Shown in pieces: positions 1 to 64,000 of a DNA stretch of 64,000 bases. Positions within the stretch are counted from its first letter, which is position 1, and the number at the start of each line of letters is the position of its first letter. Source of the DNA: an uncultured Clostridia bacterium (GTDB lineage: Bacteria; Bacillota; Clostridia; Christensenellales; CAG-138); the NCBI GenBank assembly GCA_937900325.1, contig CALCEX010000070.1, forward strand, positions 15,122 to 79,121. The letters are read 5' to 3'. Made by a program: the position numbers and the translations under genes. Below the pieces are notes generated by a model that was not told where the DNA came from, made no database searches, and worked only from the letters and a program-made list of their open reading frames with translations.

Positions 1-541
1 CCTTCAGCTTTATAAGGCCCTGAGCCTCCAGCAGCAGCAGCGCGCGGGCTTCGTTCGTGCCGTCGTTGGGTATGGCGATGGAGCCGCCCTCGGGTATTGC
101 GGAAAGTTCCTTGGTCTTGCCCGCGTAGATGCCGAAGGGCTCATAGTGTATTTTGCCCACGGCTACCAGATGGGTGCCGTTTTCCTTGTTGAAGTTCTCA
201 AGATAGGGGGTGTGCTGGAAGTAATTGGCGTCCAGGTCGCCCTCCTCGAGGGCAGTATTGGGCAGCACATAGTCGGTGAACTCCACGACCTCAAGGTCAT
301 AGCCCGCCGCCTTGAGCTCGTCCTTTACGGCGTTGAGTATCTCCGCATGGGGAGTGACGGACGCGCCTACCCTGATCTTTACAAGCTCTGTGGGAGCGGC
401 GCTCTCATCAGCCTCCGGCGCAGCGGTAGCGGCGGGGGCCGCGGTATCGGCGGGGGCAGTCTCTGCGGGGGCAGTCTGTGCGCAGGCCGCGAAGGACAGC
501 GCAAGTACAAGTGTCAGTGCGATAGCTATAAGCTTCTTCAT
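1..541 (-). CDS. metQ: Methionine ABC transporter substrate-binding lipoprotein (MetQ/NlpA family); C-terminal part cut by the window edge
   Basis: Absent from the ORF track because it has no stop in the window. Reverse translation from ATG 541 gives MKKLIAIALTLVLALSFAAC (lipobox), an Ala/Pro linker, then KIRVGASVTPHAEILN...DANYFQHTPYL...NDGTNEARALLLLEAQGLIKLK. It lies directly downstream of metN-metI. Confidence 0.85.
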   Translation of the reverse strand, partial: MKKLIAIALTLVLALSFAACAQTAPAETAPADTAAPAATAAPEADESAAPTELVKIRVGASVTPHAEILNAVKDELKAAGYDLEVVEFTDYVLPNTALEEGDLDANYFQHTPYLENFNKENGTHLVAVGKIHYEPFGIYAGKTKELSAIPEGGSIAIPNDGTNEARALLLLEAQGLIKLK

Positions 542-602
542 TTGTGTTTTCCTCCTGAAAAATATTTTAATTTTTATATATCAAGCCTGACGGCTCAATT
601 AT

Positions 603-1265
603 CTATCTTCTTCTTTTATCGGATCTCACTACCAGCCTGTCGCCGATAAGCTGTATGAGCTGGACCAGCAGCACCAGCAGCACCACGGCTATCCACATCA
701 TATCGGCCTGGAAGCGGTGGTAGCCGTAGTTTATGGCTATGGCGCCCAGCCCGCCGCCGCCCAAGGCGCCCGCCATGGCGGAATAGGAAAGTATGGTGGT
801 AGTGACTATCGCCGCGCCGTTGAGCAGGGACGGAGTGCTCTCGGGCAGCAGCACCCGGGTGATTATCTGGAACACCGTTGCGCCCATGCTCTGGGCCGCC
901 TCTATCACGCCGTGGTCAACCTCCTTAAGCGACCCCTCCACCATGCGGCCCACATAGGGCGCCGCCGCTATCACGAGCGGGGGTATCACCGCCGTGGAGC
1001 CTATGGTGGTGCCAACGAGGAAGCGGGTAAGGCCCAGCACGCACACCATGAGTATCAGAAACGGCACCGAGCGGAGTATGTTCACCACTATGTCCAGCGT
1101 TCTGTACAGCACCGGCCGTGGGCTTATGCCGTCCGGGGCGGAGGTGGTCAGCAGCACGCCTATGGGCAGGCCCAGGAGATAGGATAAGGCGGTGGATACG
1201 AAGGTCATGTACAAAGTCTCGAGTATGCCCTCGCCAAAGAGCTTCACAATCTGCGGATCAAACAT
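603..1265 (-). CDS. metI: Methionine ABC transporter permease
   Basis: ORF track 603..1280. I moved the start to ATG 1265, which overlaps the metN stop (ATGTTTGA). It is a polytopic membrane protein of MetI type lying between metN and metQ. Confidence 0.9.
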   Translation of the reverse strand: MFDPQIVKLFGEGILETLYMTFVSTALSYLLGLPIGVLLTTSAPDGISPRPVLYRTLDIVVNILRSVPFLILMVCVLGLTRFLVGTTIGSTAVIPPLVIAAAPYVGRMVEGSLKEVDHGVIEAAQSMGATVFQIITRVLLPESTPSLLNGAAIVTTTILSYSAMAGALGGGGLGAIAINYGYHRFQADMMWIAVVLLVLLVQLIQLIGDRLVVRSDKRRR

Positions 1266-2271
1266 GGTATGCCTCCTCAAGGTACTGTACCCCGTGAAGA
1301 TCGAGGTACTTCTTCATCTTATCGCCAATTTCCCGGTTTTCCGGGAGCTGTATGAGGGTATAGCCGTGCATCTTGCCCTCTATGGTCTTTGTATCCGCAA
1401 AGAGTATGTTCACCGGCGCGCCGCACTCCAGCACCATGTCGCATATTACGGGGCTGGAGGTCTGGGTGCCGTCGAATATGATGCGCAGGCACCTTTCGCC
1501 CAGCACCTCCTCGCCGAGCCTTCCGCTTGCATAGAGGAGCTTCCGCGCTATATCCGTCTTTGGGTTCATGAATATGTCGGATACGTCGCCGACCTCCGCT
1601 ATGCGGCTGTGGTCTATTATGGCCACCCTGTCGCATATCTCCTCTATGACGCTCATCTCGTGGGTTATGACTACTATGGTTATTCCCAGGGTCCTGTTTA
1701 TCTCCTTGAGCAGGGACAGTATGGAGCGGGTAGTGGTGGGGTCAAGGGCCGAGGTGGCCTCGTCGCAAAGCAGCACCTTCGGCTTTGGGGCCAGCGCCCG
1801 GGCTATCGCGATCCTCTGCTTCTGCCCGCCGGAAAGCTGCGCGGGATAGGCCTTTTCCCTGTCCTCCAGCTCAACCAGCTTCAGAAGCTCCCTTGCCCGG
1901 TCTATGGCGTCCTTCTTGCTTACCCCCGCTATCTCCAGCGGGAAGCAGATATTCTCCAGGGCGGTCTTTTGCATGAGCAGATTGAACTGCTGGAATATCA
2001 TGCCTATGCCCCTTCGGGCGTTGAGCAGCTCCTTCCTGTTCAGCGCCCCGAGCTTTTTGCCGTCCACCGTTACGCTGCCCTCGGTGGGGTGCTCAAGGTA
2101 GTTCATGCATCTTACCAGCGTGCTCTTGCCCGCCCCCGAGAGGCCGATTATGCCGAATATCTCCCCCGCCCTTATGGAAAGGTCTATATCCCGCAGGGCG
2201 GTCACGGCGCCCGCCCCGGCGCCAAAGGTCTTTGTAAGGCCCCTTATCGCTATCATTTCCCGCTCTTCCAT
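1258..2271 (-). CDS. metN: Methionine ABC transporter ATP-binding protein
   Basis: ORF 1258..2310. The ATG at 2271 is preceded by AGGAGA. Walker A GLSGAGKST, signature LSGGQKQR, Walker B LLCDEATSALD, and a C-terminal NIL-type regulatory domain. Confidence 0.9.
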   Translation of the reverse strand: MEEREMIAIRGLTKTFGAGAGAVTALRDIDLSIRAGEIFGIIGLSGAGKSTLVRCMNYLEHPTEGSVTVDGKKLGALNRKELLNARRGIGMIFQQFNLLMQKTALENICFPLEIAGVSKKDAIDRARELLKLVELEDREKAYPAQLSGGQKQRIAIARALAPKPKVLLCDEATSALDPTTTRSILSLLKEINRTLGITIVVITHEMSVIEEICDRVAIIDHSRIAEVGDVSDIFMNPKTDIARKLLYASGRLGEEVLGERCLRIIFDGTQTSSPVICDMVLECGAPVNILFADTKTIEGKMHGYTLIQLPENREIGDKMKKYLDLHGVQYLEEAYHV

Positions 2272-2310
2272 CTTTTTCTCCTGTTTGTTGAATTTTGAAA
2301 AATATCGCAT

Positions 2311-2342
2311 TAAAAAAGCCGCAAGCTCACGCGCTTACGGCC
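2311..2342 (-). terminator. Intrinsic terminator inside the metN leader (candidate riboswitch/attenuator expression platform)
   Basis: On the - strand: GCCGUAAGC-gcguga-GCUUGCGGC followed by UUUUUU, about 40 nt upstream of the metN start. Confidence 0.6.
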
Positions 2343-2528
2343 CATAATTCAAAATACCGCCTTTATTGTGAAAGGCTTTATTGCAGGCAACGCAAGCGCT
2401 CTCCATGCCCGAGGGACATGGAGCAGCACATCATCATGCCGTACATAATAGCAGCGTTGTTTATCATATATGCTCTCCTTTCCCTTTTGCATGGGCCGTC
2501 CGCCCTGCCGGATTTATCATTTTTCGGA

Positions 2529-2558
2529 ATCATAACACGGATAAGCGGGCTTTGTCAA
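2529..2558 (-). promoter_or_regulatory. Sigma-A type promoter for the metNIQ leader
   Basis: On the - strand: TTGACA, a 17-18 nt spacer, then TATGAT (TTGACAAAGCCCGCTTATCCGTGTTATGAT). This implies a leader of about 255 nt. Confidence 0.5.
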
Positions 2559-2610
2559 CTGTTATTTTTATTTTTTTGCAACGCGCCGCTTTTTTCAGAT
2601 TTTTTCCACA

Positions 2611-3372
2611 TTATAATCCGAAAAGCCGCTCCGCGTTTTCCTCCGCCGCCCTTTCCATCTCCTCCGGGCTTATCCCCTTTATCTCCGCCATTTTGCGGCA
2701 GATGACCGGTACGCTCCCGGGGTCGTTGCGCTCCCCGCGGCGGGGCTCCGGGGCCATATATGGGCAGTCCGTCTCGGTGAGAAGCCTGTCGAGGGGGGTG
2801 GCGGCGCAGGCCGCGGGGCCCTTTTTGTTTGATTTGAAGGTCAACGCGCCGCCGAAGGCTATATAAAGCCCCAGCCCAACGCAGCGCTCCGCCGTTTCGG
2901 CGCTGCCGGAAAAGCAGTGCATGACGCCCCTGAGCCTTCCGTTATAGCCCTCCAGCACCTCCATGCAGTCCCCGTAGGCCTCCCTTATATGCATCGATAC
3001 CGGCATATCCCTCTCTATCGCCATATCGAGCTGGCGGCGGAACAGCTCAAGCTGCTTTTCCCGGTCGTAGGGCTTCCAGTGGTAATCCAGCCCTATCTCC
3101 CCCAGCGCGACGCACTTCTCATGCTTCAGGTATTTTTCCAGCGCGGCGATATCGCTTTCCGTATAGCTTTCCGCGAATTCAGGGTGAATGCCGAAGGCAA
3201 GGTATATGCCGGGGTTTTTCTCCGCAAGCTCCGAGGAAGCCGCAAAGTCCCTCGGGTCGCAGGAAATTTCTATTATTTTGCCTACGCCGCTTTCCGCAAG
3301 GCGGCCTATGAGCTGCTGCCTGTCCCCGTCGAAGGCCGCGTCCGTCAGGTGGGCGTGGGTGTCTATGTACAT
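2611..3372 (-). CDS. tatD: TatD family metal-dependent hydrolase/DNase
   Basis: 253 aa. N-terminal MYIDTHAHL (HxH metal motif) and TatD/YabD-like length and layout. Confidence 0.85.
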   Translation of the reverse strand: MYIDTHAHLTDAAFDGDRQQLIGRLAESGVGKIIEISCDPRDFAASSELAEKNPGIYLAFGIHPEFAESYTESDIAALEKYLKHEKCVALGEIGLDYHWKPYDREKQLELFRRQLDMAIERDMPVSMHIREAYGDCMEVLEGYNGRLRGVMHCFSGSAETAERCVGLGLYIAFGGALTFKSNKKGPAACAATPLDRLLTETDCPYMAPEPRRGERNDPGSVPVICRKMAEIKGISPEEMERAAEENAERLFGL

Positions 3373-4323
3373 CTAAAACTCCTTCTTTATGCTGCGCATG
3401 AACAGCGCGGTGAGCTCGTCCCTGGGGTCCGCGCCGTTGTAGAGCACCTCATGCACCGCGCGGCATATGGGCATATCCACCCCGTATTTTTCCGAAAGCG
3501 ACATGATCGCCTCTACGGTATAATACCCCTCCGCGAGCTTGCCGTAGCTTCTGCCCCTTACAAAGGCCTCGCCGAAGGCCCGGTTATGGCTGAACTCGGA
3601 AAAGACCGTCGCCTGATAGTCGCCCAGATGGCAGAGGCCGTAGGCGGAGCGCTCTATCCCTCCCATTGCCGCTATGAGCCGGCCGACCTCCCGGGTGCCC
3701 CGCGCCATGAGCGCGCCCTTGAGGTTTGTCAGGCCCATGCCGTCCAGTATGCCCGCCGCTATGCCTATCACGTTCTTCGCGGCGGCCCCCACCTCGTTCC
3801 CTATAAGGTCCCGCCCGTAATAGAACCGTATGAGGCTGGAGCCGAACTGCGTCACAAGCCGCTCCTTCAGCTCCTCCGAGGTGCCGTCTATCACCATGCA
3901 GTTGGGTATCCCCGCCACGAACTCCTGAACGTGGCCGGGGCCCAGCCATACGGCGACGCCGCTTCTGGGCAGATATTCCAGCGCGATCTCTGAAAGCCTT
4001 TTGCCGCTGCCCTGCTCTATGCCCTTCATGCAAAGCACAAGGTCGCCCGAATAGCCCTGCGCGGCTATCTCGGAGGCCACCTCCCTGAAGGACTGCGCGC
4101 CCACCGATACCACTATCAGCTCCGCCCTTACGGCCTCCTCCATGCGGGATATGAGCCGTATGCTGTCTGGCAGCGTCACAGTGCCGTTGGTGCGGCTCTC
4201 CCTGAACTGCTTCATGTGGGGCGAGTCCTCCCGCCCGTAAAGGCTTACGTCGTGCCCCGTTTTGTCGAGATACCAGGCTATAAACGAGCCCCAGCGGCCG
4301 CAGCCTATTACCGTGATCTTCAT
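3373..4323 (-). CDS. NAD(P)H-dependent glycerol-3-phosphate dehydrogenase family protein
   Basis: 316 aa. Rossmann N-terminus MKITVIGCGRWGS and a GpsA-type C-terminal domain (GNEVGAAAKNVIGIAAG...CHLGDY...SHNR). Confidence 0.75.
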   Translation of the reverse strand: MKITVIGCGRWGSFIAWYLDKTGHDVSLYGREDSPHMKQFRESRTNGTVTLPDSIRLISRMEEAVRAELIVVSVGAQSFREVASEIAAQGYSGDLVLCMKGIEQGSGKRLSEIALEYLPRSGVAVWLGPGHVQEFVAGIPNCMVIDGTSEELKERLVTQFGSSLIRFYYGRDLIGNEVGAAAKNVIGIAAGILDGMGLTNLKGALMARGTREVGRLIAAMGGIERSAYGLCHLGDYQATVFSEFSHNRAFGEAFVRGRSYGKLAEGYYTVEAIMSLSEKYGVDMPICRAVHEVLYNGADPRDELTALFMRSIKKEF

Positions 4324-4338
4324 GCCTTTTTTGTTCCT

Positions 4339-6069
4339 TTATACGTCTATTATCTGATAATTATAGAGGTTCGCGTACATTCCGCCAAGGGCCATAAGCT
4401 CCCTGTGGCTGCCCCTCTCGGCTATGCCGGAGGGCGTAAGCACAACTATTTCGTTGGCGCTCTTTATGGTGGAGAGCCTATGGGCAACGATTATGCAGGT
4501 GCGCCCCTTCGCAAGCTCAAACAGCTCCTGCTGTATCTCCATCTCGGTCTGGTTATCCAGCGCTGAGGTGGCCTCGTCCAGTATCAGTATGCCGGGATCC
4601 TTGAGGAATACCCGGGCTATGGATATGCGCTGCTTCTGCCCGCCGGAAAGCTTCACGCCCCGCTCGCCCACCTGGGTGTCGTAGCCGTCCTCCAGCGTCA
4701 TTATGTAATCGTGGATGCGCGCCTTCTTCGCTGCCTCTATTACCTGCTGCTCCGTGGCGTCAAGATCGCCGTAGCGTATGTTGTCGGCTATGCTGCCGTC
4801 AAAGAGGAATACGTCCTGGGCGACTATGCCTATATTGCGCCTGAGGGATACCCTCGTGAAGTCCCTTATGTCCGTGCCGTCTATGGTTATGCGGCCCGCA
4901 TCGGGATCGTAAAAGCGGGGTATGAGGTTGCACAGCGTGGTCTTTCCGCCGCCGGAGGGGCCGACGAGAGCCACCGTCTCCCCCGCGGGTATATGAAGGT
5001 CCAGGTGCTTTATCACCTTCTCCGCTCCCCTCGCGTCGCTGTTTTTATACCTGAAGGATACGTCCTCAAAGGCGATATCCCCAAGGAGCCTGCCCGCGTC
5101 CACCGCGCCCGGCGAATCCTTCTCAACGGGCTCGTCCATTATCTCGGTAAACCGCTTGAAGCCCGTCGTACCCGATTGAAGCTGCTCGAACATATTGACT
5201 ATCTTACGCACGGGAGTGAAGAAGTTGGATACCATCAGCAGAAAAGCGGTGTATTCGCCGGCGTTTATGCTGCCCTTAAAGAAGAACAGCCCGCCGAAGA
5301 GGAGTATCGCAAGGTATGTAAGGTCCATCAGCAGCTCCGCCTCGGTAAAGAAGCGCGCCATGGCCCAATAATATTTGCTCCGTATGCCGGTGAGCTGGCG
5401 GTTAAGCGCGTCAAAGAGCGTGAGCTCGTGCTCCTCGCCGGTATATGCCCGGGATACCCGAACGCCTGATATGGCGGTGCCTACGTTGGCGTTTATCTCA
5501 CCCATCTTTACCCGGGTGGCCTGAGAGGCGCGGTTGAGCCCAAGGCGGGCCCTTGCCGTTATGAAAACGGTGCAGGGCAGCATCACGAGCAGTATCAGCG
5601 CGAGCGGCAGGCATATCGTGGAAAGCCACGCCACCGCCCCTATGAGCATCACCACCGAGAGGAATATATCCTCCGGCCCGTGGTGCGCAAGCTCGGATAT
5701 TTCCTGAAGATCGTTGGTCATCCGGCTCATCAGCACGCCGCTTTTGTTATCGTCAAAGAAGCTTATGGGCAGCCTTTCCAGGTGGGCGAACATCTCCCGG
5801 CGCATATCCGCCTGTATCCGCACGCCCACGATATGCCCCCAGTAATCCACTATGAAGGTCATTGCCGCCTTTAAAAGGTATATCCCCAGCAGCACGCAGC
5901 ACCACAGCACCAGCCGCCGCATATCCCTCTCCGGCACATAGACGTTTATTATATCCTTGGCTATTATCGGATAAAACATATTGCACGCCGATATTATCAG
6001 CGCGCAAAGCATATCCGTATAGAAAAGCCTTTTATGGGGTTTGTAGTAGGATGCAAACCGTTTGAACAT
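4339..6069 (-). CDS. ABC transporter ATP-binding protein/permease (type I exporter)
   Basis: 576 aa. N-terminal 6-TM domain plus an NBD with GPSGGGKTT, LSGGQKQR and ILILDEATSALD. RBS AAGGGAGAG lies before ATG 6069. Confidence 0.9.
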   Translation of the reverse strand: MFKRFASYYKPHKRLFYTDMLCALIISACNMFYPIIAKDIINVYVPERDMRRLVLWCCVLLGIYLLKAAMTFIVDYWGHIVGVRIQADMRREMFAHLERLPISFFDDNKSGVLMSRMTNDLQEISELAHHGPEDIFLSVVMLIGAVAWLSTICLPLALILLVMLPCTVFITARARLGLNRASQATRVKMGEINANVGTAISGVRVSRAYTGEEHELTLFDALNRQLTGIRSKYYWAMARFFTEAELLMDLTYLAILLFGGLFFFKGSINAGEYTAFLLMVSNFFTPVRKIVNMFEQLQSGTTGFKRFTEIMDEPVEKDSPGAVDAGRLLGDIAFEDVSFRYKNSDARGAEKVIKHLDLHIPAGETVALVGPSGGGKTTLCNLIPRFYDPDAGRITIDGTDIRDFTRVSLRRNIGIVAQDVFLFDGSIADNIRYGDLDATEQQVIEAAKKARIHDYIMTLEDGYDTQVGERGVKLSGGQKQRISIARVFLKDPGILILDEATSALDNQTEMEIQQELFELAKGRTCIIVAHRLSTIKSANEIVVLTPSGIAERGSHRELMALGGMYANLYNYQIIDV

Positions 6070-6100
6070 ATCTCTCCCTTTCGGTTTTTCAAAGGAGGGG

Positions 6101-6754
6101 CTACGCCACTATGTCTCCCTGATGGGTAATAAGGCTGGCGTCGTACACGCCCTCCACCCGGAGGAACTTCTCTACGAAGCCCGTCTCGTTCTCCCTGAGG
6201 CGCAGCTCCATGGTAAGCTCTATGCTGCCGGGGCGCACTACCTTGCTCTTGAGCCTCGCGTTGGGCAGCTGCTTGGTCATCTTTCGTATGGCGTCGCCCG
6301 CCGCCTCGCTGTAATGAAGTATCAGCAGGTAGCTCTGCGCGCCGCCCTTTCCCCTTGAGCCGGAGATGAGCAGCACGAATACGCCTATCAATATGCCGGC
6401 GATCACGGCCACGTCATAGAACTTTGTGCCAACGGCGATGCCCTCGCCCACCGCCCAGAATATGAAGGCGGTATCCAGCGGATCCTTTATGGCGGTGCGG
6501 TAGCGGACGATGGACAGCGCGCCCACCATGCCGAGGCTGAGGGTCAGGCTGTTGTTTATCAGCATCAGCATCAGCGACGTGACGACCGTCATCATTACCA
6601 GCGCCATTCCGTAGGTGCGGGAATACATAACGCCGCTGAAGGTCTTTTTATATATGAACCATACATAAAGGCCCATGAGCAGGCCGACTGTCAGCGTAAG
6701 TATCACCTGAACGGGGTTCATGGTAATGGTCAAAAGATCGGAAAAGCTTATCAT
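6101..6754 (-). CDS. DUF4956 domain membrane protein
   Basis: 217 aa. Four or five TM segments and SIVRYRTAIKDPLDTAFIFWAV, which I recall as DUF4956-like. Immediately downstream of the VTC-domain gene. Confidence 0.7.
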   Translation of the reverse strand: MISFSDLLTITMNPVQVILTLTVGLLMGLYVWFIYKKTFSGVMYSRTYGMALVMMTVVTSLMLMLINNSLTLSLGMVGALSIVRYRTAIKDPLDTAFIFWAVGEGIAVGTKFYDVAVIAGILIGVFVLLISGSRGKGGAQSYLLILHYSEAAGDAIRKMTKQLPNARLKSKVVRPGSIELTMELRLRENETGFVEKFLRVEGVYDASLITHQGDIVA

Positions 6755-6763
6755 GTGTTCCTC

Positions 6764-7489
6764 CTAAAACTCAAACTTTCTGCATATGCAATACTTGCTC
6801 ACGGCGCTGCGCACGTTGGAGTCTATCTGCAAAAGCTCCCTTATATAGCCCGGCAGATAGTTGTTGAACTTTACCTCCAGCACAAGGTCGCCGTCCGTTA
6901 TCACGGGATAGGTGGGCTGCGTCATGTCGAATATGTCGGTCCCCCGATAGGCGGTGCGTATATCCTTATCGAAGGTTATGCGGACGTCCTCCACGGGATA
7001 AACATACGCCTCCCTGGTATAATCCACCATCACCCGGGGGCGCAGGCATTTTGTCGCGAACTCCGCGAACATCCGCCTGGCGAAGGGCTCCTTTCGGGAG
7101 AGGAGGAAGGCGTAGTCCCCCCTTATAAGGCTGTCGCACTCCGCGCGGCTCAATCGTATGGACTGCTTCGCTATGAAGCTGCCCTCCTTGTGCTTGCACT
7201 CGAGCTTTATAACGTCGTCCTTCCCGTTGTATACCCGTATGCGGAACTTGTCCCTCTCGTCCACTCCGGAGAGCTTTTCCCAGAGGGCGTCGTCAAAGGG
7301 GCTGTCGAAATACAGGCTCCTTATAAAGTACTGCCCGCCGTTTCTTACGGCGTTTTCGTCCTGCCGTATGCAGGAGCGCAGCCTTCTTGAAAGTATCTCG
7401 TAGTCTCCCCGGTTGATGTAGTATTTCAGCTCGTGGCGGTATTGTACGGGCCGCCTGCTCGATCGCGCCGGCCTTCTGGCCTTTTCCAT
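6764..7489 (-). CDS. VTC (polyphosphate polymerase / triphosphate-tunnel) domain protein
   Basis: 241 aa. Begins ...YRHELKYYI, the bacterial VTC-domain signature as I recall it. Its start lies 1 nt from the CotH stop. Confidence 0.7.
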   Translation of the reverse strand: MEKARRPARSSRRPVQYRHELKYYINRGDYEILSRRLRSCIRQDENAVRNGGQYFIRSLYFDSPFDDALWEKLSGVDERDKFRIRVYNGKDDVIKLECKHKEGSFIAKQSIRLSRAECDSLIRGDYAFLLSRKEPFARRMFAEFATKCLRPRVMVDYTREAYVYPVEDVRITFDKDIRTAYRGTDIFDMTQPTYPVITDGDLVLEVKFNNYLPGYIRELLQIDSNVRSAVSKYCICRKFEF

Positions 7490-7490
7490 T

Positions 7491-10463
7491 TTAGCCGAAC
7501 ACCTCCTTCATGTAGGAATCGCTCAGGCCCAGGTTGCTCTTTAGCTGCCGCTTGAGCTCCTCCGGCCGCTTCGCGGCGAAATCCTTCAGCTTGCTTATCT
7601 CGCTCTGGAAGCCCTCGTAGGTCCCAAGGTTGGTCTTGGGCTGCCTGACCCCCATAAACGTATCCTTATTGAATTTTTCCCGCTCCCGCTTTATCTCGGG
7701 CTCCACATAGCCGTAAAGCTCGTCTATGAGCGCCGTTACCCGCTCGGGGGCGAAGGCTGTATCGAGAAGCTCCGCGAAGCGGCGGCAGAAGCTGTCCTTC
7801 CAGCCGCTGTTCTGAAGCATGGCGGCAAACAGCTTTGCGGAGCACACGTCGCTGGGCGTCTTGCCCATGCGGAAAGCCAGCGTGTCGTGGCTCGGGCTCT
7901 GGAAGCCCCAGCAGAAGTCGTAGAATATGAACTTCCACTTGCCTCCCTTTAGGCGGTAGTACTGGAAATTGTAGGTATCCGTGTTGCCGTTGTATATCTC
8001 GGCTATCATGTAATCCCGGAAGCTTTCAACGTCCATTCGCTCCGCGACGTAGTTATAGGCCTCGGCCGAGGAAAGGTCGTGGGTGGTGGCGTACTCGTAA
8101 AGGCTTACCCAGTCCGAATTGTCGCCGTAGCTGCTCTGCTTGAAGCCCTTGCCTATGGCCATGTCCACGTTGTTTTCGGTATTCTCATGCTGCGCCACGA
8201 AAAAGCGGTTGCGCTTTTCCTTGAGGAAGTACACGCCCCAGTATTCGCCGTTGAGGTAAAGCACCGTGGGGCGGTAGGCCTGGTAGAGTATCTTTACGTC
8301 GGTTCCCTCCAGCAGGCCGCTTGCCAGCTCGTCCCTTATCTTGCTGCGGTTCTGATCCTGCGCGCCGGCCCTGAGCACCACCGCCTTGTATTCCGTATAC
8401 GGGCGGTTTTCAAAGAAGGGGTACTCCATCGAGCCCTTGCCGTATTCCTTGCGGGCTATCACGTTAAAGCCCTTCTGGGCCCTGCCCCTTCCGAAGCTTC
8501 CGGCTATCCTTATGCCCACGTTCTGGGTGAAAACCTGCTTCCCGCTCTCATCAAAGAGGGAGAAGGCCGCGGGCTTTTCCCAAAGGGTATCCACCTGCTC
8601 CTCGGTTGCGAACTTGGCCTGATAGTAGGTTGCGGATTTGAGGGTGTCCGCGTATGCCGCCGCGTCCGGGTCAAACTGGTCGCCGGTGGCGTATATGCCG
8701 GTCTCGCTGTTCCAGAGGTTGTCCGGGTCGGTAACGAGCGTCACCACAGGCAGCGCGTGATCGACCCCGTCGCTTTTGAAGAGGTAGGTGGCGGTCGCCA
8801 CGTCGCCGGAAAGGTAACCGTCCTTGTATGCCGCGGCCCGTATGACGGTGTTTTTGCTTATCGTCAGCTCGCCGCCGTATACCTCGGAGCCGGCGTTGGG
8901 GGTGGTGCAGTCGGTGGTGTAGCGTATGGTCTCCCCTTCCCCTGCGGTTATCGCCACGGTAACGGTATCATCGTATATGCCGGGGGTAACGCTGAAGGCG
9001 GGCTGCTGGGTTATGCCCTCATACCCCTTGCCGTTCTGCGCGCCGGGGGTGGGGTCCGCATAGTAAAAGCGCTGGTCCGAGCCGTCCCTGCCGTAGCTCT
9101 GGCCGGACCTCATGCGGCCCGCGGACAGCTTGTCTATGAGCTTTCCGCCGGGATCGAAGAGGAACAGCGTCTCGCCCGTTGAGCTTATGCTGAAATTAAG
9201 CTGGAGATTTTTTTTTTGAGCCTTGTCGGCGCTGCCCGTAGCGTAAAGCAGCAGATACTCGCCCGGCTCTATGGATATATCCGGGAACACCCACTTCGCG
9301 GGGTTCTTGGGGTTGTTTGATATGCCGTAGCCCGCAAGGCTGACGGCGCTCCCCGTGGAATTGTACAGCTCCACCCAGTCGGAGGCGACGCTGCCCGTGG
9401 AGCCGCCGAACTCGCTTATGTACACCCCGCTCAGGGGCAGCCTGTTGGCGGCGTCAAAGGCGGAGTAGCCCGCGCCGGTGTTGGGGTAGCCGGGGCTTGG
9501 CTGGGAACTGGGCTGGAACTCGCCCGTGCCGTCGGGTATGCGCGCCATGGAGACGTCCGTCTCCTGGCTTTTAAAGGAATAGCTGTCTATTATCCTTCCG
9601 GCCTTATTGGCGATCACCACATCCTCGCCGTAGGAGCGGAGGCCGAAGGGGGCGTGCAGCTCGCCGTTCTGCAAGCCCTCGTTTCCGGAGCAGAACACCA
9701 CAAGGTAGCCCTTGGCGGCTATTGTAGTGCCGTCGGGGAAGCGGTATTTCATGGGCTGGGAAAGGTTATCCGATATGCCGAAGCCTGATACGTCCATATC
9801 CGCATCCGTTGAATTGTAAAGCTCTATCCAGTCGGAATAATTGCCGAAGCTGTCGCAGAGGGTGGTGGCGTTGCTGGCCATGAACTCGTTGATATAGAGG
9901 CCTATGTCCTCCGTCTCCTTAAGGCTCGCCTCGTATTCCGCCATGCCCTCCTCGGTCTTGGGGTAGCCGGGGCAGGGCTTTGCCTGCGTCCATACATCGC
10001 CCTCCCGGCGCAGCACCATGCCGGAGTCCACCGCGCTGAGCACGGCGGTATCCAGCGGCCTGCCGGAAGCGTCAAACAGCACCGCCTCCTCGCCCGCGCT
10101 GAGCTTGAAGGGGGCGTGCATATCATCCTCCGCCTCGCCGCTGCACCAGACCACCACATAGGCGCCCGGCTCCAGCACCGTGCCCGCGGGGAACACGTAC
10201 TTTGCGCCCTCGAGCAGGCTGTCGGACAGGCCGTAGCCGGATATGTCCGCCTTTTCGGATGAGCCGTTGTGCAGCTCTATATAGTCCGGGTAGCCGCCCA
10301 GGTTATCCGGCACGGAGCCCTTGTTGGATATCATTATCTCGCTGAGCGCGACGGCGTCCGCCGGAGCCTTTGTGCTGCCTTCCTTAAGGCTTATCAAAAA
10401 TACGGCCAATATGACGATAAGCGCCAGGCTTATCAGTATCGACCTGAGCCGTTTCTTTCTCAA
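7491..10463 (-). CDS. CotH kinase family protein with N-terminal TM anchor, three lamin-tail (LTD) domains and a Chb/Hex-C-like beta domain
   Basis: 990 aa, TTG start. Three repeats of the pattern (I/V)SE(I/F)...DWIELYN...(I/V)SG(Y/F)G(L/I)SD. The C-terminal 450 aa are CotH-like (YLNGEYWGVYFLKEK, IAEIYNGNTD). Confidence 0.8.
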   Translation of the reverse strand: MRKKRLRSILISLALIVILAVFLISLKEGSTKAPADAVALSEIMISNKGSVPDNLGGYPDYIELHNGSSEKADISGYGLSDSLLEGAKYVFPAGTVLEPGAYVVVWCSGEAEDDMHAPFKLSAGEEAVLFDASGRPLDTAVLSAVDSGMVLRREGDVWTQAKPCPGYPKTEEGMAEYEASLKETEDIGLYINEFMASNATTLCDSFGNYSDWIELYNSTDADMDVSGFGISDNLSQPMKYRFPDGTTIAAKGYLVVFCSGNEGLQNGELHAPFGLRSYGEDVVIANKAGRIIDSYSFKSQETDVSMARIPDGTGEFQPSSQPSPGYPNTGAGYSAFDAANRLPLSGVYISEFGGSTGSVASDWVELYNSTGSAVSLAGYGISNNPKNPAKWVFPDISIEPGEYLLLYATGSADKAQKKNLQLNFSISSTGETLFLFDPGGKLIDKLSAGRMRSGQSYGRDGSDQRFYYADPTPGAQNGKGYEGITQQPAFSVTPGIYDDTVTVAITAGEGETIRYTTDCTTPNAGSEVYGGELTISKNTVIRAAAYKDGYLSGDVATATYLFKSDGVDHALPVVTLVTDPDNLWNSETGIYATGDQFDPDAAAYADTLKSATYYQAKFATEEQVDTLWEKPAAFSLFDESGKQVFTQNVGIRIAGSFGRGRAQKGFNVIARKEYGKGSMEYPFFENRPYTEYKAVVLRAGAQDQNRSKIRDELASGLLEGTDVKILYQAYRPTVLYLNGEYWGVYFLKEKRNRFFVAQHENTENNVDMAIGKGFKQSSYGDNSDWVSLYEYATTHDLSSAEAYNYVAERMDVESFRDYMIAEIYNGNTDTYNFQYYRLKGGKWKFIFYDFCWGFQSPSHDTLAFRMGKTPSDVCSAKLFAAMLQNSGWKDSFCRRFAELLDTAFAPERVTALIDELYGYVEPEIKREREKFNKDTFMGVRQPKTNLGTYEGFQSEISKLKDFAAKRPEELKRQLKSNLGLSDSYMKEVFG

Positions 10464-10552
10464 TTCGTTTTCCTCTTTATTATCTGTATCGGCACATAGC
10501 CATGATCATTGTATCATAAAAGAGCGGATAATGCTATGAAGTAATGGTGAAT

Positions 10553-10585
10553 AAAAAAGCCTCCTTCGTTGATACGAAGGAGGGC
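10553..10585 (-). terminator. Intrinsic terminator after the alpha/beta hydrolase gene
   Basis: On the - strand: GCCUCCUUCG-uaucaa-CGAAGGAGGC followed by UUUUUU. Confidence 0.75.
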
Positions 10586-10597
10586 GGTTATTATTAT

Positions 10598-11941
10598 TTA
10601 CGCCTCCGGCTGTATGGCCGGGATATATTCAAGCGTGGCCGCGATGACCTTTTCCGCCTTTTCCTCATGGAGGAGGTGCCCCGCGTTGCGCATTGTGGCA
10701 AAGCCGGCGTAGGGCATCGCCGTATGGTACGGCTCCGAGCCGTCGCCCTGGCGCCACTTATCCTCGCTGCCCTGAAGCATCAGCACGGGGGCCTCAAGGG
10801 AGCGGAGCCTCGAAACAACGCCCTCATCGTCAAAGTTGTGGAAGGAGGCCCGCAGCGCCCAGCGGGATTCGCGGTCGGATATGGTCTTGTAGTATTCGCC
10901 AACTACCTCCGGGCTCATCATGCGCGCAAGGTCGAAATAGCACTCCGAAAGCACCTTTTCCACCGTGCGCATACCGTAAAGCATGGAGGCCACGCCGCCC
11001 AATATGCTGCTGTCCATGAGCTTTATGGCAAGCGGCATCTCGGGTGAAATGCCTCCCGGGGCTATGAGCATCATCTTGCCTACCCTGTCCGGATTATCCA
11101 GCGCGAAGCGCAGCGCATATGCGGAGCCCATGGAAAACGCCATTATATGGGCCGACTGCACGCCTATGGCGTCCATGAAAAGCCCCAGCGTCATGGCCTG
11201 CTCCTCAACGGTATAGCTGAAGTTCTCCGGCCTTGAGGAATAGCCGTGGCCCAGCAGGTCTATGGCTATAACCCGGTAATTAAGGCTGAGGCGGGAGAAC
11301 ATATTGCGCCAGGTATAGAAGGACTGGCCCACGCTGTGTATGAGTATCAGCGGCTCGCCGTTGCCTTCTTCGATATAGTGTATGCGGGCGCGCTCCGTCC
11401 TCGGGCCCTCGATCTCCGGCTCCTGATATTCCTCTTCGTCCTCCTCGGGCTGCTCTGCCCGGGCGGTCTTTGGCCCGTCGTCAAACATGGCGGCTACGCG
11501 GCGCGCTTCCTCCGCCGCCGCCCTGCGGCGGGCGCGGGCCTTTTCGGCCTCCTCTTCCTCGTCCAGCTCCTCGTCCAGCTCCTCGTCGAGCTCCTCGTCG
11601 AGCTCCTCGTCCAGCTCCTCGTCCGATTTGGCGGCGCGCTTCCTGCCGAACAGGCCGCCCCTGCGGGACCTTCTGCGCTCCTCCTCTTCCTCCGCGTCCA
11701 GCTCCGCCTCGATCTCGCTGTCCATATCGTCATAACCGTCGTCATCGTCATAGTCAGCCCTTTTGCGCATAAAGGAAGCCTTCCTGTCCTTCTTTTCCTT
11801 CCTGTCCTTCTTTTCCGGCTTCTTTCTGGCTTTCTTTGGGGGTTCCTCGTCCTCGATCCGGGCTATGGGCAGCTCGATCTGAGCAAAATTGCCTACGTAT
11901 TCGGTATTAACGAACTTTTTAACTTCCAGCGAAATAGCCAC
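10598..11941 (-). CDS. Alpha/beta hydrolase with a roughly 190-aa charged low-complexity N-terminal region
   Basis: 447 aa. GTG start preceded by GGAGGA. The C-terminal 250 aa form an alpha/beta fold (HSVGQS..., nucleophile elbow FSMGS, late His). The N-terminus is K/E/D/R-rich with (DEEL)n. Confidence 0.8.
   Translation of the reverse strand: MAISLEVKKFVNTEYVGNFAQIELPIARIEDEEPPKKARKKPEKKDRKEKKDRKASFMRKRADYDDDDGYDDMDSEIEAELDAEEEEERRRSRRGGLFGRKRAAKSDEELDEELDEELDEELDEELDEEEEAEKARARRRAAAEEARRVAAMFDDGPKTARAEQPEEDEEEYQEPEIEGPRTERARIHYIEEGNGEPLILIHSVGQSFYTWRNMFSRLSLNYRVIAIDLLGHGYSSRPENFSYTVEEQAMTLGLFMDAIGVQSAHIMAFSMGSAYALRFALDNPDRVGKMMLIAPGGISPEMPLAIKLMDSSILGGVASMLYGMRTVEKVLSECYFDLARMMSPEVVGEYYKTISDRESRWALRASFHNFDDEGVVSRLRSLEAPVLMLQGSEDKWRQGDGSEPYHTAMPYAGFATMRNAGHLLHEEKAEKVIAATLEYIPAIQPEA
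11557..11624. repeat. 12-bp tandem repeat, about 5.7 copies (CCTCGTC[C/G]AGCT), encoding (DEEL)n in the hydrolase
   Basis: Read directly from the sequence. Units start at 11557, 11569, 11581, 11593 and 11605, with a partial unit at 11617. Confidence 0.9.
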
Positions 11942-12073
11942 TTATATCCTCCGTTCAGGGTCAGGGTCTGCCGTATGTGCATACGCACCCTTATAATTTT
12001 TATACCTAATCAGTTTATTTTACATTTTTCCCGGGCCTATTGCAAGTATATATGCTCCCGATCGGCCAAACTG

Positions 12074-13429
12074 TCACGAATTGTTTACCATATCCCGGCA
12101 GAGCCTGAGCAGCGCGGCCTTATTGTTGTCCTCCGGGCGTTTGGCGCAGTGCCTCATAAGCCCCGCCTTTACGCGCCCTATCGCCGGGGAAGGGGGTATA
12201 CCGAGAGCGCGGGCTATGTCGTCCCCCGTTACTGCGAGCTGCCGCTCCTCAAAGGGCGTCCCCGCCGCTATCATGGCTTCCAGTATGCGCTCCCACCTGT
12301 CCGCGGACTCCACCGCCCCCTCTATCAGGCCGCTGCCGTGAACATCCGCCCGGCGGAGGGCTATCAGCCTGCGCGAGCGCTCTATTCCCATCTCCTGAAG
12401 CCACAGCCGTATGGTATCCTCCCTCGCCTCGGTGCGAAGGTCGAACATATGGGCGCGTATGAGCGCCGTTACCTCCCTTATTACGCCGGAGGGGTACCTG
12501 AGCCTTTCCAGTATTCCCCGGGCAATATCCGCGCCCAGGACGTCGTGGGTGTACATACGGCCCGTGGCCCGAAGCGCCGCCGGCTTGCCCACGTCGTGGA
12601 GCAGGGCGGCAAGGCGGAGGATAAGCTCCGGCCCTATGCAGTCCACCGTATGGAAGCAGTGATGCAGCACGTCGTATCTGTGATACTGCGGCTTCTGGGC
12701 TACTCCCCGCCCCTCTGCAAGCTCGGGCATTATAACGTCTATCGCGCCCAGTCTGTCCAGCATCTCAAGCCCCCTGTAAGGCCCGTGGGGAACGCCGTAT
12801 TTCGCATCGGAAAGCAGTATCCTGTCCAGCTCCTCCCGTATGCGCTCCGGCGATATATCCGCAAGGCCGGGCGCATGCTCCCTCGCGGCCGCGAAGGTGC
12901 CCTTTTCCGCCTCAAAGCCCAGCTCCGCCCCGAAGCGGGCCAGGCGCATTATGCGCAGGGCGTCCTCCCCCATTATGACGGCGGGATCCTCTGAGGTGGC
13001 CCTGAGCAGCCTTTTTTTCAGGTCCGCCATGCCGCCCGTCGGGTCCGTAAGCTCGCCGGTCAGTATGTTTTCATATATGGCGTTCACGGTAAAATCCCGG
13101 CGGAAGGCGTCCTCGTTTATGTCCTTTGAGTAAGCCACCCCGCTTGGCCGGTGTCCGCCCCCTGAGGGGTATGTATCCCGCCTGAAGGTGGTATGCTGGA
13201 ACACCTCGCCCATATAGTGCAGCTCCACCATTCCGAAGGCCGCGCCAATATCGAGGTGCTTTATGCCGTTGCTTTCGCACAGCCCCATCACCTCCCCCGG
13301 GGTCATGCCGGAGGTCACGTCGTTATCCGTGACCGGCAGGCCGAGAAGGGGGTTGCGTACCATGCCCCCCACTCCGTATAGGGTATGCCCTGCGGCGGCG
13401 AAAAGCTCTGCGAGACGTATAAGCGGCAT
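12074..13429 (-). CDS. cca: CCA tRNA nucleotidyltransferase / poly(A) polymerase-family protein with HD domain
   Basis: ORF 12074..13459. I prefer ATG 13429 because AAAGGA lies 9 nt upstream, and the longer start would overlap the gyrA terminator. Motifs: GGMVRN, DxD head domain and HD (LLHDVGK). Confidence 0.8.
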   Translation of the reverse strand: MPLIRLAELFAAAGHTLYGVGGMVRNPLLGLPVTDNDVTSGMTPGEVMGLCESNGIKHLDIGAAFGMVELHYMGEVFQHTTFRRDTYPSGGGHRPSGVAYSKDINEDAFRRDFTVNAIYENILTGELTDPTGGMADLKKRLLRATSEDPAVIMGEDALRIMRLARFGAELGFEAEKGTFAAAREHAPGLADISPERIREELDRILLSDAKYGVPHGPYRGLEMLDRLGAIDVIMPELAEGRGVAQKPQYHRYDVLHHCFHTVDCIGPELILRLAALLHDVGKPAALRATGRMYTHDVLGADIARGILERLRYPSGVIREVTALIRAHMFDLRTEAREDTIRLWLQEMGIERSRRLIALRRADVHGSGLIEGAVESADRWERILEAMIAAGTPFEERQLAVTGDDIARALGIPPSPAIGRVKAGLMRHCAKRPEDNNKAALLRLCRDMVNNS

Positions 13430-13454
13430 ATGTCGGTATCCTTTAATTAAAATA

Positions 13455-13486
13455 ATCATAAAAGGGGACAGCAGCCCATCCCCTTT
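13455..13486 (-). terminator. Terminator-like hairpin after gyrA
   Basis: On the - strand: AAGGGGA-ugggcugcug-UCCCCUU followed by UUAU. Confidence 0.45.
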
Positions 13487-13494
13487 CGCTTTGT

Positions 13495-15939
13495 TTATTC
13501 TTCTGAATCGGGGTCAACGTGCGGAACTATTGCGACGGACGCCACCCGGTCCTCGGTGCGCATAAGGCGCACGCCCTGGGTATTGCGGGATATTTCGGAT
13601 ATCTGCTCCACCGGCAGCCTTATTATGGTGCCCTCGGAGCTTATTATCATTACGTCCTCCGCCATGCCGGAGGCCCCTACCGCCTTCATGCAGACGAGAT
13701 CGCCGGTCTTTTCGGTTATGGCCATTGCTATTATGCCCTTGCCGCCCCTGCTCTGGGTGCGGTAATCCTCCTCCGGCGTGCGCTTGCCCATTCCGTTTTC
13801 GGATATGGAGAGTATGGAGGCGCCGGGGCGTACCTTCTCGGCTCCCACCACGCTGTCGTTTTCCTCGAGGGTTATGGCCTTTACGCCCGTCGCGCCCCTG
13901 CCCATGGGACGCACGTCCTCCTCGCTGAAGCGTATGCTCTTGCCCTTTCTGGTGCCGACTATTATCTCATCGCGGCCGTTTGTCATTATGGCGGCGATGA
14001 GCTCGTCCCCCTCCCTGAGGTTCTGGGCGATCATGCCGCCCTTGCGGATATTGCCGAACTCCTCAACGGGGGTCTTTTTGATCAGGCCGGCCTTGGTTAT
14101 GAGGTTCAGGTACCTGCCATCCTCCCCCAGGGGGAACAGCGTGGTCACCTTTTCTCCCTCCCTGAGGCTGAGCAGGTTCACTATGGCGGTGCCCTTTGCG
14201 GTGCGGCCCGCCTCGGGTATGCGGTAGCACTTCATCCTGAACACGCGGCCCATGTTGGTAAAGAACATTATCTCGTCATGGGTGCTGCAGCCGAACAGGT
14301 GCTCTACGAAATCCTCCTCGCGGGTGGTCTGGCCGGTTATGCCCCTGCCGCCCCGGTTCTGCGCCCTGTAGGTATCCATGCTGGTGCGCTTTACAAAGCC
14401 GAAGTGGGTGAGGGTCACCGTCATCTCCTCGGGCTGTATTATGTCGTCCAGCTCTATATCCTCGGTTATCTGGGCTATCTCGGTCCTTCTGGGGTCTGCG
14501 TATTTGCGGCGGACCTCCATTATCTCATCCCGGATTATGCCCAGCAGCTTGCTTTCATCCGCAAGCACGCTCTCATAATAGGCGATGGTCTCTATGAGGC
14601 CGTCCCTCTCCGCCTGTATCTTATCGTGCTCAAGCCCTGTGAGGCGGCCGAGGCGCATATCCAGTATCGCCTGGCTCTGCCTGTCCGTCAGGCCGAAGCG
14701 TATGTTCAGCCTTTCCTTTGCCTCCCCCTGGGTCTTTGAGGTCTTGATTATATCCACGACCTCGTCTATATTCGCCATGGCTATGAGCAGGCCCTCTAAT
14801 ATGTGCAGCCGCTCCCTGGCCTTTTCCAGGTCGTGCCTTGTGCGCCGGGTCACTACCTCCTCCTGGAATCTGAGGTAGTGGTACAGCATCTCCTTTATGT
14901 TGAGCACCTTTGGCTCGCCATCCACAAGGGCCAGCATTATCACGCCGAAGGTATCCTGAAGCTGGGTGTGCTTATAGAGCTGATTCAGGACGATATTGGC
15001 GTTCACGTCCTTTTTTATCTCTATTACCACCTTCATGCCGTTGCGGTTGCTCTCATCCCGCAACGCGGTTATGCCCTCCACCCGCTTTTCGCGCGCCAGC
15101 TCCGCTATCTTTTCCACCAAGCGCGCCTTGTTCACCTGATAAGGAAGCTCGGTGACAACTATGCGGCTCTTGCCGTTCGCCATGGGCTCTATCTCGGTCT
15201 TTGCGCGGACGAGTATCTTGCCGCGCCCCGTCCTGTATGCCTGCCTTATGCCGGCGGTGCCCATTATGGTCGCGCCGGTGGGGAAATCCGGCCCGGGCAG
15301 GTACGTCATGAGCTCCTCTACGGATATGTCCCGGTTGTCTATGAGGGCCGCGTATGCGTCTATTACCTCCCCGAGGTTATGGGGGGGTATGTTTGTGGCC
15401 ATGCCTACGGCTATGCCGTTGCTGCCGTTTACCAGCAGATTCGGGAAGCGGCTGGGCAGCACGGTGGGCTGCGTCAGCGTCTCGTCGAAGTTGGGCATGA
15501 AGTCCACGGTGCTCTTGTCTATATCCGCCAGCATCTCGAGGCTCATTTTTGAAAGCCGCGCCTCGGTATAGCGCATCGCCGCCGCGCCGTCCCCGTCCAC
15601 GCTGCCGAAGTTGCCCTGGCCCTCTACGAGAAGGTATCTGGTGTTGAAGTCCTGGGCCAGGCGCACCATCGCGTCGTATACCGAGCTGTCGCCGTGAGGA
15701 TGGTATTTGCCCAGTACGTCGCCCACTATGCGGGCGGACTTATGGAAGGGCTTATCCGGGGTGAAGCCCTGCTCCCCCATGGAGTAGAGTATGCGCCGGT
15801 GCACCGGCTTGAGGCCGTCCCGCACATCCGGCAGGGCGCGGTTTATTATTACCGCCATGGCGTAGGAAATAAAGGATTTCTTCATCTCCTGCTCTATATC
15901 CAGCGGCGTTATGCGGGGGTTGTTGGTCATGTCGTCCAT
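13495..15939 (-). CDS. gyrA: DNA gyrase subunit A
   Basis: 814 aa. [16 protein letters not shown], the active-site region AAMRYTE, and C-terminal beta-pinwheel repeats. Confidence 0.97.
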
Positions 15940-15950
15940 TTACTGCTCCT

Positions 15951-17891
15951 TTATACGTCCAGATCCACTACCAGCTTGCTGTTCTGCTCTATGAACTCCC
16001 TGCGGGGATCCACCTTATCCCCCATGAGCGTAGAGAATATCTCGTCCGCCCGTATGGCGTCCTCAAGGTGTACCCGGTACATCATGCGGTTGTCCGGGTC
16101 CATGGTGGTCTCCCATAGCTGGTCCGGGTTCATCTCGCCCAGGCCCTTGTAGCGGTTGATGAGGGGCTTGGGGTCCCGCCCTATCTCGGAAAGTATCTTT
16201 GAAAGCTGCTCGTCGTCATAGGCGTACCATATGTTCTTGCCCCGGGTGATCCTATACAGCGGGGGCTGGGCGGCGTATATGCGGCCGTGCTCTATAAGGG
16301 GGCGCATATGCCTGTAAAAGAAGGTGAGCAGCAGTATCCTTATGTGCGCGCCGTCCACGTCCGCATCCGTCATGCAGACTATCTTGTGATAGCGGAGCCT
16401 GCTCTCGTCAAACTCGGTGTCTATGCCGGTGCCGAAGGCGGTTATCATGGAGCGTATCTCGTTGTTGGCGAGCATCTTGTCAAGGCGGGTCTTTTCAACG
16501 TTGAGTATCTTTCCGCGAAGGGGCAGTATGGCCTGGAACTCCGGGTTGCGCCCCATCTTGGCGGAGCCGCCCGCGGAATCCCCCTCTACCAGGAATATCT
16601 CGCATTTTTCCGGCTCGTTGCTGTTGCAGTCCGCAAGCTTGCCGGGGAGCGCTATATTCTCGAGGCCGGTCTTTTTGCGGGTAAGGTCCCTCGCCCTCCT
16701 CGCGGCCTCCCTGGCCCTCGATGCGGTTATGCATTTGTCTATTATCAGCCTTGCGGTCTGCGGGTGCTCCTCAAAATAGAAGCCCAGGCCGTTGCCCACC
16801 ACGCCGTCCACAAGGGACTTGATATAGGAATTGCCCAGCTTGGTCTTGGTCTGCCCTTCAAACTGGGGCTCCACAAGCTTTACGCTTATTATCGCGGTAA
16901 GTCCCTCCCGGACGTCGTCGCCGGAGAGGTTCGCGTCGTTATCCTTGAGCAGCCTGTATTTCCTCGCGTAGTCGTTTATGCTGCGGGCAAGGGCGCTGCG
17001 GAAGCCCTGAAGGTGGGTGCCGCCCTCGGCGGTATTTATGTTGTTGGCGAAGGCGAATACGCTTTCGTTATAGTCGGTGTTGTACTGCATGGCCACCTCC
17101 ACGGAGGCCACCTGCTGCTTCGCGGGGTCGTCCCTTCTGCCCTCGAAATACATGACGTCCTCATGGAGCACGTCCTTGCTTTTGTTAAGGTGCTCCACAA
17201 AGGAGATTATGCCGCCCTCATAGCAGTATTTTTTGCTCTGCACCGGGTCCGTGCGCTCATCCGTGACGGTTATGGCCACGCCCTTGTTCAGGAAGGCCAG
17301 CTCCCTCATGCGCCCCCGCAGGGTATCGTAGTTGTAATCCAGCGTGTCGAATATCTTATCGCTCGCAAGGAAGGTTATGGTGGTGCCGGAGCCTTCCCCT
17401 TCGTATGTGCCTACCTGCTCTACCCCCGTCACCGGGTCGCCGTTTACATATTGCTGCCGGTATACTATGCCGTCCCGGCGCACCTCCGCGGTAAGCGAGC
17501 TGGAAAGGGCGTTTACCACGGACAAGCCAACGCCGTGCAGGCCGCCGGATACCTTATAGCCGCTGCCGCCGAACTTGCCCCCCGCGTGCAGCACGGTAAG
17601 CGCTACCTCCAGCGCGGATTTATGCATCTTCTCATGGTAGCCCACGGGTATGCCGCGGCCGTTATCCCGGACGGATACGGAATTGTCCGGGTGTATGGTG
17701 ACCTCTATATGGGTGCAGTAGCCGCCCATGGCCTCGTCTATGGCGTTATCCACCAGCTCCTTTACAAGGTGGTGCAGTCCCCGCACATCCGTGGAGCCTA
17801 TATACATACCGGGGCGGCGCTTTACCGCCTCCAGCCCCTCGAGCACCTGTATCTCGTTTGCGTTGTAGTTTGCGTGGTTGTTCTGTTCCAT
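15951..17891 (-). CDS. gyrB: DNA gyrase subunit B
   Basis: 646 aa. GHKL ATPase ([15 protein letters not shown]), Toprim ([12 protein letters not shown]) and [10 protein letters not shown]. Confidence 0.97.
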
Positions 17892-17911
17892 GGTAAATGC
17901 CCTTCTGTAAA

Positions 17912-18151
17912 TTATCTCCTGGCTATCGCCGCCGCCCCCGCAGCCGATGCGTACACCCTTATTCCATCGGGCGCCGCGGCGATAACGTATGTGTCCCCCT
18001 CGCCGCCGGATACGCAGTCCACCCGGCCGGAGCCTATGGCCGCCTCCATAAAGCGGCGGTTGTCGTATGAATACATCACCGTTTCCCGGGGCAGTATAAG
18101 GAGTATTTCCTCATCGTCCACTACCTTATCCCCGCCTATATGCAGATACAT
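17912..18151 (-). CDS. remB: DUF370 protein (RemB/YaaB-like)
   Basis: 79 aa. [11 protein letters not shown]... matches the DUF370 N-terminus. It holds the conserved position between recF and gyrB. RBS GGAGGAATA. Confidence 0.75.
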
Positions 18152-18163
18152 TATTCCTCCCCG

Positions 18164-19261
18164 TCATTCCACGGTCATCCCGCCGCCCCCGCAGCGGAAC
18201 ACCCTCATATCGCCCAGGCCCGCCCGCTTCAGCCCCTCGAGGCTCGTGCAGGTCAGAAAGCACTGGCAGTCCTTCATGCTCTCCAGCAAAAGCTGCTGGC
18301 GGCCCTCGTCCAGCTCAGACAGAACGTCGTCAAGTATCAGCACCGGGGCTTCATCCTTGAGCTCCCGTATGAAGGCAAGCTCGGAAAGCTTTAATGAGAG
18401 CGCCGCGGTGCGCTTCTGCCCCTGGGAGCCGAAGGTGCGCACGTCTATGCCGGAGAGGGCTATGCCTATATCGTCCCGGTGGGGGCCCCTCGTGGTAAAG
18501 CCCCGGCGCATATCCTCCGCCCTGCTTTTTTCGAGGGCGCTGAGCATCCCGCCGTAAATGCCCTCCGGCGATTCCGGGTCTATGTCCGGCTCATAGGCTA
18601 CCTCGAGCTTTTCCCGGCCTCCCGTTATGCTCCTGTGCAGGTCGTAGGCTATCGTGGAAAGGCCGTCCATGAAGCCGCAGCGCTCCATTATGATATCCTC
18701 GCCCAGCGCCGCAAGCTGCTCGTCCCATGCCTCCAGCATTCCGGGGGCTATCCTGTCCGGCTCCTTTAAGAGGGCGTTGCGCTGCTTAAGCGCCGAATTG
18801 TACCTTTGCAGGCTGTAATAATAGGCCGGGTGGGTCTGGGAAAGCTCCATATCCATGAAGCGCCGCCGCTCCGCCGGGCCGTCCTTTACTATTGAAAGAT
18901 CCTCCGGGGCGAACATCACCACATTCAGCAGCCCCATGAGCTCCCCGGAGCGGGAGGCCATCTGCCGGTCTATGAATATTTTCTTGCGCTCCCCGTCCCG
19001 GAGCTTTATCTCGATAAGGTGGGAGCCGGTGTTGTTGGTAAGCTCCGCCCCGACGTACCCGCCGGCGCAGCCCCGCATGATGAGCTCCGCGTCCCTCGAG
19101 GTCCTGTGGGACCGGCCGAAGGCGCAGAGAAAAACCGCCTCCACGCTGTTGGTCTTGCCCTCCGCGTTGTCCCCCACTATGGCGTTTATGCCGGGGCCGG
19201 GGCGCAGGTCGAGGGCGGCATAGCTGCGGTACTGATTCAAGCGCAAGCGGTTGATCTCCAT
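18164..19261 (-). CDS. recF: DNA replication/repair protein RecF
   Basis: ORF 18164..19285 begins with TTG, so I used ATG 19261 (MEINRLRLNQYRSY). Walker A GDNAEGKTN, signature FGSQGQKRT, Walker B LILDDVLSELD. Confidence 0.93.
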   Translation of the reverse strand: MEINRLRLNQYRSYAALDLRPGPGINAIVGDNAEGKTNSVEAVFLCAFGRSHRTSRDAELIMRGCAGGYVGAELTNNTGSHLIEIKLRDGERKKIFIDRQMASRSGELMGLLNVVMFAPEDLSIVKDGPAERRRFMDMELSQTHPAYYYSLQRYNSALKQRNALLKEPDRIAPGMLEAWDEQLAALGEDIIMERCGFMDGLSTIAYDLHRSITGGREKLEVAYEPDIDPESPEGIYGGMLSALEKSRAEDMRRGFTTRGPHRDDIGIALSGIDVRTFGSQGQKRTAALSLKLSELAFIRELKDEAPVLILDDVLSELDEGRQQLLLESMKDCQCFLTCTSLEGLKRAGLGDMRVFRCGGGGMTVE

Positions 19262-19486
19262 CTTCTCTGCCCGCCTGTAATACAAAAATTTTACCTGCTG
19301 ATTTTACCATAAAATCAGGGATTTTTCAATGGCTATTATTATAATAAGAAGAAAGCATTGCAAAAATGCATAAATATGCGTAAGATGCATATCGCGGCGC
19401 CCCACAAAAATATTTGCGCCGCCGTTGAAATATAGTATAATAAATAAAAATATAAACGGTATCATCCATTCCAGGGAGGGACGAAT

Positions 19487-20593
19487 ATGCGCTTTACAGT
19501 TGATACGGCTGAGCTCAACGCCGCCGTTGCCACGGTTTCAAAGGCGCTGGGAGTAAAATCCTCAGTTGGCATATTGGAGGGCATATATGCCGAGGCCATA
19601 GGCGATACGCTGCTGCTCAGGTGTACCGACCTTTCGCTCCAGATAGAGGCTACGCTCAACGTGAATATCCAGAAGGAGGGGGCCTGCGTGCTGCCCGGGC
19701 GGCTCTTTTCCGAGCTTGTAAGGAGGCTGCCCGCGGAGGAGACGCTGCTCAGCCTCAATAAGAGCACGCTGCTTATCGAAAGCGGCAGGGCCACCACCAC
19801 CATGCAGGTGGAAAACGCCAAGGATTACATCTCCATGCCGGAGGTCAGCCGGGAGTTCTCCGTGGCCATATCCAAGGCGACCCTGAAGAGCATGATACGC
19901 CAGTGCATATTCGCGACGGCCCAGGACGATTCCAAGCCCATTCTCCGTGGCGTGCTCATAGAGCTCGACGGCGGCCGCATGAGCATGGTAGCCCTTGACG
20001 GATACCGTCTCGCCATGCGCACCGAGACGGTCACGGTATCGGGCGAGGCGAAGAGCGCGGTCATCCCCGCCCGCGGCCTTCTGGAGATAAGCCGCATACT
20101 GGACGACAGCGACGAGACCATCAGCCTGGTATTCTCCGCCACCCATGTAATGATAGACATGGGCTATACCCGCATAATCACCCGCCTTATGGACGGCGAT
20201 TTCATACGCTACCGCCAGATACTGCCGGAGGGCTGCACCACCCATGTGCGGGTGAACCGCACAGAGCTTCTGGACAGCATTGAGCGCGTCTCCCTCATGG
20301 CCCGGGAAAGCAGGAAGAACCACATAAAGTTCTCCTTTGAGGATTCTCAGCTCACCATCACCGCCAACAGCGAGATAGGCGCCAGCAAGGAAATAGTCAA
20401 TATCGACCGCATGGGCAGCGATATAGACATTGCCTTCAACGCAAAGTATTTCAGCGACGTGCTGAAGGTGCTGGAGGACGAATACGTCTGCCTGGATATG
20501 AACACCAACATAAGCCCCTGCGTGGTAAAGCCCGAGACCGGCGACGCATACTATTACCTCATCCTCCCCGTAAGGCTGTTTTCGGGGAATTGA
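19487..20593 (+). CDS. dnaN: DNA polymerase III beta subunit (sliding clamp)
   Basis: 368 aa. MRFTVDTAELNAAV... with three-domain clamp length. RBS GGGAGGG. Confidence 0.95.
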   Translation: MRFTVDTAELNAAVATVSKALGVKSSVGILEGIYAEAIGDTLLLRCTDLSLQIEATLNVNIQKEGACVLPGRLFSELVRRLPAEETLLSLNKSTLLIESGRATTTMQVENAKDYISMPEVSREFSVAISKATLKSMIRQCIFATAQDDSKPILRGVLIELDGGRMSMVALDGYRLAMRTETVTVSGEAKSAVIPARGLLEISRILDDSDETISLVFSATHVMIDMGYTRIITRLMDGDFIRYRQILPEGCTTHVRVNRTELLDSIERVSLMARESRKNHIKFSFEDSQLTITANSEIGASKEIVNIDRMGSDIDIAFNAKYFSDVLKVLEDEYVCLDMNTNISPCVVKPETGDAYYYLILPVRLFSGN

Positions 20594-20599
20594 CGCTTT

Positions 20600-20678
20600 A
20601 TTCCTTCTTTCCTCCTTCTTTCTCTTTTCTTTTCAGGAGAAAAGAAAAGCAGAAAGAAGCAAAGAGAAAAGAAAAGCC
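20600..20678 (+). repeat. Polypyrimidine/polypurine hairpin element, copy 1 (3' of dnaN)
   Basis: The 20-mer CTTCTTTCTCTTTTCTTTTC at 20615-20634 is identical to those at 25671-25690 and 30452-30471. It is followed by AGGA and the purine arm GAAAAGAAAAGCAGAAAGAAG, then ...GAAAAGAAAAGCC. Confidence 0.9.
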
Positions 20679-20694
20679 AGAGTTAAATAAATAT

Positions 20695-20730
20695 AAAAAT
20701 AAAGGAACGGTCTCAGCCGTTCCTTTTGCT
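20695..20730. terminator. Bidirectional intrinsic terminator between dnaN and the noc-like gene
   Basis: GGAACGG-tctcag-CCGTTCC, with an A-run upstream and a T-run downstream. Confidence 0.75.
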
Positions 20731-20739
20731 TTGTTTGCT

Positions 20740-21573
20740 TTATTCGCCCGTTATCTTTATGTGTATATCCACCCCGTTGTGCAGGTCCTCCTGCTCCACC
20801 TCCACGTTCATGCCGGATTCCCTGAGCACCCCGATAGCCGAATTGACGGTGTTCATGAAAAGCCGGTAATCCCGCACCTGTCGTATTATGGCGGGGCGGG
20901 GGGCCGCGCCGGGGCGCTTTTCGTCGTACATTTTATCGAGGGTCTTTTCCACCAGCCTTTCGGTATCCTTTACCGAGAGGTTCTTTTCCGCCGTGCGCTT
21001 TATTACGGCAAGCTGCGCCTGCTCGTCCCTGAGCTTTAGCACCGCCCGGGCGTGGCGCTCCGAAAGGCCGTTTTCCCGCAGCGCCGACACCACCTCAGGG
21101 GACAGCCGCAGAAGCCGCAGCTTATTGGCTATGGAGGACTGGCTCTTGCCCAGCCGCTTTGCAAGCTCCTCCTGGGTGAGGTTGTAGTTGTTGAGCAGGG
21201 CGTAGTAGCACTGCGCCTCCTCCATATAGTTGAGCTCCTCCCGCTGAAGGTTCTCTATGAGGGCCACCATGGCGGAGGCTTCCTCCTGCATGGAGTCCTC
21301 TACTATGCAGGTGACCTTCTCCATGCCGAGGGACTTGCAGGCGCGCAGGCGGCGCTCCCCCGCCACCAGCTCATAGCCGGAGCCGCTGCTTCTTACCACC
21401 AATGGCTGTATCAGCCCCACCTGGCTTATGCTCTGGGCAAGCTCTGCTATGGTCTCGTCGTCAAATGTCGCGCGGGGCTGGTTTGGGTTCGGGACTATTT
21501 TTTCAACGGGTATTTCCAGCAGCCTGCGCTGGCTTTCCGTAGTCCGGGGACGAAGTGTAAATTCAAAGGACAT
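20740..21573 (-). CDS. noc: ParB/Noc family protein (nucleoid-occlusion-like ParB paralog)
   Basis: ORF 20740..21654. Start set at ATG 21573 (RBS AGGAGA), which avoids overlap with rsmG. ParB box LVAGERRLRA and an HTH. Sits downstream of rsmG, as noc does in Bacillus. Confidence 0.8.
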   Translation of the reverse strand: MSFEFTLRPRTTESQRRLLEIPVEKIVPNPNQPRATFDDETIAELAQSISQVGLIQPLVVRSSGSGYELVAGERRLRACKSLGMEKVTCIVEDSMQEEASAMVALIENLQREELNYMEEAQCYYALLNNYNLTQEELAKRLGKSQSSIANKLRLLRLSPEVVSALRENGLSERHARAVLKLRDEQAQLAVIKRTAEKNLSVKDTERLVEKTLDKMYDEKRPGAAPRPAIIRQVRDYRLFMNTVNSAIGVLRESGMNVEVEQEDLHNGVDIHIKITGE

Positions 21574-21634
21574 TATGCGTTCTCCTGATAAATTTGTTTT
21601 TTCTAAAACGGCCGTCAGCCATTTCCGCGAAACC

Positions 21635-22324
21635 CTAAAGGGGCTTCTTGTCAACGGTTCCCGCCTTGCGGGGGTATGCCTTTGGGGTGGGCTTATGCTT
21701 TGTGAGTATGACCACGCAGCGCTCCCCCCACTCCGCCGGGTATGACCTTATCTCCCCGGCGCAGCATAAAAGCTCCAGCGCCCTTTCGCCCTCCCTCAGC
21801 TCCGCGGCGGCCTGAGGGCCCTTATACATGAGGGACCTGCCCCCTACCCTGAGGAAGGGCACGGTGTATTCCGCAAGGGGGGACACCCGGGCTACCGCGC
21901 GGGACACGGCGATGTCGAATTTTTCCCGAAGGGCGGGGCTCCTGCCTGCGTCCTCCGCACGGGCGTGTATGCATTCCGCGTTTATATCGAGCTCCTTGCA
22001 TACCTCCCTTAAAAAGCCTACGCGCTTATTGAGCGAATCGAGCAGCGTCACCCTCGCGTCCGGCCTTGCTATGGCTATGGGCAGCCCGGGGAAGCCCGCG
22101 CCCGTGCCGACGTCTATGATTTTCGCCCCCTTTGGAATAAGCTCGAGGGGCAGCAGGCTGTCCGCAAAGTGCTTTTTCAGTACCTCCTCCTCGCCGGTTA
22201 TGGCGGTAAGGTTCATGCGGCTGTTCCAGTCCGTTAGCATATCGTAATAGCGGCAGAGCTTTTGGGCCTGCTCCTCCGTCAGCCCCGCCGCGGGTATGGT
22301 ATTTATTACGGTCTGTATATCCAT
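21635..22324 (-). CDS. rsmG: 16S rRNA (guanine527-N7)-methyltransferase
   Basis: 229 aa. GidB family (DVGTGAGFPGLPIAI). Directly downstream of mnmG. Confidence 0.92.
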   Translation of the reverse strand: MDIQTVINTIPAAGLTEEQAQKLCRYYDMLTDWNSRMNLTAITGEEEVLKKHFADSLLPLELIPKGAKIIDVGTGAGFPGLPIAIARPDARVTLLDSLNKRVGFLREVCKELDINAECIHARAEDAGRSPALREKFDIAVSRAVARVSPLAEYTVPFLRVGGRSLMYKGPQAAAELREGERALELLCCAGEIRSYPAEWGERCVVILTKHKPTPKAYPRKAGTVDKKPL

Positions 22325-24196
22325 CTATTTTCCCTCCAGCAGCCTGAGCTGTATCAGCAGCACCCCTATATCCGCCGGGGACACGCCGCTTATGCGCCCG
22401 GCCTGGCCTATGCTTCTCGGGCGTATGGCGGAAAGCTTCTGCCTTGCCTCAAGGCGGAGCCCCTCCATATGGGCGTAATCCACCCCCTCCGGTATGAGCA
22501 TATCCTCCTGCTGCTTGAGCCTTTCCACCTGCTGCTTCTGTTTTTCTATGTAGCCCTCATAATGGGCGGATATTTCCACCTGCTCCCGCGCCTCGTCCGA
22601 AATTTCCGGAAGGCCGGATACCCGCATGAGGTCGGTATAGCTTATGCCCTCCCTGCGCAGCACGTCCATGAGCCTTGCGCCGCTTTTGAGCCCGCCGCCG
22701 CCCTTTTCTGAGAGCAGCTCCATAAGCCCCTCCTCCGGGCGCGCCGTCTTGTTCAACGCGGCCATGGCCTTTTCCATATCGCTTTGCTTTTCCATCAGCC
22801 TTGCGTAGCGCTTTTCGGATATGAGCCCCGTCCTTCTCGCCTTTTCCGTAAGCCGCAGGTCGGCGTTGTCCTGCCTGAGCAGCAGCCGGTATTCGGCGCG
22901 GGAGGTCATCATCCTGTAAGGCTCGTTTGTGCCCTTTGTCGCGAGGTCGTCCACCAGTACCCCAATATATGCGTCTCCGCGGGAAAGTATGAAGGGCTCC
23001 TCGCCCTTTAAGTAAAGGGCGCAGTTTATGCCGGCGTAAATGCCCTGGGCGGCGGCCTCCTCATAGCCGGAGCTGCCGTTTATCTGCCCCGCGAAGTACA
23101 GCCCGGGTATATCCTTGCTGCCGAGGGCGGTATTCAGCGTGTTGGGGTCTATGCAGTCGTACTCTATGGCGTAGCCCGCCCGCATTATCTCCGAGCGCTC
23201 GAGCCCCGGTATGGTGCGCAGCATTTCCACCTGAACGTCATAGGGCAGACTGGTGCTCATTCCCTGAACGTACATCTCGTCCGTGGAAAGCCCCTCCGGC
23301 TCGATGAAAAGCTGGTGCCTGTCCTTATCCGCGAACCGCTTTATCTTATCCTCTATGCTGGGGCAGTACCTTGTGCCGGTGCCGGTAACAAGGCCGGAAT
23401 ACATGCTGCTCCTGTGGATATTGTTCAGTATTATCTCGTGGGTGCGATGGTTGGTATAGGTAAGGTAGCAGGGCTGCTGCGGCCTTTCCCCCTTATCGCT
23501 CAGGAATGAAAAGCAGGGAGAGGGCACGTCGCCGTACTGGGGCTCCATCCTTTCAAGATCAAGGCTGCGCCTGTTTACCCTTGGGGGGGTGCCGGTCTTG
23601 AAGCGGCGGAGCCTGAAGCCAATATCCTCAAGGCTCGCCGAGAGCGCGTTTGAGCGGAGCATGCCCGAAGGCCCCGACTCCGTAACGTAGTCGCCTATGA
23701 GCACGCGGCTTTTAAGGTAAACCCCCGTGGCCACAACTATGCCCCGGCAGCGGTACTCTATTCCGCCGCCCGCGATTATGCCCGCCACGCGGCCATTCTG
23801 AAGCAGTATCCTCTCGCATTCGCCCATCCTGAGATCCAGCAGCGGCTCCCGCTCCAGCGCGCGCTTCATCCTCTCGTGATACCGGCGCTTATCCATCTGC
23901 GCCCGGAGGGAATGAACGGCGGGGCCCTTGCCGGTGTTGAGCATACGTATCTGAATGAAGGTATCGTCCGCCGCCGCGCCCATTTCACCCCCCAGCGCAT
24001 CCAGCTCCCGCACAAGGTGTCCCTTTGAGGTGCCGCCTATGGCCGGGTTGCAGGCCATGAGGGCCACGCTGTCAAGGTTCATGGTAAGGCAGAGGGTCTT
24101 AAGCCCCATGCGGGCGCAGGCGAGCGCCGCCTCGCAGCCCGCGTGACCCGCGCCCAGCACCGCCACGTCGTATATTCCGCCCAGATATGTGTTCAT
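22325..24196 (-). CDS. mnmG: tRNA uridine 5-carboxymethylaminomethyl modification enzyme MnmG (GidA)
   Basis: 623 aa. FAD-binding N-terminus DVAVLGAGHAGCEAA, with GidA length and a C-terminal helical domain. Confidence 0.96.
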   Translation of the reverse strand: MNTYLGGIYDVAVLGAGHAGCEAALACARMGLKTLCLTMNLDSVALMACNPAIGGTSKGHLVRELDALGGEMGAAADDTFIQIRMLNTGKGPAVHSLRAQMDKRRYHERMKRALEREPLLDLRMGECERILLQNGRVAGIIAGGGIEYRCRGIVVATGVYLKSRVLIGDYVTESGPSGMLRSNALSASLEDIGFRLRRFKTGTPPRVNRRSLDLERMEPQYGDVPSPCFSFLSDKGERPQQPCYLTYTNHRTHEIILNNIHRSSMYSGLVTGTGTRYCPSIEDKIKRFADKDRHQLFIEPEGLSTDEMYVQGMSTSLPYDVQVEMLRTIPGLERSEIMRAGYAIEYDCIDPNTLNTALGSKDIPGLYFAGQINGSSGYEEAAAQGIYAGINCALYLKGEEPFILSRGDAYIGVLVDDLATKGTNEPYRMMTSRAEYRLLLRQDNADLRLTEKARRTGLISEKRYARLMEKQSDMEKAMAALNKTARPEEGLMELLSEKGGGGLKSGARLMDVLRREGISYTDLMRVSGLPEISDEAREQVEISAHYEGYIEKQKQQVERLKQQEDMLIPEGVDYAHMEGLRLEARQKLSAIRPRSIGQAGRISGVSPADIGVLLIQLRLLEGK

Positions 24197-24335
24197 ACGT
24201 TAAATTACCTCTTATTTTCTTCCATGCTACATTATAGCAGAAAACCCGCCCTGTGGGAAATATTTTTATTTCCCGATGCGGTATAGTATAATATATCCGT
24301 TATTTCAGGCAAGCGCATCAGGAGAAAAACACGAT

Positions 24336-25652
24336 ATGACCGACACCATTTACGCCCTTTCCACCCCCGTCGGCGGGGCGATAGCCGTTATACGCATAAG
24401 CGGCCCGGGTACCCTTCCGGCGCTTCGGGCGGTATTCAACGGCAGGATAGAGCACCGCTACGTTTCCCACGGCAGCATAACCGGGGCGGACGGCGCGCCG
24501 ATAGACGACGCCATGGCGGTATACTTCCGCGCCCCCAACAGCTACACCGGGGAGGACATGGCGGAGCTTTACATCCACGGCGGCTACGCCGTATCCAAGG
24601 GGGTGCTGTCCCGGCTTTCCGAGCTGCCCCTTCGCCCCGCCGGGCCGGGGGAATTCACGCGGCGGGCGTTTATGAACGGCAAGCTGGATCTTGCCCGGTC
24701 CGAGGCGGTAATGGACCTTATCAACGCCTCCTCCGCCCGCTCCGCCTCCTCGGCGCTGGAGCAGCTTCAGGGCGCGCTTTCCCGGCGCATAGAGTCGGTC
24801 GAGCGGGAGCTTATAGACCTGCTCTCCGGCATAGACGCGGCGATAGATTATCCAGAGGAGCTGGAGGAGGACGTATTCTCCGCCCTGCCCTCCGGAATAC
24901 GCTCGGCAAAGGCCGAGGTGGATTCCCTCATATCCGGCGGCATGGCCTCAAGGATGATACGGGAGGGGGCGCGCATAGCCATATTAGGAAGGCCCAACGC
25001 GGGCAAAAGCTCGCTTTTCAACGCCATGCTGGGGGAGGACCGCGCCATAGTCACCCCGGAGGAAGGCACCACCCGCGACATATTGGAGGGGACGCTGCTG
25101 ATAAACGGCATAACCGCCCGCCTTTTCGATACGGCGGGCCTGCGGGAGGCGGGCTCCGCCGCGGAAAGCATAGGCATATCCCGCGCGCGGGAGATAGTGG
25201 ATAAGGCGGATCTTCTGCTCATTGCCATGGACGGCGGCGTGGAGGCCACAAATGAGGAGCGGCGGCTGCTCTCCTCCCCCGGGAGAAAGCTTGCGGTGAT
25301 ATGCAAAAGCGACGTTTCGGAGGGCGACAGCGCCTTCGCCCTCGCGGGGGAATACGGCGTGGAGGCCATAGGCGTGAGCGCGGTCACGGGCGACGGTGTG
25401 GCGGCGCTCATAGACCGCGTTGCGGAGCTTATCGCGCCGGAATGCGAAAGCGCCCTCGTCACAAACAGCCGCCATATAGCTGCGCTTCGGGAATGCTCCG
25501 CTGCGCTCTCCTCCGCCCTTCAGACACAGGAGGCGGACTGCGCGGCGACAGACCTGCGCGCAGCCCTTATCGCGCTGGGCGAGATCACCGGCAGAAGCGT
25601 GGACGCGGACGTTGTGGACAGGATATTCTCCCGCTTCTGCGTGGGGAAGTGA
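24336..25652 (+). CDS. mnmE: tRNA modification GTPase MnmE (TrmE)
   Basis: ORF 24276..25652. ATG 24336 is preceded by AGGAGA. MTDTIYALSTP..., G-domain GRPNAGKSSLFN / DTAG, and the C-terminal FCVGK motif. Confidence 0.95.
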   Translation: MTDTIYALSTPVGGAIAVIRISGPGTLPALRAVFNGRIEHRYVSHGSITGADGAPIDDAMAVYFRAPNSYTGEDMAELYIHGGYAVSKGVLSRLSELPLRPAGPGEFTRRAFMNGKLDLARSEAVMDLINASSARSASSALEQLQGALSRRIESVERELIDLLSGIDAAIDYPEELEEDVFSALPSGIRSAKAEVDSLISGGMASRMIREGARIAILGRPNAGKSSLFNAMLGEDRAIVTPEEGTTRDILEGTLLINGITARLFDTAGLREAGSAAESIGISRAREIVDKADLLLIAMDGGVEATNEERRLLSSPGRKLAVICKSDVSEGDSAFALAGEYGVEAIGVSAVTGDGVAALIDRVAELIAPECESALVTNSRHIAALRECSAALSSALQTQEADCAATDLRAALIALGEITGRSVDADVVDRIFSRFCVGK

Positions 25653-25670
25653 CGGTAATTTTATTTACCT

Positions 25671-25790
25671 CTTCTTTCTCTTTTCTTTTCAGGAGAAAAG
25701 AGTAAAGAAGCAAAGAGAAAAGAAAAGCCCAGGGGAAACAATAAAAGAAAATAGAAATCGCTGAGAAATCCAACGGGAAACGATAATAAG
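25671..25790 (+). repeat. Polypyrimidine/polypurine hairpin element, copy 2 (3' of mnmE), long form
   Basis: Identical 20-mer at 25671-25690. Purine arms run to 25729, followed by the module CAACGGGAAACGATAATAAG, which is shared with copy 3. Confidence 0.9.
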
Positions 25791-25803
25791 AACCGGGTAC
25801 AGT

Positions 25804-25835
25804 AAAAGGACGGCGACTTGCCGTCCTTTTGTTTT
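25804..25835. terminator. Bidirectional intrinsic terminator between mnmE and jag
   Basis: AAAA-GGACGGC-gactt-GCCGTCC-TTTTGTTTT. Confidence 0.8.
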
Positions 25836-25845
25836 ATATTATCAA

Positions 25846-26838
25846 TTATTCTTCGCTGCTTTTCGGGTAGACGACCACCCGGCGGTTGGGCTCCTCGCCC
25901 TCGCTGCGCGTCGCCACATATGGGTTGTTCTGGAGCGTGGCGTGCAGCACCCTGCGCTCGTAGGGATTCATGGGCTCCAGCGTGCGGGCCCGTCCCGTGG
26001 CCTTTACCTGATTGGCTATCTTCCTGGCAAGGCGGGCAAGGGTCTCCTCCCTCTTCTCCCGGTATCCCTCGGTGTCTATGGATATGCGGGTGTAGCCGTC
26101 CTGCTTGCGGTTGCGGTTGACCGCAAGGCTCGTCAGGTACTGCATCGCGTCCAGGGTCTCTCCCCTGTGGCCTATGAGCATTCCCGTGGTGGACTTGTCT
26201 ATGTAAAGGCGCACGCCATCCTCGCCTACATTGGCCAGCACCGTTCCCTCAACGCCCATGCGCTCCAGCATTCCCTTGACGAATTCCGCGGCAGGATTGC
26301 CCTCCGCCGCCTCCTCGGTGAAGCCCTCCGGCGGCTCCTTGGCCTGATAGCGGGGGCGGCTGTCGCGGTCTCTGCGGCCGCGGCCGCGCCTGTCCCTGCG
26401 TTCCCTTTGCTGCCTCTCGGCGGGATATTCTATCGTCTCCGTCTCGATCGTCTCGACAGTCTCGACAGTCCCGGCGGCTTCCTCCCGGTTTTCCTGCGGG
26501 GCGTGCTTTCCGTCGCCCGCTTCCTCCCGCTCGTCCCTGGGGCCGCGCTCTCTGCGGCCGCGCCTGTCGCGGTCGTTCCTTTGCTCCCTGCGGTCCCGGC
26601 GCTCCCGCCGCTCCCGCTCCTGATATTCAGGCCTGAGATATTCGGGAAGCAATATATCCTCCGGCTCCCTCTCTATGAGCTTTACTATGGCGGGCTTTGC
26701 GCCTATGCCCAGTATGCCCTTGCTTTCATGCTGTATTATGTCTATCTCCACCTCGTCTATGGAGATCCCCAGCTCCTTGAGGCCGTTGAATATCGCCTCG
26801 TCTATGGAGCGGCCCGTGGCCTGGATAGTTCTGAGCAT
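25846..26838 (-). CDS. jag: Jag/KhpB RNA-binding protein (Jag_N + KH + R3H) with a long R/E/D-rich insertion
   Basis: 330 aa. The N-terminus is Jag_N, and the C-terminus has an R3H-type ending (EPMNPYERRVLH). Downstream of yidC with a TAATG overlap. Confidence 0.9.
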   Translation of the reverse strand: MLRTIQATGRSIDEAIFNGLKELGISIDEVEIDIIQHESKGILGIGAKPAIVKLIEREPEDILLPEYLRPEYQERERRERRDRREQRNDRDRRGRRERGPRDEREEAGDGKHAPQENREEAAGTVETVETIETETIEYPAERQQRERRDRRGRGRRDRDSRPRYQAKEPPEGFTEEAAEGNPAAEFVKGMLERMGVEGTVLANVGEDGVRLYIDKSTTGMLIGHRGETLDAMQYLTSLAVNRNRKQDGYTRISIDTEGYREKREETLARLARKIANQVKATGRARTLEPMNPYERRVLHATLQNNPYVATRSEGEEPNRRVVVYPKSSEE

Positions 26839-27791
26839 TACTTTTTACCCCCTTCCTGGACAGCGGCGGCCCGGGGGAATTTTTTGTTCAAGACCAGGTT
26901 TACCAGCACCATGAATACGCTGGTGAGTATCCAGTATATGGCGAAGGCCGCGTTATAGCTGAGGCAGAACCACAGCGACATGAGCGGGAACAGCCACATC
27001 ATCATCTTGCTGGTAGAGGCGGCGGGGTTGTTTGGATCGGGCGCGGGCTGGCCCTTCTGCATTATCCAGTTGGCAAGGAACTGGGTGCCGCCGGCTATAA
27101 TGGGAAGTATGAACCATCCGTTGTTATGGCCCGCATATACCTCAAGAAGCGGCGCTACCGCGGCGTTGTAGGCGTCGATCGCGGCCTGTGTATTGAGGAA
27201 GCGGAAGCTTCCGCCCTCGTTTACCGCTATCCCAAGCTGTACCAGCTTTTCCCATACCCCGGGGTTGTTCTGCAGATAAAGCAGCCTGTCCAGATCGTTT
27301 GTGCTCGCAAGGAACTTGCTGCCCTCCTGTATTACGGGAGAAAAGCCGTTGTCGGGCTGCCATATGTTGTTTACCCAGAGGAATTTGAAGCTCCTGAGCA
27401 GCTCCTCGGCGTTATCCGAGACCAGCAGCTTTATGGTTTCCTCATAGCCCCAGAAGCGGAAGGCGGCTATGAAGCAGAAAAACAGCGGCATGGTTATGAG
27501 CAGCGGCAGGCAGCTTCCCCACATGGAAACGCCCTTTTCCTTCATGAGCTTCCGGCTCATCAGCTGGGCCTTCTGGGGGTCGTTGGCGTATTTTTTCTGT
27601 ATTTTCGCAAGCTCCGGCTGGATGCCGTTCATCTTGGCCTGTGATTTACGGGTGGCTATATCGGAAAATATGGTAACGCCCCTCAATACCACCGTGCATA
27701 TCAGTATGGTAAGGAATACGCTGTTCACGTTGGAGTATACCCATCTCATAGCCTCAAGGAACCATGTAGTCAAAAAGAAATCGCCCTGCAT
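26838..27791 (-). CDS. yidC: Membrane protein insertase YidC
   Basis: ORF 26838..27926. Start set at ATG 27791 (RBS GAGGAAAA). YidC/Oxa1 core (KMNGIQPELAKIQKKY...GCLPLLITMP). Confidence 0.9.
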   Translation of the reverse strand: MQGDFFLTTWFLEAMRWVYSNVNSVFLTILICTVVLRGVTIFSDIATRKSQAKMNGIQPELAKIQKKYANDPQKAQLMSRKLMKEKGVSMWGSCLPLLITMPLFFCFIAAFRFWGYEETIKLLVSDNAEELLRSFKFLWVNNIWQPDNGFSPVIQEGSKFLASTNDLDRLLYLQNNPGVWEKLVQLGIAVNEGGSFRFLNTQAAIDAYNAAVAPLLEVYAGHNNGWFILPIIAGGTQFLANWIMQKGQPAPDPNNPAASTSKMMMWLFPLMSLWFCLSYNAAFAIYWILTSVFMVLVNLVLNKKFPRAAAVQEGGKK

Positions 27792-27834
27792 CGATTTTCC
27801 TCGCTTTCGTCGGTTGATAAAAAAAAGTAAGTAG

Positions 27835-28086
27835 TTACCTGCCCCTGTATTCCATCCTTTTTGGCGGCACCGGATCCACCCCTCCCTTTGAAAAGGGGTT
27901 GCACCTGAGCACCCGCCAGACGGCAAGGCGCAGGCCCCTCCATGGGCCGTGCGTCCGTATCGCCTCGAGGGCGTAGGCGGAGCAGCTTGGCCGGTAGCGG
28001 CAGCAGGGAGAAAACCTGGGGGATATATACCTCTGGTAGCCCGTTATGAGGCTCTCCATGATCTGCTGCGCCCTTTCCCGGATCAT
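27835..28086 (-). CDS. yidD: Membrane protein insertion efficiency factor YidD
   Basis: 83 aa. YQRYISPRFSPCCRYRPSCSAYALEAI is the YidD signature. Confidence 0.92.
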   Translation of the reverse strand: MIRERAQQIMESLITGYQRYISPRFSPCCRYRPSCSAYALEAIRTHGPWRGLRLAVWRVLRCNPFSKGGVDPVPPKRMEYRGR

Positions 28087-28457
28087 TGCCCTTCCCCCGC
28101 CGTCTTACCGGCATTCCTGCAGCCGCCCATAAGGCCGGATCTTGTGAGCAAATTTTGCATCGTTGCTGAAATGTGGCCGAATTCGGCCTCCTTTACCGCG
28201 TCCCGCGCAATGAAGATAATGTCGTAGCCCGGCTTTATTTCGGGTATAAAGGGACGGAAGGCTTCCCTGAGCCTGCGCTTGATGCGGTTGCGGGCAACGC
28301 TGTTGCCTATTCGCTTGCTTACCGAAAAGCCCACCTTTACCATGCCCGTTTTTGACTTATTGTATATCATTACGAGCATTTTTGAGGGCAGCGACCTGCC
28401 CCTGCGGTAGACATAACGGAAGGTCTTGTTCCGTTTCAAAGAAAAACAGCGTTTCAC
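28083..28457 (-). CDS. rnpA: Ribonuclease P protein component
   Basis: 124 aa. Basic, with the RNR-type motif (VARNRIKRRLRE). Lies between rpmH and yidD. Confidence 0.92.
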   Translation of the reverse strand: MKRCFSLKRNKTFRYVYRRGRSLPSKMLVMIYNKSKTGMVKVGFSVSKRIGNSVARNRIKRRLREAFRPFIPEIKPGYDIIFIARDAVKEAEFGHISATMQNLLTRSGLMGGCRNAGKTAGEGQ

Positions 28458-28500
28458 CCTTATGCGTCCTTAGCAGTGGATCCGAAGGATCGTGTCGTTG

Positions 28501-28533
28501 AGAAAAAACTCACGGCAAGCTCAGCTTGCCGTG
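28501..28533 (-). terminator. Hairpin/terminator between rpmH and rnpA
   Basis: On the - strand: CACGGCAAGC-uga-GCUUGCCGUG followed by AGUUUUUUCU. Confidence 0.7.
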
Positions 28534-28554
28534 ACACTTGTCAAAGCGTATTTA

Positions 28555-28689
28555 TTACGCGGACAGCCTTTTCCTGCCCTTTAGCCTCCTGCGGGCCAGC
28601 ACGTTGCGGCCGTTCTTGGTAGACATACGGGAGCGGAAGCCATGGACCTTCTTGCGCTGCCTCTTCTTGGGCTGATAAGTCTGGAGCAT
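28555..28689 (-). CDS. rpmH: 50S ribosomal protein L34
   Basis: Below the ORF-track size cut-off. My translation is [44 protein letters not shown]. The listed ORF 28541..28738 is in the wrong frame. Confidence 0.97.
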
Positions 28690-28792
28690 CTTTTGCACCT
28701 CTTTCCGTTTTAAGGTATTTATACCACCACAGTGGCATATTAAGCCGGAACGCCTATGGCGCCCAGGCCATTACGCAAACCGTCAGTTTTAG

Positions 28793-28822
28793 ATTATATA
28801 AGAAATACGCCCCGTCTGTCAA
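28793..28822 (-). promoter_or_regulatory. Sigma-A type promoter for rpmH-rnpA
   Basis: On the - strand: TTGACA, an 18-nt spacer, then TATAAT. This gives a 5' UTR of about 95 nt. Confidence 0.6.
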
Positions 28823-28945
28823 GGTAAAACGCCGTTTTTTTAAATATTTGCGGCATTAAAAAATATTATTCTGCCGCTACACAACATATTGTGTATCCGC
28901 GCCCCGCGCTATCACAAAGGGTAAAAATTTGGTATTTTTGGCATA

Positions 28946-28974
28946 TTGATAAACCACGCGGGATTTGATATATT
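28946..28974 (+). promoter_or_regulatory. Candidate dnaA promoter
   Basis: TTGATA, a 17-nt spacer, then TATATT. The 5' UTR would be about 120 nt. Confidence 0.4.
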
Positions 28975-29101
28975 TATAGGCGCGGAGGTTATGCGGCATC
29001 CTGCGCAGCCCGCTGCGGGCTGTATATATTTCTTTACTGAACTGTATATATTTAAATTTTTAAAGGCCGGCATACGGCTTTTGCTGTATTTTGGGGGAAT
29101 T

Positions 29102-30430
29102 ATGGACGACTTTTTAGATTGCAGGCTTATTTGGGAAAAAGCGCAGCCCGAAATAAAGGAAGGCATGACCGAGATGAGCTACGGCCTGTGGATATCCGCT
29201 CTGGAGCCCGTCTGCATACTCAGCGATATGCTGATACTGCAATCCGCCAACGAGGTGACCCTGGATACCCTCAGGAGCCTTTATTCAGACCAGATAGCCA
29301 ACGCTATCTCGCACGCCTCCGGCGCGAGCCTCCGGCCGATGTTCATCTGCGGCGACGAGCGCCCCAAATATGAAAAGCTCATGGCGGAGAAAAAGCGCCG
29401 CAGCGAGTCCCTCCTGGATCCCCGCTTCACCTTCGATACCTTCGTAATAGGCGGCAGCAACAACATAGCCTACGCCGCGGCGAAGGCTGTTGCGGCGCAG
29501 CCGGCAAAGGCCTTCAACCCTCTCTACATTTACGGCGACGTGGGCCTGGGCAAGACCCACCTCATGCACGCCATAGGCAATAAGATAAAGGAGGACAACC
29601 CCTCCGCCCGCATAACCTACGTTACCAGCGAGACCTTCACAAACGAGCTGATACAGTCCATTCAGGACAACACCAACGCCCAGTTCCGCAGCAGGTACCG
29701 CAATGTGGACGTGCTTATGATAGACGACGTACAGTTCATCGCCGGAAAGAACACCACCCAGGAGGAATTCTTCAACACCTTCAACACCCTCCACACCAGC
29801 GGCAGACAGATAGTCATATCCTCGGATAAGCCCCCCAAGGAGATACCCGCCCTTGAGGAGCGGCTGCGCAGCCGCTTTGAAGGCGGGCTGATAACCGACA
29901 TACAGTCGCCGGATTACGAGACCCGCATGGCCATACTGCAAAAAAAGGCGGATCAGGAGAACATAGTCATCGATCCGCGGGTGCTTTCCCTCATAGCCAC
30001 AAAGGCCAACGCCAACATACGCCAGCTTGAGGGCGCCTTCACCCGCGTGGTGGCCTTTTCAAAGCTCCTTGGCACCCCCATTACCCTTTCCATGGCGGAT
30101 TCCGCCCTCAAGGATATAATCGAGGACGTGCAGGAGCGGCGGGTGACGGTTCCCATGGTGCAGCAGGTGGTGGCGGATTTCTACAACGTATCCGTGGACG
30201 CCATGACCTCCTCCCGCCGCACGGCGGACGTTACCTACCCCCGTCAGGTGGCCATGTACCTTTCCCGGGAGATGACCGACCTCTCCCTCAAGGCCATAGG
30301 CGAGCAGTTCGGCGGCAGGAACTATTCCACCATAATCTCCGCCTGCAACAAGATAGAGGACGATATGCTCTTCGACCCCGAGCTTTCAAAGGTGTTCAAG
30401 GACCTCAAAAAGCGGATAAAGGGGAACTGA
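29102..30430 (+). CDS. dnaA: Chromosomal replication initiator protein DnaA
   Basis: ORF 28946..30430. ATG 29102 is preceded by GGGGGA. AAA+ Walker A GDVGLGKTHL, box VII, and a domain IV HTH (GGRNYSTIISACNKI). Confidence 0.96.
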   Translation: MDDFLDCRLIWEKAQPEIKEGMTEMSYGLWISALEPVCILSDMLILQSANEVTLDTLRSLYSDQIANAISHASGASLRPMFICGDERPKYEKLMAEKKRRSESLLDPRFTFDTFVIGGSNNIAYAAAKAVAAQPAKAFNPLYIYGDVGLGKTHLMHAIGNKIKEDNPSARITYVTSETFTNELIQSIQDNTNAQFRSRYRNVDVLMIDDVQFIAGKNTTQEEFFNTFNTLHTSGRQIVISSDKPPKEIPALEERLRSRFEGGLITDIQSPDYETRMAILQKKADQENIVIDPRVLSLIATKANANIRQLEGAFTRVVAFSKLLGTPITLSMADSALKDIIEDVQERRVTVPMVQQVVADFYNVSVDAMTSSRRTADVTYPRQVAMYLSREMTDLSLKAIGEQFGGRNYSTIISACNKIEDDMLFDPELSKVFKDLKKRIKGN

Positions 30431-30451
30431 TGGGTTTTACCTGTCTTTCTT

Positions 30452-30530
30452 CTTCTTTCTCTTTTCTTTTCGGGAAAAGAAAAGCCAACGGGAAATATAT
30501 AAATAAAAAATTAGAAAACGATAAAAAAAG
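30452..30530 (+). repeat. Polypyrimidine/polypurine hairpin element, copy 3 (3' of dnaA), short form
   Basis: Identical 20-mer at 30452-30471, then GGG-AAAAGAAAAGCC. It lacks about 28-30 nt present in copies 1 and 2. It shares AACGGGAAA...AACGATAAAAAAG with copy 2. Confidence 0.9.
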
Positions 30531-30560
30531 AGCGGTTTTTATGCCGCTCTTTTTGTTTTG
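30524..30560. terminator. Bidirectional intrinsic terminator between dnaA and livF
   Basis: AAAAAA-GAGCGG-tttttatg-CCGCTC-TTTTTGTTTT. Confidence 0.8.
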
Positions 30561-30564
30561 CGCC

Positions 30565-31287
30565 TTATTTCTTTCCGAGATAGGCTTCCTTGATGCTGTC
30601 GTCGTTGAGCAGCTCCATGCCGGTGCCGGTCATGGTAACGCTGCCGGTCTGGAGGACGTAGCCCCTGTCGGCTATCTTGAGCGCCGCGTTGGCGTTCTGC
30701 TCTATCAAAAGCACCGTCACGCCGTCGTCGTTTATGCGGCGGATTATGGAGAATATGTCCTTTACCACCAGAGGCGCCAGGCCGAGGCTGGGTTCGTCCA
30801 TCATTATTACCCGCGGCTTCGCCATAAGCGCGCGGCCCACCGCCAGCATCTGCTGCTCGCCGCCGGAGAGGGTTCCGGCCTGCTGCCAGTGGCGCTCGTT
30901 CAGCCTCGGGAACAGGCTGTAAACGTGCTCTATATCGTGCTCTATGGCGTCCTTGTCCTCTCTGAGATATGCGCCTATGCGCAGGTTTTCAAGGACGGTC
31001 AGGTTCGGGAACACGCGGCGGCCCTCAGGCACCAGCACTATGCCGCGCTGAACTATATCGTGGGTAGCGGCATGGGTGATGTCCTTTCCCTCGTAGCTTA
31101 CGGTTCCGGAGGCGGGGCTTACGACGCTCATTATAGCGCGCAGCGTGGTGGATTTGCCCGCGCCGTTTGCGCCTATGAGGGTCACTATCTCCCCCTCGTT
31201 CACGTCGAAGGATACTCCCTTCAGGGCCTCTATGCCGCCGTAGTTTACTTTAAGGTCGCGTATTTCAAGCAGGCTACTCATCTTCAT
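30565..31287 (-). CDS. livF: Branched-chain amino acid ABC transporter ATP-binding protein
   Basis: 240 aa. GANGAGKSTT, LSGGEQQML, MMDEPSLGLAP. Last gene of the liv-type operon. Confidence 0.9.
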   Translation of the reverse strand: MKMSSLLEIRDLKVNYGGIEALKGVSFDVNEGEIVTLIGANGAGKSTTLRAIMSVVSPASGTVSYEGKDITHAATHDIVQRGIVLVPEGRRVFPNLTVLENLRIGAYLREDKDAIEHDIEHVYSLFPRLNERHWQQAGTLSGGEQQMLAVGRALMAKPRVIMMDEPSLGLAPLVVKDIFSIIRRINDDGVTVLLIEQNANAALKIADRGYVLQTGSVTMTGTGMELLNDDSIKEAYLGKK

Positions 31288-32116
31288 CTACCCCCAGGTA
31301 TGCGTTTATAACGTCGGGATTGTCCTGTACCTCGGCGGCGGTGCCTGAGGCTATCAGCCGGCCGAAATCCAGAACGTATATGCGCTCGGCTATGGCCATT
31401 ACGAGATCCATGTGATGCTCTATCATCAGTATGGGTATGTTGTATTCATGCCTTATCTGGCTGATGAAGTCGGTAAGCTCCTTTGTCTCCTGCGGGTTCA
31501 TGCCCGCGGCGGGCTCATCCAAAAGCAGCAGCTTGGGGTCGGTGGCCAGGGCGCGGGCTATCTCCAGCCTGCGCTGGAGGCCGTAGGGCAGGCTTCCGGC
31601 TATGTCGTCCTTCAGGTGCTCGAGGTGCTGCTCCTGCAAAAGCGCCATAGCCTCGTCCCTCATGCGCTTTTCTTCCTTTGCGTTGAGGCGCAGCGTCGCC
31701 GTGAATACGTTCTGCTTTGCCCTCATGTGCTTTGCGATAAGCACGTTGTCGAATACCGTAAGGCTCCTGAAGAGGCGGATATTCTGGAAGGTACGGGCTA
31801 TGCCCAGCCTGGTTATCTGGTCCGGCGTGGGGCTGACGATATGGCTGAACTCCGGATAGAGATTGCCGGTGTACAGCTTTTTCATCTTGCCCTGGGGATG
31901 GTTGCATACCATGGTTTTGCCCATGAAGCTGACCATGCCGTTGGTGGGCTCATATACGCCGGTTATGCAGTTGAAGGCCGTGGTCTTTCCCGCGCCGTTC
32001 GGGCCTATGAGGGCGACTATCTCCTTGTCGTTTACCTCCATGGAGAGATCGTTCACGGCCACGACGCCGCCGAACTGCATGGTAACATGGTCAAGGCGAA
32101 GTACGTTTTCTGACAT
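31274..32116 (-). CDS. livG: Branched-chain amino acid ABC transporter ATP-binding protein
   Basis: ORF 31274..32179. ATG 32116 lies next to the livM stop. GPNGAGKTT, LPYGLQRRLEIARAL, LLLDEPAAGMNP. Confidence 0.9.
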   Translation of the reverse strand: MSENVLRLDHVTMQFGGVVAVNDLSMEVNDKEIVALIGPNGAGKTTAFNCITGVYEPTNGMVSFMGKTMVCNHPQGKMKKLYTGNLYPEFSHIVSPTPDQITRLGIARTFQNIRLFRSLTVFDNVLIAKHMRAKQNVFTATLRLNAKEEKRMRDEAMALLQEQHLEHLKDDIAGSLPYGLQRRLEIARALATDPKLLLLDEPAAGMNPQETKELTDFISQIRHEYNIPILMIEHHMDLVMAIAERIYVLDFGRLIASGTAAEVQDNPDVINAYLGVDEDE

Positions 32117-32117
32117 A

Positions 32118-33191
32118 TTACTTGCCCTCCCTCTGGGTTTTTTCAATGAATTTCTGGCGTTTTTTGAGCATCCTGTCAAAGTTCAGCTCCCGGTCTCCCA
32201 TTATGCCCTGGCGGTAGAACAGCACCACAGCCATTATGATTATGGAGAATATGACCTTTCGGAAGCCGGCCCGCAGGAGAGGCACCTTGAAGGAGCCGAT
32301 ATAGGTCTCGGCGTCCAGGAAGCGGAGCCACCACTCTGAGCAGGCTATGAACAGGAAGGAGGCCAGCACCGAGCCGGTAACAGAGCCTATGCCGCCTATT
32401 ACGACTATGAGCAGTATCTCATAGGTCATTGCGGACTTGAAGGCCATGGCCTGTACCGTGGTCTGGAACATGGCGAGCAGCGCGCCGCCAACGCCCGCGA
32501 AGAAGGAGCTTATTACGAAGGACATTTCCTTATGCTTGAAGAGGTTTATGCCCATCGCCTCCGCCGCTATCTCGTCGTCCCTTATGGCCTTGAAGGCGCG
32601 CCCGTAGGAGGAATTGATAAGCAGCACTATGAGCAGTATGCATATCCCGGCCACGGTAAAGGGGAACAGGGTGGAATCGAAGGTGGGGAATTTCCTCAGA
32701 AGGTTTGAGCCGTTGGTCACGGGGCCCAGCGCGTCCCACTGGAAGAAGGCGCGGATTATCTCCGCAAAGCCCAGCGTCGCGATGGCAAGATAGTCGCTCT
32801 TGAGGCGCAGCACCGGAAGGCCGATGAGGAACGCGAAGAGCGCCGCCGCGAGGCCCGCGAGTATGAGCGCGGGTATCACGGGTATCGAGAACTGGACTAT
32901 GCCGCCGTCAAAGTACTGATATACGGCGTCCCTGTACTCCACGGGTATCGTGAATATGGCGTAGGTGTATGCGCCTATGAGCATGAAGCCCGCCTGGCCC
33001 AGGCTGAAGAGGCCGGTGAAGCCGTTGAGCAGGTTCATGGAGACCGCCACCAGCGCGTATATGGCGCCCTTCTTGAGCACTATGAACAGCATGGAGTTGG
33101 GGTCTATCACCTTTTCCAGCACGAACACCAGGGCGTAGATGGCTATTATAAGGGCGATGGTGATAATATTGCCTTTGCTGAGTTTTTTCAT
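32118..33191 (-). CDS. livM: Branched-chain amino acid ABC transporter permease
   Basis: 357 aa. Polytopic LivM-type permease. Confidence 0.88.
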   Translation of the reverse strand: MKKLSKGNIITIALIIAIYALVFVLEKVIDPNSMLFIVLKKGAIYALVAVSMNLLNGFTGLFSLGQAGFMLIGAYTYAIFTIPVEYRDAVYQYFDGGIVQFSIPVIPALILAGLAAALFAFLIGLPVLRLKSDYLAIATLGFAEIIRAFFQWDALGPVTNGSNLLRKFPTFDSTLFPFTVAGICILLIVLLINSSYGRAFKAIRDDEIAAEAMGINLFKHKEMSFVISSFFAGVGGALLAMFQTTVQAMAFKSAMTYEILLIVVIGGIGSVTGSVLASFLFIACSEWWLRFLDAETYIGSFKVPLLRAGFRKVIFSIIIMAVVLFYRQGIMGDRELNFDRMLKKRQKFIEKTQREGK

Positions 33192-33208
33192 TATACTCTC
33201 CCCCTCCC

Positions 33209-34093
33209 TTATACCTTTTCGTTGGCCTTCTCACCGAAGAGGCCGGTAGGCTTTACGATGAGTATGATTATGAGCAGGGCGAAGGTAAAGGCGTCCGAGA
33301 AGGTGGTCCAGCCCAGGCCCTTTATTATGTTTTCGCAAATACCTATTATAAACGCGCCTATTACCGCGCCGGGTATGCTGCCTATGCCGCCGAACACCGC
33401 CGCCACGAAGGCCTTAAGGCCGGGCATCGCGCCGGAGGTGGGGATCACCGCCGCGTAGTTGGTGAAATACAGCATCGAGCCTACGGCGGCCAGGAAGGAG
33501 CCGATTATAAAGGTAGCGCTGATTACGTTGTTTATCTTTATGCCCATGAGCTGGCTGGTCTCAAAGTCCTTGGAAACGGCGCGCATCGCCATGCCTATCT
33601 TGGTCTTTTGAATGAATGTCACCAGAGCTATCACGAGCAGGAGGGTAAGTATCGGGGTGATTATGGTAACTACCTTGGTGGTGGCGGTGCCTATGGTAAC
33701 GGTGTTGCTTATCCAGGGTATGGTGGGATACATCTTGGCAAGGCCGCCGGTAATATAGAGCGCCACGTTCTGGAGAAGGTAGCTCACGCCTATGGCGCTT
33801 ATCATGACGGACATTCTGGGCGCCGTGCGCAGCGGCTTGTACGCCACACGCTCTATAAGGAAGCCAATGAGCACGGTCATGAGCAGCGTAAAGGGAATGG
33901 CCGCGTAAAGCGGCATCCACGTTACCGCGTATATCATTATCAGTCCGGCGCACATGAAGACATCGCCATGCGCAAAGTTGATGAGGCGAAGTATGCCGTA
34001 AACCATGGTATAGCCTATGGCTATAAGGGCGTACTGTCCGCCTACGGATATGCCCGCCAGCAGATACGGCAGGTTAGTATTGATAAAATCCAT
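33209..34093 (-). CDS. livH: Branched-chain amino acid ABC transporter permease
   Basis: 294 aa. Polytopic LivH-type permease (INFAHGD motif). Confidence 0.88.
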   Translation of the reverse strand: MDFINTNLPYLLAGISVGGQYALIAIGYTMVYGILRLINFAHGDVFMCAGLIMIYAVTWMPLYAAIPFTLLMTVLIGFLIERVAYKPLRTAPRMSVMISAIGVSYLLQNVALYITGGLAKMYPTIPWISNTVTIGTATTKVVTIITPILTLLLVIALVTFIQKTKIGMAMRAVSKDFETSQLMGIKINNVISATFIIGSFLAAVGSMLYFTNYAAVIPTSGAMPGLKAFVAAVFGGIGSIPGAVIGAFIIGICENIIKGLGWTTFSDAFTFALLIIILIVKPTGLFGEKANEKV

Positions 34094-34158
34094 TTAAGAT
34101 ACCTCCGGGGGTGGTGGAGTTTTGCAGAAGGGAAAGAGAATTGTTCCACATAGAACAT

Positions 34159-34183
34159 CGGGCGGCGGTGTTGCCGCCGCCCG
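34159..34183 (-). promoter_or_regulatory. GC-rich intercistronic hairpin between the binding-protein and permease genes
   Basis: CGGGCGGCGG-caaca-CCGCCGCCCG with no U-tract. It looks like a stabiliser or partial terminator that would uncouple binding-protein and permease stoichiometry. Confidence 0.4.
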
Positions 34184-34213
34184 GTGCTTATCGTCTGGCC
34201 TGGTTATTCGTTT

Positions 34214-35437
34214 TTAGTTTATGCCCTGAACGGCCACGAACTTCCACTCGCCGGTGGCGGTGTCAACTTCCTTTACGAAGGCGGAGTCGCGGATGGCGTC
34301 GCCGTTTTCATCAAAGGCGATCGCGCCGGTAACGCCCTCATAGGTGGTGGTGGGCAGAGCCTTGAGCACGTCGGCGGGGTTGGTGGAGCCGGCGTTCTTG
34401 AGCGCCTCGAGGGCGGTGAAGTACGCGTCATAGCCCATGGCGGTCACGGCGGAGATCATGTCGTTGCCGCCGTTGTTGGCCTTGGCGGTAGCGTCGCTGT
34501 TGATCCACTCCTTGATGCCGGATACGAAGGTCTTTGCGGCTTCGCTCTCTGCGCCCTCATCGAAGAAGGTGGTTACGCAGACCTTTACGTTCTTGCCCTT
34601 GGCGGCGTTGGTTATGACGTTGGAATCCCAGGTATCGCCGGCGAGGATAGGCATGGTCATGCCGTTGCCCGCAGCCTGGTCGATGATCAGAGCGGCAGCC
34701 TCGGTGGATACGGGAGAGAAGAATACCTCAGCGCCGCTGTTCTGCGCGGTGGTGATGTAGGAGGTAAAGTCGGAGTTGCCCTCGGGGAAGGTCTCTTCGA
34801 TCACTTCGCCGCCGAGAGCCTTGAAGGCCTCTACGAAGTAATGGCACAGGCCGCCGGAGTAATCGTCGCCCAGCTTGGAGAGGCAGTACGCCTTCTTCGC
34901 GCCGAATTCCTTGCTTGCAAAGTTTGCAAGAACGGTGCCCTGGAAGGGATCGAGGAAGCAGATGCGGAAGTAGCAGTCAACGCCGTTGGTTACCTGGGGG
35001 TTGGTGCAGGTAATGCCTATCGCGGGGATGCCCGCCTTGTTGAATACGTCGCCCGCGGCGATGGATACGCCGGAGCCATAGGAGCCGAGAACCACGGATA
35101 CGTTCTGGGAAACGAGGTTGGCGGCCGCGGTGGGGGCCTTGTCGTTGGAGCTCTCGTTATCCACGATGACCAGCTCTACGTTGTAGGTCTCGCCGCCTAT
35201 TTCGACGGTGGGCTGTACCTTGTTGGCATACTGAACGCCAAGGGTCTCCTGCTTGCCGCCTGCGCCGTTGTCTCCGGAAGCGGGCTCGAATACGCCGATC
35301 TTTACGACCTTTTCGCCGTCTGCGGCAGCGGCTGCCTCGGTATTCTCAGCGGGGGCTTCTGCCGCGGGCTGGGAAGAACAGGCTGCTGCGGAAAGCGCCA
35401 GCACTGCAACGAGGAGCAGGGCTATGAACTTCTTCAT
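34214..35437 (-). CDS. livK: Branched-chain amino acid ABC transporter substrate-binding lipoprotein
   Basis: ORF 34214..35452. ATG 35437 is preceded by GGAGGA. Signal peptide plus lipobox LSAAAC, then a type I periplasmic binding fold. Confidence 0.85.
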   Translation of the reverse strand: MKKFIALLLVAVLALSAAACSSQPAAEAPAENTEAAAAADGEKVVKIGVFEPASGDNGAGGKQETLGVQYANKVQPTVEIGGETYNVELVIVDNESSNDKAPTAAANLVSQNVSVVLGSYGSGVSIAAGDVFNKAGIPAIGITCTNPQVTNGVDCYFRICFLDPFQGTVLANFASKEFGAKKAYCLSKLGDDYSGGLCHYFVEAFKALGGEVIEETFPEGNSDFTSYITTAQNSGAEVFFSPVSTEAAALIIDQAAGNGMTMPILAGDTWDSNVITNAAKGKNVKVCVTTFFDEGAESEAAKTFVSGIKEWINSDATAKANNGGNDMISAVTAMGYDAYFTALEALKNAGSTNPADVLKALPTTTYEGVTGAIAFDENGDAIRDSAFVKEVDTATGEWKFVAVQGIN

Positions 35438-35530
35438 GTTTTTTTCCTCCATTTATATTTCTTTTTGTTTATGGCATATATGGTAAACATATGCCTGAAC
35501 CATCGGCTTTTTTACCGACGGTACAAAACG

Positions 35531-35559
35531 ATTATAAGGTAATGCCGGGTCTTTTTCAA
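35531..35559 (-). promoter_or_regulatory. Sigma-A promoter of the liv operon
   Basis: On the - strand: TTGAAA, a 17-nt spacer, then TATAAT (consensus-like). Confidence 0.6.
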
Positions 35560-35870
35560 GATAAAAAGTTTGCTGTTTAGAAACAAATGTCCGCGCTCCG
35601 CGGACGGCAGTAGTTTATATCAGATCGTAAAGAAAATAAAAAATTTTTTGTTTTTATATGTCCTTGAAGCACGGACATATGTTTTTGCCTGATCGATTAC
35701 TAATAAGTTTTCTCAATGCCTTAATATTACTACATAAATTCTGCTTTTGCAATACTTTTGACAAATATATTAAGTTCAGCCTTCCTTTTTAAGTCCGTAA
35801 TAAGCGGACAGGAAAGAGATTTTTGAGTGTTTTTCGCTGTAAAAGATTTTTTTGCGGTAAAAAGCCGGTA

Positions 35871-35911
35871 AATAAAACAGGAAGCGGCCACCCCGAGGTG
35901 AGCCGCTTCCC
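35871..35911 (-). terminator. Intrinsic terminator after the AGCS symporter gene
   Basis: On the - strand: GGAAGCGGC-ucaccucggggug-GCCGCUUCC followed by UGUUUUAUUU. Confidence 0.75.
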
Positions 35912-35953
35912 TGATGGAAACGAATTGTGCTTCTGTTGTTATTACTTCTGTTA

Positions 35954-37357
35954 TTACTTCGCGTTGTTCTCGCCGAGGCGCACGCCGTTGAAGTATTCGC
36001 GGCAGAGCTTGACGACGATGGGAGACAGAGCCAGCAGACCAACAAGGTTGGGCAGAGCCATAAGGCCGTTGAGGGTGTCCGCTATATCCCAAACGAGGGA
36101 GAGCTCGGTAACGGCGCCCAGAACGATGATCAGGCAGAAGATGACCTGATAGGGCTTTATGACCTTGGTGGTGTTGAACAGGAACTCGGCGCAGCGGGTT
36201 CCGTACAGGCACCAGGAAAGTATGGTAGAGGTAGCGAAGAGGGTAAGACCGACGGAGATTATGATGCCGCCGACCCTGCCGAAGGTGGTGGAGAACGCCG
36301 CGATGGTGAGGGGCGCGCCGGCAGCCTGGCCGTACTCGATGGGAGTGCCGGACATAAGCACGGCGAAAGCGGTAAGGGTGCAGATAACGATGGTATCAGC
36401 GAACACCTCGAACACGCCGAAGCAGCCCTGACGAACGGCGGAATCGGTATCCGCGGCAGCATGAGCTATAGGAGCGGAGCCGAGACCGGCCTCGTTGGAG
36501 AATACGCCGCGTCCTACGCCGCGCTTGATAGCGGCGGAGATGGTCACGCCGGCAACGCCGCCGACAACAGCGGAGGGATTAAAGGCGCCAACGAAGATGC
36601 TGCGCAGAACGCTTCCGATATTGCCGATATGGGCAAAGAAGATTATAAGGGCGGAAACGATGTAGATAACTGCCATGAAGGGAACCAGCTTTTCGGTGAC
36701 CTGGCCTATACGCTTAAGGCCGCCGAGGAGCACCAGCGCGCAGAACGCCGCAACGATTATGCCAATGATAAGGTTGGCGGTGTTGACGTTGATGGGAGTG
36801 TAGCTGTTGATGGTGCCGGAGATGGAGGTAACGATGGAGTTGATCTGGGTCATGTTACCTATGCCGAAGGCAGCCAGCATTCCGAAGAGTGAGAACAATC
36901 CGCCGAGCCATTTCCAGTTCTTGCCGAGGCCCTTGCTTATGTAGTACATGGGGCCGCCTACCCAGTCGCCCTTGTCGTTGCGCTCGCGGAAATGGATGGC
37001 CAGGGTAACTTCAGCAAACTTGGTGCACATTCCGAACAGGGCGGAGATCCACATCCAGAATACTGCGCCGGGGCCGCCGAGGGCTATCGCGCCGGTAACG
37101 CCGGCGATGTTGCCGGTGCCAACGGTAGCTGCCAGAGCGGTACAAACGGCCTGGAAGGGAGTTACGGCGCCCTCGCCCGCTTCCTTCTTTTCGAAGATCT
37201 TGCCGATGGTGTTCTTCATTATGTAGCCGAACCACCTGAACTGTACCCAACCGCAGCGGATAGTGTAATACACGCCTGTGCCTACCAGAAGGATCAGGCA
37301 GGGCCAGCCCCATACGATGCCGTTAAGGAAGGAGTTTACTTTTACGATAAGTTCCAT
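35954..37357 (-). CDS. Alanine/glycine:cation symporter (AGCS family)
   Basis: 467 aa, about 11 TM. AGCS signature region (TPFQAVCTALAATVGTGNIAGV). Confidence 0.88.
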   Translation of the reverse strand: MELIVKVNSFLNGIVWGWPCLILLVGTGVYYTIRCGWVQFRWFGYIMKNTIGKIFEKKEAGEGAVTPFQAVCTALAATVGTGNIAGVTGAIALGGPGAVFWMWISALFGMCTKFAEVTLAIHFRERNDKGDWVGGPMYYISKGLGKNWKWLGGLFSLFGMLAAFGIGNMTQINSIVTSISGTINSYTPINVNTANLIIGIIVAAFCALVLLGGLKRIGQVTEKLVPFMAVIYIVSALIIFFAHIGNIGSVLRSIFVGAFNPSAVVGGVAGVTISAAIKRGVGRGVFSNEAGLGSAPIAHAAADTDSAVRQGCFGVFEVFADTIVICTLTAFAVLMSGTPIEYGQAAGAPLTIAAFSTTFGRVGGIIISVGLTLFATSTILSWCLYGTRCAEFLFNTTKVIKPYQVIFCLIIVLGAVTELSLVWDIADTLNGLMALPNLVGLLALSPIVVKLCREYFNGVRLGENNAK

Positions 37358-37481
37358 CAGAATTAGTCCTTTCTTATTTTATTTGAAAATATGTGGTAGA
37401 TACGTTTTTCCTGCAAGATAATTGGCTTTTAAATTCAAAAGCCATTTAGGCGATGTAAATAAAGCTTCTATTCACGCTAAG

Positions 37482-37510
37482 ATTTTAGCATGACATATCC
37501 AAATAGTCAA
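37482..37510 (-). promoter_or_regulatory. Sigma-A promoter of the symporter gene
   Basis: On the - strand: TTGACT, a 17-nt spacer, then TAAAAT with an extended -10 TG (TGCTAAAAT). Confidence 0.6.
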
Positions 37511-37570
37511 TATATTTCTTCACATTTTGTACATATATTATTGCGAAAAAATCCTTATTTTGTCGGTTTT

Positions 37571-38001
37571 TTATCAACAATAGGGTCCGTGCGCAATATA
37601 TTAGGCTCCGTTAATCGTTTAACATCAATATTTAGTTTTTTTAACTATTTATCAACCTGTGACGGGTAATGGAGACGCCGCTTCATATCCATGGGAAAAA
37701 GCGCAGACCGTGCATATCCGGCGCGGCCCCTGACCACAAAAGCGTTGACAAGCCGCGTTGATACGGCGTTGATAAAATGTTGACCGGCACAGGCCGCGCT
37801 TTTCCGCTCCCTTTCGGGCGCGGGCGGGGCGAAAAATAATTTATAAAGCGTTGATAACATGTGTTGACATCGTGTTGATAAGGGGTTGAAAAAGGCGCGC
37901 CGTTGAAAGCGTTGATAAGGCGGGTCTTTTCCAACGCTCCGCCAACTGCTTATCAATATTGGTTTTGCAGGCGTTATCCGGGTTTTTTGGGGTTTTCAAC
38001 G
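37571..38001. promoter_or_regulatory. Cluster of 14 DnaA-box-like 9-mers (consensus TTATCAACG/A), including two phased head-to-tail arrays
   Basis: The boxes are listed in the findings. The arrays at 37743-37786 and 37849-37892 have identical 13-11-11 bp start-to-start spacing. No credible ORF lies in 37358-38084. Confidence 0.55.
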
Positions 38002-38053
38002 GTGCTGACACGCCTATTACGAATACTACTGTATACATATATAATGATAAGAA

Positions 38054-38078
38054 TAAAAAAAGCGGCCTAAGGCCGCCC
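38054..38078 (-). terminator. Intrinsic terminator after the GNAT gene
   Basis: On the - strand: GCGGCC-uua-GGCCGC followed by UUUUUUU. Confidence 0.75.
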
Positions 38079-38084
38079 CTGACG

Positions 38085-38573
38085 CTATGACCGCAGATAA
38101 TCATAGGCTATACGCTCGGTGCCGTTACGCATATATACGATCCCGCATTCTTTGAAGCCGAATCTTTCTATCGCGGAGCGCATTGAAAGATTGTCCCTGT
38201 GGGTATCTATGCGGATATAATCCATCTTACCGAGGCAGTATTCAAAGCAGACCCTCGAAATACCCGGTGCTATGCCTGCCGACGCCAGGCGATGGATGGT
38301 GCCGTAGGGCCTGTCGTAATGCCAATGGCCGTTTTTTATGACCTGATAGTTTGGCTCCTCTCCTATAATAAAAGTAAAGATACCCGCTATCGCGCCGTTA
38401 TCGGTGATAAGATAGCTGTCGCCGTTCCTGATATCGGATACTATCGTCTCCTCCCCCGGATAACCCTTTATCCATTGCGTCGCATTTCCGTGGCTGGCCA
38501 TATACTGCCTTGCGGAGGCTATTATCCTCATTATGTCATCGACATCATTCATGGTGCTTTTTCTGATATTCAT
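38085..38573 (-). CDS. GNAT family N-acetyltransferase
   Basis: 162 aa, with GNAT-like size and motif pattern (RIDTHRDNLSMRSAIERFGF). Confidence 0.75.
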   Translation of the reverse strand: MNIRKSTMNDVDDIMRIIASARQYMASHGNATQWIKGYPGEETIVSDIRNGDSYLITDNGAIAGIFTFIIGEEPNYQVIKNGHWHYDRPYGTIHRLASAGIAPGISRVCFEYCLGKMDYIRIDTHRDNLSMRSAIERFGFKECGIVYMRNGTERIAYDYLRS

Positions 38574-38601
38574 TTACTGTATCCTTTCAAAATATATAAA
38601 T

Positions 38602-39081
38602 TTATTTATGATAAGGCTCGTTGTTCATGATCTTGAAGCAGCGGTATATCTGCTCGAGGAGCATTATGCGGAATATCTGGTGCGAGAAGGTGGGCTTTCC
38701 GAAGCACAGCCGAAGGTCCGCCCTTCGCAGCACCTCGGGGGAAAGGCCGAGGGATCCGCCTATTACGAAGGTTATTTTGCTGCCGCCGGAGTTCATTATC
38801 CCCTGAAGCCGGGACGCCATCTCAGGGGAGGTCAGCTGCTCCCCCTTAAGATCCATGGCAATGAGATATTCGCCCGGGGCGGCCTTTGAAAGTATCCTCT
38901 CCCCCTCCGCGCGCCTGACCTGCTCCATCTCGGCGGGCGAAAGCTGCTCCGGCGCCCTTTCGTCGGCCACCTCTATTATGCTTACCTCCGCAAAGCGGGA
39001 TATGCGCTTTCTGAACTCGGCGCAGGCCTCGGCATAGAATCTCTCCTTCAGCCTGCCTACGCATATGAGCTTTACATTCAT
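38602..39081 (-). CDS. rlmH: 23S rRNA (pseudouridine1915-N3)-methyltransferase RlmH
   Basis: 159 aa. SPOUT/RlmH (MNVKLICVGRLKE...GGSLGL...SFGKPTFSHQ). Confidence 0.9.
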   Translation of the reverse strand: MNVKLICVGRLKERFYAEACAEFRKRISRFAEVSIIEVADERAPEQLSPAEMEQVRRAEGERILSKAAPGEYLIAMDLKGEQLTSPEMASRLQGIMNSGGSKITFVIGGSLGLSPEVLRRADLRLCFGKPTFSHQIFRIMLLEQIYRCFKIMNNEPYHK

Positions 39082-39866
39082 AGCTCAAACCTCCCGGTGA
39101 TCCTGTCCCTGTGGGCCACGGCAAGGGAAAGCTCCGACTCAGGAATATCCTGGGCCAGAAGCTCCGAGCGTACCGTTTCAAGGGCGAGGCTTTCGAAATT
39201 GTTGTCCCGGCTGAGATGGCCGAGAATGGCCCTGCGCACGCCGGAGGAATAAAGACCGCACAGCGCGCGGCCGCAGCCCGCGTTGGAAAGATGCCCGACG
39301 TCTGAAAGTATGCGCCGCTTGGTGGGATAGGGATAGCGGCAGGAGCTTACCAGCTCCTCATCGTGGTTTGATTCTATAAGAATTATGCCGGACCCTGCCG
39401 CGCAGGATATAAGGCGGCTGTCAACATGGCCTATGTCGGTCATTACGGTGATCTTTTTCCCATCGCTCTCTGAAAAGGAATAGCCTACCGGCTCGGCGGC
39501 GTCATGTGGGGTGCGAAAGGGCAGCACCGATATGCCGCAGGCATAAAAATCACGCCCGCTCTCGAACACGCGGACGCACTTTGGCGGTATCTCCCCTATC
39601 AGCGGCTCCATGGCCTGCCAGGTTCCGGCGTTCGCGTATACGGGTATGCCGTAGCGCCTGCAGAGCACCCCTACTCCGGCTATATGGTCGGTATGCTCGT
39701 GAGTGATGAATATCGCGGATACGTCCTCTATCCTTTCCCCGGCAAGGGAAAGGGCCGCCGATATGGCGCGGGCGCTTTTGCCCGCGTCTACCATAAGAAG
39801 GCCGCCCGGGGCGCCTATAAGGGTGCAGTTTCCGGAGGAACCGCTGAACAATGGGGTCATAAACAT
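39078..39866 (-). CDS. MBL-fold metallo-hydrolase (WalJ/YycJ-like)
   Basis: 262 aa. HxHxDH motif (THEHTDH). Adjacent to rlmH, as yycJ is in Bacilli. Confidence 0.8.
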   Translation of the reverse strand: MFMTPLFSGSSGNCTLIGAPGGLLMVDAGKSARAISAALSLAGERIEDVSAIFITHEHTDHIAGVGVLCRRYGIPVYANAGTWQAMEPLIGEIPPKCVRVFESGRDFYACGISVLPFRTPHDAAEPVGYSFSESDGKKITVMTDIGHVDSRLISCAAGSGIILIESNHDEELVSSCRYPYPTKRRILSDVGHLSNAGCGRALCGLYSSGVRRAILGHLSRDNNFESLALETVRSELLAQDIPESELSLAVAHRDRITGRFEL

Positions 39867-39877
39867 ATTTTTTCTGA

Positions 39878-40429
39878 TCAGAGCCTGAACGCTATGCCGG
39901 CCGCGGCGGATACCGCGATGAATACTATGGGATGCAGCTTTTTGAGCCGCTTTATGTTGGTTGCGATAAGCAGCAGCGCGAACAGTATGAGATGCCGCAG
40001 GTCGATGCAGCCGAAAAGCGTGGTTCCGGAGAGGGCTATTATCATAACGGAATAGCAGGCCGCCGCAATAAGCCCCGTAGCGGCGGGACGGAGACCGCCG
40101 AAGGCGTCGTTTACATATATATTGTCCCTGAACTTATGAAGCGCCCTGGATATCGCAAGTATTACAATATAGCTGGGGAGCACAAGGCTCAGCGTGGCGA
40201 TTATCGCGCCCGGAATACCGGCCGCATTGTAGCCCGCAAAGGTAGCGGTGTTTACGCCGATGGGCCCCGGGGTGGACTCCGCCACGGCTATCATATCCGC
40301 AAGCTGCGCCTTCGTGAACCAGGTGTATTTATCCGTCATCGCGGAAAGAAAGGGTATGGTCGCGAGGCCGCCGCCTACGGCGAAAAGCCCGGTCTTGAAG
40401 AATTCATAAAAAAGCTGAAGGTATATCAT
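39878..40429 (-). CDS. Chromate transporter (short-chain CHR family), second half-size subunit
   Basis: 183 aa, hydrophobic. FKTGLFAVGGGLATIP is CHR-like. Overlaps the upstream partner by 4 nt. Confidence 0.75.
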   Translation of the reverse strand: MIYLQLFYEFFKTGLFAVGGGLATIPFLSAMTDKYTWFTKAQLADMIAVAESTPGPIGVNTATFAGYNAAGIPGAIIATLSLVLPSYIVILAISRALHKFRDNIYVNDAFGGLRPAATGLIAAACYSVMIIALSGTTLFGCIDLRHLILFALLLIATNIKRLKKLHPIVFIAVSAAAGIAFRL

Positions 40430-40983
40430 CTGCGCCTCCCGAAATATCCGTATGCTATGCCGGCCGCCCCCGCAGACAGCACTATTATGACGGGGGAAAG
40501 GTCAAACAGGATCGACGCGGCGCACGCTATCACGCATATTACCACGGAAACGGGCCGCCTGAGATTGCTTTTGACGAGCTTTATCACGGCGTTGAGTATC
40601 AGCACCGCGACGGCTACACGTATGCCGTTGAAGGCGTACCCCACGGCGGGAAGGCTCGCGAAGCTGGTGATAAGGGACGCTATTATGAGTATTATTATGA
40701 TGCTGGGGCATATGACGCCAAGGGTGGCTATGGCCGCGCCCAGGGCTCCCCTTTCCTTTGAGCCTATAAAGGTAGCGGTGTTTACGGCGATAACGCCGGG
40801 GGTGCATTGGGCGATTGCGAAATAATCCAGTATCTCATCCCGTGTAGCCCAATCGTGGCTTTCCACGCACTCCCTCTCAAGCATGGGCAGCATGGCGTAG
40901 CCGCCGCCGAAGGTAAAAAGGCCTATGCGGAAGAAGGAGGCGAAAAGGTCGAAATAAGTGGTTTTTTTATCTTTCATATCCAT
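40426..40983 (-). CDS. Chromate transporter (short-chain CHR family), first half-size subunit
   Basis: ORF 40426..41001 has a TTG start, so I used ATG 40983. FRIGLFTFGGGYAMLP is CHR-like. Confidence 0.75.
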   Translation of the reverse strand: MDMKDKKTTYFDLFASFFRIGLFTFGGGYAMLPMLERECVESHDWATRDEILDYFAIAQCTPGVIAVNTATFIGSKERGALGAAIATLGVICPSIIIILIIASLITSFASLPAVGYAFNGIRVAVAVLILNAVIKLVKSNLRRPVSVVICVIACAASILFDLSPVIIVLSAGAAGIAYGYFGRRR

Positions 40984-40990
40984 ATTGTTT

Positions 40991-41347
40991 TTAATCGGCA
41001 AAGTATTTCCTGAAAGTCCTTTCTATCTCAGTATCCACCTCTTTGCTGAAGGCGGTAAAATCCGAAAGTATCTGCTCGGCGTCCCGGGTAAGGCCCGCGC
41101 CGCCGCCCTTTGCGCCCCCGGTGCGGGTCAGCAGCAGCTTACAGCCCGCGAGCTCCTCGCTGCGCTTTATGATACGCCATGCCTTGGAATAGGCCATGCC
41201 TATCTCCTTTGCCGCCGAGGAAAGGGAGCCGGTGCGCTTTATGCCCTCCATAAGCATGGCTATGCCGGGGCCGAAGTATTTGCCGCCGTCCTTGCTGAGC
41301 CAAAGGGTATATACCGGCTTTATGCACTGGTAATTCACACAGCTCAC
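40991..41347 (-). CDS. Winged-helix DNA-binding protein (ModE N-terminal-like / LysR-HTH-like)
   Basis: 118 aa. GSLSSAAKEIGMAYSKAWRIIK...TGGAKGGGAGLT resembles the ModE N-domain. GTG start overlaps the parB stop (GTGA). Confidence 0.65.
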   Translation of the reverse strand: MSCVNYQCIKPVYTLWLSKDGGKYFGPGIAMLMEGIKRTGSLSSAAKEIGMAYSKAWRIIKRSEELAGCKLLLTRTGGAKGGGAGLTRDAEQILSDFTAFSKEVDTEIERTFRKYFAD

Positions 41348-42192
41348 TCCCTTATGAGAATATCGTATATGCCGTTCAGTTCGTCGCTCGAATAGTATTC
41401 GATAATGACCTTTCCCCTGCTCTGGCTGCCCTGTATGCTCACCCTTGTGCCGAGCCTGTCGCGGAGCCTGTCCTGAGCGAACCTGAGGTCGGTATCCACC
41501 GGCTGCTCCGGCTTTTTCTTCTCATGGGCGGGCTTTGTCATGGCCTTCGCGAGCCGCTCCGCCTCCCTTACGGATATGCCCCCCTCCGCTATCCTGTCGG
41601 CAAGCCGGAATTGCATGGGCTTTTCCGGCAGGCTGAGTATCACCTTTGCGTGGCCGGACTGGAGCCTGCCCTCCCTGAGGTACTGCTGTATCTCCTCGGG
41701 CAGGTTGAGAAGGCGCAGCGTGTTGGCTATGGACGGGCGGCTCTTCGCGAGGCGCTCCGCCACCTCCTCCTGGGTAAGGTCGTTCTGATCCATAAGGAAG
41801 CGTATGGCCGCGGCCTGCTCTATGGGGTTCAGGTCCTCACGCTGTATGTTTTCAATGAGGGCGACCTCCATCACCTCATAGTCGTTCATGTCCTTTATTA
41901 CTACCGGCACCTTGTTAAGGCCCGCTATGCGTGCGGCGCGGTAGCGGCGCTCTCCGGCTACTATGGTATACCTGTCTCCCGTCCTCCGCACGACGATGGG
42001 CTGTACTATGCCGTGGTTCTTTATTGAATTGGCCAGCTCATACAGCTTTTCCTTATCAAAACTCTTGCGCGGCTGGGATGAATTTGTGTCCAGAAGGTTT
42101 ACGTCTATCTCGATAACGCTTTCCTCCGGCGGCTGCTGATAATCCCCAAGCAGCGCGTCAAGCCCTTTTCCGAGTCCCTTTTTCAAAGCCAT
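41344..42192 (-). CDS. parB: Chromosome partitioning protein ParB (Spo0J)
   Basis: 282 aa. ParB box IVAGERRYRAA, an HTH, and a C-terminal dimerisation region. Downstream of parA. Confidence 0.93.
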   Translation of the reverse strand: MALKKGLGKGLDALLGDYQQPPEESVIEIDVNLLDTNSSQPRKSFDKEKLYELANSIKNHGIVQPIVVRRTGDRYTIVAGERRYRAARIAGLNKVPVVIKDMNDYEVMEVALIENIQREDLNPIEQAAAIRFLMDQNDLTQEEVAERLAKSRPSIANTLRLLNLPEEIQQYLREGRLQSGHAKVILSLPEKPMQFRLADRIAEGGISVREAERLAKAMTKPAHEKKKPEQPVDTDLRFAQDRLRDRLGTRVSIQGSQSRGKVIIEYYSSDELNGIYDILIRE

Positions 42193-42195
42193 GGA

Positions 42196-42960
42196 TCAAT
42201 TCTCCTTATCTATAAGCTCGTTGGCAAGCGCCCTGTACGCCTTGGCCCCTGAGCAGCGTGGATCGTAAAGCGTTATGGGAAGGCCGAAGCTCGGCGCCTC
42301 GCTGAGCCTTACGGAGCGAGGTATTATGGTATCGTAAACCTTGTTTTTAAAGAACTTCTTTACCTCGTTCACTACCTGACCCGAAAGGTTGGTCCGCGCA
42401 TCGAACATGGTGAGCACTACGCCCTCTACCTGAAGGTTCGTATTTAGCCGCTGCTTGACCAGCTTTACCGTGTTCATAAGGTCCGAAAGGCCCTCCAGGG
42501 CGAAATACTCGCACTGTATTGGGGCCAGCAGCGTGTCCGACGCGGTCAGGGCGTTTATCGTCAGCAGGCCAAGGCTGGGGGGGCAGTCTATAAATATGTA
42601 GTCATAGCTGTCCCGGACGGTATCCAGCACGCGCTTGAGAACGGTCTCGCGGGCTATGGCGCTGACCAGCTCCACCTCAGCGCCGGAAAGCTCCTTGCGG
42701 GCGGTGAGCACATCCAGCCCCTCCACTACGCTGCGCTCTATGGCCTCCCTCGGATCGACGCCGTTTATCAGCACGTCGTATATGCTGTACTGCACCGCGT
42801 CCTTATCTATGCCCAGGCCGCTGGTGCTGTTGCCCTGGGGGTCTATATCCACGCACAGCACCCGCTTGCCCTTCTGGGCCGCGCAGGCCGAAAGGTTGAC
42901 GGTGGTGGTGGTCTTGCCAACCCCGCCCTTCTGGTTAGCTACGGCGATTATTTTAGCCAT
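42196..42960 (-). CDS. parA: Chromosome partitioning ATPase ParA (Soj)
   Basis: 254 aa. Deviant Walker A NQKGGVGKTTT. Confidence 0.93.
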   Translation of the reverse strand: MAKIIAVANQKGGVGKTTTTVNLSACAAQKGKRVLCVDIDPQGNSTSGLGIDKDAVQYSIYDVLINGVDPREAIERSVVEGLDVLTARKELSGAEVELVSAIARETVLKRVLDTVRDSYDYIFIDCPPSLGLLTINALTASDTLLAPIQCEYFALEGLSDLMNTVKLVKQRLNTNLQVEGVVLTMFDARTNLSGQVVNEVKKFFKNKVYDTIIPRSVRLSEAPSFGLPITLYDPRCSGAKAYRALANELIDKEN

Positions 42961-43109
42961 ATATCCTCCTTATTTAGAAGCCGCATGACCGGCCCTTGAC
43001 CGTTTATGCGGGCTTTTTCGCGTAAATGACAGAGCCGGTGCAGGGCACGGCGCGAATTTTTACTTATTGATTATAATCCATTTAAATGGAATAAACAACA
43101 TCGGGTTGA

Positions 43110-43125
43110 TGTTCCACGTGGAACA
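43110..43125. promoter_or_regulatory. parS site (perfect 16-bp palindrome TGTTCCACGTGGAACA)
   Basis: Read directly. Matches the Firmicutes parS consensus TGTTNCACGTGAAACA at 15 of 16 positions and is perfectly palindromic. Confidence 0.85.
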
Positions 43126-43144
43126 AAAATAAAAAAAGGGAAAT

Positions 43145-43160
43145 TGTTCTACGTGGAACA
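43145..43160. promoter_or_regulatory. parS site (TGTTCTACGTGGAACA)
   Basis: Differs by one nucleotide from the first site and lies 35 bp downstream of it. Confidence 0.75.
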
Positions 43161-43188
43161 AAAAAAGAAGCGGCTCCAGGCCGCTTCC
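43160..43188 (-). terminator. Intrinsic terminator after the methyltransferase gene
   Basis: On the - strand: GAAGCGGC-cugga-GCCGCUUC followed by UUUUUUU. Confidence 0.8.
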
Positions 43189-43196
43189 GTAGCGCT

Positions 43197-44792
43197 TTAC
43201 CTTCCGGTCTTTATTACAAACACGGCCGGCATCAGCCCGCCGGCCTCGGTCCTGACCTCCGTTACGAGCCGCAGGCCGGGGCGCTCCCGTATAAGCTTTT
43301 TAAGCAGGGTGTACTCCATTGTGTACAATATGGCCACGCCGCCGGGGCGGAGCCATTTGGGAATGCTTTCCAGTATGCCGGAGTAAAGCCTTTCGTTTGA
43401 CTTATGGCTGCCCACCCTGTTGCCGAAGGGAAGGTTCGCCACCAGCTCGTCGTAGGGCCGCTCCGCCGAAAAACGCATGCAGTCGTTATGTACGAATCTG
43501 GCTATGCTTCCGGCGGCCTTCGCGTTTGCGCGGGCTATGTCTATGGCCTTATCGGATATATCCACGCCGGTAAGGCCGGCGCAGGGGAAGAGCTTTTCCC
43601 GCTCTATGAGGAAGGTGCCGCTGCCGCAGCAGGGATCCAGCACTCTCGCGTCCTTTCCGCCGAGGAAAAACTCCGCGTATTTGACTATGGCCGCCGCCGT
43701 TGCGGGGTGCATGCTGGCGGGCAGGGCCGAAAGCCGGTAGCTGAACCTTTCGTCCTTTATGGTGAGCAGCTTTGCGTATATGAACGCGCCGCCGTTGCTC
43801 TTTATTTCCACCCGCAGCTCTATCTCGTAGTTGTTGGGGCAGTTGAGCAGTATTTCGCCGTCCATCACGCCGATCATCCTTCGCGCGATGGCCAGCCGGT
43901 CTATATTCCCCTCCCCCCTTATCTCCAGCCGGTAGCCGAAGGGGGGTTTGCCGGTATGGCATTCGGGCAGCAGCTTTTCGAGAAAGCCCTTTGCCTTTAT
44001 GCCCATGGACCTGGGGTCGGAGTTTGAGTTGGCGGATACCTCTATGAGCGCCTCGGTAAAGCAGCGGCAGGCAAAAAGCCCCGCCATGTCCGCCGTATGG
44101 ACGTGTACGTCGCTGCGGTGTACGGCGGAGGGACGGAAGCCGTGCTCCGAAAGCTCCCGGGCCAGCGGGTCCGAAAGCCTGTCCGGGGAGCGCAGCTCTA
44201 TTTCGCAGGGCCGGGGGAGCGCCGTGAAGGCGTGCTTTTCAAAGGTTAGAAAGCTGCGCATGGCGGTCTTAAGGGCCTCGGTCTCCGCGTCGAAATGCAC
44301 CCTTTCTTCTTCGCTTTTCGCCGGCTGCACGGCGTATGAAGCGAGAGCCGCCTTTGCCTCGTCCCCTCCTATCGCGCCCAATGAAAGCAGCATGGAGGGC
44401 CGCACATAGCGGGTACCCTCCGCAAGGAGGGCCTGCTTCAGGTATTTCACGTCGGAAGGGTCCCTGAGCTGCCCCATGAGCACGGCGGCGTTCTTGCGCA
44501 GCTTGGGCTGATCTGAAAGCAGGGCGCTTCTGAGAGGCCCGCGGCCGCCCAGCAGGCTGTTGAGCTGCCTCGCGTATTTTTCCTGCCTCGCGCAGCGGCA
44601 TAAAAAGGCGCACGCGGCGGGATTGCCCTCGCAGAAAAGCTCATAGGCGAAGGGGAACGCCTCTGAGGAGTAGTGCATCATGTGCTCCGGGCCGTTGGGC
44701 AGCGAGAGCCGCTGGGCGACCATCTCTTTGGTAAGCGCCCTGTGCGCGGCCGGGGAGCCGCCGCTGCCTCTGCCGTTTTTGTGTAAGCTCAT
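43197..44792 (-). CDS. Class I SAM-dependent RNA methyltransferase (UPF0020/RlmL-type) with an N-terminal HEAT-repeat region
   Basis: ORF 43197..44915. ATG 44792 overlaps the murG stop (ATGA). SAM motif VLDPCCGSGTFLIE, motif IV NLPFG, and an N-terminal HEAT-like segment LRKNAAVLMGQLRDPSDVKYL... Confidence 0.7.
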   Translation of the reverse strand: MSLHKNGRGSGGSPAAHRALTKEMVAQRLSLPNGPEHMMHYSSEAFPFAYELFCEGNPAACAFLCRCARQEKYARQLNSLLGGRGPLRSALLSDQPKLRKNAAVLMGQLRDPSDVKYLKQALLAEGTRYVRPSMLLSLGAIGGDEAKAALASYAVQPAKSEEERVHFDAETEALKTAMRSFLTFEKHAFTALPRPCEIELRSPDRLSDPLARELSEHGFRPSAVHRSDVHVHTADMAGLFACRCFTEALIEVSANSNSDPRSMGIKAKGFLEKLLPECHTGKPPFGYRLEIRGEGNIDRLAIARRMIGVMDGEILLNCPNNYEIELRVEIKSNGGAFIYAKLLTIKDERFSYRLSALPASMHPATAAAIVKYAEFFLGGKDARVLDPCCGSGTFLIEREKLFPCAGLTGVDISDKAIDIARANAKAAGSIARFVHNDCMRFSAERPYDELVANLPFGNRVGSHKSNERLYSGILESIPKWLRPGGVAILYTMEYTLLKKLIRERPGLRLVTEVRTEAGGLMPAVFVIKTGR

Positions 44793-45862
44793 CTTTTTCT
44801 CCCTTCGGCTGCTGAGCGTATCACCGCCAGCACCTCGTCGGTGCCGTCCGCCGTTGCGTCGCCGCTCATGGCGGAAATAAAGCTCAGCCGCCTGTCGTAA
44901 AGGTCGTGTATGCACTCAAAGAGCGTATCCGGCGTAAGGTCGCTCTGGTCCAGCGTCATGGCGTAGCCCTTCCTTGCGAAGTAGCCCGCGTTGAGTATCT
45001 GGTCCCCGCGGGAGGCGGAAAGCGGCAGGGGTATCAGCAGGGCGGGCTTTGCGAGGGCCAGGAATTCGAATATGGCGTTGGCCCCGGCGCGGGACAGTAT
45101 TATATCCGCCGCGGCGAAAAGGTCCGGCAGCTCCTCTGAGATGTACTCATACTGCACATAGCCCGGCTCCTTTATGGAGTCGTCCCTCTTGCCCTTGCCG
45201 CAGAGGTGGATGATGTCGAAGGTGCGGGTGAGCCGGGGCAGCGCGGCCCTCAGCGCCTCGTTTATGGCCTGGGCGCCCTGGCTGCCGCCCATGGCGAGCA
45301 GTATGGGCTTTTCGCCGGAAAAGCCGGTAAAGTCCAGCCCCCTCCGCCTGCTGCCGCCGTAAAGCTCGGGACGTATCGGCGTGCCGGTATGCACGCCCTT
45401 TTTGCCCACGTATTTCAGCGTATCCTCAAAGGTCACGCATATCCTGTCCGCAAATTTCGCGGTTATCCTGTTGGCGAGGCCGGGGGTATAGTCGCTCTCG
45501 TGGGCTACTATTGGGGCTATGCCCTTCGCCGCTATCACCACCGGCACCGATACGAAGCCGCCCTTTGAAAACACCACGTCCGGCTTTATCCCGCGTATTA
45601 TGCGCCTGGCCTGGAATATTCCGCCTATTACCCTGAAAGGATCGGTAAGGTTCTTTAAGGAAAAGTATCTGCGGAGCTTTCCGGCGGATATGGCGTGATA
45701 GGTCACGCCCTCGAGGTCCCCCACAAGGGTCTTTTCTATGCCGTTGGCGGTGCCTATGTAGTGTATCTCGTAGCCCTCCGCTCTGAGCTTCGGCAGCAGC
45801 GCAAGATTGGGCGTGACATGGCCGGCGGTCCCGCCGCCCGTCAGAATGATCTTCTTTGACAT
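44789..45862 (-). CDS. murG: Undecaprenyldiphospho-muramoylpentapeptide beta-N-acetylglucosaminyltransferase
   Basis: 357 aa. N-terminal GGGTAGHVTP and the GT28 layout. Confidence 0.92.
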   Translation of the reverse strand: MSKKIILTGGGTAGHVTPNLALLPKLRAEGYEIHYIGTANGIEKTLVGDLEGVTYHAISAGKLRRYFSLKNLTDPFRVIGGIFQARRIIRGIKPDVVFSKGGFVSVPVVIAAKGIAPIVAHESDYTPGLANRITAKFADRICVTFEDTLKYVGKKGVHTGTPIRPELYGGSRRRGLDFTGFSGEKPILLAMGGSQGAQAINEALRAALPRLTRTFDIIHLCGKGKRDDSIKEPGYVQYEYISEELPDLFAAADIILSRAGANAIFEFLALAKPALLIPLPLSASRGDQILNAGYFARKGYAMTLDQSDLTPDTLFECIHDLYDRRLSFISAMSGDATADGTDEVLAVIRSAAEGRKR

Positions 45863-46009
45863 ATCCGTATTCCTTTTATAAAAATTATCTTATTCAATAT
45901 TATGCCGCGAAAACGGTTATTGCTCCTGAAATTATATCATTTAGCCGCGATTGCCGCAAGGCGTATGCTGTGGTATTATTAAGGAAGCTGCTGCAAAGGA
46001 GGGACGCAT

Positions 46010-47308
46010 ATGAAGCTGCAGAATATGAATCCCGGCGAGGCGCTGCCGGCCGCGGCCGCCATGACGCTGAGGCTCGGGGGCTTTTCAAAGGCGGCGGAGC
46101 TTATGGGGGCTCTGCTCGCGGATACCCTTGCAATGAATATGCCGGGCGCGCTCGGCGCGTATCACAGGCTCACCGAATATATGCTCTCCTCCCCCGCGAG
46201 GAGAGTCACGGGGGATCTCTGGAGGGACCAGCTTTTATACGAAATAATACAGACGGAGCACCCCTTCGCCCTCTCCGCCGCCCGCGGGATGCGGGACGAG
46301 GCGCAGCTTTCGGCCATGCGGGAGCGGCTCTGGGTAATGGGCGAGCTTTCCACCCTTACCTCAGAGCGCATAGCCCGGCTCATAAGCGAAAGGGGCAGAA
46401 GCTCGAGGGCGGGCGATCCCGTTGCGATGAAGTCCACCGCAATATGGTCCGGCGGCAGCATATCCGGCCTTCCCCGCCGCGGCGCCGAGGAGGAGCAGGC
46501 GGCGCAGCTCCCGCTGGAATTCACCCCCTGGAAGTACGGCGAGGCCGGGCTTACCGACAGCTTTGTATCCGATGAGGCGCTGGAGGAGATGTACCGCCGC
46601 TTTCTCGAATCCTCCGACTGGGCCGGCCTTACGGAGGATGTATGGAGCTTTTTCGCCTCCTACGGCACTGGCGAATTTTTACGGCATCGCTTCTTTATAA
46701 TAAACGAAAACGGACGCCTCGACCCCATGGAGGAGCCTGAGGCCATAGTCCCCCTTTCCGCCTATGAGGAGCAGCACGGCCGGCTCATGGAAAACACCAT
46801 ACGCTTCATGCGTGGGGAAAGCGCGCTGAATACGCTGCTGTCCGGCGGCATGGGAACCGGCAAGACGGCCCAGGCGGCGTCGCTGCTTCAGGAGCTGCCG
46901 GAGGTCAGGATGATAATAGCCCCGGAGGGAGAAATAAGGCACGTGCCGTCCCTTATAAACAGGCTTTCCGGCCAGCCCTTGAAATTCATACTGCTGCTGG
47001 ACGATATAGCCGCGGACGGCGACGGGATAAGGCTGCTGTCCTCCGTTACGGCGGGCTTTCGGGCGATGCCGCCCAATATACTCATATACGCCACCTCAAG
47101 AGGCGAGGGCGGCCCGCTGCCGGGGCGCATAGCCTTCCGCTATCCGGCCCTCAAGGAATTCACCGGCATGATATCCGAGCTTCTGGAGGCCGCCGGAAAG
47201 TATCCTGACGCACAGGCCATACACAACGCGGCGCTGGATCATCAGGTGGACGCGCGGGAAAGGCTGACCGTCGCCGGCGCGCTCATGATAGCCGGGGAAA
47301 TGGAATGA
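46010..47308 (+). CDS. DUF815-type AAA ATPase
   Basis: 432 aa. Walker A GGMGTGKTA, KFILLLDDIA and NILIYATS resemble the DUF815 pattern as I recall it. Confidence 0.6.
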   Translation: MKLQNMNPGEALPAAAAMTLRLGGFSKAAELMGALLADTLAMNMPGALGAYHRLTEYMLSSPARRVTGDLWRDQLLYEIIQTEHPFALSAARGMRDEAQLSAMRERLWVMGELSTLTSERIARLISERGRSSRAGDPVAMKSTAIWSGGSISGLPRRGAEEEQAAQLPLEFTPWKYGEAGLTDSFVSDEALEEMYRRFLESSDWAGLTEDVWSFFASYGTGEFLRHRFFIINENGRLDPMEEPEAIVPLSAYEEQHGRLMENTIRFMRGESALNTLLSGGMGTGKTAQAASLLQELPEVRMIIAPEGEIRHVPSLINRLSGQPLKFILLLDDIAADGDGIRLLSSVTAGFRAMPPNILIYATSRGEGGPLPGRIAFRYPALKEFTGMISELLEAAGKYPDAQAIHNAALDHQVDARERLTVAGALMIAGEME

Positions 47309-47317
47309 GATATTTAA

Positions 47318-47347
47318 AAAGAGCGGTCCCTCAGCCGCTTTTTTCTT
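47318..47347 (+). terminator. Intrinsic terminator after the DUF815 gene
   Basis: AGCGG-tccctcag-CCGCT followed by TTTTTTCTTT. Confidence 0.65.
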
Positions 47348-47425
47348 TGCCATATCCCCCGGTTTATGTTAAAATATAGCTTGGTAAAGTTTGAGCAGAC
47401 GCAATTTTTTCAAGGAGGGACGCTT

Positions 47426-48814
47426 ATGAAAATATACAACACCATGACCCGCAGAAAGGAAGAGCTGGTACCGCTGAAGCCGGGCGAGATAGGCATGTAC
47501 GTATGCGGTCCTACGGTATACAACTTTATCCACATAGGCAACGCGAGGCCGCTGGTGGTGTTCGATACCCTCAGGCGGTATCTTGAATATAAGGGCTACA
47601 AGGTAAAGTACATATCCAACTTCACGGATATAGACGATAAGCTCATCCGCCGCGCCAACGAGGAGCACACCACTGTTGCGGAGCTGGCGGACAGGTATAT
47701 AAAGGAATACAAAAAGGACGCGGAAGGGCTTTGCGCGGAGCCGGCGACCTGCAACCCCAGGGCCACGGAGCATATACCCCAGATAATAAAGCTGGTGGAG
47801 ACCCTCATTGAAAAGGGGCACGCATACCCCGTCGCAAACGGCGACGTTTATTTCTCCGTCCGCTCCTTCCCCGGCTACGGCAAGCTCTCCGGCCAGTCAA
47901 TAGACGATCTTGAGTCCGGCGCGCGCATAGAGCCGGGCGATCTGAAGCGCGACCCGCTGGATTTCGCCCTCTGGAAGAGCGCTAAGCCCGGCGAGCCCGC
48001 CTGGGACTGCCCCTGGGGCAAGGGACGCCCGGGCTGGCATATCGAGTGCAGCGCCATGAGCATGGAGCTTCTGGGCCCCACCTTCGACATTCACGCGGGC
48101 GGCCAGGATCTCATATTCCCGCACCATGAAAACGAGATAGCCCAGAGCGAGGCGGCAACAGGCAAGCCCTTCGCGAGGTACTGGATGCACAACGGCTATA
48201 TAAATGTTGACAACCAGAAAATGTCAAAGTCCCTCGGCAATTTCCGCCTTGTGCGGGATATAGCCCAGGAGTTCGACCTTGAGGCCGTAAGGCTGTTCCT
48301 GCTTTCCGCCCAGTACAGGAACCCCGTCAATTTCACCCGGGAGCTTATCGAGCAGGCCAACACCGCCCTCACCCGCCTGCGCACCGCCCGGGAACGCCTT
48401 GCGGAGGCCAAGGAAGGCCCCGCCACGGCAGAGGACGAGAGCTTCTGCGCATCATTGGCGGAGCACGAGAAAAAGTTCTGCGACGCCATGGACGACGACC
48501 TGAACACCGCGGACGCGCTGGGCGCGCTGTTCGACTACGCGAGGGCGGTCAATACCTTCGTGACCGAGCCCCGCAGCCGCGAGGCGCTCGACAGGGCCGC
48601 GAAGCTCTTTGACGATATGACCAACGTATTGGGCCTGCTCCAGCATAAAAATGCCGAGGAATTCCCGAAGGAGGCCGTCGCCCTGCTCAGCGAGCGCGCG
48701 GAGGCGAGAAAAAACAAAAACTGGGCCCGGGCGGATGAGATACGCAATGAGCTCAAGGAGATGGGCTTCGCCGTTGAGGACGGCAAGGACGGCGCAAAGC
48801 TCAAGAAGCTGTAA
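47426..48814 (+). CDS. cysS: Cysteine--tRNA ligase
   Basis: ORF 47366..48814. ATG 47426 is preceded by AAGGAGGG. HIGH (FIHIGNARP) and KMSKS motifs are present. Confidence 0.96.
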
Positions 48815-48854
48815 GGCCATTTTTGAACAATATTTTAAATCATCGCCCCATGCC

Positions 48855-48883
48855 TTGAAATAAGGCATAACGGCTGATAGAAT
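48855..48883 (+). promoter_or_regulatory. Sigma-A promoter for the small membrane protein / SH3b-sortase-like pair
   Basis: TTGAAA, a 17-nt spacer, then TAGAAT. Confidence 0.5.
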
Positions 48884-48899
48884 CAGGAGGAAACGAGCA

Positions 48900-49328
48900 T
48901 TGGGTGGCGATATGCTTTCGCTGTTCGGCCTTATAATAGGCGTGTACCTCATAATCGCCGCGATCAGCGGACGCGGCAAGCTCTATGAGAACGATTACCT
49001 GAACTGCCCGAGGGAGCAGTATGTAAAGGGGCTGCGGATACTCGCCGCCATATCCGGAGTACTGCTCACGGTATCCAACCTCCTCGAGTATCTCGGCGTC
49101 ATAGCCTACGGCTCCCCGGTCGCCATCGCGCTCTGGGCGGCGGGCTTCGCAAGCCTCATCGTAATGATGGTGTACTCCTCGAAAAAGACCGACAGAAAGG
49201 CCGCTGCGGCAGGCCGTAAGACTGCCGGATCCGCCGAAAAAAAGGATTACGATCCCCTTCGCGCCGCCTTCGTGTTCGATGACGACGACGAGGACGGATC
49301 TCAAAAACAAGAAAAACAAGAAAAATAA
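48900..49328 (+). CDS. Small membrane protein (3 TM) with an acidic/basic C-terminal tail
   Basis: 142 aa. The TTG start lies 9 nt after AGGAGG. Hydrophobic segments are followed by KKTDRKAAAAGRK...FDDDDEDGSQKQEKQEK. I recognised no family. Confidence 0.55.
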   Translation: MGGDMLSLFGLIIGVYLIIAAISGRGKLYENDYLNCPREQYVKGLRILAAISGVLLTVSNLLEYLGVIAYGSPVAIALWAAGFASLIVMMVYSSKKTDRKAAAAGRKTAGSAEKKDYDPLRAAFVFDDDDEDGSQKQEKQEK

Positions 49329-49353
49329 GAACTCATTCTGAAAGGAAAGCGTT

Positions 49354-51186
49354 ATGAAAAAAACTGTTATCCGCATCGTAGCAGCGGCCATGCTGGCGCT
49401 GATGGTGCTGACCGCACTTCCCGCCTTCGCTTATAACATCGTAGGCACCGCGGCCGCCCAGACCCCCGTCTACAAGGACACAAAGGGCAAGAAGATCGAG
49501 CTGTATGTCAGCGGCCCCGTTACCATAAACAGGCAGGACAACAAGTCCGGCATGTACAACATCACCGTCAGCTATAACGGCGCGACCTATAACGGCTGGG
49601 TATACCCCTCCGCCATCTCCGGCATAGGCTATGACAAGTCCAGCGGCTCCTCCGGCAGCTCCTCCGGCAGCACCTCCGGCAGCAGCTCCGGCAGCAGCTC
49701 CTACGGGACATATACCGCCACCATAGCCACCGGAGCCACCATAAACGTCAACGGCAAAAATTACAGGGTATCCACCGGCGGCAGCATCAACGTCAACTAC
49801 CGCGACGCGATGGGCACTCAGGTCCATGTGACCGCGGGCTCCGTCTCCGGCTGGGTAGCCGCCTCCTACCTTTCCAGCTTTAAAAAGAACGGCTCCTCCA
49901 TAAGCCTTTCCGAGCTGCCCACCAGCGGCGGAACTACCGGCAGCAGCACCGCCGGCGGCACCGTCTCCACTCCCTCCCAGGGCGGCAGCCAGAACACCGC
50001 CAGCGGCACCTTCTCCGCCAACCTCGCCGCAGGCACTACCATTACCAATAACGGCAAGTCCGTAGGCATCGTACAGAACGCGGGCAACGTCACCGTCAAC
50101 TACCGGGACGCCTCCGGCTCTCAGGTATTTATAACCGTAGGCAGCGTTGCGGGCTGGGTACCTGCGAGCGCCATCTCCAACCTCAGGAGCACGAGCTCCG
50201 GCTCCATAACCGTAGCCAACCTGCCCACCAGCGGCGGAACTACCGGCAGCAGCACCGCCGGCGGCAGCTCCCAGGTAAAGGCATACGATACCGCAAAGAC
50301 CGCCGTATCCAAGGACAGAAACATCTATGTCCGCTCCACCGCCACCAGCTCCACCAAGGGCGCTACCAAGCTGCGCAATATGCGGGGCAAGACCTTCACC
50401 GTAATGGGAACCGACACTACCGGCAGCTTCCTGTATATCGACTACAACGACACCCGCGGCTTCGTTCGGGCTCAGGATTTCACCTTCACCAGCGGCAACG
50501 TGGTAGACCAGAACCCCAACAATAACAACAACGGCAGCGTGACCGCCAACAACACCGGCATGGCCGCCAGCGGCGCTACCCCCGGCGTGGGCAGCAAGTC
50601 CCAGAGCGACGTATGGGGCAGCATAACCATACCCGGCGCGGGCACCTACCCCATTTACGGCAACTACACCAACAAGAAGGGCAACCTGTACTATTACGAC
50701 TACAACAACATAAAGAGCTACAAGTACGTACACACCACCACCGCCAAGGGCTCCCAGGTAGCGGTAGTAATGGGCCACAACATGCGTAAGTCCAGGACCT
50801 ACTTCCACAACCTGCACCACATCCAGAACGCCATACTTGGCAAGTCCACCTGCGATTACTGCAAGGCGAGCTGCTCCGGCTACGGAAAGTCCATCTCCGC
50901 AAGCTGGGAAGGCAGCAGCAGCTGGGAGGTAGTGGCCTTCTTCGAGGTACCCAAGAACAAGGCCTACAAGAACATACTGGCCCAGATGGCGCAGCCCTGG
51001 AACTACACCACCGCCCAGTACCTCTCCAACGTGAAGTCCTATGTGAACACCTTCTCCGGCAACAGCTGGGCGAATACCTCCGCCCTTACCGATAACGGCA
51101 AGTACATGATGCTCATCACCTGCGGCGACAAGACCGACAGCAGCAACATCGCAAAGCTGTACATGCTGCTCAAGGCGGTAGGCTAA
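49354..51186 (+). CDS. Secreted SH3b-repeat protein with a C-terminal sortase B-like domain
   Basis: 610 aa. Signal peptide ...ALPAFA/YN, several SH3b-like modules joined by Ser/Gly/Thr linkers, and a C-terminal 190 aa with WGSITIPGAGTYPIYG, VVMGHNMR, MLITCGDK and AKLYMLLKA. Confidence 0.6.
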   Translation: MKKTVIRIVAAAMLALMVLTALPAFAYNIVGTAAAQTPVYKDTKGKKIELYVSGPVTINRQDNKSGMYNITVSYNGATYNGWVYPSAISGIGYDKSSGSSGSSSGSTSGSSSGSSSYGTYTATIATGATINVNGKNYRVSTGGSINVNYRDAMGTQVHVTAGSVSGWVAASYLSSFKKNGSSISLSELPTSGGTTGSSTAGGTVSTPSQGGSQNTASGTFSANLAAGTTITNNGKSVGIVQNAGNVTVNYRDASGSQVFITVGSVAGWVPASAISNLRSTSSGSITVANLPTSGGTTGSSTAGGSSQVKAYDTAKTAVSKDRNIYVRSTATSSTKGATKLRNMRGKTFTVMGTDTTGSFLYIDYNDTRGFVRAQDFTFTSGNVVDQNPNNNNNGSVTANNTGMAASGATPGVGSKSQSDVWGSITIPGAGTYPIYGNYTNKKGNLYYYDYNNIKSYKYVHTTTAKGSQVAVVMGHNMRKSRTYFHNLHHIQNAILGKSTCDYCKASCSGYGKSISASWEGSSSWEVVAFFEVPKNKAYKNILAQMAQPWNYTTAQYLSNVKSYVNTFSGNSWANTSALTDNGKYMMLITCGDKTDSSNIAKLYMLLKAVG

Positions 51187-51216
51187 AGGATATAGAGGTT
51201 TAGGTTACTGAGTTAT

Positions 51217-51253
51217 AGAACCGTCACCTGGCAGGGTGGCGGTTCTGCTTTTA
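51217..51253 (+). terminator. Intrinsic terminator
   Basis: AGAACCGTCACC-tggcag-GGTGGCGGTTCT followed by GCTTTTAT. Confidence 0.8.
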
Positions 51254-51266
51254 TATTTATACCTAC

Positions 51267-51296
51267 TTCACTATTTCAAACCTGTTATGCTATAAT
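51267..51296 (+). promoter_or_regulatory. Promoter of the DUF1385-prmC-prfA operon
   Basis: TTCACT, an 18-nt spacer, then an extended -10 TGCTATAAT. Confidence 0.5.
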
Positions 51297-51335
51297 ATAG
51301 GTTGGCGTGGAATAAGCGCCGGAAGGAGTAATTTA

Positions 51336-52319
51336 ATGAAGAAATGTTCTGTGGGCGGTCAGGCCGTAATGGAGGGCGTAATGATGAAGGCCCCCGGCGG
51401 CATCGCCATGGCGGTCCGGGATGCGAAGGGCCGCATAGTACTGGATTATAAAGAATATACCACAAAGGCGAAAAAGGGCACCTTTTTAGGCCTCCCCATA
51501 GTGCGGGGCGTTGTGGCCTTTGTGGAGAGCCTTACCATAGGCATGGGCACCCTTACGAAATCCGCCGAGCTCATAGGCGAGCCCATTGACGAGAAGCCTA
51601 CGAAATTCGAAAAGTGGCTTTCCGAAAAGCTGGGCAAGTCGGTGGAAAAGGTTGTGATGGGCCTTGCGGTGATACTTGCCGTCGCGCTGTCCGTGGGCCT
51701 GTTCTTCCTGCTGCCCCAGCTCATAAGCAGCCTTATATTCAAGGGGAGCGCCGCCGCCTCCGCTACCAAGTGCCTGGTCGAGGGGCTGGTGCGGCTTTGC
51801 GTTTTCATAGGCTATATATTCTTCTGCGCCAGCGTGAAGGATATAAAGCGGGTGTTCATGTATCACGGGGCGGAGCATAAGACCATAGCCTGCTATGAGG
51901 CAGATGATCCCCTCACCCCGGAAAACGCCATGAAGCACAGCCGCCTCCATCCCCGCTGCGGCACCAACTATCTCTTCCTTGTGATGGCGGTATCTATAGT
52001 GTTCTTCGCCCTGGTGGGCTGGAACGAGAGCCTGTGGCTCAGGCTGCTTTCCCGCATAGTGTTCCTGCCGCTCGTGGCGGGGCTCAGCTATGAGGTGCTC
52101 AAGTTCGCCGCGAAGTACGATAACATATTCACAAAAATAATACGCGCCCCCGGCATGGCGCTCCAGTACATCACCACAAGGGAGCCCACCGAGGATATGC
52201 TGGAGGTTGCCATAGCCTCCTTTGACCTTGCCATGTCCGACCCCGATAAGGCCATGGAAATGGTCAGAAAGAACCGTGAGGAAATAGCGGAGGCGGACAA
52301 GGCGGAAGCAAAGGCATGA
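51336..52319 (+). CDS. DUF1385 domain membrane protein
   Basis: 327 aa. GGQAVMEGVMM...HGAEHK is DUF1385-like. The position upstream of prmC/prfA is typical in Clostridia. Confidence 0.8.
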   Translation: MKKCSVGGQAVMEGVMMKAPGGIAMAVRDAKGRIVLDYKEYTTKAKKGTFLGLPIVRGVVAFVESLTIGMGTLTKSAELIGEPIDEKPTKFEKWLSEKLGKSVEKVVMGLAVILAVALSVGLFFLLPQLISSLIFKGSAAASATKCLVEGLVRLCVFIGYIFFCASVKDIKRVFMYHGAEHKTIACYEADDPLTPENAMKHSRLHPRCGTNYLFLVMAVSIVFFALVGWNESLWLRLLSRIVFLPLVAGLSYEVLKFAAKYDNIFTKIIRAPGMALQYITTREPTEDMLEVAIASFDLAMSDPDKAMEMVRKNREEIAEADKAEAKA

Positions 52320-53143
52320 CCGCGCTGGAATACGCGGACAGGCTGCTTTCTCCCGTTACTGAGGAGCATGAGGCCGAGGCGCGGATAATCATATCCGACC
52401 TTACCGCCCTGCCCATAGGGCGAATAAACATAGAAGCCCCTCCCCTCTCTGCGGCGCTTAAGGAGCGCATAGAGGGCGTCGCGAAAAGGCGGGCGGAGGG
52501 CGAGCCGCTTCAATATATATTGGGAAAATGGGAATTTATGGGCCTGCCCTTTTATACGCGGCCCTGCGCGCTGATACCCCGTCAGGATACAGAGACCCTC
52601 TGCGAGGAGGCGCTCAAAATAAACGGGAGCGGCAAAAGGCTCCTTGACCTGTGCTGCGGAACAGGCTGCATAGGGGTATCCCTTGGTAAGCTCGGGGGCT
52701 TTGAGGCGACCTTCGGGGATATAAGCCCGGACTGCCTTGCCCTTGCCCGGGAAAACGCCGCGTTGAACGGCGTACCGGGCAGCTTCATACTGACGGATAT
52801 GTTCGGCGGCATAGACGGAAGCTTCGACCTTATCTGCGTAAACCCCCCGTATATACCCACCTCGGAGCTTGCCTCATTGCAGGATGAGGTAAGGCGGGAG
52901 CCGGCGCTGGCCCTTGACGGCGGGGCGGACGGGCTGGACTTTTACCGCCGTATCGCCCGCGATCACGCCGCGCACCTCTCCCCCGGCGGCACGCTGCTCA
53001 TGGAGGTTGGCGCGGGGCAGGCGGCGGGGGTCGCTTCGATGTTCCCGAAAGCGGAAATAATAAAGGATCTTTGCGGCGTTGAAAGGGTGGTGGCGGTGAG
53101 CGCCGCCCGGCGGCAGGATGAAAAAGGCCCGGCGGGCCGCTGA
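52316..53143 (+). CDS. prmC: Peptide chain release factor N5-glutamine methyltransferase
   Basis: 275 aa. LDLCCGTGCIG SAM motif and NPPY. Confidence 0.92.
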   Translation: MTALEYADRLLSPVTEEHEAEARIIISDLTALPIGRINIEAPPLSAALKERIEGVAKRRAEGEPLQYILGKWEFMGLPFYTRPCALIPRQDTETLCEEALKINGSGKRLLDLCCGTGCIGVSLGKLGGFEATFGDISPDCLALARENAALNGVPGSFILTDMFGGIDGSFDLICVNPPYIPTSELASLQDEVRREPALALDGGADGLDFYRRIARDHAAHLSPGGTLLMEVGAGQAAGVASMFPKAEIIKDLCGVERVVAVSAARRQDEKGPAGR

Positions 53144-53202
53144 TAATATTGTGAAAATATGCGGCCTTGAGGACGCAAAGCTTATAGAATGGACGGAGCA
53201 AT

Positions 53203-54273
53203 ATGATAAACAAGCTTAAAGCACTGAAAAAACGCTATGAGGAGCTGACCGCTGCCCTCTCGGCCCCGGACGCCATGAACGACCAGGCCGCCTGGAGGGA
53301 GATGGTCAAGGAGCACAGCCAGCTCGAGGAGATAGTCGGCGCCTTTGACGAATACACCGCCGCGCAGCAGGCGGAGGCGGACTGCAAGGCCATGCTGGAG
53401 GAGCACCTCGACCCCGAAATGAAGGAAATGGTGCATGGGGAGATCGCCGAGCTTGCGCAGAAGCAGCAAAAGCTCATAGAGGATATGAAGATAATGCTGC
53501 TGCCCAAAGACCCCAACGACGAGAAGAACGTTATGCTGGAAATACGCGCCGGCATAGGCGGCGACGAGGCGGCGCTCTTCGGCGCGGATCTATTGCGTAT
53601 GTACCAGCGCTACGCGGAGCGCCATGGCTACAGGCTGGAATACATGAACGAAAACACAACCGAGGCGGGCGGCGTAAAGGAGGTCGTGCTGAACATAATC
53701 GGCAAAGGCGCGTATTCGCGGCTGAAGTTCGAAAGCGGCGTCCACCGGGTGCAGCGCGTGCCGGAGACGGAATCCCAGGGCCGCATACACACCAGCGCGG
53801 CGACGGTCGCCGTAATGCCGGAGGCCGAGGATGTGGAGGTGGAGATAGACCCGAAGGACCTTCAGATAGACACCTACCGCTCCGGCGGCGCGGGCGGCCA
53901 GCACGTGAACAAGACGGAATCCGCCATACGCATCACACATATACCCACCGGCATAGTCGTGCAGTGCCAGGACGAGCGCAGCCAGCACAAGAACAAGGAC
54001 AAGGCAATGAAGGTGCTCAAGTCCCGCATATACGAGCATTTCCTCAAGGAAAAGGAGAGCGCGGAGGCCTCCGCCCGCCGCAGCATGGTAGGCAGCGGCG
54101 ACCGCAGCGAGCGCATACGCACCTATAACTTCCCCCAGGGGCGGGTGACGGATCACAGGATAAACATGACGCTGTACCGCCTCGAGGCCTTCCTTGACGG
54201 GGACATGGACGAGATGATAGACGCGCTCATACTTGCGGAGCGCACCGCGCAGCTCACCGGGGAGGCGGAATAA
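53203..54273 (+). CDS. prfA: Peptide chain release factor 1
   Basis: 356 aa. GGQHVN and a PET-type tripeptide anticodon region ([10 protein letters not shown]). Confidence 0.96.
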
Positions 54274-55311
54274 TTGGATACGCTCTACTTCAACGCCGTA
54301 AAACAGAGCGAGGCCGGCACAAAGCTGGGCGGCGGCGTGATACGCGCCGGGGGGCTCGTCGCCTTCCCGACGGAGACGGTATACGGCCTCGGCGCAAACG
54401 GATTGGACGGGGCGGCGGTAAATAGGATATTCGAGGCCAAGGGAAGGCCCAACGACAACCCGCTGATACTGCACATAGCGAAAAAGAGCGACCTGAAGGA
54501 GCTGTGGAAGTCTGTGCCGGAAAAGGCAAGGCTGCTGATGGATGAATTCTGGCCCGGGCCGCTGACCATGGTCTACCTTAAAAGCAGCCGGGTACCCGGC
54601 GAGGTAAGCGCGGGGCTGGATACCGTGGCCGTAAGGATGCCCGCAAACAGGACGGCGCTCGCGCTCATACGCGCCGCGGGGGTACCCATAGCCGCCCCCA
54701 GCGCGAACCTTTCCGGCAAGCCCTCCCCCACCTCGGCGGAGCACGTCATTGAGGATATGGACGGGAAAATAGACGTGATAATAGACGGCGGAAGCTGCGC
54801 TATCGGCGTGGAGTCCACGGTTGTGTCCCTCATGGGGGGCGAGGTCACGATACTCCGCCCCGGCGGTATTACCCGGGAAATGCTGGAGGCCGTCGTAGGC
54901 CCCGTAAGCCTTTCCCCCGCCGTGCTTGCTCCGTTGAAGCAGGGAGAGGCCGCCCCCTCCCCAGGCATGAAGTACAAGCATTACGCCCCGGACGCCGAGG
55001 TGATAGTAGGCACGGGAGCGCCCGGCGATATAGCGGCGAAGCTCATAGCCGAGTATGAAAAAAGGGAAGCGGGCGGGCAGAGCTGCATAATTTTCGCAAC
55101 AGAGGAAACTCGCCGCTTCTACAAGGGCAAGAGGTATGTTATAATAGGCGAGAGAAAAAACCCCATCACGCTCTGCGAGAGCCTTTTCGCCCAGTTCCGC
55201 GCCAACGAAGGCAGGGCGGACGTTATACTCTGCGAGGCGCTGCCGGAGGCCGACATGGGCCTCGCCTATATGAACAGGCTTTTGAGGAGCGCCGGCTTCA
55301 AGACGATATAG
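54274..55311 (+). CDS. tsaC: L-threonylcarbamoyladenylate synthase (TsaC/Sua5, long form)
   Basis: 345 aa, TTG start. YrdC domain (FPTETVYGLGAN, KGRPNDNPLILH) plus a Sua5 C-domain. Confidence 0.9.
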   Translation: MDTLYFNAVKQSEAGTKLGGGVIRAGGLVAFPTETVYGLGANGLDGAAVNRIFEAKGRPNDNPLILHIAKKSDLKELWKSVPEKARLLMDEFWPGPLTMVYLKSSRVPGEVSAGLDTVAVRMPANRTALALIRAAGVPIAAPSANLSGKPSPTSAEHVIEDMDGKIDVIIDGGSCAIGVESTVVSLMGGEVTILRPGGITREMLEAVVGPVSLSPAVLAPLKQGEAAPSPGMKYKHYAPDAEVIVGTGAPGDIAAKLIAEYEKREAGGQSCIIFATEETRRFYKGKRYVIIGERKNPITLCESLFAQFRANEGRADVILCEALPEADMGLAYMNRLLRSAGFKTI

Positions 55312-55352
55312 ATCGCAAATCACACAAAAATAAAAAAACATAAGGAGCTGCC

Positions 55353-55799
55353 ATGAAGATCGCCATCGCCGCCGACCACGGCGGATACAGGCTCAAGGAT
55401 GAGCTGATACCCTACATCGAGGGACTGGGACATTCCGTGAAGGACCTTGGAACAAATTCCGCCGACAGCGTGGATTATCCCGATTACGCCGCCGCCTGCG
55501 CGAGGGCCGTGGTCTCGGGAGAGGCGGACAGGGGCATAGTGATATGCGGCACGGGCATAGGCATATCCATCGCCGCCAACAAGATAAAGGGCGTGCGGTG
55601 CGGCCTTTGCACCGACCCGGTAATGGCCCGGCTCACCCGGGAGCACAACGACGCGAACATGCTGGCCATGGGCGCGCGCATAATAGGGGACGAGCTTGCG
55701 AGGGGAATAGTAAAGGCGTTCCTGGAGACGGAGTTTTCCAACGGGCAGAGGCATATAAACAGGATAAACAAGATAACGGCACTGGAAGAAGCGGAATAA
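55353..55799 (+). CDS. rpiB: Ribose-5-phosphate isomerase B
   Basis: 148 aa. MKIAIAADHGG...ICGTGIGISIAANK. Confidence 0.93.
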   Translation: MKIAIAADHGGYRLKDELIPYIEGLGHSVKDLGTNSADSVDYPDYAAACARAVVSGEADRGIVICGTGIGISIAANKIKGVRCGLCTDPVMARLTREHNDANMLAMGARIIGDELARGIVKAFLETEFSNGQRHINRINKITALEEAE

Positions 55800-55862
55800 A
55801 AAAACGCCGGTTTTTTTGATTCAATAAACCCACCCACAAACCGAAAGGAGCAATATAAAAAA

Positions 55863-56492
55863 ATGGGCAAACTCGTCGTAATCGACCACCCTCTGGTACA
55901 GCACAAGCTGACCCTGCTCAGGGATAAGAACACAGGCACAAAGGAATTCCGCGCTCTGGTAGAGGAGCTGGCCACGCTGCTCGCATACGAGGCTACGCGG
56001 GACCTTCAGCTTGAGGACGCCATCGTGGAGACCCCCGTAACCACCGCCCATACAAAGGTGCTCGCCGGCAAGAAGCTGGCGATAGTCCCCATACTGCGGG
56101 CAGGCCTTGGCATGGTGGACGGCATGATGAACCTCATACCCGCCGCGAAGGTGGGCCATATCGGCCTTTACCGCGATCCCGAGACGCTTTTGCCCGTGGA
56201 CTATTACTGCAAGCTGCCATCCGATATTTCGGAGCGGGACATCATAATAGTCGATCCCATGCTGGCCACCGGCGGCAGCGCCAACGCGGGCATAGACGTA
56301 GTCAAGCGCGCGGGCGGAAAGAACGTAAAGCTGGTAAACCTGATAGCGGCTCCCGAGGGCATCGAGGCGGTGCAGAAGGCCCATCCCGATGTCGATATAT
56401 TCGTCGCCCATGTGGACGACCGCCTCAACGACCATGGCTACATAGTTCCCGGCCTTGGCGATGCGGGCGACAGGCTGTTCGGAACAAAATAA
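55863..56492 (+). CDS. upp: Uracil phosphoribosyltransferase
   Basis: 209 aa. [13 protein letters not shown] and the PRPP motif [10 protein letters not shown]. Confidence 0.96.
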
Positions 56493-56500
56493 AGCATTCA

Positions 56501-56534
56501 GGGCAAGGGCTTAACGCCGCTTGCCCGGTTTTTT
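56501..56534 (+). terminator. Intrinsic terminator after upp
   Basis: GGGCAAG-ggcttaacgcc-gCTTGCCC followed by GGTTTTTT. Confidence 0.7.
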
Positions 56535-56567
56535 AGGGAAGAATTTGATCTGGAAGGAGCTAAAGCA

Positions 56568-57845
56568 ATGAAAAGAACATTTCTCACTCTGGCGGCGGCG
56601 GTAATAGCGCTGCTTATTGCGCTTCCCCTCTCCCCCGCCTTCGCGGAGGACGCCTATGTCCCCTACCCCGCGCCGAAGGCGGCGGTATCCGATGACGGCA
56701 CCATATACCTGAGGCCCGCCCCGACAAGGGACACCGAGGGCGCGGTAAAGCTCAGGCATATGGAGGGAAAGACCGTAAGCGCGCTGGGCAGCGACCCATC
56801 GGGCAAATACCTGTATATAGAATACGAGGGCAAAAAGGGCTTTGTGCGGGCGAAGGACTTTGAGCTGGCGGACAGCGCCGCCTCCCCCTCCCCCGCCGTC
56901 AGCACCGCCAATGTCAGCTACTTCGGCGCGGCTAAGACGGGAATATCCGGGGACAGCGCCATATATATGCGTACCTCCCCCAATATACCCGAAAAGCCCG
57001 CCAAGAGCGATTCCAACGTCGCCCGGAAGATAAAGAAGGCCAGGGGCGCTTCCTTTAAGCTGCTTGGCGAGGCGGGCGACTGGTACTACGCGGAGTATGA
57101 CGGGACAAAGGGCTTCGTAAAGAAGGCCGATTTTACCATACAGGAGCAGAACGCCAACGCCAACGCCGGGACAAGCGGAGCAGACGGAGCGGGCAGGCTG
57201 AACAGGCCCACCAGCGGCGCGACCGAGACAGGCCACGGCGCGGAAAGCGAAAAGTGGGGCAGCATAAAGATACCCGGCGCGAAAACCTATACCATATACG
57301 GCAACTACACAAACAGCGCCGGCACTAAGTATTATTACGCCGCCGAGAACCTCAAGGGGCATTACGAATACGTGCATACCCTCACCGCGAAGGGCTCTCA
57401 GGTGCATTCCGTGCTGGGCCACAACGTCCGCAGCGGCAAGGGCAAGTATTTCCACAACCTGCACCATGTGCAGAACGCCCTCATAGGCAAGAGCAGGTGC
57501 GAAAGCTGCGGCGCCTCCTGCGGCAGCAAATTCAGGACCACCAGCATAACCATGAAGCTGGACGGATATAAGAAATGGGACATAATGTGCCTTTATGAGA
57601 TCGCCCCCAACCAGAGCACCAGCATACTCGCCTATAACGCAAGGCCCTGGAAAACCAGCACCAGCAGCTATGTGAGCACGCAGCTCAACTACGCCGGGAC
57701 CAGCGGGCTCAAGGGCTGGATAAACCCCGACGTCACTTACAGCGACGGCGGCAAGTACGCCATGCTCATCACCTGCGGCGACAAATACGAAAACAACAGC
57801 AACGCCACGAGCAAGCTGTATGTGCTGCTGAAGGCGAGGGACTGA
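56568..57845 (+). CDS. Secreted SH3b-repeat protein with a C-terminal sortase B-like domain (paralog of 49354..51186)
   Basis: 425 aa. Signal peptide ...SPAFA/ED, two clear SH3b modules, and a C-terminus with WGSIKIPGAKTYTIYG, VLGHNVR, MLITCGDK and SKLYVLLKA. Shares long DNA identities with the first paralog. Confidence 0.6.
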   Translation: MKRTFLTLAAAVIALLIALPLSPAFAEDAYVPYPAPKAAVSDDGTIYLRPAPTRDTEGAVKLRHMEGKTVSALGSDPSGKYLYIEYEGKKGFVRAKDFELADSAASPSPAVSTANVSYFGAAKTGISGDSAIYMRTSPNIPEKPAKSDSNVARKIKKARGASFKLLGEAGDWYYAEYDGTKGFVKKADFTIQEQNANANAGTSGADGAGRLNRPTSGATETGHGAESEKWGSIKIPGAKTYTIYGNYTNSAGTKYYYAAENLKGHYEYVHTLTAKGSQVHSVLGHNVRSGKGKYFHNLHHVQNALIGKSRCESCGASCGSKFRTTSITMKLDGYKKWDIMCLYEIAPNQSTSILAYNARPWKTSTSSYVSTQLNYAGTSGLKGWINPDVTYSDGGKYAMLITCGDKYENNSNATSKLYVLLKARD

Positions 57846-57857
57846 CACGAACAAACA

Positions 57858-57888
57858 AAAGCGCCCGTAAAAAAACGGGCGCTTTTTT
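57858..57888 (+). terminator. Intrinsic terminator
   Basis: AGCGCCCG-taaaaaaa-CGGGCGCT followed by TTTTTT. Confidence 0.85.
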
Positions 57889-58202
57889 TCCATAAATATT
57901 AGAAAAAAGACGCATATCCTGCATATTTGCATTTATTTACATAATAATAATGCATTATTATCTCTCATAAAATTCATTTGCGATTTTCATAACAGAATAT
58001 TGAATAAGTCTATTGCGGATTTTGCATTTATAGGGTAATATAATAGAATAAACAGATAATATGTGAATCAACCACACCTGTTCTTTGCATTTTTGAATCG
58101 CGATATGTCGTTATCTGTAACCCTTTAAGAAAATATATTAAAGCCTACGCTTTTTTAACATACATATAAATAAGTAAATAAGCAAGAAGGAGGTAAGATG
58201 CA

Positions 58203-58514
58203 TTGCCGACTGTTATTGAGAGCATAATCATGGCCGAGGCAAAGGGCGCGGAGCTGAAAAAGCAGGCCGCCGCAAGGGCAAAGGAGATAACCGACGACGC
58301 CCGTATGCGCCGCGAAAGGGCCCTGAACGAGGCCCACGAGGCGGGGCGCGCTATGATACGGCGGGCGAAGGACGAGGCCGAAAAGCAGGGCGCCGAGCTT
58401 GCGGCGGAGCTTGCGGCGAAGGCCGATAAGGAAGCGGAGGCGGAATGCAGGAAGGCGGAGGCAAGGCTGCGCCGCGCCGCGGAATATATAGTCAGAGAGG
58501 TAGCCGGGGTATGA
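58203..58514 (+). CDS. V-type ATPase small coiled-coil subunit (G/H-like, NtpF-type)
   Basis: 103 aa, Ala/Glu/Lys/Arg-rich helix. TTG start 10 nt after AAGGAGG (alternative ATG at 58230). First gene of the V-ATPase operon. Confidence 0.65.
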   Translation: MPTVIESIIMAEAKGAELKKQAAARAKEITDDARMRRERALNEAHEAGRAMIRRAKDEAEKQGAELAAELAAKADKEAEAECRKAEARLRRAAEYIVREVAGV

Positions 58515-60424
58515 TAGTGCCGATGAAAAAGCTGACCCTGGCCGCCCCCCTGGAGTACCGGGAGGAAATATTGCAGGCCCTTCAGTCGATTTGCGCGGTA
58601 CAGCTTATTTCCGCGGGCGGGGGCGGGCAGGCCAGCGCCGAGGCCGAGGGAAGGGTCCAGCGGCTGCAAAGCGCCGGGGAGCTTCTTAAGCCCTTTGCAA
58701 AAAAGGAGGGCTTCGGCCCCAAGCCCGAGGCTACGCGGCAGGAGCTCGAGGCGGAAATACAGCCCGCCCTTGAGCTTTGCGCCGAGCTGGAGGGGCTGCA
58801 AAGGCGCATCGCCCAGAACGGCGGCGATACCGAAAAGCGCAGCCAGCAGCTCAGCGCTCTGCTCCCCTGGGCGGAAATGGCCGACCCGCTGGAGAATGTG
58901 CATTCCACCCAAAACGTAAGGGTTATGGCTGGCACGGTGCCGGCGGAGGGCGTAAAGGCCCTGATGGAGAGCGGCGCGCTGGTGCGGCTTTACGGCGGCG
59001 ATAAGGAGCGGGCGGCTCTTGTGATATGCCCGAAGGAGCAATATGAGGACATCGCGCCGGATATAAGGGCGGCGGGCTTTCAGGAGAAGGGCTTCGGTGA
59101 GCTGAAGGGCTCCGCCGCCGAAAATATAGAGCGGCTGAAGAAGGAAATAGCGGCGCTTAAGGCGGAGCGGGCGGAGCTTTCGGCTCAGCTTGCCGCCTTT
59201 GCGCACAGGAGGGAGGAAATATGCAGGGCGCTGGACGGCGCGGCAATAGGCCGGGACAGGGAGCGCAGCATCGAGGAGCTGGCGCATACAGATACCGCCT
59301 TCCTGCTTACGGGCTGGGTGCGGGAGGATATGACGGATAAGGTGCGGCGGGAGATCGAAAAGATCACGGACGTTTATTATCTCGATCTGGAGGATCCCGC
59401 CGAGGGGGACGCTGTTCCTACGGCGCTGAAAAACAGCAGGCTCATCACTCCCTATGAGGCGGTCACCAGCCTGTATTCCCTCCCCGCCTACGGCACGGTG
59501 GACGGCACGCCGCTCATGGCGCCCTTCTATTTTATCTTCTTCGGGATGATGCTATCGGATACGGTATACGGCGCGGTGCTGGCGCTTGGCGCGTGGGCGT
59601 TCCTTAAATACACAAAGCCCGCTGGCATGGTGAAGAACCTCGCGGAGGTGCTTATGATGGGCGGCATATCCACCGTTTTCATGGGGCTGCTCTTCGGAAC
59701 CTGCGCCGGCGTGAGCTGGCCGGTCATCTTCAGAGGCACCGCGCTTGAAAATACCTTCCCCCTCATAGATTCCTCGGCTGACCCGATAGCCATGCTGGCG
59801 CTATGCGCCGCGATGGGCATAGTACAGATGTTTTACGCGGTATTCATCGCCGCGTACAGCTGCGTAAAGCGGGGGGACTGGGCGGGGGCCATAGTCGATA
59901 ACCTGGCATGGGTATTCATAATAACCGGCCTTCTTATGATGGCGGCTCCCTCATTGGGGCTTCCCGCCGCGCTGGGGACGGCGGGCAAATGGATGGCCAT
60001 AGCGTTCGCGGCGGTGGTATTGCTGTTTGCCGGACGGTCGAAAAAGAATATCGCCGGGCGGCTGATGTCCGGCGCGGGCAAGCTCTATGACGTTACCTCA
60101 TGGCTGGGCGACGTGCTCTCATATGCGCGCATATTCGCCCTCGGCCTTTCCACAGGCGTAATAGGCCTGGTGCTGAACACCCTCTGCTGGGATATGCTCT
60201 TCGCTTCCTTTAAGGGGAAGCCGGCGCTGATGGCGGCGGGCTTTGTTATAGTTACGGTGCTGTCCGTTGCGCTGCACGCCTTCATGATGGCCATAAGCAC
60301 GCTGGGCTGCTTCGTGCACGCGGCAAGGCTTCAGTATGTGGAGTTCTTCGGCAAGTTCTACGAGGCGGGGGGAAAGGCCTTCAGGCCGCTCAGGTACGAG
60401 ACGAAGTACGTGAACGTAAAATAG
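58511..60424 (+). CDS. ntpI: V-type ATP synthase subunit I
   Basis: ORF 58445..60424. ATG 58511 overlaps the upstream stop (ATGA). Soluble N-terminal coiled-coil region plus about 7 TM in the C-terminal domain. Confidence 0.88.
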   Translation: MIVPMKKLTLAAPLEYREEILQALQSICAVQLISAGGGGQASAEAEGRVQRLQSAGELLKPFAKKEGFGPKPEATRQELEAEIQPALELCAELEGLQRRIAQNGGDTEKRSQQLSALLPWAEMADPLENVHSTQNVRVMAGTVPAEGVKALMESGALVRLYGGDKERAALVICPKEQYEDIAPDIRAAGFQEKGFGELKGSAAENIERLKKEIAALKAERAELSAQLAAFAHRREEICRALDGAAIGRDRERSIEELAHTDTAFLLTGWVREDMTDKVRREIEKITDVYYLDLEDPAEGDAVPTALKNSRLITPYEAVTSLYSLPAYGTVDGTPLMAPFYFIFFGMMLSDTVYGAVLALGAWAFLKYTKPAGMVKNLAEVLMMGGISTVFMGLLFGTCAGVSWPVIFRGTALENTFPLIDSSADPIAMLALCAAMGIVQMFYAVFIAAYSCVKRGDWAGAIVDNLAWVFIITGLLMMAAPSLGLPAALGTAGKWMAIAFAAVVLLFAGRSKKNIAGRLMSGAGKLYDVTSWLGDVLSYARIFALGLSTGVIGLVLNTLCWDMLFASFKGKPALMAAGFVIVTVLSVALHAFMMAISTLGCFVHAARLQYVEFFGKFYEAGGKAFRPLRYETKYVNVK

Positions 60425-60464
60425 CGGTTATGCGCTTCTTGGTATATAAGTTATAACACGATAA

Positions 60465-60983
<519 letters not shown>

Positions 60984-60996
60984 GTCGGAGCGGCGT

Positions 60997-61581
60997 ATGG
61001 CAAACGACACTAATTCAGGGGCTGAAAAGCTCACCTCCCGCATACTGGAGGAGGCGGAGGCCGAGGCCGGGCGCGTCATAATGGAGGCGGAGGCAAAGGC
61101 CGGAGCCATAGCCTCCGAGGCTGCGGCCGAGGCCGAAAGGCTCAATATGGAATACGCAAAAAGGGCGGAAAGGGCGGCTGAGGATATAATCGAGCGCAGC
61201 CGCACCAACGCCGCGCTGGATAGCCGCAAGGCCGCCCTCAGGGAAAAGCGGCGGGTGCTGGACGAGGCCTTCGCCCTGGCAAAGAAGGAGCTTTGCGCCC
61301 TTGAGGGCGAAAGGCGCAGGGCGCTCATAGAGCGCATGATAAGGGAAAACGCAAAGGGCGGAGAGACGCTGCGCCCCGCAAAGCCGGACAGGGAGCTTAT
61401 AGCCGCGCTTATAGCGGAGCTGGAGCCCTCCCTACCCCTTTCTCTGGGCGAGGATATGGAGGCTGGCGGCGGCTTTCGGCTGCTGGGCGGCGGCTATGAG
61501 ACGGACTGCACCTTTGAGGCGCTGCTGAAGGGCTTCCGCGAAAGGCGGGAGGGCGAGGCGGCCCGCCTGCTGTTCGAGTAA
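60997..61581 (+). CDS. ntpE: V-type ATP synthase subunit E
   Basis: 194 aa. Long N-terminal helix rich in A/E/R plus a globular C-terminus. Operon position fits. Confidence 0.85.
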   Translation: MANDTNSGAEKLTSRILEEAEAEAGRVIMEAEAKAGAIASEAAAEAERLNMEYAKRAERAAEDIIERSRTNAALDSRKAALREKRRVLDEAFALAKKELCALEGERRRALIERMIRENAKGGETLRPAKPDRELIAALIAELEPSLPLSLGEDMEAGGGFRLLGGGYETDCTFEALLKGFRERREGEAARLLFE

Positions 61582-61593
61582 AGGAGGGCGACT

Positions 61594-62565
61594 ATGCCGC
61601 AGAAAAGCCCTGTTTACGCAGTTACCCGCATAAGGGTGCACGAGAAGGACATGATAAAGCCCGAGACAATGGCGAGGATGGCGGAGGCCGCGCCCGCCGA
61701 GGTCATGCGCCTGCTGGGGGATATGGGCTACGGAGGGATACCGGACCCTCAGCTTTCGGATGGGGAAAGGATGATAGCAAAGGAGCTTTCCGACGCCTAC
61801 GCCCTTATAAAGGAGGTCACCTTCTGCCCGGAAAAGACGGATCTGTTCATGCTCAGGGGGGACGCCAACAACCTCAAGCTCCTCATAAAGCGGCGGCTCA
61901 CGGGGGCGGGCGGCTCCCCCGCCCTTATGACGGGCGTATACTCCGGCGAGGACGTCATACGCATGGTGCAGAACGCGGATTACCGGGAGCTGCCGGAGGA
62001 ATTTACAAAGCGGCTCAACGCCCTTGAGCAGTCCTTCTCCGGCGGGATAGACCCGGGCAGGATATCTGCGGAGATAGACCGGGCGTACCTTGAGCATTGC
62101 CTGAAAAACGCAAGCGGTCCCTCCCTTGAATACTTCAGGGGGCTCGCGGATTTTACCAACCTGCTGACGGCGCTTCGCCTGCGCGATATGGGCGCGGGCG
62201 CGGATAAGCTGAAAAACTCCCTCATGCCGGAGGGATACATATCCCACAGGCTCCTCATGCAGTGCTTTGACGGCGCGGAGGAGGGCATGGCGAGGGCGGC
62301 GGCGGGCCCCGCGCGGGAAAGGATACTCAAGGGCCTTGAGGAATACGGCAGGAGCGGCAGACTTACGGAGCTTGAGCGGCAGCGGGACAATTACCTCATA
62401 TCCCTCTTTAAGGGGGCGAGGCTGGCGGGCGGCATAGAGCCGCTCATAGGCTATCTTTTGGGCCGGGAGCAGGAGGCGAAGTGCCTGAGGCTGATAATCA
62501 CCGCAAAGCGCAACGACCTGCCGGATAAGGCCATAACCGAAAGGCTGGGTGAGCTGTATGGATAA
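61594..62565 (+). CDS. ntpC: V-type ATP synthase subunit C (d-type)
   Basis: 323 aa. Size and position between E and F fit. Confidence 0.85.
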   Translation: MPQKSPVYAVTRIRVHEKDMIKPETMARMAEAAPAEVMRLLGDMGYGGIPDPQLSDGERMIAKELSDAYALIKEVTFCPEKTDLFMLRGDANNLKLLIKRRLTGAGGSPALMTGVYSGEDVIRMVQNADYRELPEEFTKRLNALEQSFSGGIDPGRISAEIDRAYLEHCLKNASGPSLEYFRGLADFTNLLTALRLRDMGAGADKLKNSLMPEGYISHRLLMQCFDGAEEGMARAAAGPARERILKGLEEYGRSGRLTELERQRDNYLISLFKGARLAGGIEPLIGYLLGREQEAKCLRLIITAKRNDLPDKAITERLGELYG

Positions 62566-62890
62566 GCGCACGGATATCGCCATGATAGGCGGCAGGGACT
62601 CGGTGCTCATAGGCAAGGCCGTGGGTCTCGGCGTATATGACGAGACGGACGGAGAAAGGGCGAATAAGCTCATATACAGGCTTGCCCGCGAGGGCTGCAA
62701 GATCATATTCCTGACGGAGCCGGTGTACGCCAAGTGCTCCGAGGCGATAAGCAGCTTCAAGACGGAGACCTTCCCCGCGATAATACCCATACCGGATCTC
62801 CACGGCCCTTCCGGCGTGGCGATGGCGGCGCTCAGGGCCAACGTGGAGAAGGCCATAGGCGCGGATATACTATTCTCGGAGGATAAATAA
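62549..62890 (+). CDS. V-type ATP synthase subunit F
   Basis: 113 aa (alternative ATG at 62558). [18 protein letters not shown] is the typical F-subunit N-terminus. Confidence 0.85.
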
Positions 62891-62892
62891 AT

Positions 62893-64000
62893 ATGGCAGT
62901 TAAAGGAACCATAGTTAAGGTATCGGGCCCCCTGATAGTGGCTTCCGGCATGGCGGACGTAAATATGTACGACGTCGTCCGCGTATCCGAAAAGCATCTC
63001 ATAGGCGAGGTGATTGAGCTTCGCGGGGATATGGCCTCCATACAGGTATACGAGGAGACCGGCGGCATAGGCCCCGGGGAGCCCGTGGAATCCACCGGCG
63101 CTCCCCTGTCTGTCGAGCTTGCCCCCGGGCTCATAGAATCCATATACGACGGCATACAGCGCCCGCTGAATAAAATTCAGGAGCTTTCGGGCGACAGGAT
63201 AACCAGAGGCGTCAGGGTGGACGCAATAGACCACGAAAGGCTGTGGTATTTCCGCCCCGGGGCCCAGATAGGCGATATATTAAGGCCCGGCGATATACTG
63301 GGCACCGTGCGGGAGACGGAGGCGGTGCTGCATAAGATAATGGTGCCGCCGAACGTGACAGGCCAGCTTACCTGGATACACTCCGGCGATGCCAACGTGG
63401 TGCAGACCATAGCGAAACTGACGACGACGAAGGGCGAGACCATAGAGCTGCCCATGATGCAGAAGTGGCCGGTACGCATAGGCAGGCCCTACGCAAAAAA
63501 GATGGCCCCTACCGAGCCCATGATAACCGGCCAGAGGGTGATAGACACGCTGTTCCCCGTAGCGAAGGGCGGCGTGGCGGCGGTCCCCGGCCCCTTCGGC
63601 AGCGGCAAGACGGTGGTTCAGCATCAGCTTGCCAAGTGGGCGGACGCGGACATAATCGTATACGTTGGCTGCGGCGAGCGCGGCAACGAGATGACCGACG
63701 TTCTGATGGAGTTCCCGGAGCTTAAGGATCCCCGCACCGGGCTTTCCCTCATGAAGCGCACGGTGCTCATCGCCAACACCTCGGATATGCCGGTAGCGGC
63801 CCGCGAGGCCAGCATATATACAGGCATTACCATAGCGGAATACTTCCGCGATATGGGCTACAAGGTGGCCATAATGGCGGATTCCACCAGCCGCTGGGCG
63901 GAGGCGCTGCGCGAAATGTCCGGCCGCCTTGAGGAGATGCCCGGCGAGGAGGGCTACCCCGCATACCTGGGCAGCCGCCTTGCGGAGTTTTACGAGAGGG
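62893..64000 (+). CDS. ntpA: V-type ATP synthase catalytic subunit A (N-terminal about 369 aa; continues past the window end)
   Basis: Absent from the ORF track because it has no stop in the window. My translation gives [20 protein letters not shown]...[38 protein letters not shown]. Confidence 0.93.

Follow-up and report, generated by a model that had tools for sequence, protein, structure and literature searches.

Organization of the locus

The window, that is, the whole 64-kb stretch of DNA analysed here, carries three contiguous genes on its minus strand. ORF calling and Pfam assign them to a 990-aa CotH-family protein (7491..10463, TTG start), a 241-aa VTC-domain protein (6764..7489) and a 217-aa DUF4956 protein (6101..6754). 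The CotH and VTC genes are separated by 1 nt (7490), and the VTC and DUF4956 genes by 9 nt (6755-6763). This spacing on a single strand matches the preliminary description exactly, and public assemblies contain identical gene calls (990/241/217 aa). The domains named in that description (CotH, 3 lamin-tail domains (LTDs), VTC and DUF4956) were likewise all identified by Pfam.

A gene for a 576-aa MsbA-like ABC half-transporter (4339..6069, minus strand; Pfam ABC_membrane and ABC_tran, and gene neighbourhood) follows DUF4956 after 31 nt (6070-6100), with a GGGAGAG RBS preceding its start. Although the spacing and RBS reported earlier for this exporter were both found, it is not a fixed part of the module but a facultative neighbour, present in only 22 of 80 relatives. 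Upstream of the trio, an intrinsic-terminator-like hairpin with a T-run (10560..10583, minus strand) ends an alpha/beta-hydrolase gene and delimits the unit on its upstream side, and a candidate sigma-70-like promoter, TTCATA-16-TATGAT (10513..10540, minus strand; consensus match only), lies 5' of the CotH gene. Contigs from RNA runs (strains ~90% identical) span all three gene junctions, and their breaks fall between 10440 and 10597. The ABC half-transporter is probably co-transcribed with the trio at this locus, which is located near oriC among oriC-region housekeeping genes.

The trio is inherited as a unit

The preliminary description had predicted that the three genes would be co-conserved, and gene neighbourhoods bore this out. 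The CotH>VTC>DUF4956 order was kept in 79 of 80 related Clostridia genomes, in which the flanking genes were variable. Across 80 far more distant metagenome loci, DUF4956 followed VTC in every assessable case (76/76), and CotH adjoined VTC/DUF4956 in 64 of 65. Two orders of the trio occurred in these distant loci, VTC-DUF4956-CotH (40 loci) and CotH-VTC-DUF4956 (21 loci), and further trios were present in Pseudobutyrivibrio, Planococcus and Nonomuraea records. Co-conservation of the trio thus far exceeds chance, and in both Bacillota and Actinomycetota the three genes are inherited together.

The VTC protein resembles Vtc4

The VTC protein is soluble, lacks an export signal and contains the VTC domain alone in its 241 aa (PF09359; 130.4 bits vs a threshold of 23, E=1e-37). 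In a profile search of the PDB it matched Vtc4 at 5.9e-6, and the HMMER alignment equated K22 with K200, R83/R85 with R264/R266, K99 with K281, and E205/K207 with E426/K428 of Vtc4. The conserved tunnel residues are K22, R83, R85, E97, K99, R159, R170, E205, K207 and S231-K232. Of these, K22, R83, R85, K99 and E205 are invariant among homologues ranging from 91% down to 27% identity, and K207 likewise down to 27-36%. K232, which lies within an SKY motif and forms part of the invariant Ser-Lys pair, is the residue that we tentatively equate with catalytic K458 of Vtc4. The top 13 PDB matches of the structural model (pLDDT 80.7; Foldseek) were Vtc4, Vtc2 or Vtc3, the best at 4.8e-13, with ygiF next at 2e-8. 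As judged from these alignments, the VTC protein retains the residues that Vtc4 uses for ATP/Mn binding and for building polyphosphate.

Tunnel enzymes are mostly hydrolases, and residues at the tunnel centre are common to Vtc4 and AtTTM3-type hydrolases (PMC4641920). The VTC protein might accordingly be read as a tri- or polyphosphatase, or as another triphosphate-cleaving tunnel enzyme, with the module consuming or sensing polyphosphate or nucleotides. Hydrolytic tunnel enzymes bear an acidic patch of four glutamates, in place of which Vtc4 has basic residues (PMC4641920). Three of the four patch positions could be mapped. One of these glutamates, E20, is kept and is invariant in the VTC proteins, such that strand 1 reads R18-x-E20-x-K22, vs R-x-T-x-K in Vtc4 and E-x-E-x-K in hydrolases. 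In contrast, the other two mappable positions (AtTTM3 E2 and E171) are occupied by basic residues (R18 and K207), as in Vtc4, and E205-x-K207 repeats the Vtc4 pattern E426-x-K428. These substitutions, together with the invariant Ser-Lys pair as equated above and the fact that all VTC subunits outrank every hydrolase by both sequence and fold, render a hydrolase quite improbable.

DUF4956 looks like a distant MgtC-type protein

The DUF4956 match (PF16316; 38.1 bits vs a threshold of 30.6) covers aa 30-129, the N-terminal half only, of a protein whose family comprises 6428 representative clusters at E<=1e-3. The predicted architecture consists of approximately five TM helices (aa 14-132) followed by a C-terminal ACT-like domain (aa 142-210), and the structural model, whose mean pLDDT is only 63, displays five helices and a beta-alpha-beta-beta-alpha-beta domain. 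Alignment of 118 diverse representatives, whose identity to the window protein ranges from 27% to 68%, delineated a family-invariant core at aa 73-109 (6428..6538, minus strand), SLGxxGALSI-x-R-[FY]-R-xxx-K-xxx-D-xxxx-FW-xxxx-G-xxx-G, covering the end of TM3, a predicted cytoplasmic loop and TM4. R84, R86, K90 and D94 within it are invariant in all 118. The invariance is thus located in the membrane core, and the ACT-like tail is poorly conserved.

One correction to the preliminary description is that DUF4956 is unrelated to the Vtc1/Vtc4 membrane domain: no similarity was found between DUF4956 and the Vtc1/Vtc4 channel helices, and MgtC proteins are nearest by both sequence and fold. A channel role for DUF4956 would therefore be an analogy only. 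Even the MgtC relationship is distant, as the MgtC profile (PF02308) scored 15.2 bits, below its threshold of 31.4 (E=0.029), and the best PDB match of the pLDDT 63 model, the MgtC C-domain 2LQJ, reached an E of only 2.4e-3 in Foldseek. One source labels a homologue 'YhiD', and members of the MgtC/SapB/YhiD family combine an approximately five-helix hydrophobic domain with a small ACT-like cytoplasmic domain, as DUF4956 is predicted to do. DUF4956 differs from them in that sequence and fold similarity is weak, and in possessing its own invariant RxR…K…D motif and an obligate pairing with a VTC enzyme. DUF4956 appears to be a distant MgtC-type protein whose C-terminal tail is ACT-like. A search for natural VTC-DUF4956 fusions returned none.

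MgtC proteins are regulators that act by binding partners, and are not known channels. Since DUF4956 is weakly MgtC-like in both halves, VTC and DUF4956 may instead form a sensory or regulatory unit facing the cytoplasm, with the ACT-like tail binding a ligand and no polymer crossing the membrane. Short polyphosphate, made or bound locally, would then tune secretion of envelope material or polysaccharide, and CotH would depend on ATP like any ordinary kinase, being loaded or active prior to its export or in the course of it. Against this explanation, it is the membrane core with its three basic residues, rather than the putative ligand-binding tail, that is invariant in DUF4956.

The CotH protein is predicted to act outside the cytoplasm

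The CotH protein begins with MRKKRLRS followed by a hydrophobic stretch of 18 residues, which we interpret as a signal anchor or signal peptide (aa 9-27; 10383..10439; this and all CotH features are on the minus strand). Hydrophobic leaders were likewise present in 52/63 and 55/70 partner CotH ORFs, vs 3/82 and 0/80 VTC ORFs. The predicted signal or anchor would place the remainder of the protein outside the cytoplasm. Pfam identified three LTDs (E=5.3e-50) at aa 35-148 (10020..10361), aa 188-297 (9573..9902) and aa 336-455 (9099..9458). The beta-sandwich noted earlier corresponds to an Ig-like CHB_HEX_C_1/Fn3_assoc domain at aa 493-560 (8784..8987). The three LTDs and the CHB_HEX_C domain probably tether the protein to the wall; the LTDs are acidic (pI 4.1-5.1) and so are no obvious polyanion binders. 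As predicted from sequence, then, the VTC product is cytoplasmic, DUF4956 is an integral membrane protein, and CotH is exported or membrane-anchored.

The CotH kinase-like domain occupies aa 651-969 (7557..8513), and matches positions 1-321 of the 322 in the Pfam profile (PF08757; 143.3 bits vs a threshold of 23.8). A profile built from 12 CotH homologues matched PDB 5JD9 at 2.4e-22. D829 (codon 7977-7979) and D849 (codon 7917-7919) align with D224 and D247 of B. cereus CotH, which correspond to B. subtilis D228 and D251. In B. subtilis, D228 is catalytic and D251 is the site of an inactivating mutation (PMC7821199). The equivalent aspartates are invariant in 12 sequences with identities down to 20%.

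The window protein thus has the atypical kinase fold of Bacillus CotH (PDB 5JD9/5JDA), as well as its two catalytic aspartates. This family membership, together with a Clostridia host, might suggest a Bacillus-like spore-coat kinase with neighbouring genes for sporulation. However, Bacillus CotH is a ~360-aa, ATP-using enzyme of the mother-cell cytoplasm that phosphorylates CotB and CotG, whereas the window protein is 990 aa, predicted to be exported, equipped with four extra Ig-like domains and genetically tied to VTC and DUF4956. An export signal and wall-type Ig domains are at odds with assembly in the mother-cell cytoplasm, the trio is present in non-sporulating Streptococcus and Bifidobacterium (PMC7112168), and the neighbours are oriC-region housekeeping genes with no spore-coat genes nearby. 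Taken together, these findings leave a spore-coat function extremely unlikely.

Polysaccharide loci and the standalone trio

In contrast to the earlier view that no experimental description of the trio existed, it has already been listed among the accessory genes that accompany pel in Gram-positive bacteria (Whitfield 2020, 10.1101/768473 / PMC7112168), and the individual genes of the Streptococcus intermedius trio (SIR_1594/1593/1592) have been deleted (PMC12345266). Deletion of VTC conferred no aggregation or Pel phenotype, while deletions of CotH and DUF4956 altered aggregation and the level of Pel, the latter in opposite directions (PMC12345266). A null VTC deletion and opposite CotH and DUF4956 effects are not what a simple linear pathway predicts. 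These deletion effects look regulatory and lend weight to VTC and DUF4956 as a cytoplasmic-side regulator, as do GGDEF genes, which occur next to the trio at 17 of the 80 distant loci. That explanation nevertheless does not account for why a cytoplasmic and an exported enzyme are so strictly paired, and in two gene orders at that, and an exported kinase would still require a phosphoryl donor outside the cell. We consider it rather unlikely, albeit the strongest of the competing explanations.

In most of the distant relatives the trio lies within synthase-dependent exopolysaccharide loci (Pel, or GT2 and HEAT); neighbours included PelF, PelG, DUF4832, a chitin-synthase-like GT2 gene and a HEAT-repeat gene, in agreement with PMC7112168. 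The Pel-locus trio consists of the same three families, contiguous and on one strand as in the window, with CotH again exported and DUF4956 interpreted as an ACT domain appended to MgtC-like TM helices. It is contiguous with pelDEADAFG and usually a DUF4832 hydrolase, both of which are absent from the window and the 80 related loci, and its CotH has a C-terminal FN3 domain where the window protein has instead three N-terminal LTDs and CHB_HEX_C. The same trio also occurs in VTC-DUF4956-CotH-[~700 aa]-HEAT-GT2 clusters, as in C. perfringens NELoc-2 (PMC2879425) and on a Planococcus plasmid (L086). Their VTC is 36% identical to that of the window, with identical tunnel residues. Unlike in the window, the gene order is VTC-DUF4956-CotH, CotH is short (~470-500 aa) and devoid of LTDs, and the trio is always followed by GH72-like, HEAT and chitin-synthase-like GT2 proteins, all three of which the window lacks.

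A 2025 paper did not find the trio outside Pel loci (PMC12345266). The window and its relatives contradict that statement: no PelF, PelG, DUF2194 or DUF4832 homologue was found in the 64-kb window or the 80 related loci, with the distant loci serving as a positive control for the search (14-18 of 80 carry these genes). New here is a standalone trio with an LTD-decorated CotH, near oriC and with no polysaccharide genes nearby.

This standalone arrangement bears on whether the polymer is itself the product, i.e., a surface polyphosphate layer, either free or ionically cross-linking cationic polysaccharides such as Pel, to which CotH would contribute not by protein phosphorylation but by attaching or trimming the chain, as a transferase or an anchor. 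Such a role would agree with the likeness of the VTC protein to Vtc4, the several Ig-like binding domains of CotH, and the occurrence of the trio within loci for both chitin-synthase-like GT2 products and Pel, a cationic GalN/GalNAc polymer (PMC7112168; PMC12345266). Yet the window and 80 relatives have no polysaccharide genes within reach, the catalytic residues of CotH are of the phosphotransfer type with no transferase precedent in the family, and the LTDs are acidic. We therefore regard polymer as the end product as unlikely.

A proposed envelope-spanning module

We tentatively propose that the trio is a self-contained module spanning the cell envelope, by which polyphosphate would be made, exported and used by CotH; we hold this to be possible, and somewhat short of probable. 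The predicted topology, the Vtc4 tunnel residues and modelled fold, and the intact CotH aspartates are compatible with the idea that a VTC-like synthase/translocase supplies an exported CotH. The VTC protein, docked on a DUF4956 oligomer while working, would make polyphosphate from ATP at the cytoplasmic face of the membrane. The invariant R84/R86/K90 loop of DUF4956 would take up the chain, and DUF4956 would either move it across the membrane or retain it there, with the variable ACT-like tail possibly gating its passage. On the exterior, where little ATP is available, CotH would act on a polymer or protein of the cell surface, and the exported polyphosphate may serve it as phosphoryl donor or substrate. 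Given that the trio in distant relatives lies mostly inside exopolysaccharide loci, the usual target is probably a surface glycan. Characterised CotH uses ATP. Several observations speak against the proposed mechanism, namely a DUF4956 without Vtc1/Vtc4 likeness, its pLDDT 63 model, the lack of a fusion, the retained E20 of VTC, and the acidic LTDs. Our literature search returned no measurement of the activity of a bacterial VTC, DUF4956 or exported CotH protein.

The eukaryotic VTC complex (Vtc4/Vtc3/Vtc1; PDB 3G3Q, 7YTJ, 8I6V) shares with the window module the tunnel fold, key residues and the logic of pairing a cytoplasmic polymerase, putative in the window module, with a membrane partner. 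It differs in having SPX and a fused three-helix VTC membrane domain, neither of which is present in the window protein, whose membrane partner is a separate and unrelated MgtC-like protein. The destination differs as well, being the vacuole for the eukaryotic complex and, for the window module, what would be the cell exterior.

Implications

The enzymes credited with polyphosphate synthesis in bacteria are PPK1 and PPK2, and a Vtc4-type polymerase, if functional across thousands of bacterial lineages, would represent an additional pathway. A third bacterial route of the VTC type, physically coupled to export through an MgtC-like protein and with polyphosphate fuelling an extracellular CotH kinase, is a speculative proposition that we rate as doubtful. 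If true, a polyphosphate-fuelled CotH would solve the problem of phosphorylation outside the cell, where ATP is absent, and the standalone LTD form of the window would represent such an export-coupled polyphosphate system in its minimal form. Exported CotH-like kinases are widespread, and the module offers a concrete, testable answer as to their extracellular phosphoryl donor. Because pathogens and gut commensals carry the trio in their Pel and GT2 loci for biofilm polysaccharides, its chemistry is relevant to the biology of the biofilm matrix. The standalone form shows the trio to be autonomous rather than a Pel-specific accessory, and provides a clean three-gene system suited to heterologous reconstitution.

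Organization of the CotH, VTC and DUF4956 genes

Three genes on the minus strand of the window encode a CotH-family protein (990 aa; 7491..10463, with a TTG start preceded by the ribosome-binding site AAAGAGGAAAA), a VTC protein (241 aa; 6764..7489) and a DUF4956 protein (217 aa; 6101..6754). They are followed by a gene for a 576-aa MsbA-like ABC half-transporter (4339..6069, minus strand), the successive intergenic gaps being 1, 9 and 31 nt. This four-gene layout is exactly that of the preliminary description: the ORFs and their spacing were recovered, and independent gene calls of public assemblies contain the same 990-, 241- and 217-aa products. The domain assignments made earlier likewise stood in Pfam searches, which returned three lamin-tail domain (LTD) repeats (aa 35-148, 188-297 and 336-455), a beta-sandwich of the CHB_HEX_C_1/Fn3_assoc type (aa 493-560) and the CotH domain at full length (aa 651-969) in the 990-aa protein, a full-length VTC domain in the 241-aa protein, a DUF4956 match limited to the N-terminal half of the 217-aa protein, and the ABC exporter. 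Neither VTC nor DUF4956 is covered by an NCBIfam model. Single-sequence PDB searches gave no match for the CotH, VTC or DUF4956 protein, so profiles were needed for structural comparison.

A terminator-like hairpin with a T-run (10583-10560, minus strand) marks the end of the upstream alpha/beta-hydrolase gene and is followed by a promoter-like site (10540-10513, minus strand); the next strong terminator on this strand (2343-2316) lies beyond the ABC, GpsA-like and TatD genes. Contigs assembled from gut RNA-seq of strains ~90% identical span the CotH-VTC (7095-7606), VTC-DUF4956 (6630-6811) and DUF4956-ABC (5876-6255) junctions, and end within the 10440-10597 intergenic region. Because the RNA evidence consists of assembled contigs only, in which DNA carry-over is possible, it provides modest support for co-transcription of the trio and the ABC gene. 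Immediately before the GpsA-like gene, the 3'-terminal part of the ABC gene contains a good sigma-70-like site (TTGGCG-17-TATAAT; 4360-4388, minus strand); a separate promoter may therefore serve the housekeeping genes that follow.

The window takes in the surroundings of the replication origin (dnaA, rpmH, rnpA, yidC, jag, mnmE, mnmG, rsmG, parB, dnaN, recF, gyrB and gyrA), and after gyrA the series runs CCA-adding enzyme, hydrolase, trio, ABC exporter, GpsA-like, TatD and MetNIQ. Within the origin region (~19400-30500), dnaA (28990-30429) and mnmE occupy the plus strand, and rpmH, rnpA, yidD, yidC, jag, mnmG, rsmG and parB the minus strand. Cumulative GC skew reaches its minimum at 28-32 kb, where G+C is also lowest (0.52), and dnaN (19487-20593) is non-adjacent to dnaA, ~8 kb away. 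The hydrolase upstream of the trio (10598-11941, minus strand; the same 447 aa in public calls, with no Pfam hit recorded there) bears an N-terminal extension of ~190 aa of extreme charge, in which K/R-rich blocks give way to (DEEL)n/E-rich runs. A 610-aa ORF (49354-51186, plus strand), flanked by cysS-downstream genes and a DUF1385/prmC/prfA block, has no Pfam hit and is also called in public assemblies. The nearest public genomes are gut-sample MAGs of uncultured, Christensenellales-like Clostridia.

Co-conservation of the trio

The three genes proved to be co-conserved, as had been proposed. In a close sample of 80 genome loci from related Clostridia, anchored on the VTC protein (55-91% identity), CotH(+LTD), VTC and DUF4956 follow one another in this order on one strand in 79, contig-end cuts aside. 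In the sole exception, locus L041, the VTC gene (7977-8675 of that locus; 63% identical to the window VTC) is isolated, flanked by a CvpA-like gene and polA, and neither DUF4956 nor CotH occurs within 8 kb of it. The genes on either side of the trio are variable: a hydrolase homologue adjoins it upstream, on either strand, in ~30 of the 80, and gyrA and the CCA enzyme lie nearby in some. The ABC exporter comes directly after DUF4956 in only 22 of these 80 relatives, and was rejected as a core fourth component on this basis. The idea of a defence system was also rejected, PADLOC giving no hits for the trio.

For a much more distant sample, 80 metagenome loci were collected with a Planococcus VTC, 36% identical to the window protein, as the seed. 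DUF4956 immediately follows VTC in all 76 assessable loci, and CotH adjoins the pair in 64 of 65, with the order VTC-DUF4956-CotH in 40 loci and CotH-VTC-DUF4956 in 21. The only CotH-less pair among these 65 (locus L147, 7983-9400) has no CotH in reach and a DUF2194 (PelA-deacetylase-like) gene upstream. Annotated records place the trio on plasmids of Planococcus maritimus and of Pseudobutyrivibrio xylanivorans, in the latter within a glycosyltransferase/acyltransferase cluster, and also in Nonomuraea. Since the linkage outlasts rearrangement and crosses phyla, these findings indicate that it reflects function, and not synteny alone. We conclude that the trio is real and strongly conserved. 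No natural VTC-DUF4956 fusion was found: the six longest (263-386 aa) of the 150 best DUF4956 representatives lack a VTC domain, and one of the six is a citrate-synthase chimera.

The VTC protein resembles Vtc4

A profile of VTC homologues matches PDB entry 3G3Q, the Vtc4 tunnel domain (5.9e-6), aligning K22 with Vtc4 K200, R83/R85 with R264/R266, E97/K99 with E279/K281, and E205/K207 with E426/K428. Near the C-terminus lies S231-K232-Y233, which we take to correspond to the Vtc4 S457-K458-F459 motif. All of these residues are conserved without exception, from 91% to as little as 27-36% identity. The 13 best PDB matches of the AlphaFold model (pLDDT 80.7, pTM 0.78) are Vtc4, Vtc2 and Vtc3 (best 4.8e-13), and the hydrolases ygiF, CYTH proteins and thiamine triphosphatase rank below them. 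A reading that we consider unlikely is that this protein is hydrolytic. Martinez et al. described a four-glutamate patch in hydrolytic tunnel enzymes that is basic in Vtc4 (PMC4641920). With R18-x-E20-x-K22 in strand 1 and E205-x-K207 in a later strand, the window protein appears Vtc4-like at the mappable patch positions, save for one retained glutamate, and these positions favour, short of proof, a polymerase. The protein has no SPX domain, membrane segment or export signal.

The DUF4956 protein combines a conserved membrane part with a predicted ACT-like tail

The DUF4956 family comprises 6428 representative clusters. The model of the window protein, a weak one (pLDDT 63), has five helices in aa 14-132, followed by a beta-alpha-beta-beta-alpha-beta domain at aa 142-210; the positive-inside rule would place the N-terminus outside and the C-terminal domain in the cytoplasm. 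Its top PDB match is the M. tuberculosis MgtC C-terminal domain (2LQJ, E=2.4e-3), the next matches being ACT domains and P. aeruginosa MgtC; usable matches are limited to the ACT-like tail, and the model is too weak to judge a pore. The membrane part has a sub-threshold Pfam match to MgtC (E=0.029), and no resemblance to the channel helices of Vtc1/Vtc4 was found. The set of positions found invariant in 118 representatives (27-68% identity to the window protein) consists of Y35, G75, G78-A-L-S-I82, R84, [F/Y]85, R86, K90, D94, F99, W100, G105 and G109. They outline a glycine-rich helix, three basic residues in a predicted cytoplasmic loop and another glycine-rich helix; conservation of the ACT-like tail is poor. 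The basic motif could be a reception site for a phosphate polymer or for the VTC enzyme.

The CotH protein is predicted to act outside the cytoplasm

The CotH protein opens with MRKKRLRS, 18 hydrophobic residues and a possible A-P-A cleavage site, from which the remaining ~950 residues are predicted to lie outside the cytoplasm. In Pseudobutyrivibrio, Planococcus and Nonomuraea, the partner CotH proteins also open with hydrophobic leaders, and a crude scan found an N-terminal hydrophobic segment in 52/63 and 55/70 CotH ORFs, compared to 3/82 and 0/80 VTC ORFs. B. cereus CotH (5JD9) is matched at 2.4e-22 by a profile built from 12 CotH domains, of which some share only 20% identity with one another. 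D829 and D849, both invariant, align with B. subtilis CotH D228 and D251, residues whose mutation inactivates the kinase (PMC7821199). All three LTDs are acidic, leaving unsupported the view that they are charge-based binders of polyphosphate or DNA.

The trio thus comprises inside, membrane and outside proteins that are co-inherited, with catalytic residues intact at both ends, an arrangement best explained by an envelope-spanning process. Our preferred mechanism, put forward tentatively, is that VTC would synthesize polyphosphate, which would be handed over to DUF4956 and used at the cell surface by CotH. Other readings are that the product of the trio is a surface polyphosphate layer, which is less likely, or that the trio has a spore-coat role, which is very unlikely.

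Relation to Pel loci and a standalone form

The preliminary description knew of no experimental account of the trio, but Pel-locus reports and S. intermedius deletions exist (10.1101/768473, PMC12345266). In streptococci, clostridia and bifidobacteria, Whitfield et al. assigned cotH, a 'poly-phosphate polymerase', DUF4956 and DUF4832 to the accessory genes that directly adjoin pelDEADAFG (10.1101/768473). The C. perfringens NELoc-2 gene list of Lepp et al. includes VTC, a 'tubulin/FtsZ' protein and CotH (PMC2879425); we take the second (~220 aa, a predicted membrane protein) to be a DUF4956 homologue. The homologues in S. intermedius were deleted in a 2025 mBio paper, whose authors interpreted DUF4956 as an ACT domain joined to MgtC-like TM helices and stated that Pel loci were the only places where the trio was found (PMC12345266). 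Loss of SIR_1592 (DUF4956) or SIR_1594 (CotH) halved aggregation in sputum medium and shifted the Pel level in opposite directions, while loss of SIR_1593 (VTC) had no visible effect (PMC12345266). The silent VTC deletion speaks for the strongest rival to polyphosphate hand-over, namely that DUF4956 and VTC are regulatory, MgtC-like and without export, which we consider less likely. No report of enzymatic activity of the trio proteins was found in the open-access literature searched, where a subscription-only characterization could be missed.

Polysaccharide genes adjoin the trio in 53 of the 80 distant loci and fall into two groups, one with PelF, PelG, DUF2194 and DUF4832, the other with a GH72-like ~730-aa protein, a HEAT-repeat protein, a chitin-synthase-like GT2 and often a GGDEF protein. 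Homologues of either group are absent from the 80 close-relative loci and from the 64-kb window, in which there are no polysaccharide-synthesis genes. The window trio is therefore a standalone subtype, whose CotH gained three LTDs and the CHB_HEX_C domain. DUF2490 proteins are predicted outer-membrane beta-barrels; if so, Gram-negative versions may include an extra outer-membrane component. In B. thetaiotaomicron (BT3498-99), a DUF4956 gene is listed beside a DUF2490 gene (PMC10434189).

Because the literature had already noticed the trio as a Pel accessory, the trio itself is no categorical novelty; what is new is the variant, a standalone form whose CotH bears LTDs. Its existence makes the trio an autonomous unit, pluggable into different surface-polymer systems, and the standalone LTD-CotH form offers a convenient minimal system for testing the biochemistry of the trio.

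Follow-up and report, generated by a model that had tools for sequence, protein, structure and literature searches.

A polypyrimidine/polypurine repeat between stop codons and terminators, mostly at convergent gene ends, in a narrow clade of gut Clostridia

The three polypyrimidine/polypurine hairpins that follow dnaN, mnmE and dnaA in the window (the whole 64,000-nt stretch of DNA analysed here) are members of a sharply bounded, non-coding interspersed repeat family, 64 nt long in its full form. The family is multi-copy and is gained and lost at particular sites, its copies recombine, and it is the fixed-position target of a MITE; its members follow a stop codon and precede an intrinsic terminator that was there before them, the pyrimidine arm facing the gene, mostly where two genes converge. 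On balance, we lean towards a lineage-specific, recombinogenic and probably mobile repeat, which would be transcribed as a 3'-UTR hairpin and would have no dedicated function at the junction.

Results

A scan of the window for the 20-mer CTTCTTTCTCTTTTCTTTTC, allowing up to three mismatches, returned exactly three matches, all on the + strand (Table 1), the chance expectation from shuffles being 0.01. They start 21, 18 and 21 nt past the stop codons of dnaN, mnmE and dnaA, respectively, as described in an earlier note on this DNA; on a rough GC3-based gene map, the first 45 kb contain no other convincing + strand gene, and the 3' ends of these genes form the three convergent junctions found there, also in agreement with the note. 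Copy 1 reads, in order, Y arm, AGGA, GAAAAGAAAAGCAGAAAGAAG and CAAAGAGAAAAGAAAAGCC, and the bulged hairpin previously proposed for it was reproduced as a 20-bp stem with one bulged C, at about -25 kcal/mol. The 20-mer is indeed identical in all three copies; the copies themselves are not equal, copy 2 lacking 5 nt of R1 and copy 3 being a deletion form in which most of R1 and R2 is gone. The orthologue of copy 3 in a relative (L019) retains more of R1, and a deletion of the copy-3 kind at L143 lies between GAAAAGAAAAGC direct repeats. A covariance model built from relatives and run with filters off found no further copies in the window. The locus with all three copies recurs in at least ten independent assemblies produced by different assemblers, which excludes the assembly artefact about which the note had been cautious.

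Table 1 Features around the three repeat copies in the window
Feature	Position	Strand	Remarks
dnaN, 5' of copy 1	19487..20593	+	TIGR00663, NCBIfam equivalog
Copy 1, full 64-nt element	20615..20678	+	covariance-model match, 97 bits
Copy 1, Y arm	20615-20634	+	
Copy 1, loop	20635-20638	+	AGGA
Copy 1, R1	20639-20659	+	one bulged C
Copy 1, R2	20660-20678	+	CAAAGAGAAAAGAAAAGCC
Bidirectional intrinsic-terminator-like hairpin, common to dnaN and noc	20701..20726	both strands score	AAAGGAACGG-loop-CCGTTCCTTT
noc, converges on dnaN	20740..21654	-	TIGR04285
mnmE, 5' of copy 2	24276..25652	+	NF003661, NCBIfam equivalog
Copy 2, 59-nt element	25671..25729	+	covariance-model match, 83 bits
Terminator-like hairpin, mnmE/jag junction	25801..25833		
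jag/eloR, converges on mnmE	25846..26838	-	
dnaA, 5' of copy 3	28946..30430	+	TIGR00362, NCBIfam equivalog
Copy 3, 35-nt deletion form	30452..30486	+	Y arm + GGG + AAAAGAAAAGCC
Terminator-like hairpin, junction of dnaA and livF-like gene	30525..30554		
livF-like ABC ATPase, converges on dnaA	30565..31287	-	

By scanning genomes and metagenomes of related Clostridia (MAGs and metagenomes), we gathered at least 54 distinct copies at no fewer than roughly 12-16 different gene ends, which places the hairpins among small interspersed repeats of the REP/MITE type, as had been suspected. Exactly 64 nt long in 41 of the 54 copies, the element is laid out, 5' to 3', as Y(20)-loop(4)-R1(20-21)-R2(16+), where R1 is the reverse complement of Y, usually with a 1-nt bulge, and R2 is the mirror of R1; the alignment consensus is CTTCTTTCTCTTTTCTTTTC-NNNN-GAAAAGAAAAG(N)AGAAAGAAG-CAAAGAGAAAAGAAAAGCC. 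This order is kept in 49 of 52 aligned copies, the remaining three being deletion forms. Across the alignment, the Y arm and R2 are invariant, the loop and the centre of R1 are variable, and the flanks cannot be aligned. Twenty Watson-Crick pairs between Y and R1 are present in 43 of the 52 copies, 38 of them with one 1-nt bulge, and 96.6% of stem alignment cells are paired. R1 and R2 mirror each other at 16 of 16 positions in 45 of the 52 copies (permutation p = 5e-4; a directly repeated self-mirror 11-mer, GAAAAGAAAAG, accounts for 11 of the 16 positions), bearing out the reading of the purine tracts as a true mirror repeat with predicted triplex potential. Both sides of a pair changed together once in the stem (C-G to U-A), and two changes in the Y arm, at L216 and L209, look compensatory; covariation is not significant in this stem, the family being too uniform and having this single double-sided change. 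On the antisense strand, the hairpin folds equally well (-27 kcal/mol). No match to Rfam 15 reached the gathering score in the window, and at a relaxed threshold the locus matched nothing but generic hairpins (miRNA precursors), with scores far short of the gathering scores.

Among the matches listed, true members occur in three GTDB species representatives, and the host is a narrow clade of Acutalibacteraceae-like Clostridia, a small group of gut bacteria. Most matches to the 20-mer in genome contigs proved unrelated and fell in a conserved Flavobacterium coding region or in a different repeat of Sporosarcina/Tetzosporium. One copy lies on an IMG/VR contig; a phage origin was rejected, as one of 11 viral-contig matches is a true copy and the others are unrelated.

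The usual order at an occupied site is stop codon, 7-28 nt, Y-R1-R2, an A-rich spacer and an intrinsic terminator, in accordance with the 3'-UTR placement proposed earlier. The genes that end 7-28 nt upstream on the same strand include dnaN, mnmE, dnaA, jag, V-ATPase D and selB, along with a sigH-like sigma factor, a LysM protein and others, and their functions are unrelated. The distances from stop codon to element (7, 8, 13, 14, 15, 17, 18, 20, 21, 26 and 28 nt) span all three frames and the element has no start codon, confirming its non-coding nature. Separate terminators follow 15-80 nt downstream of the element. At the dnaN/noc junction, the hairpin scored on both strands, as expected of the bidirectional terminator that had been placed after copy 1, and it is outside the repeat; we rejected the terminator as a part of the repeat on the grounds that it is conserved at the empty jag site and that terminator stems are mostly site-specific.

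Within loci chosen for containing it, the element occupies 10 of 14 convergent, 2 of 35 tandem and 0 of 18 divergent junctions, a convergent enrichment with a Fisher p of 2e-7 for this census of element-carrying loci. Both the convergent preference and the conservation in relatives on which the earlier note had staked its reading were thus found, the latter in the related genomes above. Its statement that every convergent junction is marked goes too far: four of the 14 sampled lack the element, a few copies sit at tandem junctions, and three sites are reverse-oriented. At all of about 10 convergent sites, the Y arm points toward the adjacent gene and R2 toward the terminator (p = 0.002), and 13 of 16 unique sites overall share this polarity (p = 0.02). 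Orientation therefore tracks the adjacent gene, and the restriction to the + strand reported earlier did not hold. A replication-strand polarity, as in IS200/REP-like insertion into single-stranded DNA, is not supported, because the jag copy and the mnmE and dnaN copies are opposite within one replichore, each following its own gene. We also rejected a link to oriC or DnaA boxes, as boxes resembling TTATCCACA do not cluster around the copies, and an inversion of the single genes dnaN or mnmE via flanking inverted copies, there being no element remnant 5' of either gene.

Gain or loss is seen at the 3' end of jag, where the relative SFEL01 has a separate copy, as do L132 and L143, whereas the site is empty in CAKTYU01, in L142 and in the window; the terminator is kept in all. 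Comparison of filled and empty jag sites showed no target-site duplication, and inspection of the alignment showed no direct repeats flanking the copies; a BLAST search with joined flanks among close strains for clean empty sites or target-site duplications turned up nothing beyond the jag site and forms with partial deletions. Terminal inverted repeats are absent, the left end (Y) and the right end (R2) being mirror images, and no transposase was noticed beside the copies in loci of 8-14 kb whose ORFs were inspected unsystematically. That no transposase, target-site duplication or terminal inverted repeat was found is a difficulty for a mobile repeat.

The flanks behave quite differently from the element itself. 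At orthologous sites, the element is 88-100% identical, codon third positions are 64-96% identical and the flanks are about 45-55% identical in most pairs, so that flank turnover is much faster than that of codon third positions. Left and right flanks have been swapped between sites, giving chimeric combinations in L173, L207 and L231, and near-identical copies are found at unrelated sites. Inverted pairs occur at jag/mnmE in SFEL01 and, as a second pair, at dnaA in L132; strains differ further by a 15-nt tandem duplication and by deletion forms. A 277-bp TIR-MITE interrupts many copies, always at the same position in R1.

Discussion

The class II intrastrand triplex motif consists of pyrimidine, purine and reverse-Hoogsteen purine domains, 5' to 3' on one strand (PMC4666352). 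Judged by its sequence, the element fits this order, the Watson-Crick complementarity and the mirror third domain, with predicted A*A-T and G*G-C triads; its strand would have the class II (purine-motif) layout and the complementary strand the class IV pyrimidine-motif layout. Loop 1 has 4 nt and loop 2 has 1-5 nt, and the stems of 16-20 nt lie outside the stem limit of the ITxF search (stems 6-15 nt, loops 1-6 nt), which is a search parameter and no structural requirement. The closest relatives in architecture are the BoxC/TMECO/PIT repeats of E. coli and other Proteobacteria, which share with the element a pyrimidine stem, a loop, a purine stem, a loop and a mirror purine stem on one strand. 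All are intergenic, occur in multiple copies whose number depends on the lineage, have a consensus that is extraordinarily well conserved, and commonly carry one mismatch or bulge; as in TMECO/BoxC (PMC4666352), stems are more conserved than loops, the flanks are hypervariable and rearranged between close strains, and inverted pairs occur, with no known associated transposase in either case.

The differences are nevertheless considerable. The sequences are unrelated, the TMECO/BoxC consensus CCCTCNCCC-N3-6-GGGNGAGGG-N3-GGGNGAGGG showing no similarity to the element, and the same three-block architecture is built here with much longer, A/T-rich stems (16-20 nt, against 9 nt) and T-A*A triads in place of the C-G*G triads of the G/C-rich TMECO. 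The hosts are Clostridia rather than Proteobacteria or Cyanobacteria. TMECO has no orientation bias and is found more often upstream of ORFs, whereas the element is 3'-proximal, polar and enriched at convergent junctions; the TMECO triplex has been demonstrated in vitro, whereas that of the element is a prediction. BoxC/TMECO intrastrand-triplex repeats have been known for decades and, to our knowledge, no role has been assigned to them, nor any positional bias. The position and polarity of the element are strict (past stop codons, before terminators, mainly convergent), and an in vivo role of intrastrand-triplex motifs therefore becomes directly testable.

REP/BIME sequences are likewise short non-coding hairpin repeats that are species- or genus-specific, extragenic and probably transcribed. 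They are found no more than 20 bp from ORF 3' ends, in the spacers of convergent or unidirectional genes (PMC3733652), and IS elements break them at exactly one point, convergent spacers being permissive for insertion (PMC1525189); like the element, they are recombination hot spots and fixed-point insertion targets that make no target-site duplication of their own. The element has a 20-bp pure pyrimidine:purine stem where REPs have 5-13 bp that are G+C-rich, and it measures 64 nt and carries the third block R2 where REPs measure 20-40 nt. It also lacks the GTAG/CGTC tag, its consensus ending in CTTC... and ...AGCC, and a survey of REPs listed no GTAG/CGTC families in Firmicutes (PMC3733652, PMC1525189). 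REPs flank a gene for a RAYT (an IS200/IS605-type tyrosine transposase), whereas no RAYT was identified for the element. Its convergent enrichment exceeds that described for REPs, for which unidirectional junctions are common sites too; this excess is a point against the reading favoured below.

Hairpin MITEs such as Correia of Neisseria are also small, multi-copy, non-autonomous-looking and polymorphic for insertion and deletion, and Correia-type MITEs are co-transcribed with their neighbours as a long stem-loop, as the element would be. The terminal inverted repeats and target-site duplication that define a MITE were not found in the element, whose inverted repeat is internal and adjacent, whose right end is the mirror block, and for which no cognate transposase is known. 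With (GAA)n.(TTC)n H-DNA repeats, it has in common a GAA-like homopurine mirror repeat of about 40 nt and, potentially, R.R:Y triplex formation and orientation-dependent effects on polymerases; it differs in being a fixed 64-nt unit rather than a tandem microsatellite, and in carrying a complementary pyrimidine arm on the same strand, which would give an intrastrand fold and not H-DNA. The Y:R1 hairpin, 30% G+C and followed by purines, lacks the G+C-rich stem and the U tract of an intrinsic terminator. We found no polypurine/polypyrimidine repeat in Clostridia in the literature. The earlier note had recognised no named family: the exact sequence family seems to be undescribed so far, but its structural class is an established one (PMC4666352).

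In the reading that we favour, the repeat may have spread as non-autonomous mobile DNA and/or via gene conversion, and would persist at convergent 3' ends because there are no promoters or operators there. It would be co-transcribed into the 3' UTR of the upstream gene, where the 20-bp Y:R1 hairpin would be the only structure possible, since purine-motif triplexes are not expected to form in RNA. In single-stranded DNA, its hairpin and putative triplex propensity could promote the local rearrangements and the hypervariable R1 centre, and effects on the host, such as protection or processing of mRNA 3' ends, would be by-products. Permissive sites alone leave the fixed polarity unexplained, and a near-invariant element amid scrambled flanks could equally reflect purifying selection for function; both observations weigh against this reading.

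Two functional alternatives have to be set against it. A 3'-UTR RNA element, in which the Y:R1 stem-loop would tune the upstream gene by guarding the coding region from 3'-to-5' exonucleases, by acting as an RNase III site or by interfering with terminating ribosomes, and in which the single-stranded purine tail R2 would provide the asymmetry, is in our judgement unlikely. REP hairpins make the mRNA upstream of them more stable, and ribosomes can be stalled by REPs that lie within ~15 nt of a stop codon. The sense orientation of the copies close behind stop codons and upstream of terminators, the stability of the hairpin and the few double-sided or compensating stem changes are all consistent with such an element, and a role as RNA elements has been proposed for REPs (PMC3733652). 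Against this, the hairpin alone leaves the polarity unexplained because the antisense hairpin folds equally well, R2 is conserved like the stem though a hairpin needs no R2, and covariation fell short of significance. Moreover, the upstream genes are functionally unrelated, the taxonomic range is very narrow, and copies are lost, truncated (as in window copy 3), interrupted by the MITE or reversed at three sites, with no visible compensation for such losses.

Less probable again is a module acting at the level of DNA or transcription. RNA polymerase would be slowed before the bidirectional terminator that both genes share, by an intrastrand triplex in the purine-rich non-template strand, by an R-loop which that strand stabilises, or by gyrase bound at the site; transcription from the other side would meet a Rho-loading or triplex-forming barrier in the C/U-rich antisense RNA, and convergent transcription would be kept out of the neighbouring gene. 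GAA/TTC tracts impede transcription in an orientation-dependent manner. The strong convergent enrichment, the polarity fixed relative to the adjacent gene and terminator, and a 16-triad mirror architecture that is perfect in most copies are what such a module predicts; class II purine-motif intrastrand triplexes, which can arrest polymerases, form in DNA under physiological conditions, RNA can adopt pyrimidine-type triplexes (PMC4666352), and supercoiling accumulates in convergent spacers (PMC1525189). However, no promoter, terminator or RNA-polymerase effect was found in vivo for BoxC/PIT, the closest known analogue (PMC4666352), A*A-T triads are weak, unoccupied convergent junctions and tandem copies exist, and the dnaA site retains deletion forms that have lost R2 (window copy 3). 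More doubtful than the module in general is its domesticated version, a polar element spread by a mobile-element-like process that insulates convergent units, including dnaA, dnaN and mnmE beside the replication origin, with a triplex or R-loop braking RNA polymerase before the shared bidirectional terminator, or with C/U-rich antisense RNA recruiting Rho or forming an RNA triple helix. Simple sequence arising by chance, an artefact of assembly or a short coding stretch that prolongs the upstream genes would account for the low complexity and for the one frame that is open through the element (LLSLFFSGEKKSRKKQREKKS), but this explanation is effectively refuted by the chance expectation, by the identical locus in independent assemblies, by the number of sharply bounded copies and by stop offsets in all three frames with no start codon.

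Were the repeat only selfish DNA, it would be an ordinary, though neat, entry in the catalogue of small bacterial repeats. For these gut Clostridia, it has consequences in the replication-origin region in particular, where it appears to drive flank turnover and rearrangements, offers a MITE a landing site at a fixed position and breaks metagenome assemblies, several short contigs stopping inside it.

Recurrence and boundaries of the Y/R element

Searching the window for the 20-mer CTTCTTTCTCTTTTCTTTTC, with up to three mismatches allowed, returned three matches, all on the + strand, where shuffled sequences yield 0.01 by chance; every other homopyrimidine tract of the window is shorter than these three. 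The copies begin 21, 18 and 21 nt past the dnaN, mnmE and dnaA stop codons, respectively (gene identities from NCBIfam equivalog models), reproducing what an earlier note, made from the sequence alone, had described. A GC3-based gene map agrees with that note that these are the sole convincing + strand genes in the first 45 kb, and that their 3′ ends make up the three convergent junctions of that region. The RNA fold of the dnaN copy is a 20-bp hairpin with a single bulged C (about −25 kcal/mol), followed by a separate hairpin that scores as terminator-like on both strands, in exact agreement with the anatomy first proposed. We ruled out an assembly artefact, because the locus recurs, with identical gene order and all three copies, in at least 10 independent assemblies derived from different samples and with different assemblers; several short contigs end within the element, as expected of a multi-copy repeat.

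We scanned one genome per species for the 20-mer, and metagenomes with a hairpin pattern, the counts from both scans being lower bounds. Most 20-mer matches were unrelated, falling in a conserved Flavobacterium coding region and in another repeat in Sporosarcina; true homologues were found in three Clostridia MAGs among the matches listed, and the metagenome scan supplied many further copies. At least 54 distinct copies were collected; 41 of them measure exactly 64 nt, and another 8 measure 63 nt. Their alignment shows sharp element edges and flanks that are unalignable between sites, and resolves a pyrimidine arm (Y), a loop, a purine arm (R1) and a second purine block (R2). The mnmE copy of the window is without 5 nt of R1 and the dnaA copy is a deletion form; the CAKTYU01 ortholog of the latter retains more of R1, and the mnmE site of locus L143 carries the same type of deletion, between direct repeats GAAAAGAAAAGC. 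A covariance model trained on 25 copies detected nothing in the window beyond the three known copies, and Rfam gave no match for the element. In Planococcaceae/Caryophanaceae-type Bacillales, an unrelated multi-copy element has the same 20-mer beside a conserved end; it resembles an IS end or similar repeat, and contig breaks there are frequent.

Features of the Y/R element, its relatives and the surrounding region
Feature	Location or source	Orientation	Details
Y/R copy 1 (dnaN)	window 20615	+	CTTCTTTCTCTTTTCTTTTC
Y/R copy 2 (mnmE)	window 25671	+	CTTCTTTCTCTTTTCTTTTC
Y/R copy 3 (dnaA)	window 30452	+	CTTCTTTCTCTTTTCTTTTC
Y arm	alignment		CTTCTTTCTCTTTTCTTTTC, invariant
Loop	alignment		4 nt, variable: AGGA, GGGA, GGGC, ATGA, GTTG, others
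R1	alignment		GAAAAGAAAAG-(variable 1-4 nt)-AGAAAGAAG
R2	alignment		CAAAGAGAAAAGAAAAGCC, invariant
Terminator-like hairpin	window 20701-20726	both strands	behind copy 1
SFEL01	'Clostridiales bacterium W0P31.004'		at least 10 copies, several contigs
CAKTYU01	uncultured Clostridia MAG, Hadza gut sample		orthologous dnaN, mnmE and dnaA copies plus one more
CAVIAA01	'Acutalibacteraceae bacterium'		short form
Exception	upstream of cysS	reverse	tandem junction
Exception	between fbp and glycerate-kinase gene	reverse	tandem junction
Exception	L126/L210/L251 site	reverse	tandem junction
Exception	217 nt after thioredoxin gene		
Opposed copy pairs	L013:4996-5303 (SFEL01); L132:465-872	opposed	single convergent junction
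Tandem duplication	L001:16184-16270, against window 25671-25729 (mnmE copy)		15 nt, GAAGCAAAGAGAAAA
MITE, ~277 bp	L133:5559-5860, 10591-10890; also L191, L194, L195, L227, L238, L142, L233		CACCATCAGTTGACAAGAGCGCACAAG...CTTGTGTGCCTTTGTCAACTGATGGTG
~190-nt repeat (examples)	L227:3834-4030; L032:4540-4740; L044:3216-3420		
Unrelated Bacillales element	L021, L046, L051, L061, L065, L074, L106, L111, L117, L123		conserved end CTTCTTTCTCTTTTCTTTTCAAAGAAAAAACCTCCCAAATTTCATTTGTGGGAGGAGTATCTCATGAAT; Tetzosporium, Chryseomicrobium, Sporosarcina
Origin-region genes	window 13495-30430		canonical Firmicute order
dnaA	window 28458-28945 (ahead of the gene) and whole window		no canonical DnaA-box cluster nearby
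Genes right of dnaA	window 30565-45862	-	liv-type ABC transporter, agcS, murG, others
Perfect DnaA box	window 47526		TTATCCACA, sole perfect match

Hairpin and putative triplex layout

Y and R1 are reverse complements, with 20 pairs in 43 of 52 copies, 38 of these having a single 1-nt bulge. R2 mirrors R1 at 16/16 positions in 45 of the 52 (permutation p = 5e-4), 11 of the 16 positions stemming from a directly repeated self-mirror 11-mer, and the mirror symmetry of the purine tracts described in the earlier note is thereby borne out. Reading along the + strand, a pyrimidine domain is followed by a purine domain and a mirror purine domain, which, judged by its sequence, fits the class II purine-motif intrastrand triplex layout as defined in PMC4666352; the complementary strand has the class IV pyrimidine-motif layout. 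Since RNA does not form purine-motif triplexes but can adopt pyrimidine-type ones (Holder et al. 2015, PMC4666352), the sense mRNA would be limited to the hairpin.

Within the stem, one double-sided change (C-G to U-A) is present at the SFEL01 dnaA site, and loci L216 and L209 have a Y-arm change matching their own R1 variant; matched changes of this kind can also come from template switching in quasi-palindromes at DNA replication. A covariation test of the Y:R1 stem gave no statistical support either way, because the family is too uniform.

Placement and polarity at gene ends

The usual order is a gene stop, 7–28 nt, Y-R1-R2, an A-rich spacer, a G+C-rich terminator and the neighbouring gene, with neighbours taken from GC3-based calls that were checked by reading ten translated neighbours. 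The genes upstream are functionally unrelated (dnaN, mnmE, dnaA, jag, V-ATPase subunit D, selB, a sigH-like sigma factor, a LysM protein and a few others). In a junction census of the window and the loci of the two best-sampled relatives, which counted tandem gaps of at least 40 nt only, the element occupied 10/14 convergent, 2/35 tandem and 0/18 divergent junctions (Fisher p = 2e-7); as the loci had been picked as element-bearing, occupancy is overestimated, while the comparison of junction types is still valid. The association with convergent junctions read from the window alone thus holds as a strong tendency, but its extension to every such junction does not generalise.

The Y arm points toward the nearest gene and R2 toward the terminator at about 10/10 convergent sites (p = 0.002), and the sense orientation is found at about 13/16 unique sites overall (p = 0.02; exceptions are tabulated). 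Orientation tracks the adjacent gene, not the chromosome strand or replichore, so the rule that copies always lie on the + strand fails beyond the window; in SFEL01, the convergent jag and mnmE genes have one copy each, in opposite orientations. Each opposed pair, 180–300 nt apart, at the jag/mnmE junction of SFEL01 or, in L132, between dnaA and its neighbour, forms a large inverted repeat, a configuration reported also for paired TMECO motifs, triplex-prone repeats of E. coli.

Turnover and rearrangement

At orthologous sites in related lineages, the last 300 coding nt are 83–99% identical (64–96% at codon third positions) and the element itself 88–100%, while in most pairs the short spacer and 80 nt downstream are only about 45–55% identical, which amounts to unalignable. 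Several chimeric contigs (L173, L207, L231) join the left flank of one site to the right flank of another, and such mixed sequences indicate recombination between copies. At the jag 3′ site, the element is present in SFEL01, L132 and L143 and absent in the window, CAKTYU01 and L142, and the terminator behind is conserved in all, whether the site is filled or empty; hence the element is an insertion/deletion unit of which the terminator is not part.

Several R1-centre variants occur at one same site between strains, and in the L001 copy part of the purine block is tandemly duplicated, which shows slippage within the element. R1 is also the target of a MITE with terminal inverted repeats CACCATCAGTTGACAA...TTGTCAACTGATGGTG, inserted in many copies at a fixed position after GAGAAAAGA; its right end adjoins unrelated DNA in L142 and L233, suggestive of a rearrangement mediated by the MITE or by a repeat. 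An autonomous IS parental to this MITE was not found. For the Y/R copies, we found no adjacent transposase in the 8–14 kb loci and neither of the features by which a MITE is recognised, terminal inverted repeats of their own and target-site duplication. One copy lies on an IMG/VR contig.

The relatives' loci also contain a second abundant repeat of ~190 nt (35 distinct copies, none in the window), often located 50–120 nt beyond the Y/R element, on its downstream side. Highly structured (GTCTGTCGAAAAACCC-GGGTTGATAAGGGGCCGCAGCCCCTTA...GCGGGTTTTGCCGCCCGGGAGCG...AAAAAGTGGC-loop-GCCACTTTTT), it has a terminator-like hairpin at its end and had no match in Rfam.

Relation to known repeats and possible roles

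The Y/R element shares with TMECO/BoxC/PIT of E. coli its block order, weaker conservation in loops than in stems, the frequent presence of one mismatch, flanks that are hypervariable, the occurrence of inverted pairs and a strain-specific copy number, and neither has a known transposase (PMC4666352). It lies outside the TMECO sequence family, however, with an unrelated consensus, A/T-rich triads and stems of 16–20 nt, compared with 9 nt in TMECO, that exceed the limit of the ITxF intrastrand-triplex search. It differs further in its placement, as TMECO is biased in neither orientation nor position and occurs more often ahead of ORFs (PMC4666352). The genomic ecology of the Y/R element resembles that of REPs, palindromic repeats found between convergent or unidirectional genes, no more than 20 bp from an ORF 3′ end (PMC3733652), which are also recombination hot spots that insertion sequences interrupt at a fixed point (PMC1525189), but it has no GTAG or CGTC tag, its stem is too long and it has a third block. 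We found no earlier description of this sequence family in the literature; its structural class and REP-like ecology are already known. The element itself as an intrinsic terminator was considered and rejected.

We lean towards a lineage-specific, recombinogenic, probably mobile small repeat, presumably neutral to its host, whose copies would accumulate in promoter-free spacers at gene 3′ ends and be transcribed as a 3′-UTR hairpin, and whose hairpin and triplex-prone DNA, if such structures arise in vivo, may add to local instability. The weak point of this mobile-repeat reading is that polarity is fixed and convergent enrichment is above that described for REPs, and two rival readings therefore remain. 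An RNA-level 3′-UTR element, for which the sense hairpin would be the candidate structure, seems unlikely to us. We give slightly less credence to a DNA-level or transcription-coupled junction module, working through the purine-rich non-template strand or a C/U-rich antisense RNA, to which the triplex layout would be available. A domesticated polar insulator of convergent transcription beside the replication origin is more doubtful again. The strict position and polarity make the in vivo role of intrastrand-triplex repeats, a long-standing question, experimentally approachable.

Gene order around the origin

Among the origin-region genes, dnaN and mnmE each oppose their neighbours (recF; mnmG and jag), as if singly inverted, and dnaN lies ~8 kb from dnaA, across an rpmH-jag-mnmG-noc block; this arrangement is the same in SFEL01 and CAKTYU01. 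Allowing up to one mismatch, the DnaA box has 15 scattered matches in the whole window, compared with 8 expected, and the position and sequence of oriC are not obvious in this organism. The genes that occupy ~15 kb rightward of dnaA, all on one strand, are head-on to replication if the GC-skew minimum near 30–32 kb marks the origin. GC skew is flat over 38–50 kb, which suggests a recent inversion.

Follow-up and report, generated by a model that had tools for sequence, protein, structure and literature searches.

Here we describe a candidate replication origin in an unusual place and with an unusual DnaA box. In a 64,000-nucleotide stretch of an uncultured Clostridia chromosome (the window), the gap at positions 37358-38084 very probably holds the chromosomal oriC of this Christensenellales-related bacterium, with a Firmicutes incC-type unwinding region and a set of predicted DnaA sites. 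An earlier note had read the gap as a DnaA-oligomerisation region, perhaps a functional oriC uncoupled from dnaA, and this reading gains support from the covariation of box and recognition helix, from a module beginning at 37993, and from the orthology of the gap to a region of a relative, L081. We also think it probable that the recognition of origins by DnaA has been re-coded throughout one clade of gut Clostridia, the Christensenellales relatives to which Candidatus Pelethousia also belongs, in that a His to Tyr and a Thr to Ser exchange, with an added Asp to Asn in one subclade, shifted TCCAC to TCAAC at all origin and dnaA-promoter sites. Detachment of an origin from dnaA is known already, and so are lineage-specific DnaA boxes. 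The origin is ordinary in kind; the box variant is apparently undescribed, and the searchable literature held no TCAAC-core box, no His434Tyr/Thr435Ser DnaA and no description of Christensenellales origins.

Genomic context of the gap

The window comes from the origin-proximal part of a Clostridia chromosome of 58% G+C, and the origin-proximal markers rpmH, rnpA, yidC, jag, gidA/B, dnaN, recF, gyrBA and parAB all lie within it, as does a pair of parS sites at 43.1 kb. The gap itself is 727 bp long, with the symporter gene on its left and the GNAT-like gene on its right (Table 1). It had been described as non-coding, which agrees with the finding that its longest open reading frames are not in frame in relatives, and Rfam gave 0 matches for the gap or for its counterparts in the relatives L001 and L081. 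The distance to dnaA had been given as 7.5 kb; since the true span of dnaA is 29102-30430, the gap starts 6.9 kb past the gene. A "293-aa ORF" downstream of dnaA was rejected, being the antisense of the livF-like ABC ATPase gene.

Table 1. Genes around the gap and sequence features within it, in window coordinates; box scores are PWM scores
Feature	Position	Strand	Details
gyrA, gyrB, recF		-	
dnaN	19487	+	follows gyrA, gyrB, recF
parB-like, gidB, gidA		-	between dnaN and dnaA
mnmE		+	between dnaN and dnaA
jag, yidC, rnpA, rpmH		-	between dnaN and dnaA
dnaA	29102..30430	+	ATG start at 29102; helix GGRNYSTIIS, canonical GGRDHTTV[IL]H
livFGMHK ABC operon, then symporter gene		-	between dnaA and the gap
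Na+/alanine symporter gene	35954-37357	-	left neighbour of the gap
Promoter-like site of the Na+/alanine symporter gene	37482..37510	-	TTGACT-17-TAAAAT; outside the origin proper
Two predicted plus boxes in AT-rich DNA	37571..37657	+	37571 TTATCAACA, 37649 TTATCAACC; scores 17.1, 14.0
Predicted DnaA-box array 1	37743..37786	-	head-to-tail 9-mers at 37743, 37756, 37767, 37778: TTGTCAACG, GTATCAACG, TTATCAACG, CGGTCAACA; spacing 13-11-11; scores 10.8, 8.2, 14.4, <7
GC-rich inter-array spacer	37787..37848	.	short inverted repeat inside
Predicted DnaA-box array 2	37849..37892	-	head-to-tail 9-mers at 37849, 37862, 37873, 37884: TTATCAACG, ATGTCAACA, TTATCAACA, TTTTCAACC; spacing 13-11-11; scores 14.4, 7.9, 17.1, 12.6
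Predicted abutting box pair	37901..37918	-	CTTTCAACG and TTATCAACG; scores 9.6, 14.4
Predicted plus-oriented box	37950..37958	+	TTATCAATA; score 13.2; TATCAA kept in L001 and L081
Predicted BUS-proximal DnaA box	37993..38001	+	TTTTCAACG, oriented toward the trios
Spacer, 12 bp	38002..38013	+	degenerate second box GTGCTGACA, then GC cluster CGC
Six candidate DnaA-trios	38014..38031	-	top strand CTA TTA CGA ATA CTA CTG
Candidate DNA unwinding element	38032..38061	.	~90% A+T, directly after the trios
Small gene with weak GNAT match	38085-38573	-	right neighbour of the gap
GNAT-like gene, rlmH, MBL hydrolase, chromate transporters, parB, parA		-	right of the gap

Phased arrays of a variant box

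The 14 9-mers reported earlier for the gap (4 plus, 10 minus) are all present, each at its position and on its strand. The minus-oriented boxes follow one another at start-to-start steps of 13, 11, 11 / 71 / 13, 11, 11 / 17, 9 bp, so that the 13-11-11 spacing claimed for both arrays holds, and so does the claim that one array is a duplicate of the other: the two form a 45-nt direct repeat with 73% identity at an offset of 106 bp. The spacer that sets the arrays this far apart (about 10 helical turns) differs in length by at most 1 bp in L001 and L081, and it may serve, for example, as a bend or as a site for an accessory protein.

The enrichment of the repeat far exceeds chance. The 64-kb window contains 6 exact copies of TTATCAACR where 0.45 are expected, 5 of the 6 copies are inside the gap, and 0 of 100 shuffles reached 6. 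Ten GTTGA cores lie on one strand within the 186 bp of 37740-37925 (lambda = 0.19; Poisson P ~1e-14), and the same-strand maximum in the rest of the window is 4. When a position weight matrix (PWM) of the box was trained solely on boxes from other genomes, it gave 13 matches within 300 bp of the gap sequence, versus a maximum of 5 elsewhere in the window and a maximum of 8 (mean 3.5) in block shuffles. By PWM density as well as by the ten same-strand cores, then, the gap contains the cluster of DnaA boxes, defined by a species-specific motif, that is looked for in an oriC. The consensus box of the clade is most likely TTATCAAC(A/G), against the canonical TTATCCAC. No cluster of canonical TTATCCACA boxes was found in the 64-kb window, the surroundings of dnaA and dnaN included, and neither the canonical nor the PWM scan found a further box cluster near dnaA, near dnaN or elsewhere in the window.

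The earlier note had suggested looking for conservation of the gap in related genomes, and both the arrays and the module at 37993 are retained in L001 and L081, whose DnaA proteins are 98% and 82% identical to that of the window (82% also in L082). In both arrays the GTTGA cores, the inner spacing and the 106-bp offset are preserved in these two relatives while the other bases diverge; the spacing of array 1 is kept exactly, and the first box of array 2 is the canonical TGTGGATAA in L001. The block CGCCGTTGAAAGCGTTGATAAGGCG at the abutting box pair is near-invariant among the window, L001 and L081. The two leftmost boxes, 37571 and 37649, are present in the window as had been reported, but they are not kept in L001, the closest relative, where the first site reads TTTAACAAA and the second carries large indels; because they are not conserved, their role is doubtful. 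A scan of JGI metagenomes for the conserved module pattern returned 0 matches and therefore added no orthologues for footprinting.

A candidate unwinding site at the right end

A BUS-type module was taken to be a TTATCCACA-oriented box, with or without a degenerate second one, then a short GC cluster and three or more DnaA-trios with their central A on the bottom strand, and after these AT-rich DNA (PMC8287927, PMC6669920, PMC7561715). The test asked for a box at most 16 bp from at least three trios (NAN, bottom strand) with a GC cluster before the trios (PMC8287927, PMC7561715). Over both strands of the window (128 kb), the module at 37993 has the highest score, 11.5, and the next best has 9.0. 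Its spacer of 12 bp falls within the published peak of 10-13 bp between box and trios (PMC8287927) and compares with 12, 13 and 12 bp in the control modules L011, L012 and Enterococcus L054. On the top strand of these control origins a box is followed after about 12 nt by CTA-type triplets, and the same top-strand trio layout is present in C. difficile.

Read on the bottom strand in the 3'-5' direction, the trios of the window are GAT AAT GCT TAT GAT GAC, with a central A in 5 of 6 and a central C in the third, a substitution that is reported to be tolerated in a DnaA-trio (PMC10721633). The string CCTATTACG.ATA is unchanged in both L001 and L081, but the trio run of L081 is interrupted by a 1-bp insertion behind its fourth trio. 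Directly beyond the trios, the gap has its least stable 30-mer, 38032-38061 (-27.4 kcal/mol by nearest-neighbour energy), which on its right side runs into the T-tract of the terminator of the GNAT-like gene (38080..38058, minus strand). The gap thus contains a box with trios and a GC cluster and, adjoining them, an AT-rich element, and no other block of the gap is as well conserved as this module in alignments with L001 and L081/L082.

The unwinding site is likely to be 38014-38061, at the right end of the gap, and not the AT-rich flank on the left (37511-37660) to which the earlier note had drawn attention. That flank contains the match to a symporter promoter, in a block strongly conserved with L001, and is not the best candidate for unwinding.

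The DnaA recognition helix and its boxes

DnaA has a recognition helix whose sequence hardly varies, and in the window it has changed. Where the usual DnaA motif is FGGRDHTTV(I/L)HA, the DnaA of the window reads FGGRNYSTIISAC, so that GGR-D-H-T-T, found in almost all DnaAs, has become GGR-N-Y-S-T. The protein aligns without gaps to domain IV of E. coli DnaA (1J1V) and to B. subtilis DnaA (8BTG), placing N-Y-S-T opposite D-H-T-T at E. coli positions 433-436, and the exchanges are therefore Asp433 to Asn, His434 to Tyr and Thr435 to Ser. Two further exchanges, Pro423 to Lys and His439 to Ser, are shared with His-type relatives whose boxes are canonical. Asp433, His434 and Thr435 are among the residues for which base-specific contacts and conservation in Firmicutes and E. 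coli have been reported (PMC7561715), and position 6 of the DnaA box is contacted base-specifically (PMC6727663); the assignment of His434 to its base is one that we infer.

The type of helix and the type of box were then compared across 91 dnaA loci, 80 of them fetched from GTDB genomes and ten through exact-protein look-ups. Seventeen loci are Tyr-type, with DnaA proteins 60-100% identical to that of the window, and T[TAG]TCAAC boxes lie next to dnaA in 17 of 17. Beside dnaA, the Tyr-type loci have 69 TCAAC versus 9 CCAC boxes and the 74 His-type loci 85 versus 394, an association (Fisher P = 1e-34; Mann-Whitney P = 4e-10) that on the DnaA tree reads as one switch and not as many independent events, which counts against our best explanation. 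In that tree, built without the helix columns, the Tyr-type DnaAs form a single clade of Christensenellales relatives, with His-type Christensenellales-like DnaAs as its sister group; the pattern therefore points to one evolutionary switch that carried all sites along. Some canonical CCAC boxes remain in Tyr-type origins, and so the specificity may have been relaxed or broadened and not switched. There may also have been a second step, in which Asp433Asn became paired with G at position 9 of the box: G stands there in 19 of 38 boxes in loci with Asp433Asn versus 4 of 50.

The mismatch at position 6 had been named as the weak point of the DnaA assignment. The mismatch is real, but the insecurity drawn from it is answered by the change in the helix and by the TCAAC boxes at the DnaA-box sites of Tyr-type genomes.

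Origins of the relatives

Several Tyr-type genomes have kept the classical gene order, and they provide the link between the variant box and known origins. L085 (a Candidatus Pelethousia genome), L087, L088 and L090 have the order rpmH followed by dnaA-dnaN-recF-gyrB-gyrA; their dnaA promoters carry a conserved plus/minus/plus triplet of TTATCAACA, and just upstream of dnaN each has a pair of boxes, then DnaA-trios, then AT-rich DNA. This module reads TTTTCAACC TTTTCAACA TCT CTA TAA CTA CTA in L085 and TTTTCAACA CATTCAACA TCA CTA CTG GTA CTA CTT in L090; in L088 the pair before dnaN consists of one CCAC and one CAAC box, and the boxes TTTTCCATA and TATCCAACA of L087 are not clearly of the TCAAC type. 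Overall, TCAAC boxes fill the DnaA-box positions of canonical Firmicutes origins. The dnaA-dnaN spacers of the clade and the gap of the window share a layout of minus boxes, plus boxes, trios and AT-rich DNA.

L081 stands between these genomes and the window. There, rpmH (minus) and dnaA (plus) are followed by 620 bp of spacer with both arrays and the module, and then by rlmH and MBL (both minus). In the window and in L001 the arrays are separated from dnaA by livFGMHK and the symporter gene (6.9 kb), and the GNAT-like gene stands between the module and rlmH. The separation of dnaA from the gap is thus explained by the six intervening transporter genes, which are absent in L081, and not by movement of the origin. 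In the distant Tyr-type relatives dnaN still follows directly after the module; together with the order in L081, this means that the origin stayed put and its neighbours changed. Adjacency to dnaA or dnaN is typical of an oriC and not obligatory: in the window these genes are 6.9 kb and 18 kb away, and adjacency is seen in the relatives, as dnaA-oriC-rlmH in L081 and dnaA-BUS-dnaN in L085, L087, L088 and L090. The boxes upstream of dnaA (incA/B-like) are deleted in the window genome. In the clade with 71% DnaA identity (L003, L004, L083 and L084), no origin-like cluster was found within 10 kb of dnaA.

Alternative explanations

Could the gap be a cluster of DnaA boxes and yet not an origin? 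It might act in titration like datA, in reactivation like DARS, or in DnaA-dependent control of the symporter or GNAT-like genes, and we regard this as improbable, although several observations fit it. The gap is distant from both dnaA and dnaN, the arrays are oriented away from the candidate unwinding site, and the window skew does not switch at the gap: its cumulative GC-skew minimum falls near 30-31 kb, and the GC3 skew at 4-fold sites, taken per gene, is dominated by codon preference, not replication. Within 64 kb, the skew is uninformative because gene strand, codon preference and membrane-protein composition dominate it. To the right of the gap, about 8 kb of genes (38.1-45.9 kb) are transcribed from the minus strand and would be head-on to a rightward fork, as they also would be in L081; head-on genes beside an origin are unusual for Firmicutes. 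A titration or reactivation locus would, however, be a cluster without an unwinding module, and here the module is present and conserved. An oriC is favoured over datA or DARS because the best box, trio and AT-rich module of the window lies in the gap, with a control-like spacing and in its most conserved part, and because the orthologue of the gap in L081 is the stretch that directly follows dnaA. The layout of the canonical dnaA-dnaN spacers of the clade and the lack of a second box cluster in the window speak against a non-origin cluster as well.

It is less likely still, and in our view very unlikely, that a protein other than DnaA, be it a plasmid-type Rep, a ParR-like centromere binder, ParB or a transcription factor, uses the 9-mers as iterons, operators or centromere repeats. 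The motif does deviate from the canonical box at a conserved core position, parA and parB are 3-5 kb off, and the two arrays recall the centromeres of the parC type, which 11-bp-phased direct-repeat arrays resemble. Against this, no rep, parM or parR gene lies beside the gap; where an iteron origin would have an adjacent rep and iterons of 17-22 bp, the 9-mers recur at 11-bp steps between symporter and GNAT-like neighbours. ParB as the binder is rejected because it has canonical parS sites elsewhere, two palindromes at 43110 and 43145 beside parAB that are unlike the 9-mer, and these separate sites and the lack of parMR genes speak against ParB-parS and ParR-parC systems alike. In relatives, moreover, the 9-mer occupies the dnaA promoter and the module before dnaN, which are classical DnaA-box positions, and it follows the substitution in the DnaA recognition helix.

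That the arrays, a 45-nt duplicated module, are a functionless recent tandem or segmental duplication, repeated by chance or drift, is hardly credible, given that the arrays, their spacing and the 106-bp offset are kept at 98% (L001) and 82% (L081) DnaA identity while the flanking non-box bases diverge, and that the enrichment is far above chance.

Discussion

How might such an origin work? If the gap is the oriC, its 9-mers would be read by a DnaA whose helix went from D-H-T-T to (D/N)-Y-S-T. ATP-DnaA would bind first to the near-consensus boxes 37767, 37849, 37873 and 37910 (PWM 14-17 bits) and the weaker neighbours would then be filled cooperatively, the 11-bp phasing putting the protomers on the same side of the helix. 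The outcome would be a pair of arrays with four protomers each, offset by 106 bp (10 turns), and a further occupied box pair at 37901-37918. The plus box at 37993 would steer a DnaA oligomer onto the bottom-strand trios 38014-38031, and the oligomer would open the AT-rich 38032-38061 for helicase loading, so that the origin could fire in vivo. The upstream arrays may help through looping or through the delivery of oligomers or protomers, a role that has been proposed for the distal boxes of B. subtilis (PMC6669920).

The closest parallel is the incC/BUS region of B. subtilis. It shares with the gap a plus box, a degenerate second box, a GC cluster, bottom-strand trios with a central A and AT-rich DNA, as well as the 12-bp spacer and extra boxes at a distance upstream. 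The B. subtilis BUS reportedly consists of DnaA-box#6/#7, DnaA-trios and an AT-rich element, in work attributed to Richardson (2016/2019) and Pelliciari (2021/2023). Unlike B. subtilis, the window has a TCAAC core in place of TCCAC, a module that lies outside dnaA-dnaN, between the symporter and GNAT-like genes, and upstream boxes that form two phased four-box arrays, with the incA/B-like boxes deleted.

The arrays themselves are more reminiscent of E. coli oriC (R1/R5M/tau2/I1/I2 and R4/C1/I3/C2/C3), which also has head-to-tail 9-mers with 2-bp gaps and 11-bp steps (PMC6727663, PMC13643167). Both have strong anchors in alternation with weaker sites and a TTATCCACA-oriented box turned toward the unwinding element, and neither lies next to dnaA. 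The arrays of the window, however, have the same orientation, whereas the two halves of the E. coli origin are opposed, and no IHF or Fis sites were identified in the gap. The trio module is far clearer in the window than in E. coli, whose BUS score is weak (PMC8287927). The E. coli loci datA and DARS are, like the gap, DnaA-box clusters distant from dnaA. To our knowledge, they have no trio or unwinding module and are not orthologous to an origin region downstream of dnaA, both of which distinguish the locus of the window from them.

Box variants with an altered DnaA domain IV have precedents (PMC6669920, PMC5043019, PMC7561715). As with the 12-mer AAACCTACCACC of Thermotoga maritima and the boxes of Epsilonproteobacteria (T at position 5), the shift in the box accompanies substitutions of contact residues in domain IV. 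Unlike in those variants, the change in the window is at position 6, within the near-universal CACA core (TTWTNCACA), and the substitutions are His434Tyr and Thr435Ser, plus Asp433Asn in the subclade of the window.

Should the re-coding be real, it would matter in several ways. Origin finders and predictions of DnaA regulons default to TTATCCACA or TTWTNCACA, and they would miss or mis-score the origins of a common gut clade. A natural change of specificity at a base-contacting position, linked to two or three defined residues, would offer a testable handle on the code by which DnaA recognizes DNA. Within the near-invariant CACA core, the re-coded DnaA and its boxes would be a natural and possibly orthogonal initiator/origin pair, and thus a possible starting point for such pairs. 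The gene orders of the clade would, finally, document a stepwise loss of dnaA and dnaN as neighbours of the origin, from dnaA-BUS-dnaN to dnaA-oriC-rlmH and on to dnaA-six transporter genes-oriC-GNAT-rlmH, with the box arrays and the unwinding module remaining intact through all stages of the displacement.

DnaA boxes and the DnaA recognition helix

Canonical boxes with the CCAC core are still present within origins whose DnaA carries Tyr for His434 in its recognition helix (Tyr-type), namely those of L001, the dnaA locus closest to that of the window, and of the loci L085 and L088, and judging from these sequences such boxes may still be readable by Tyr-type DnaA. At the last base of the 9-mer, position 9, G is found in 19 of the 38 boxes where Tyr-type DnaA also has Asn for Asp433 (the window, L001, L002 and L081), and in 4/50 boxes of the Tyr-type genomes retaining Asp433, a set that comprises the dnaA/oriC regions of L003, L005, L009, L083, L085 and L087-L090. 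Asn433 with G at position 9 may thus represent a second covariation between helix and box.

Boxes around dnaA

Directly 5′ of dnaA, the window's closest relatives carry a cluster of 4-5 boxes with the TCAAC core (L001:9930-10015, L002:10095-10180), whereas the aligned window sequence at 29080-29101 is without this cluster and shows instead an alignment gap of ~72 bp with G-runs on both sides, so that the presumed autoregulatory, incA-B-like boxes of dnaA have been lost from the window genome, unless the gap is an assembly artefact. In L003, L004, L083 and L084, whose DnaA is Tyr-type and 70-71% identical, a three-box dnaA promoter cluster is present, and neither dnaN nor an origin-like box cluster or unwinding module (box, spacer, DnaA-trios and AT-rich DNA) was found within 10 kb of dnaA; on this sequence evidence, their origin must lie farther from dnaA than that.

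Gene neighbourhood

Within 13495-20593 of the window, gyrA, gyrB and recF lie inverted on the minus strand, left of rpmH, and dnaN is isolated on the plus strand with recF to one side and a parB-like gene to the other; neither a box cluster nor an unwinding module was found upstream of it (19286-19486). Two parS sites adjoin parA and parB on their upstream side, ~5 kb from the arrays of candidate DnaA boxes. A 293-aa open reading frame following dnaA has no family match and is antisense-like in composition; the real gene is the livF-like one on the minus strand, and thus the liv operon is convergent with dnaA.

Features of the window and of the compared dnaA loci
Feature	Location	Strand	Remark
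parS, near-consensus, TGTTCCACGTGGAACA	window 43110-43125
parS, near-consensus, TGTTCTACGTGGAACA	window 43145-43160
parA	42196-42960	-
parB	41344-42192	-
293-aa ORF	30430-31311	+	after dnaA; antisense-like composition
livF-like ABC ATPase gene	30565-31287	-	ABC_tran, E = 1.6e-33
Canonical box TGTGGATAA	L001:18973-18981		replaces first box of array 2
Two canonical boxes	L085:9362-9380		immediately 3′ of dnaA stop
Canonical box TTCTCCACG	L088:3621-3629		first box of unwinding module
Promoter-like TTGACA-17-TACAAT plus GC hairpin with T-tract	L081:5370-5500		between dnaA and arrays
Near-perfect palindrome, 15+15 nt	window 37419-37448		between symporter promoter match and start codon

Candidate regulatory elements

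The promoter-like site of L081 is followed ~100 nt beyond by a strong GC hairpin and T-tract, an element with no Rfam match at the gathering threshold and no counterpart in the window, which could specify a small transcript. The palindrome in the symporter leader, which contains a terminator-like hairpin (37444..37423, minus strand) and has no Rfam match, could be an attenuator or an operator.
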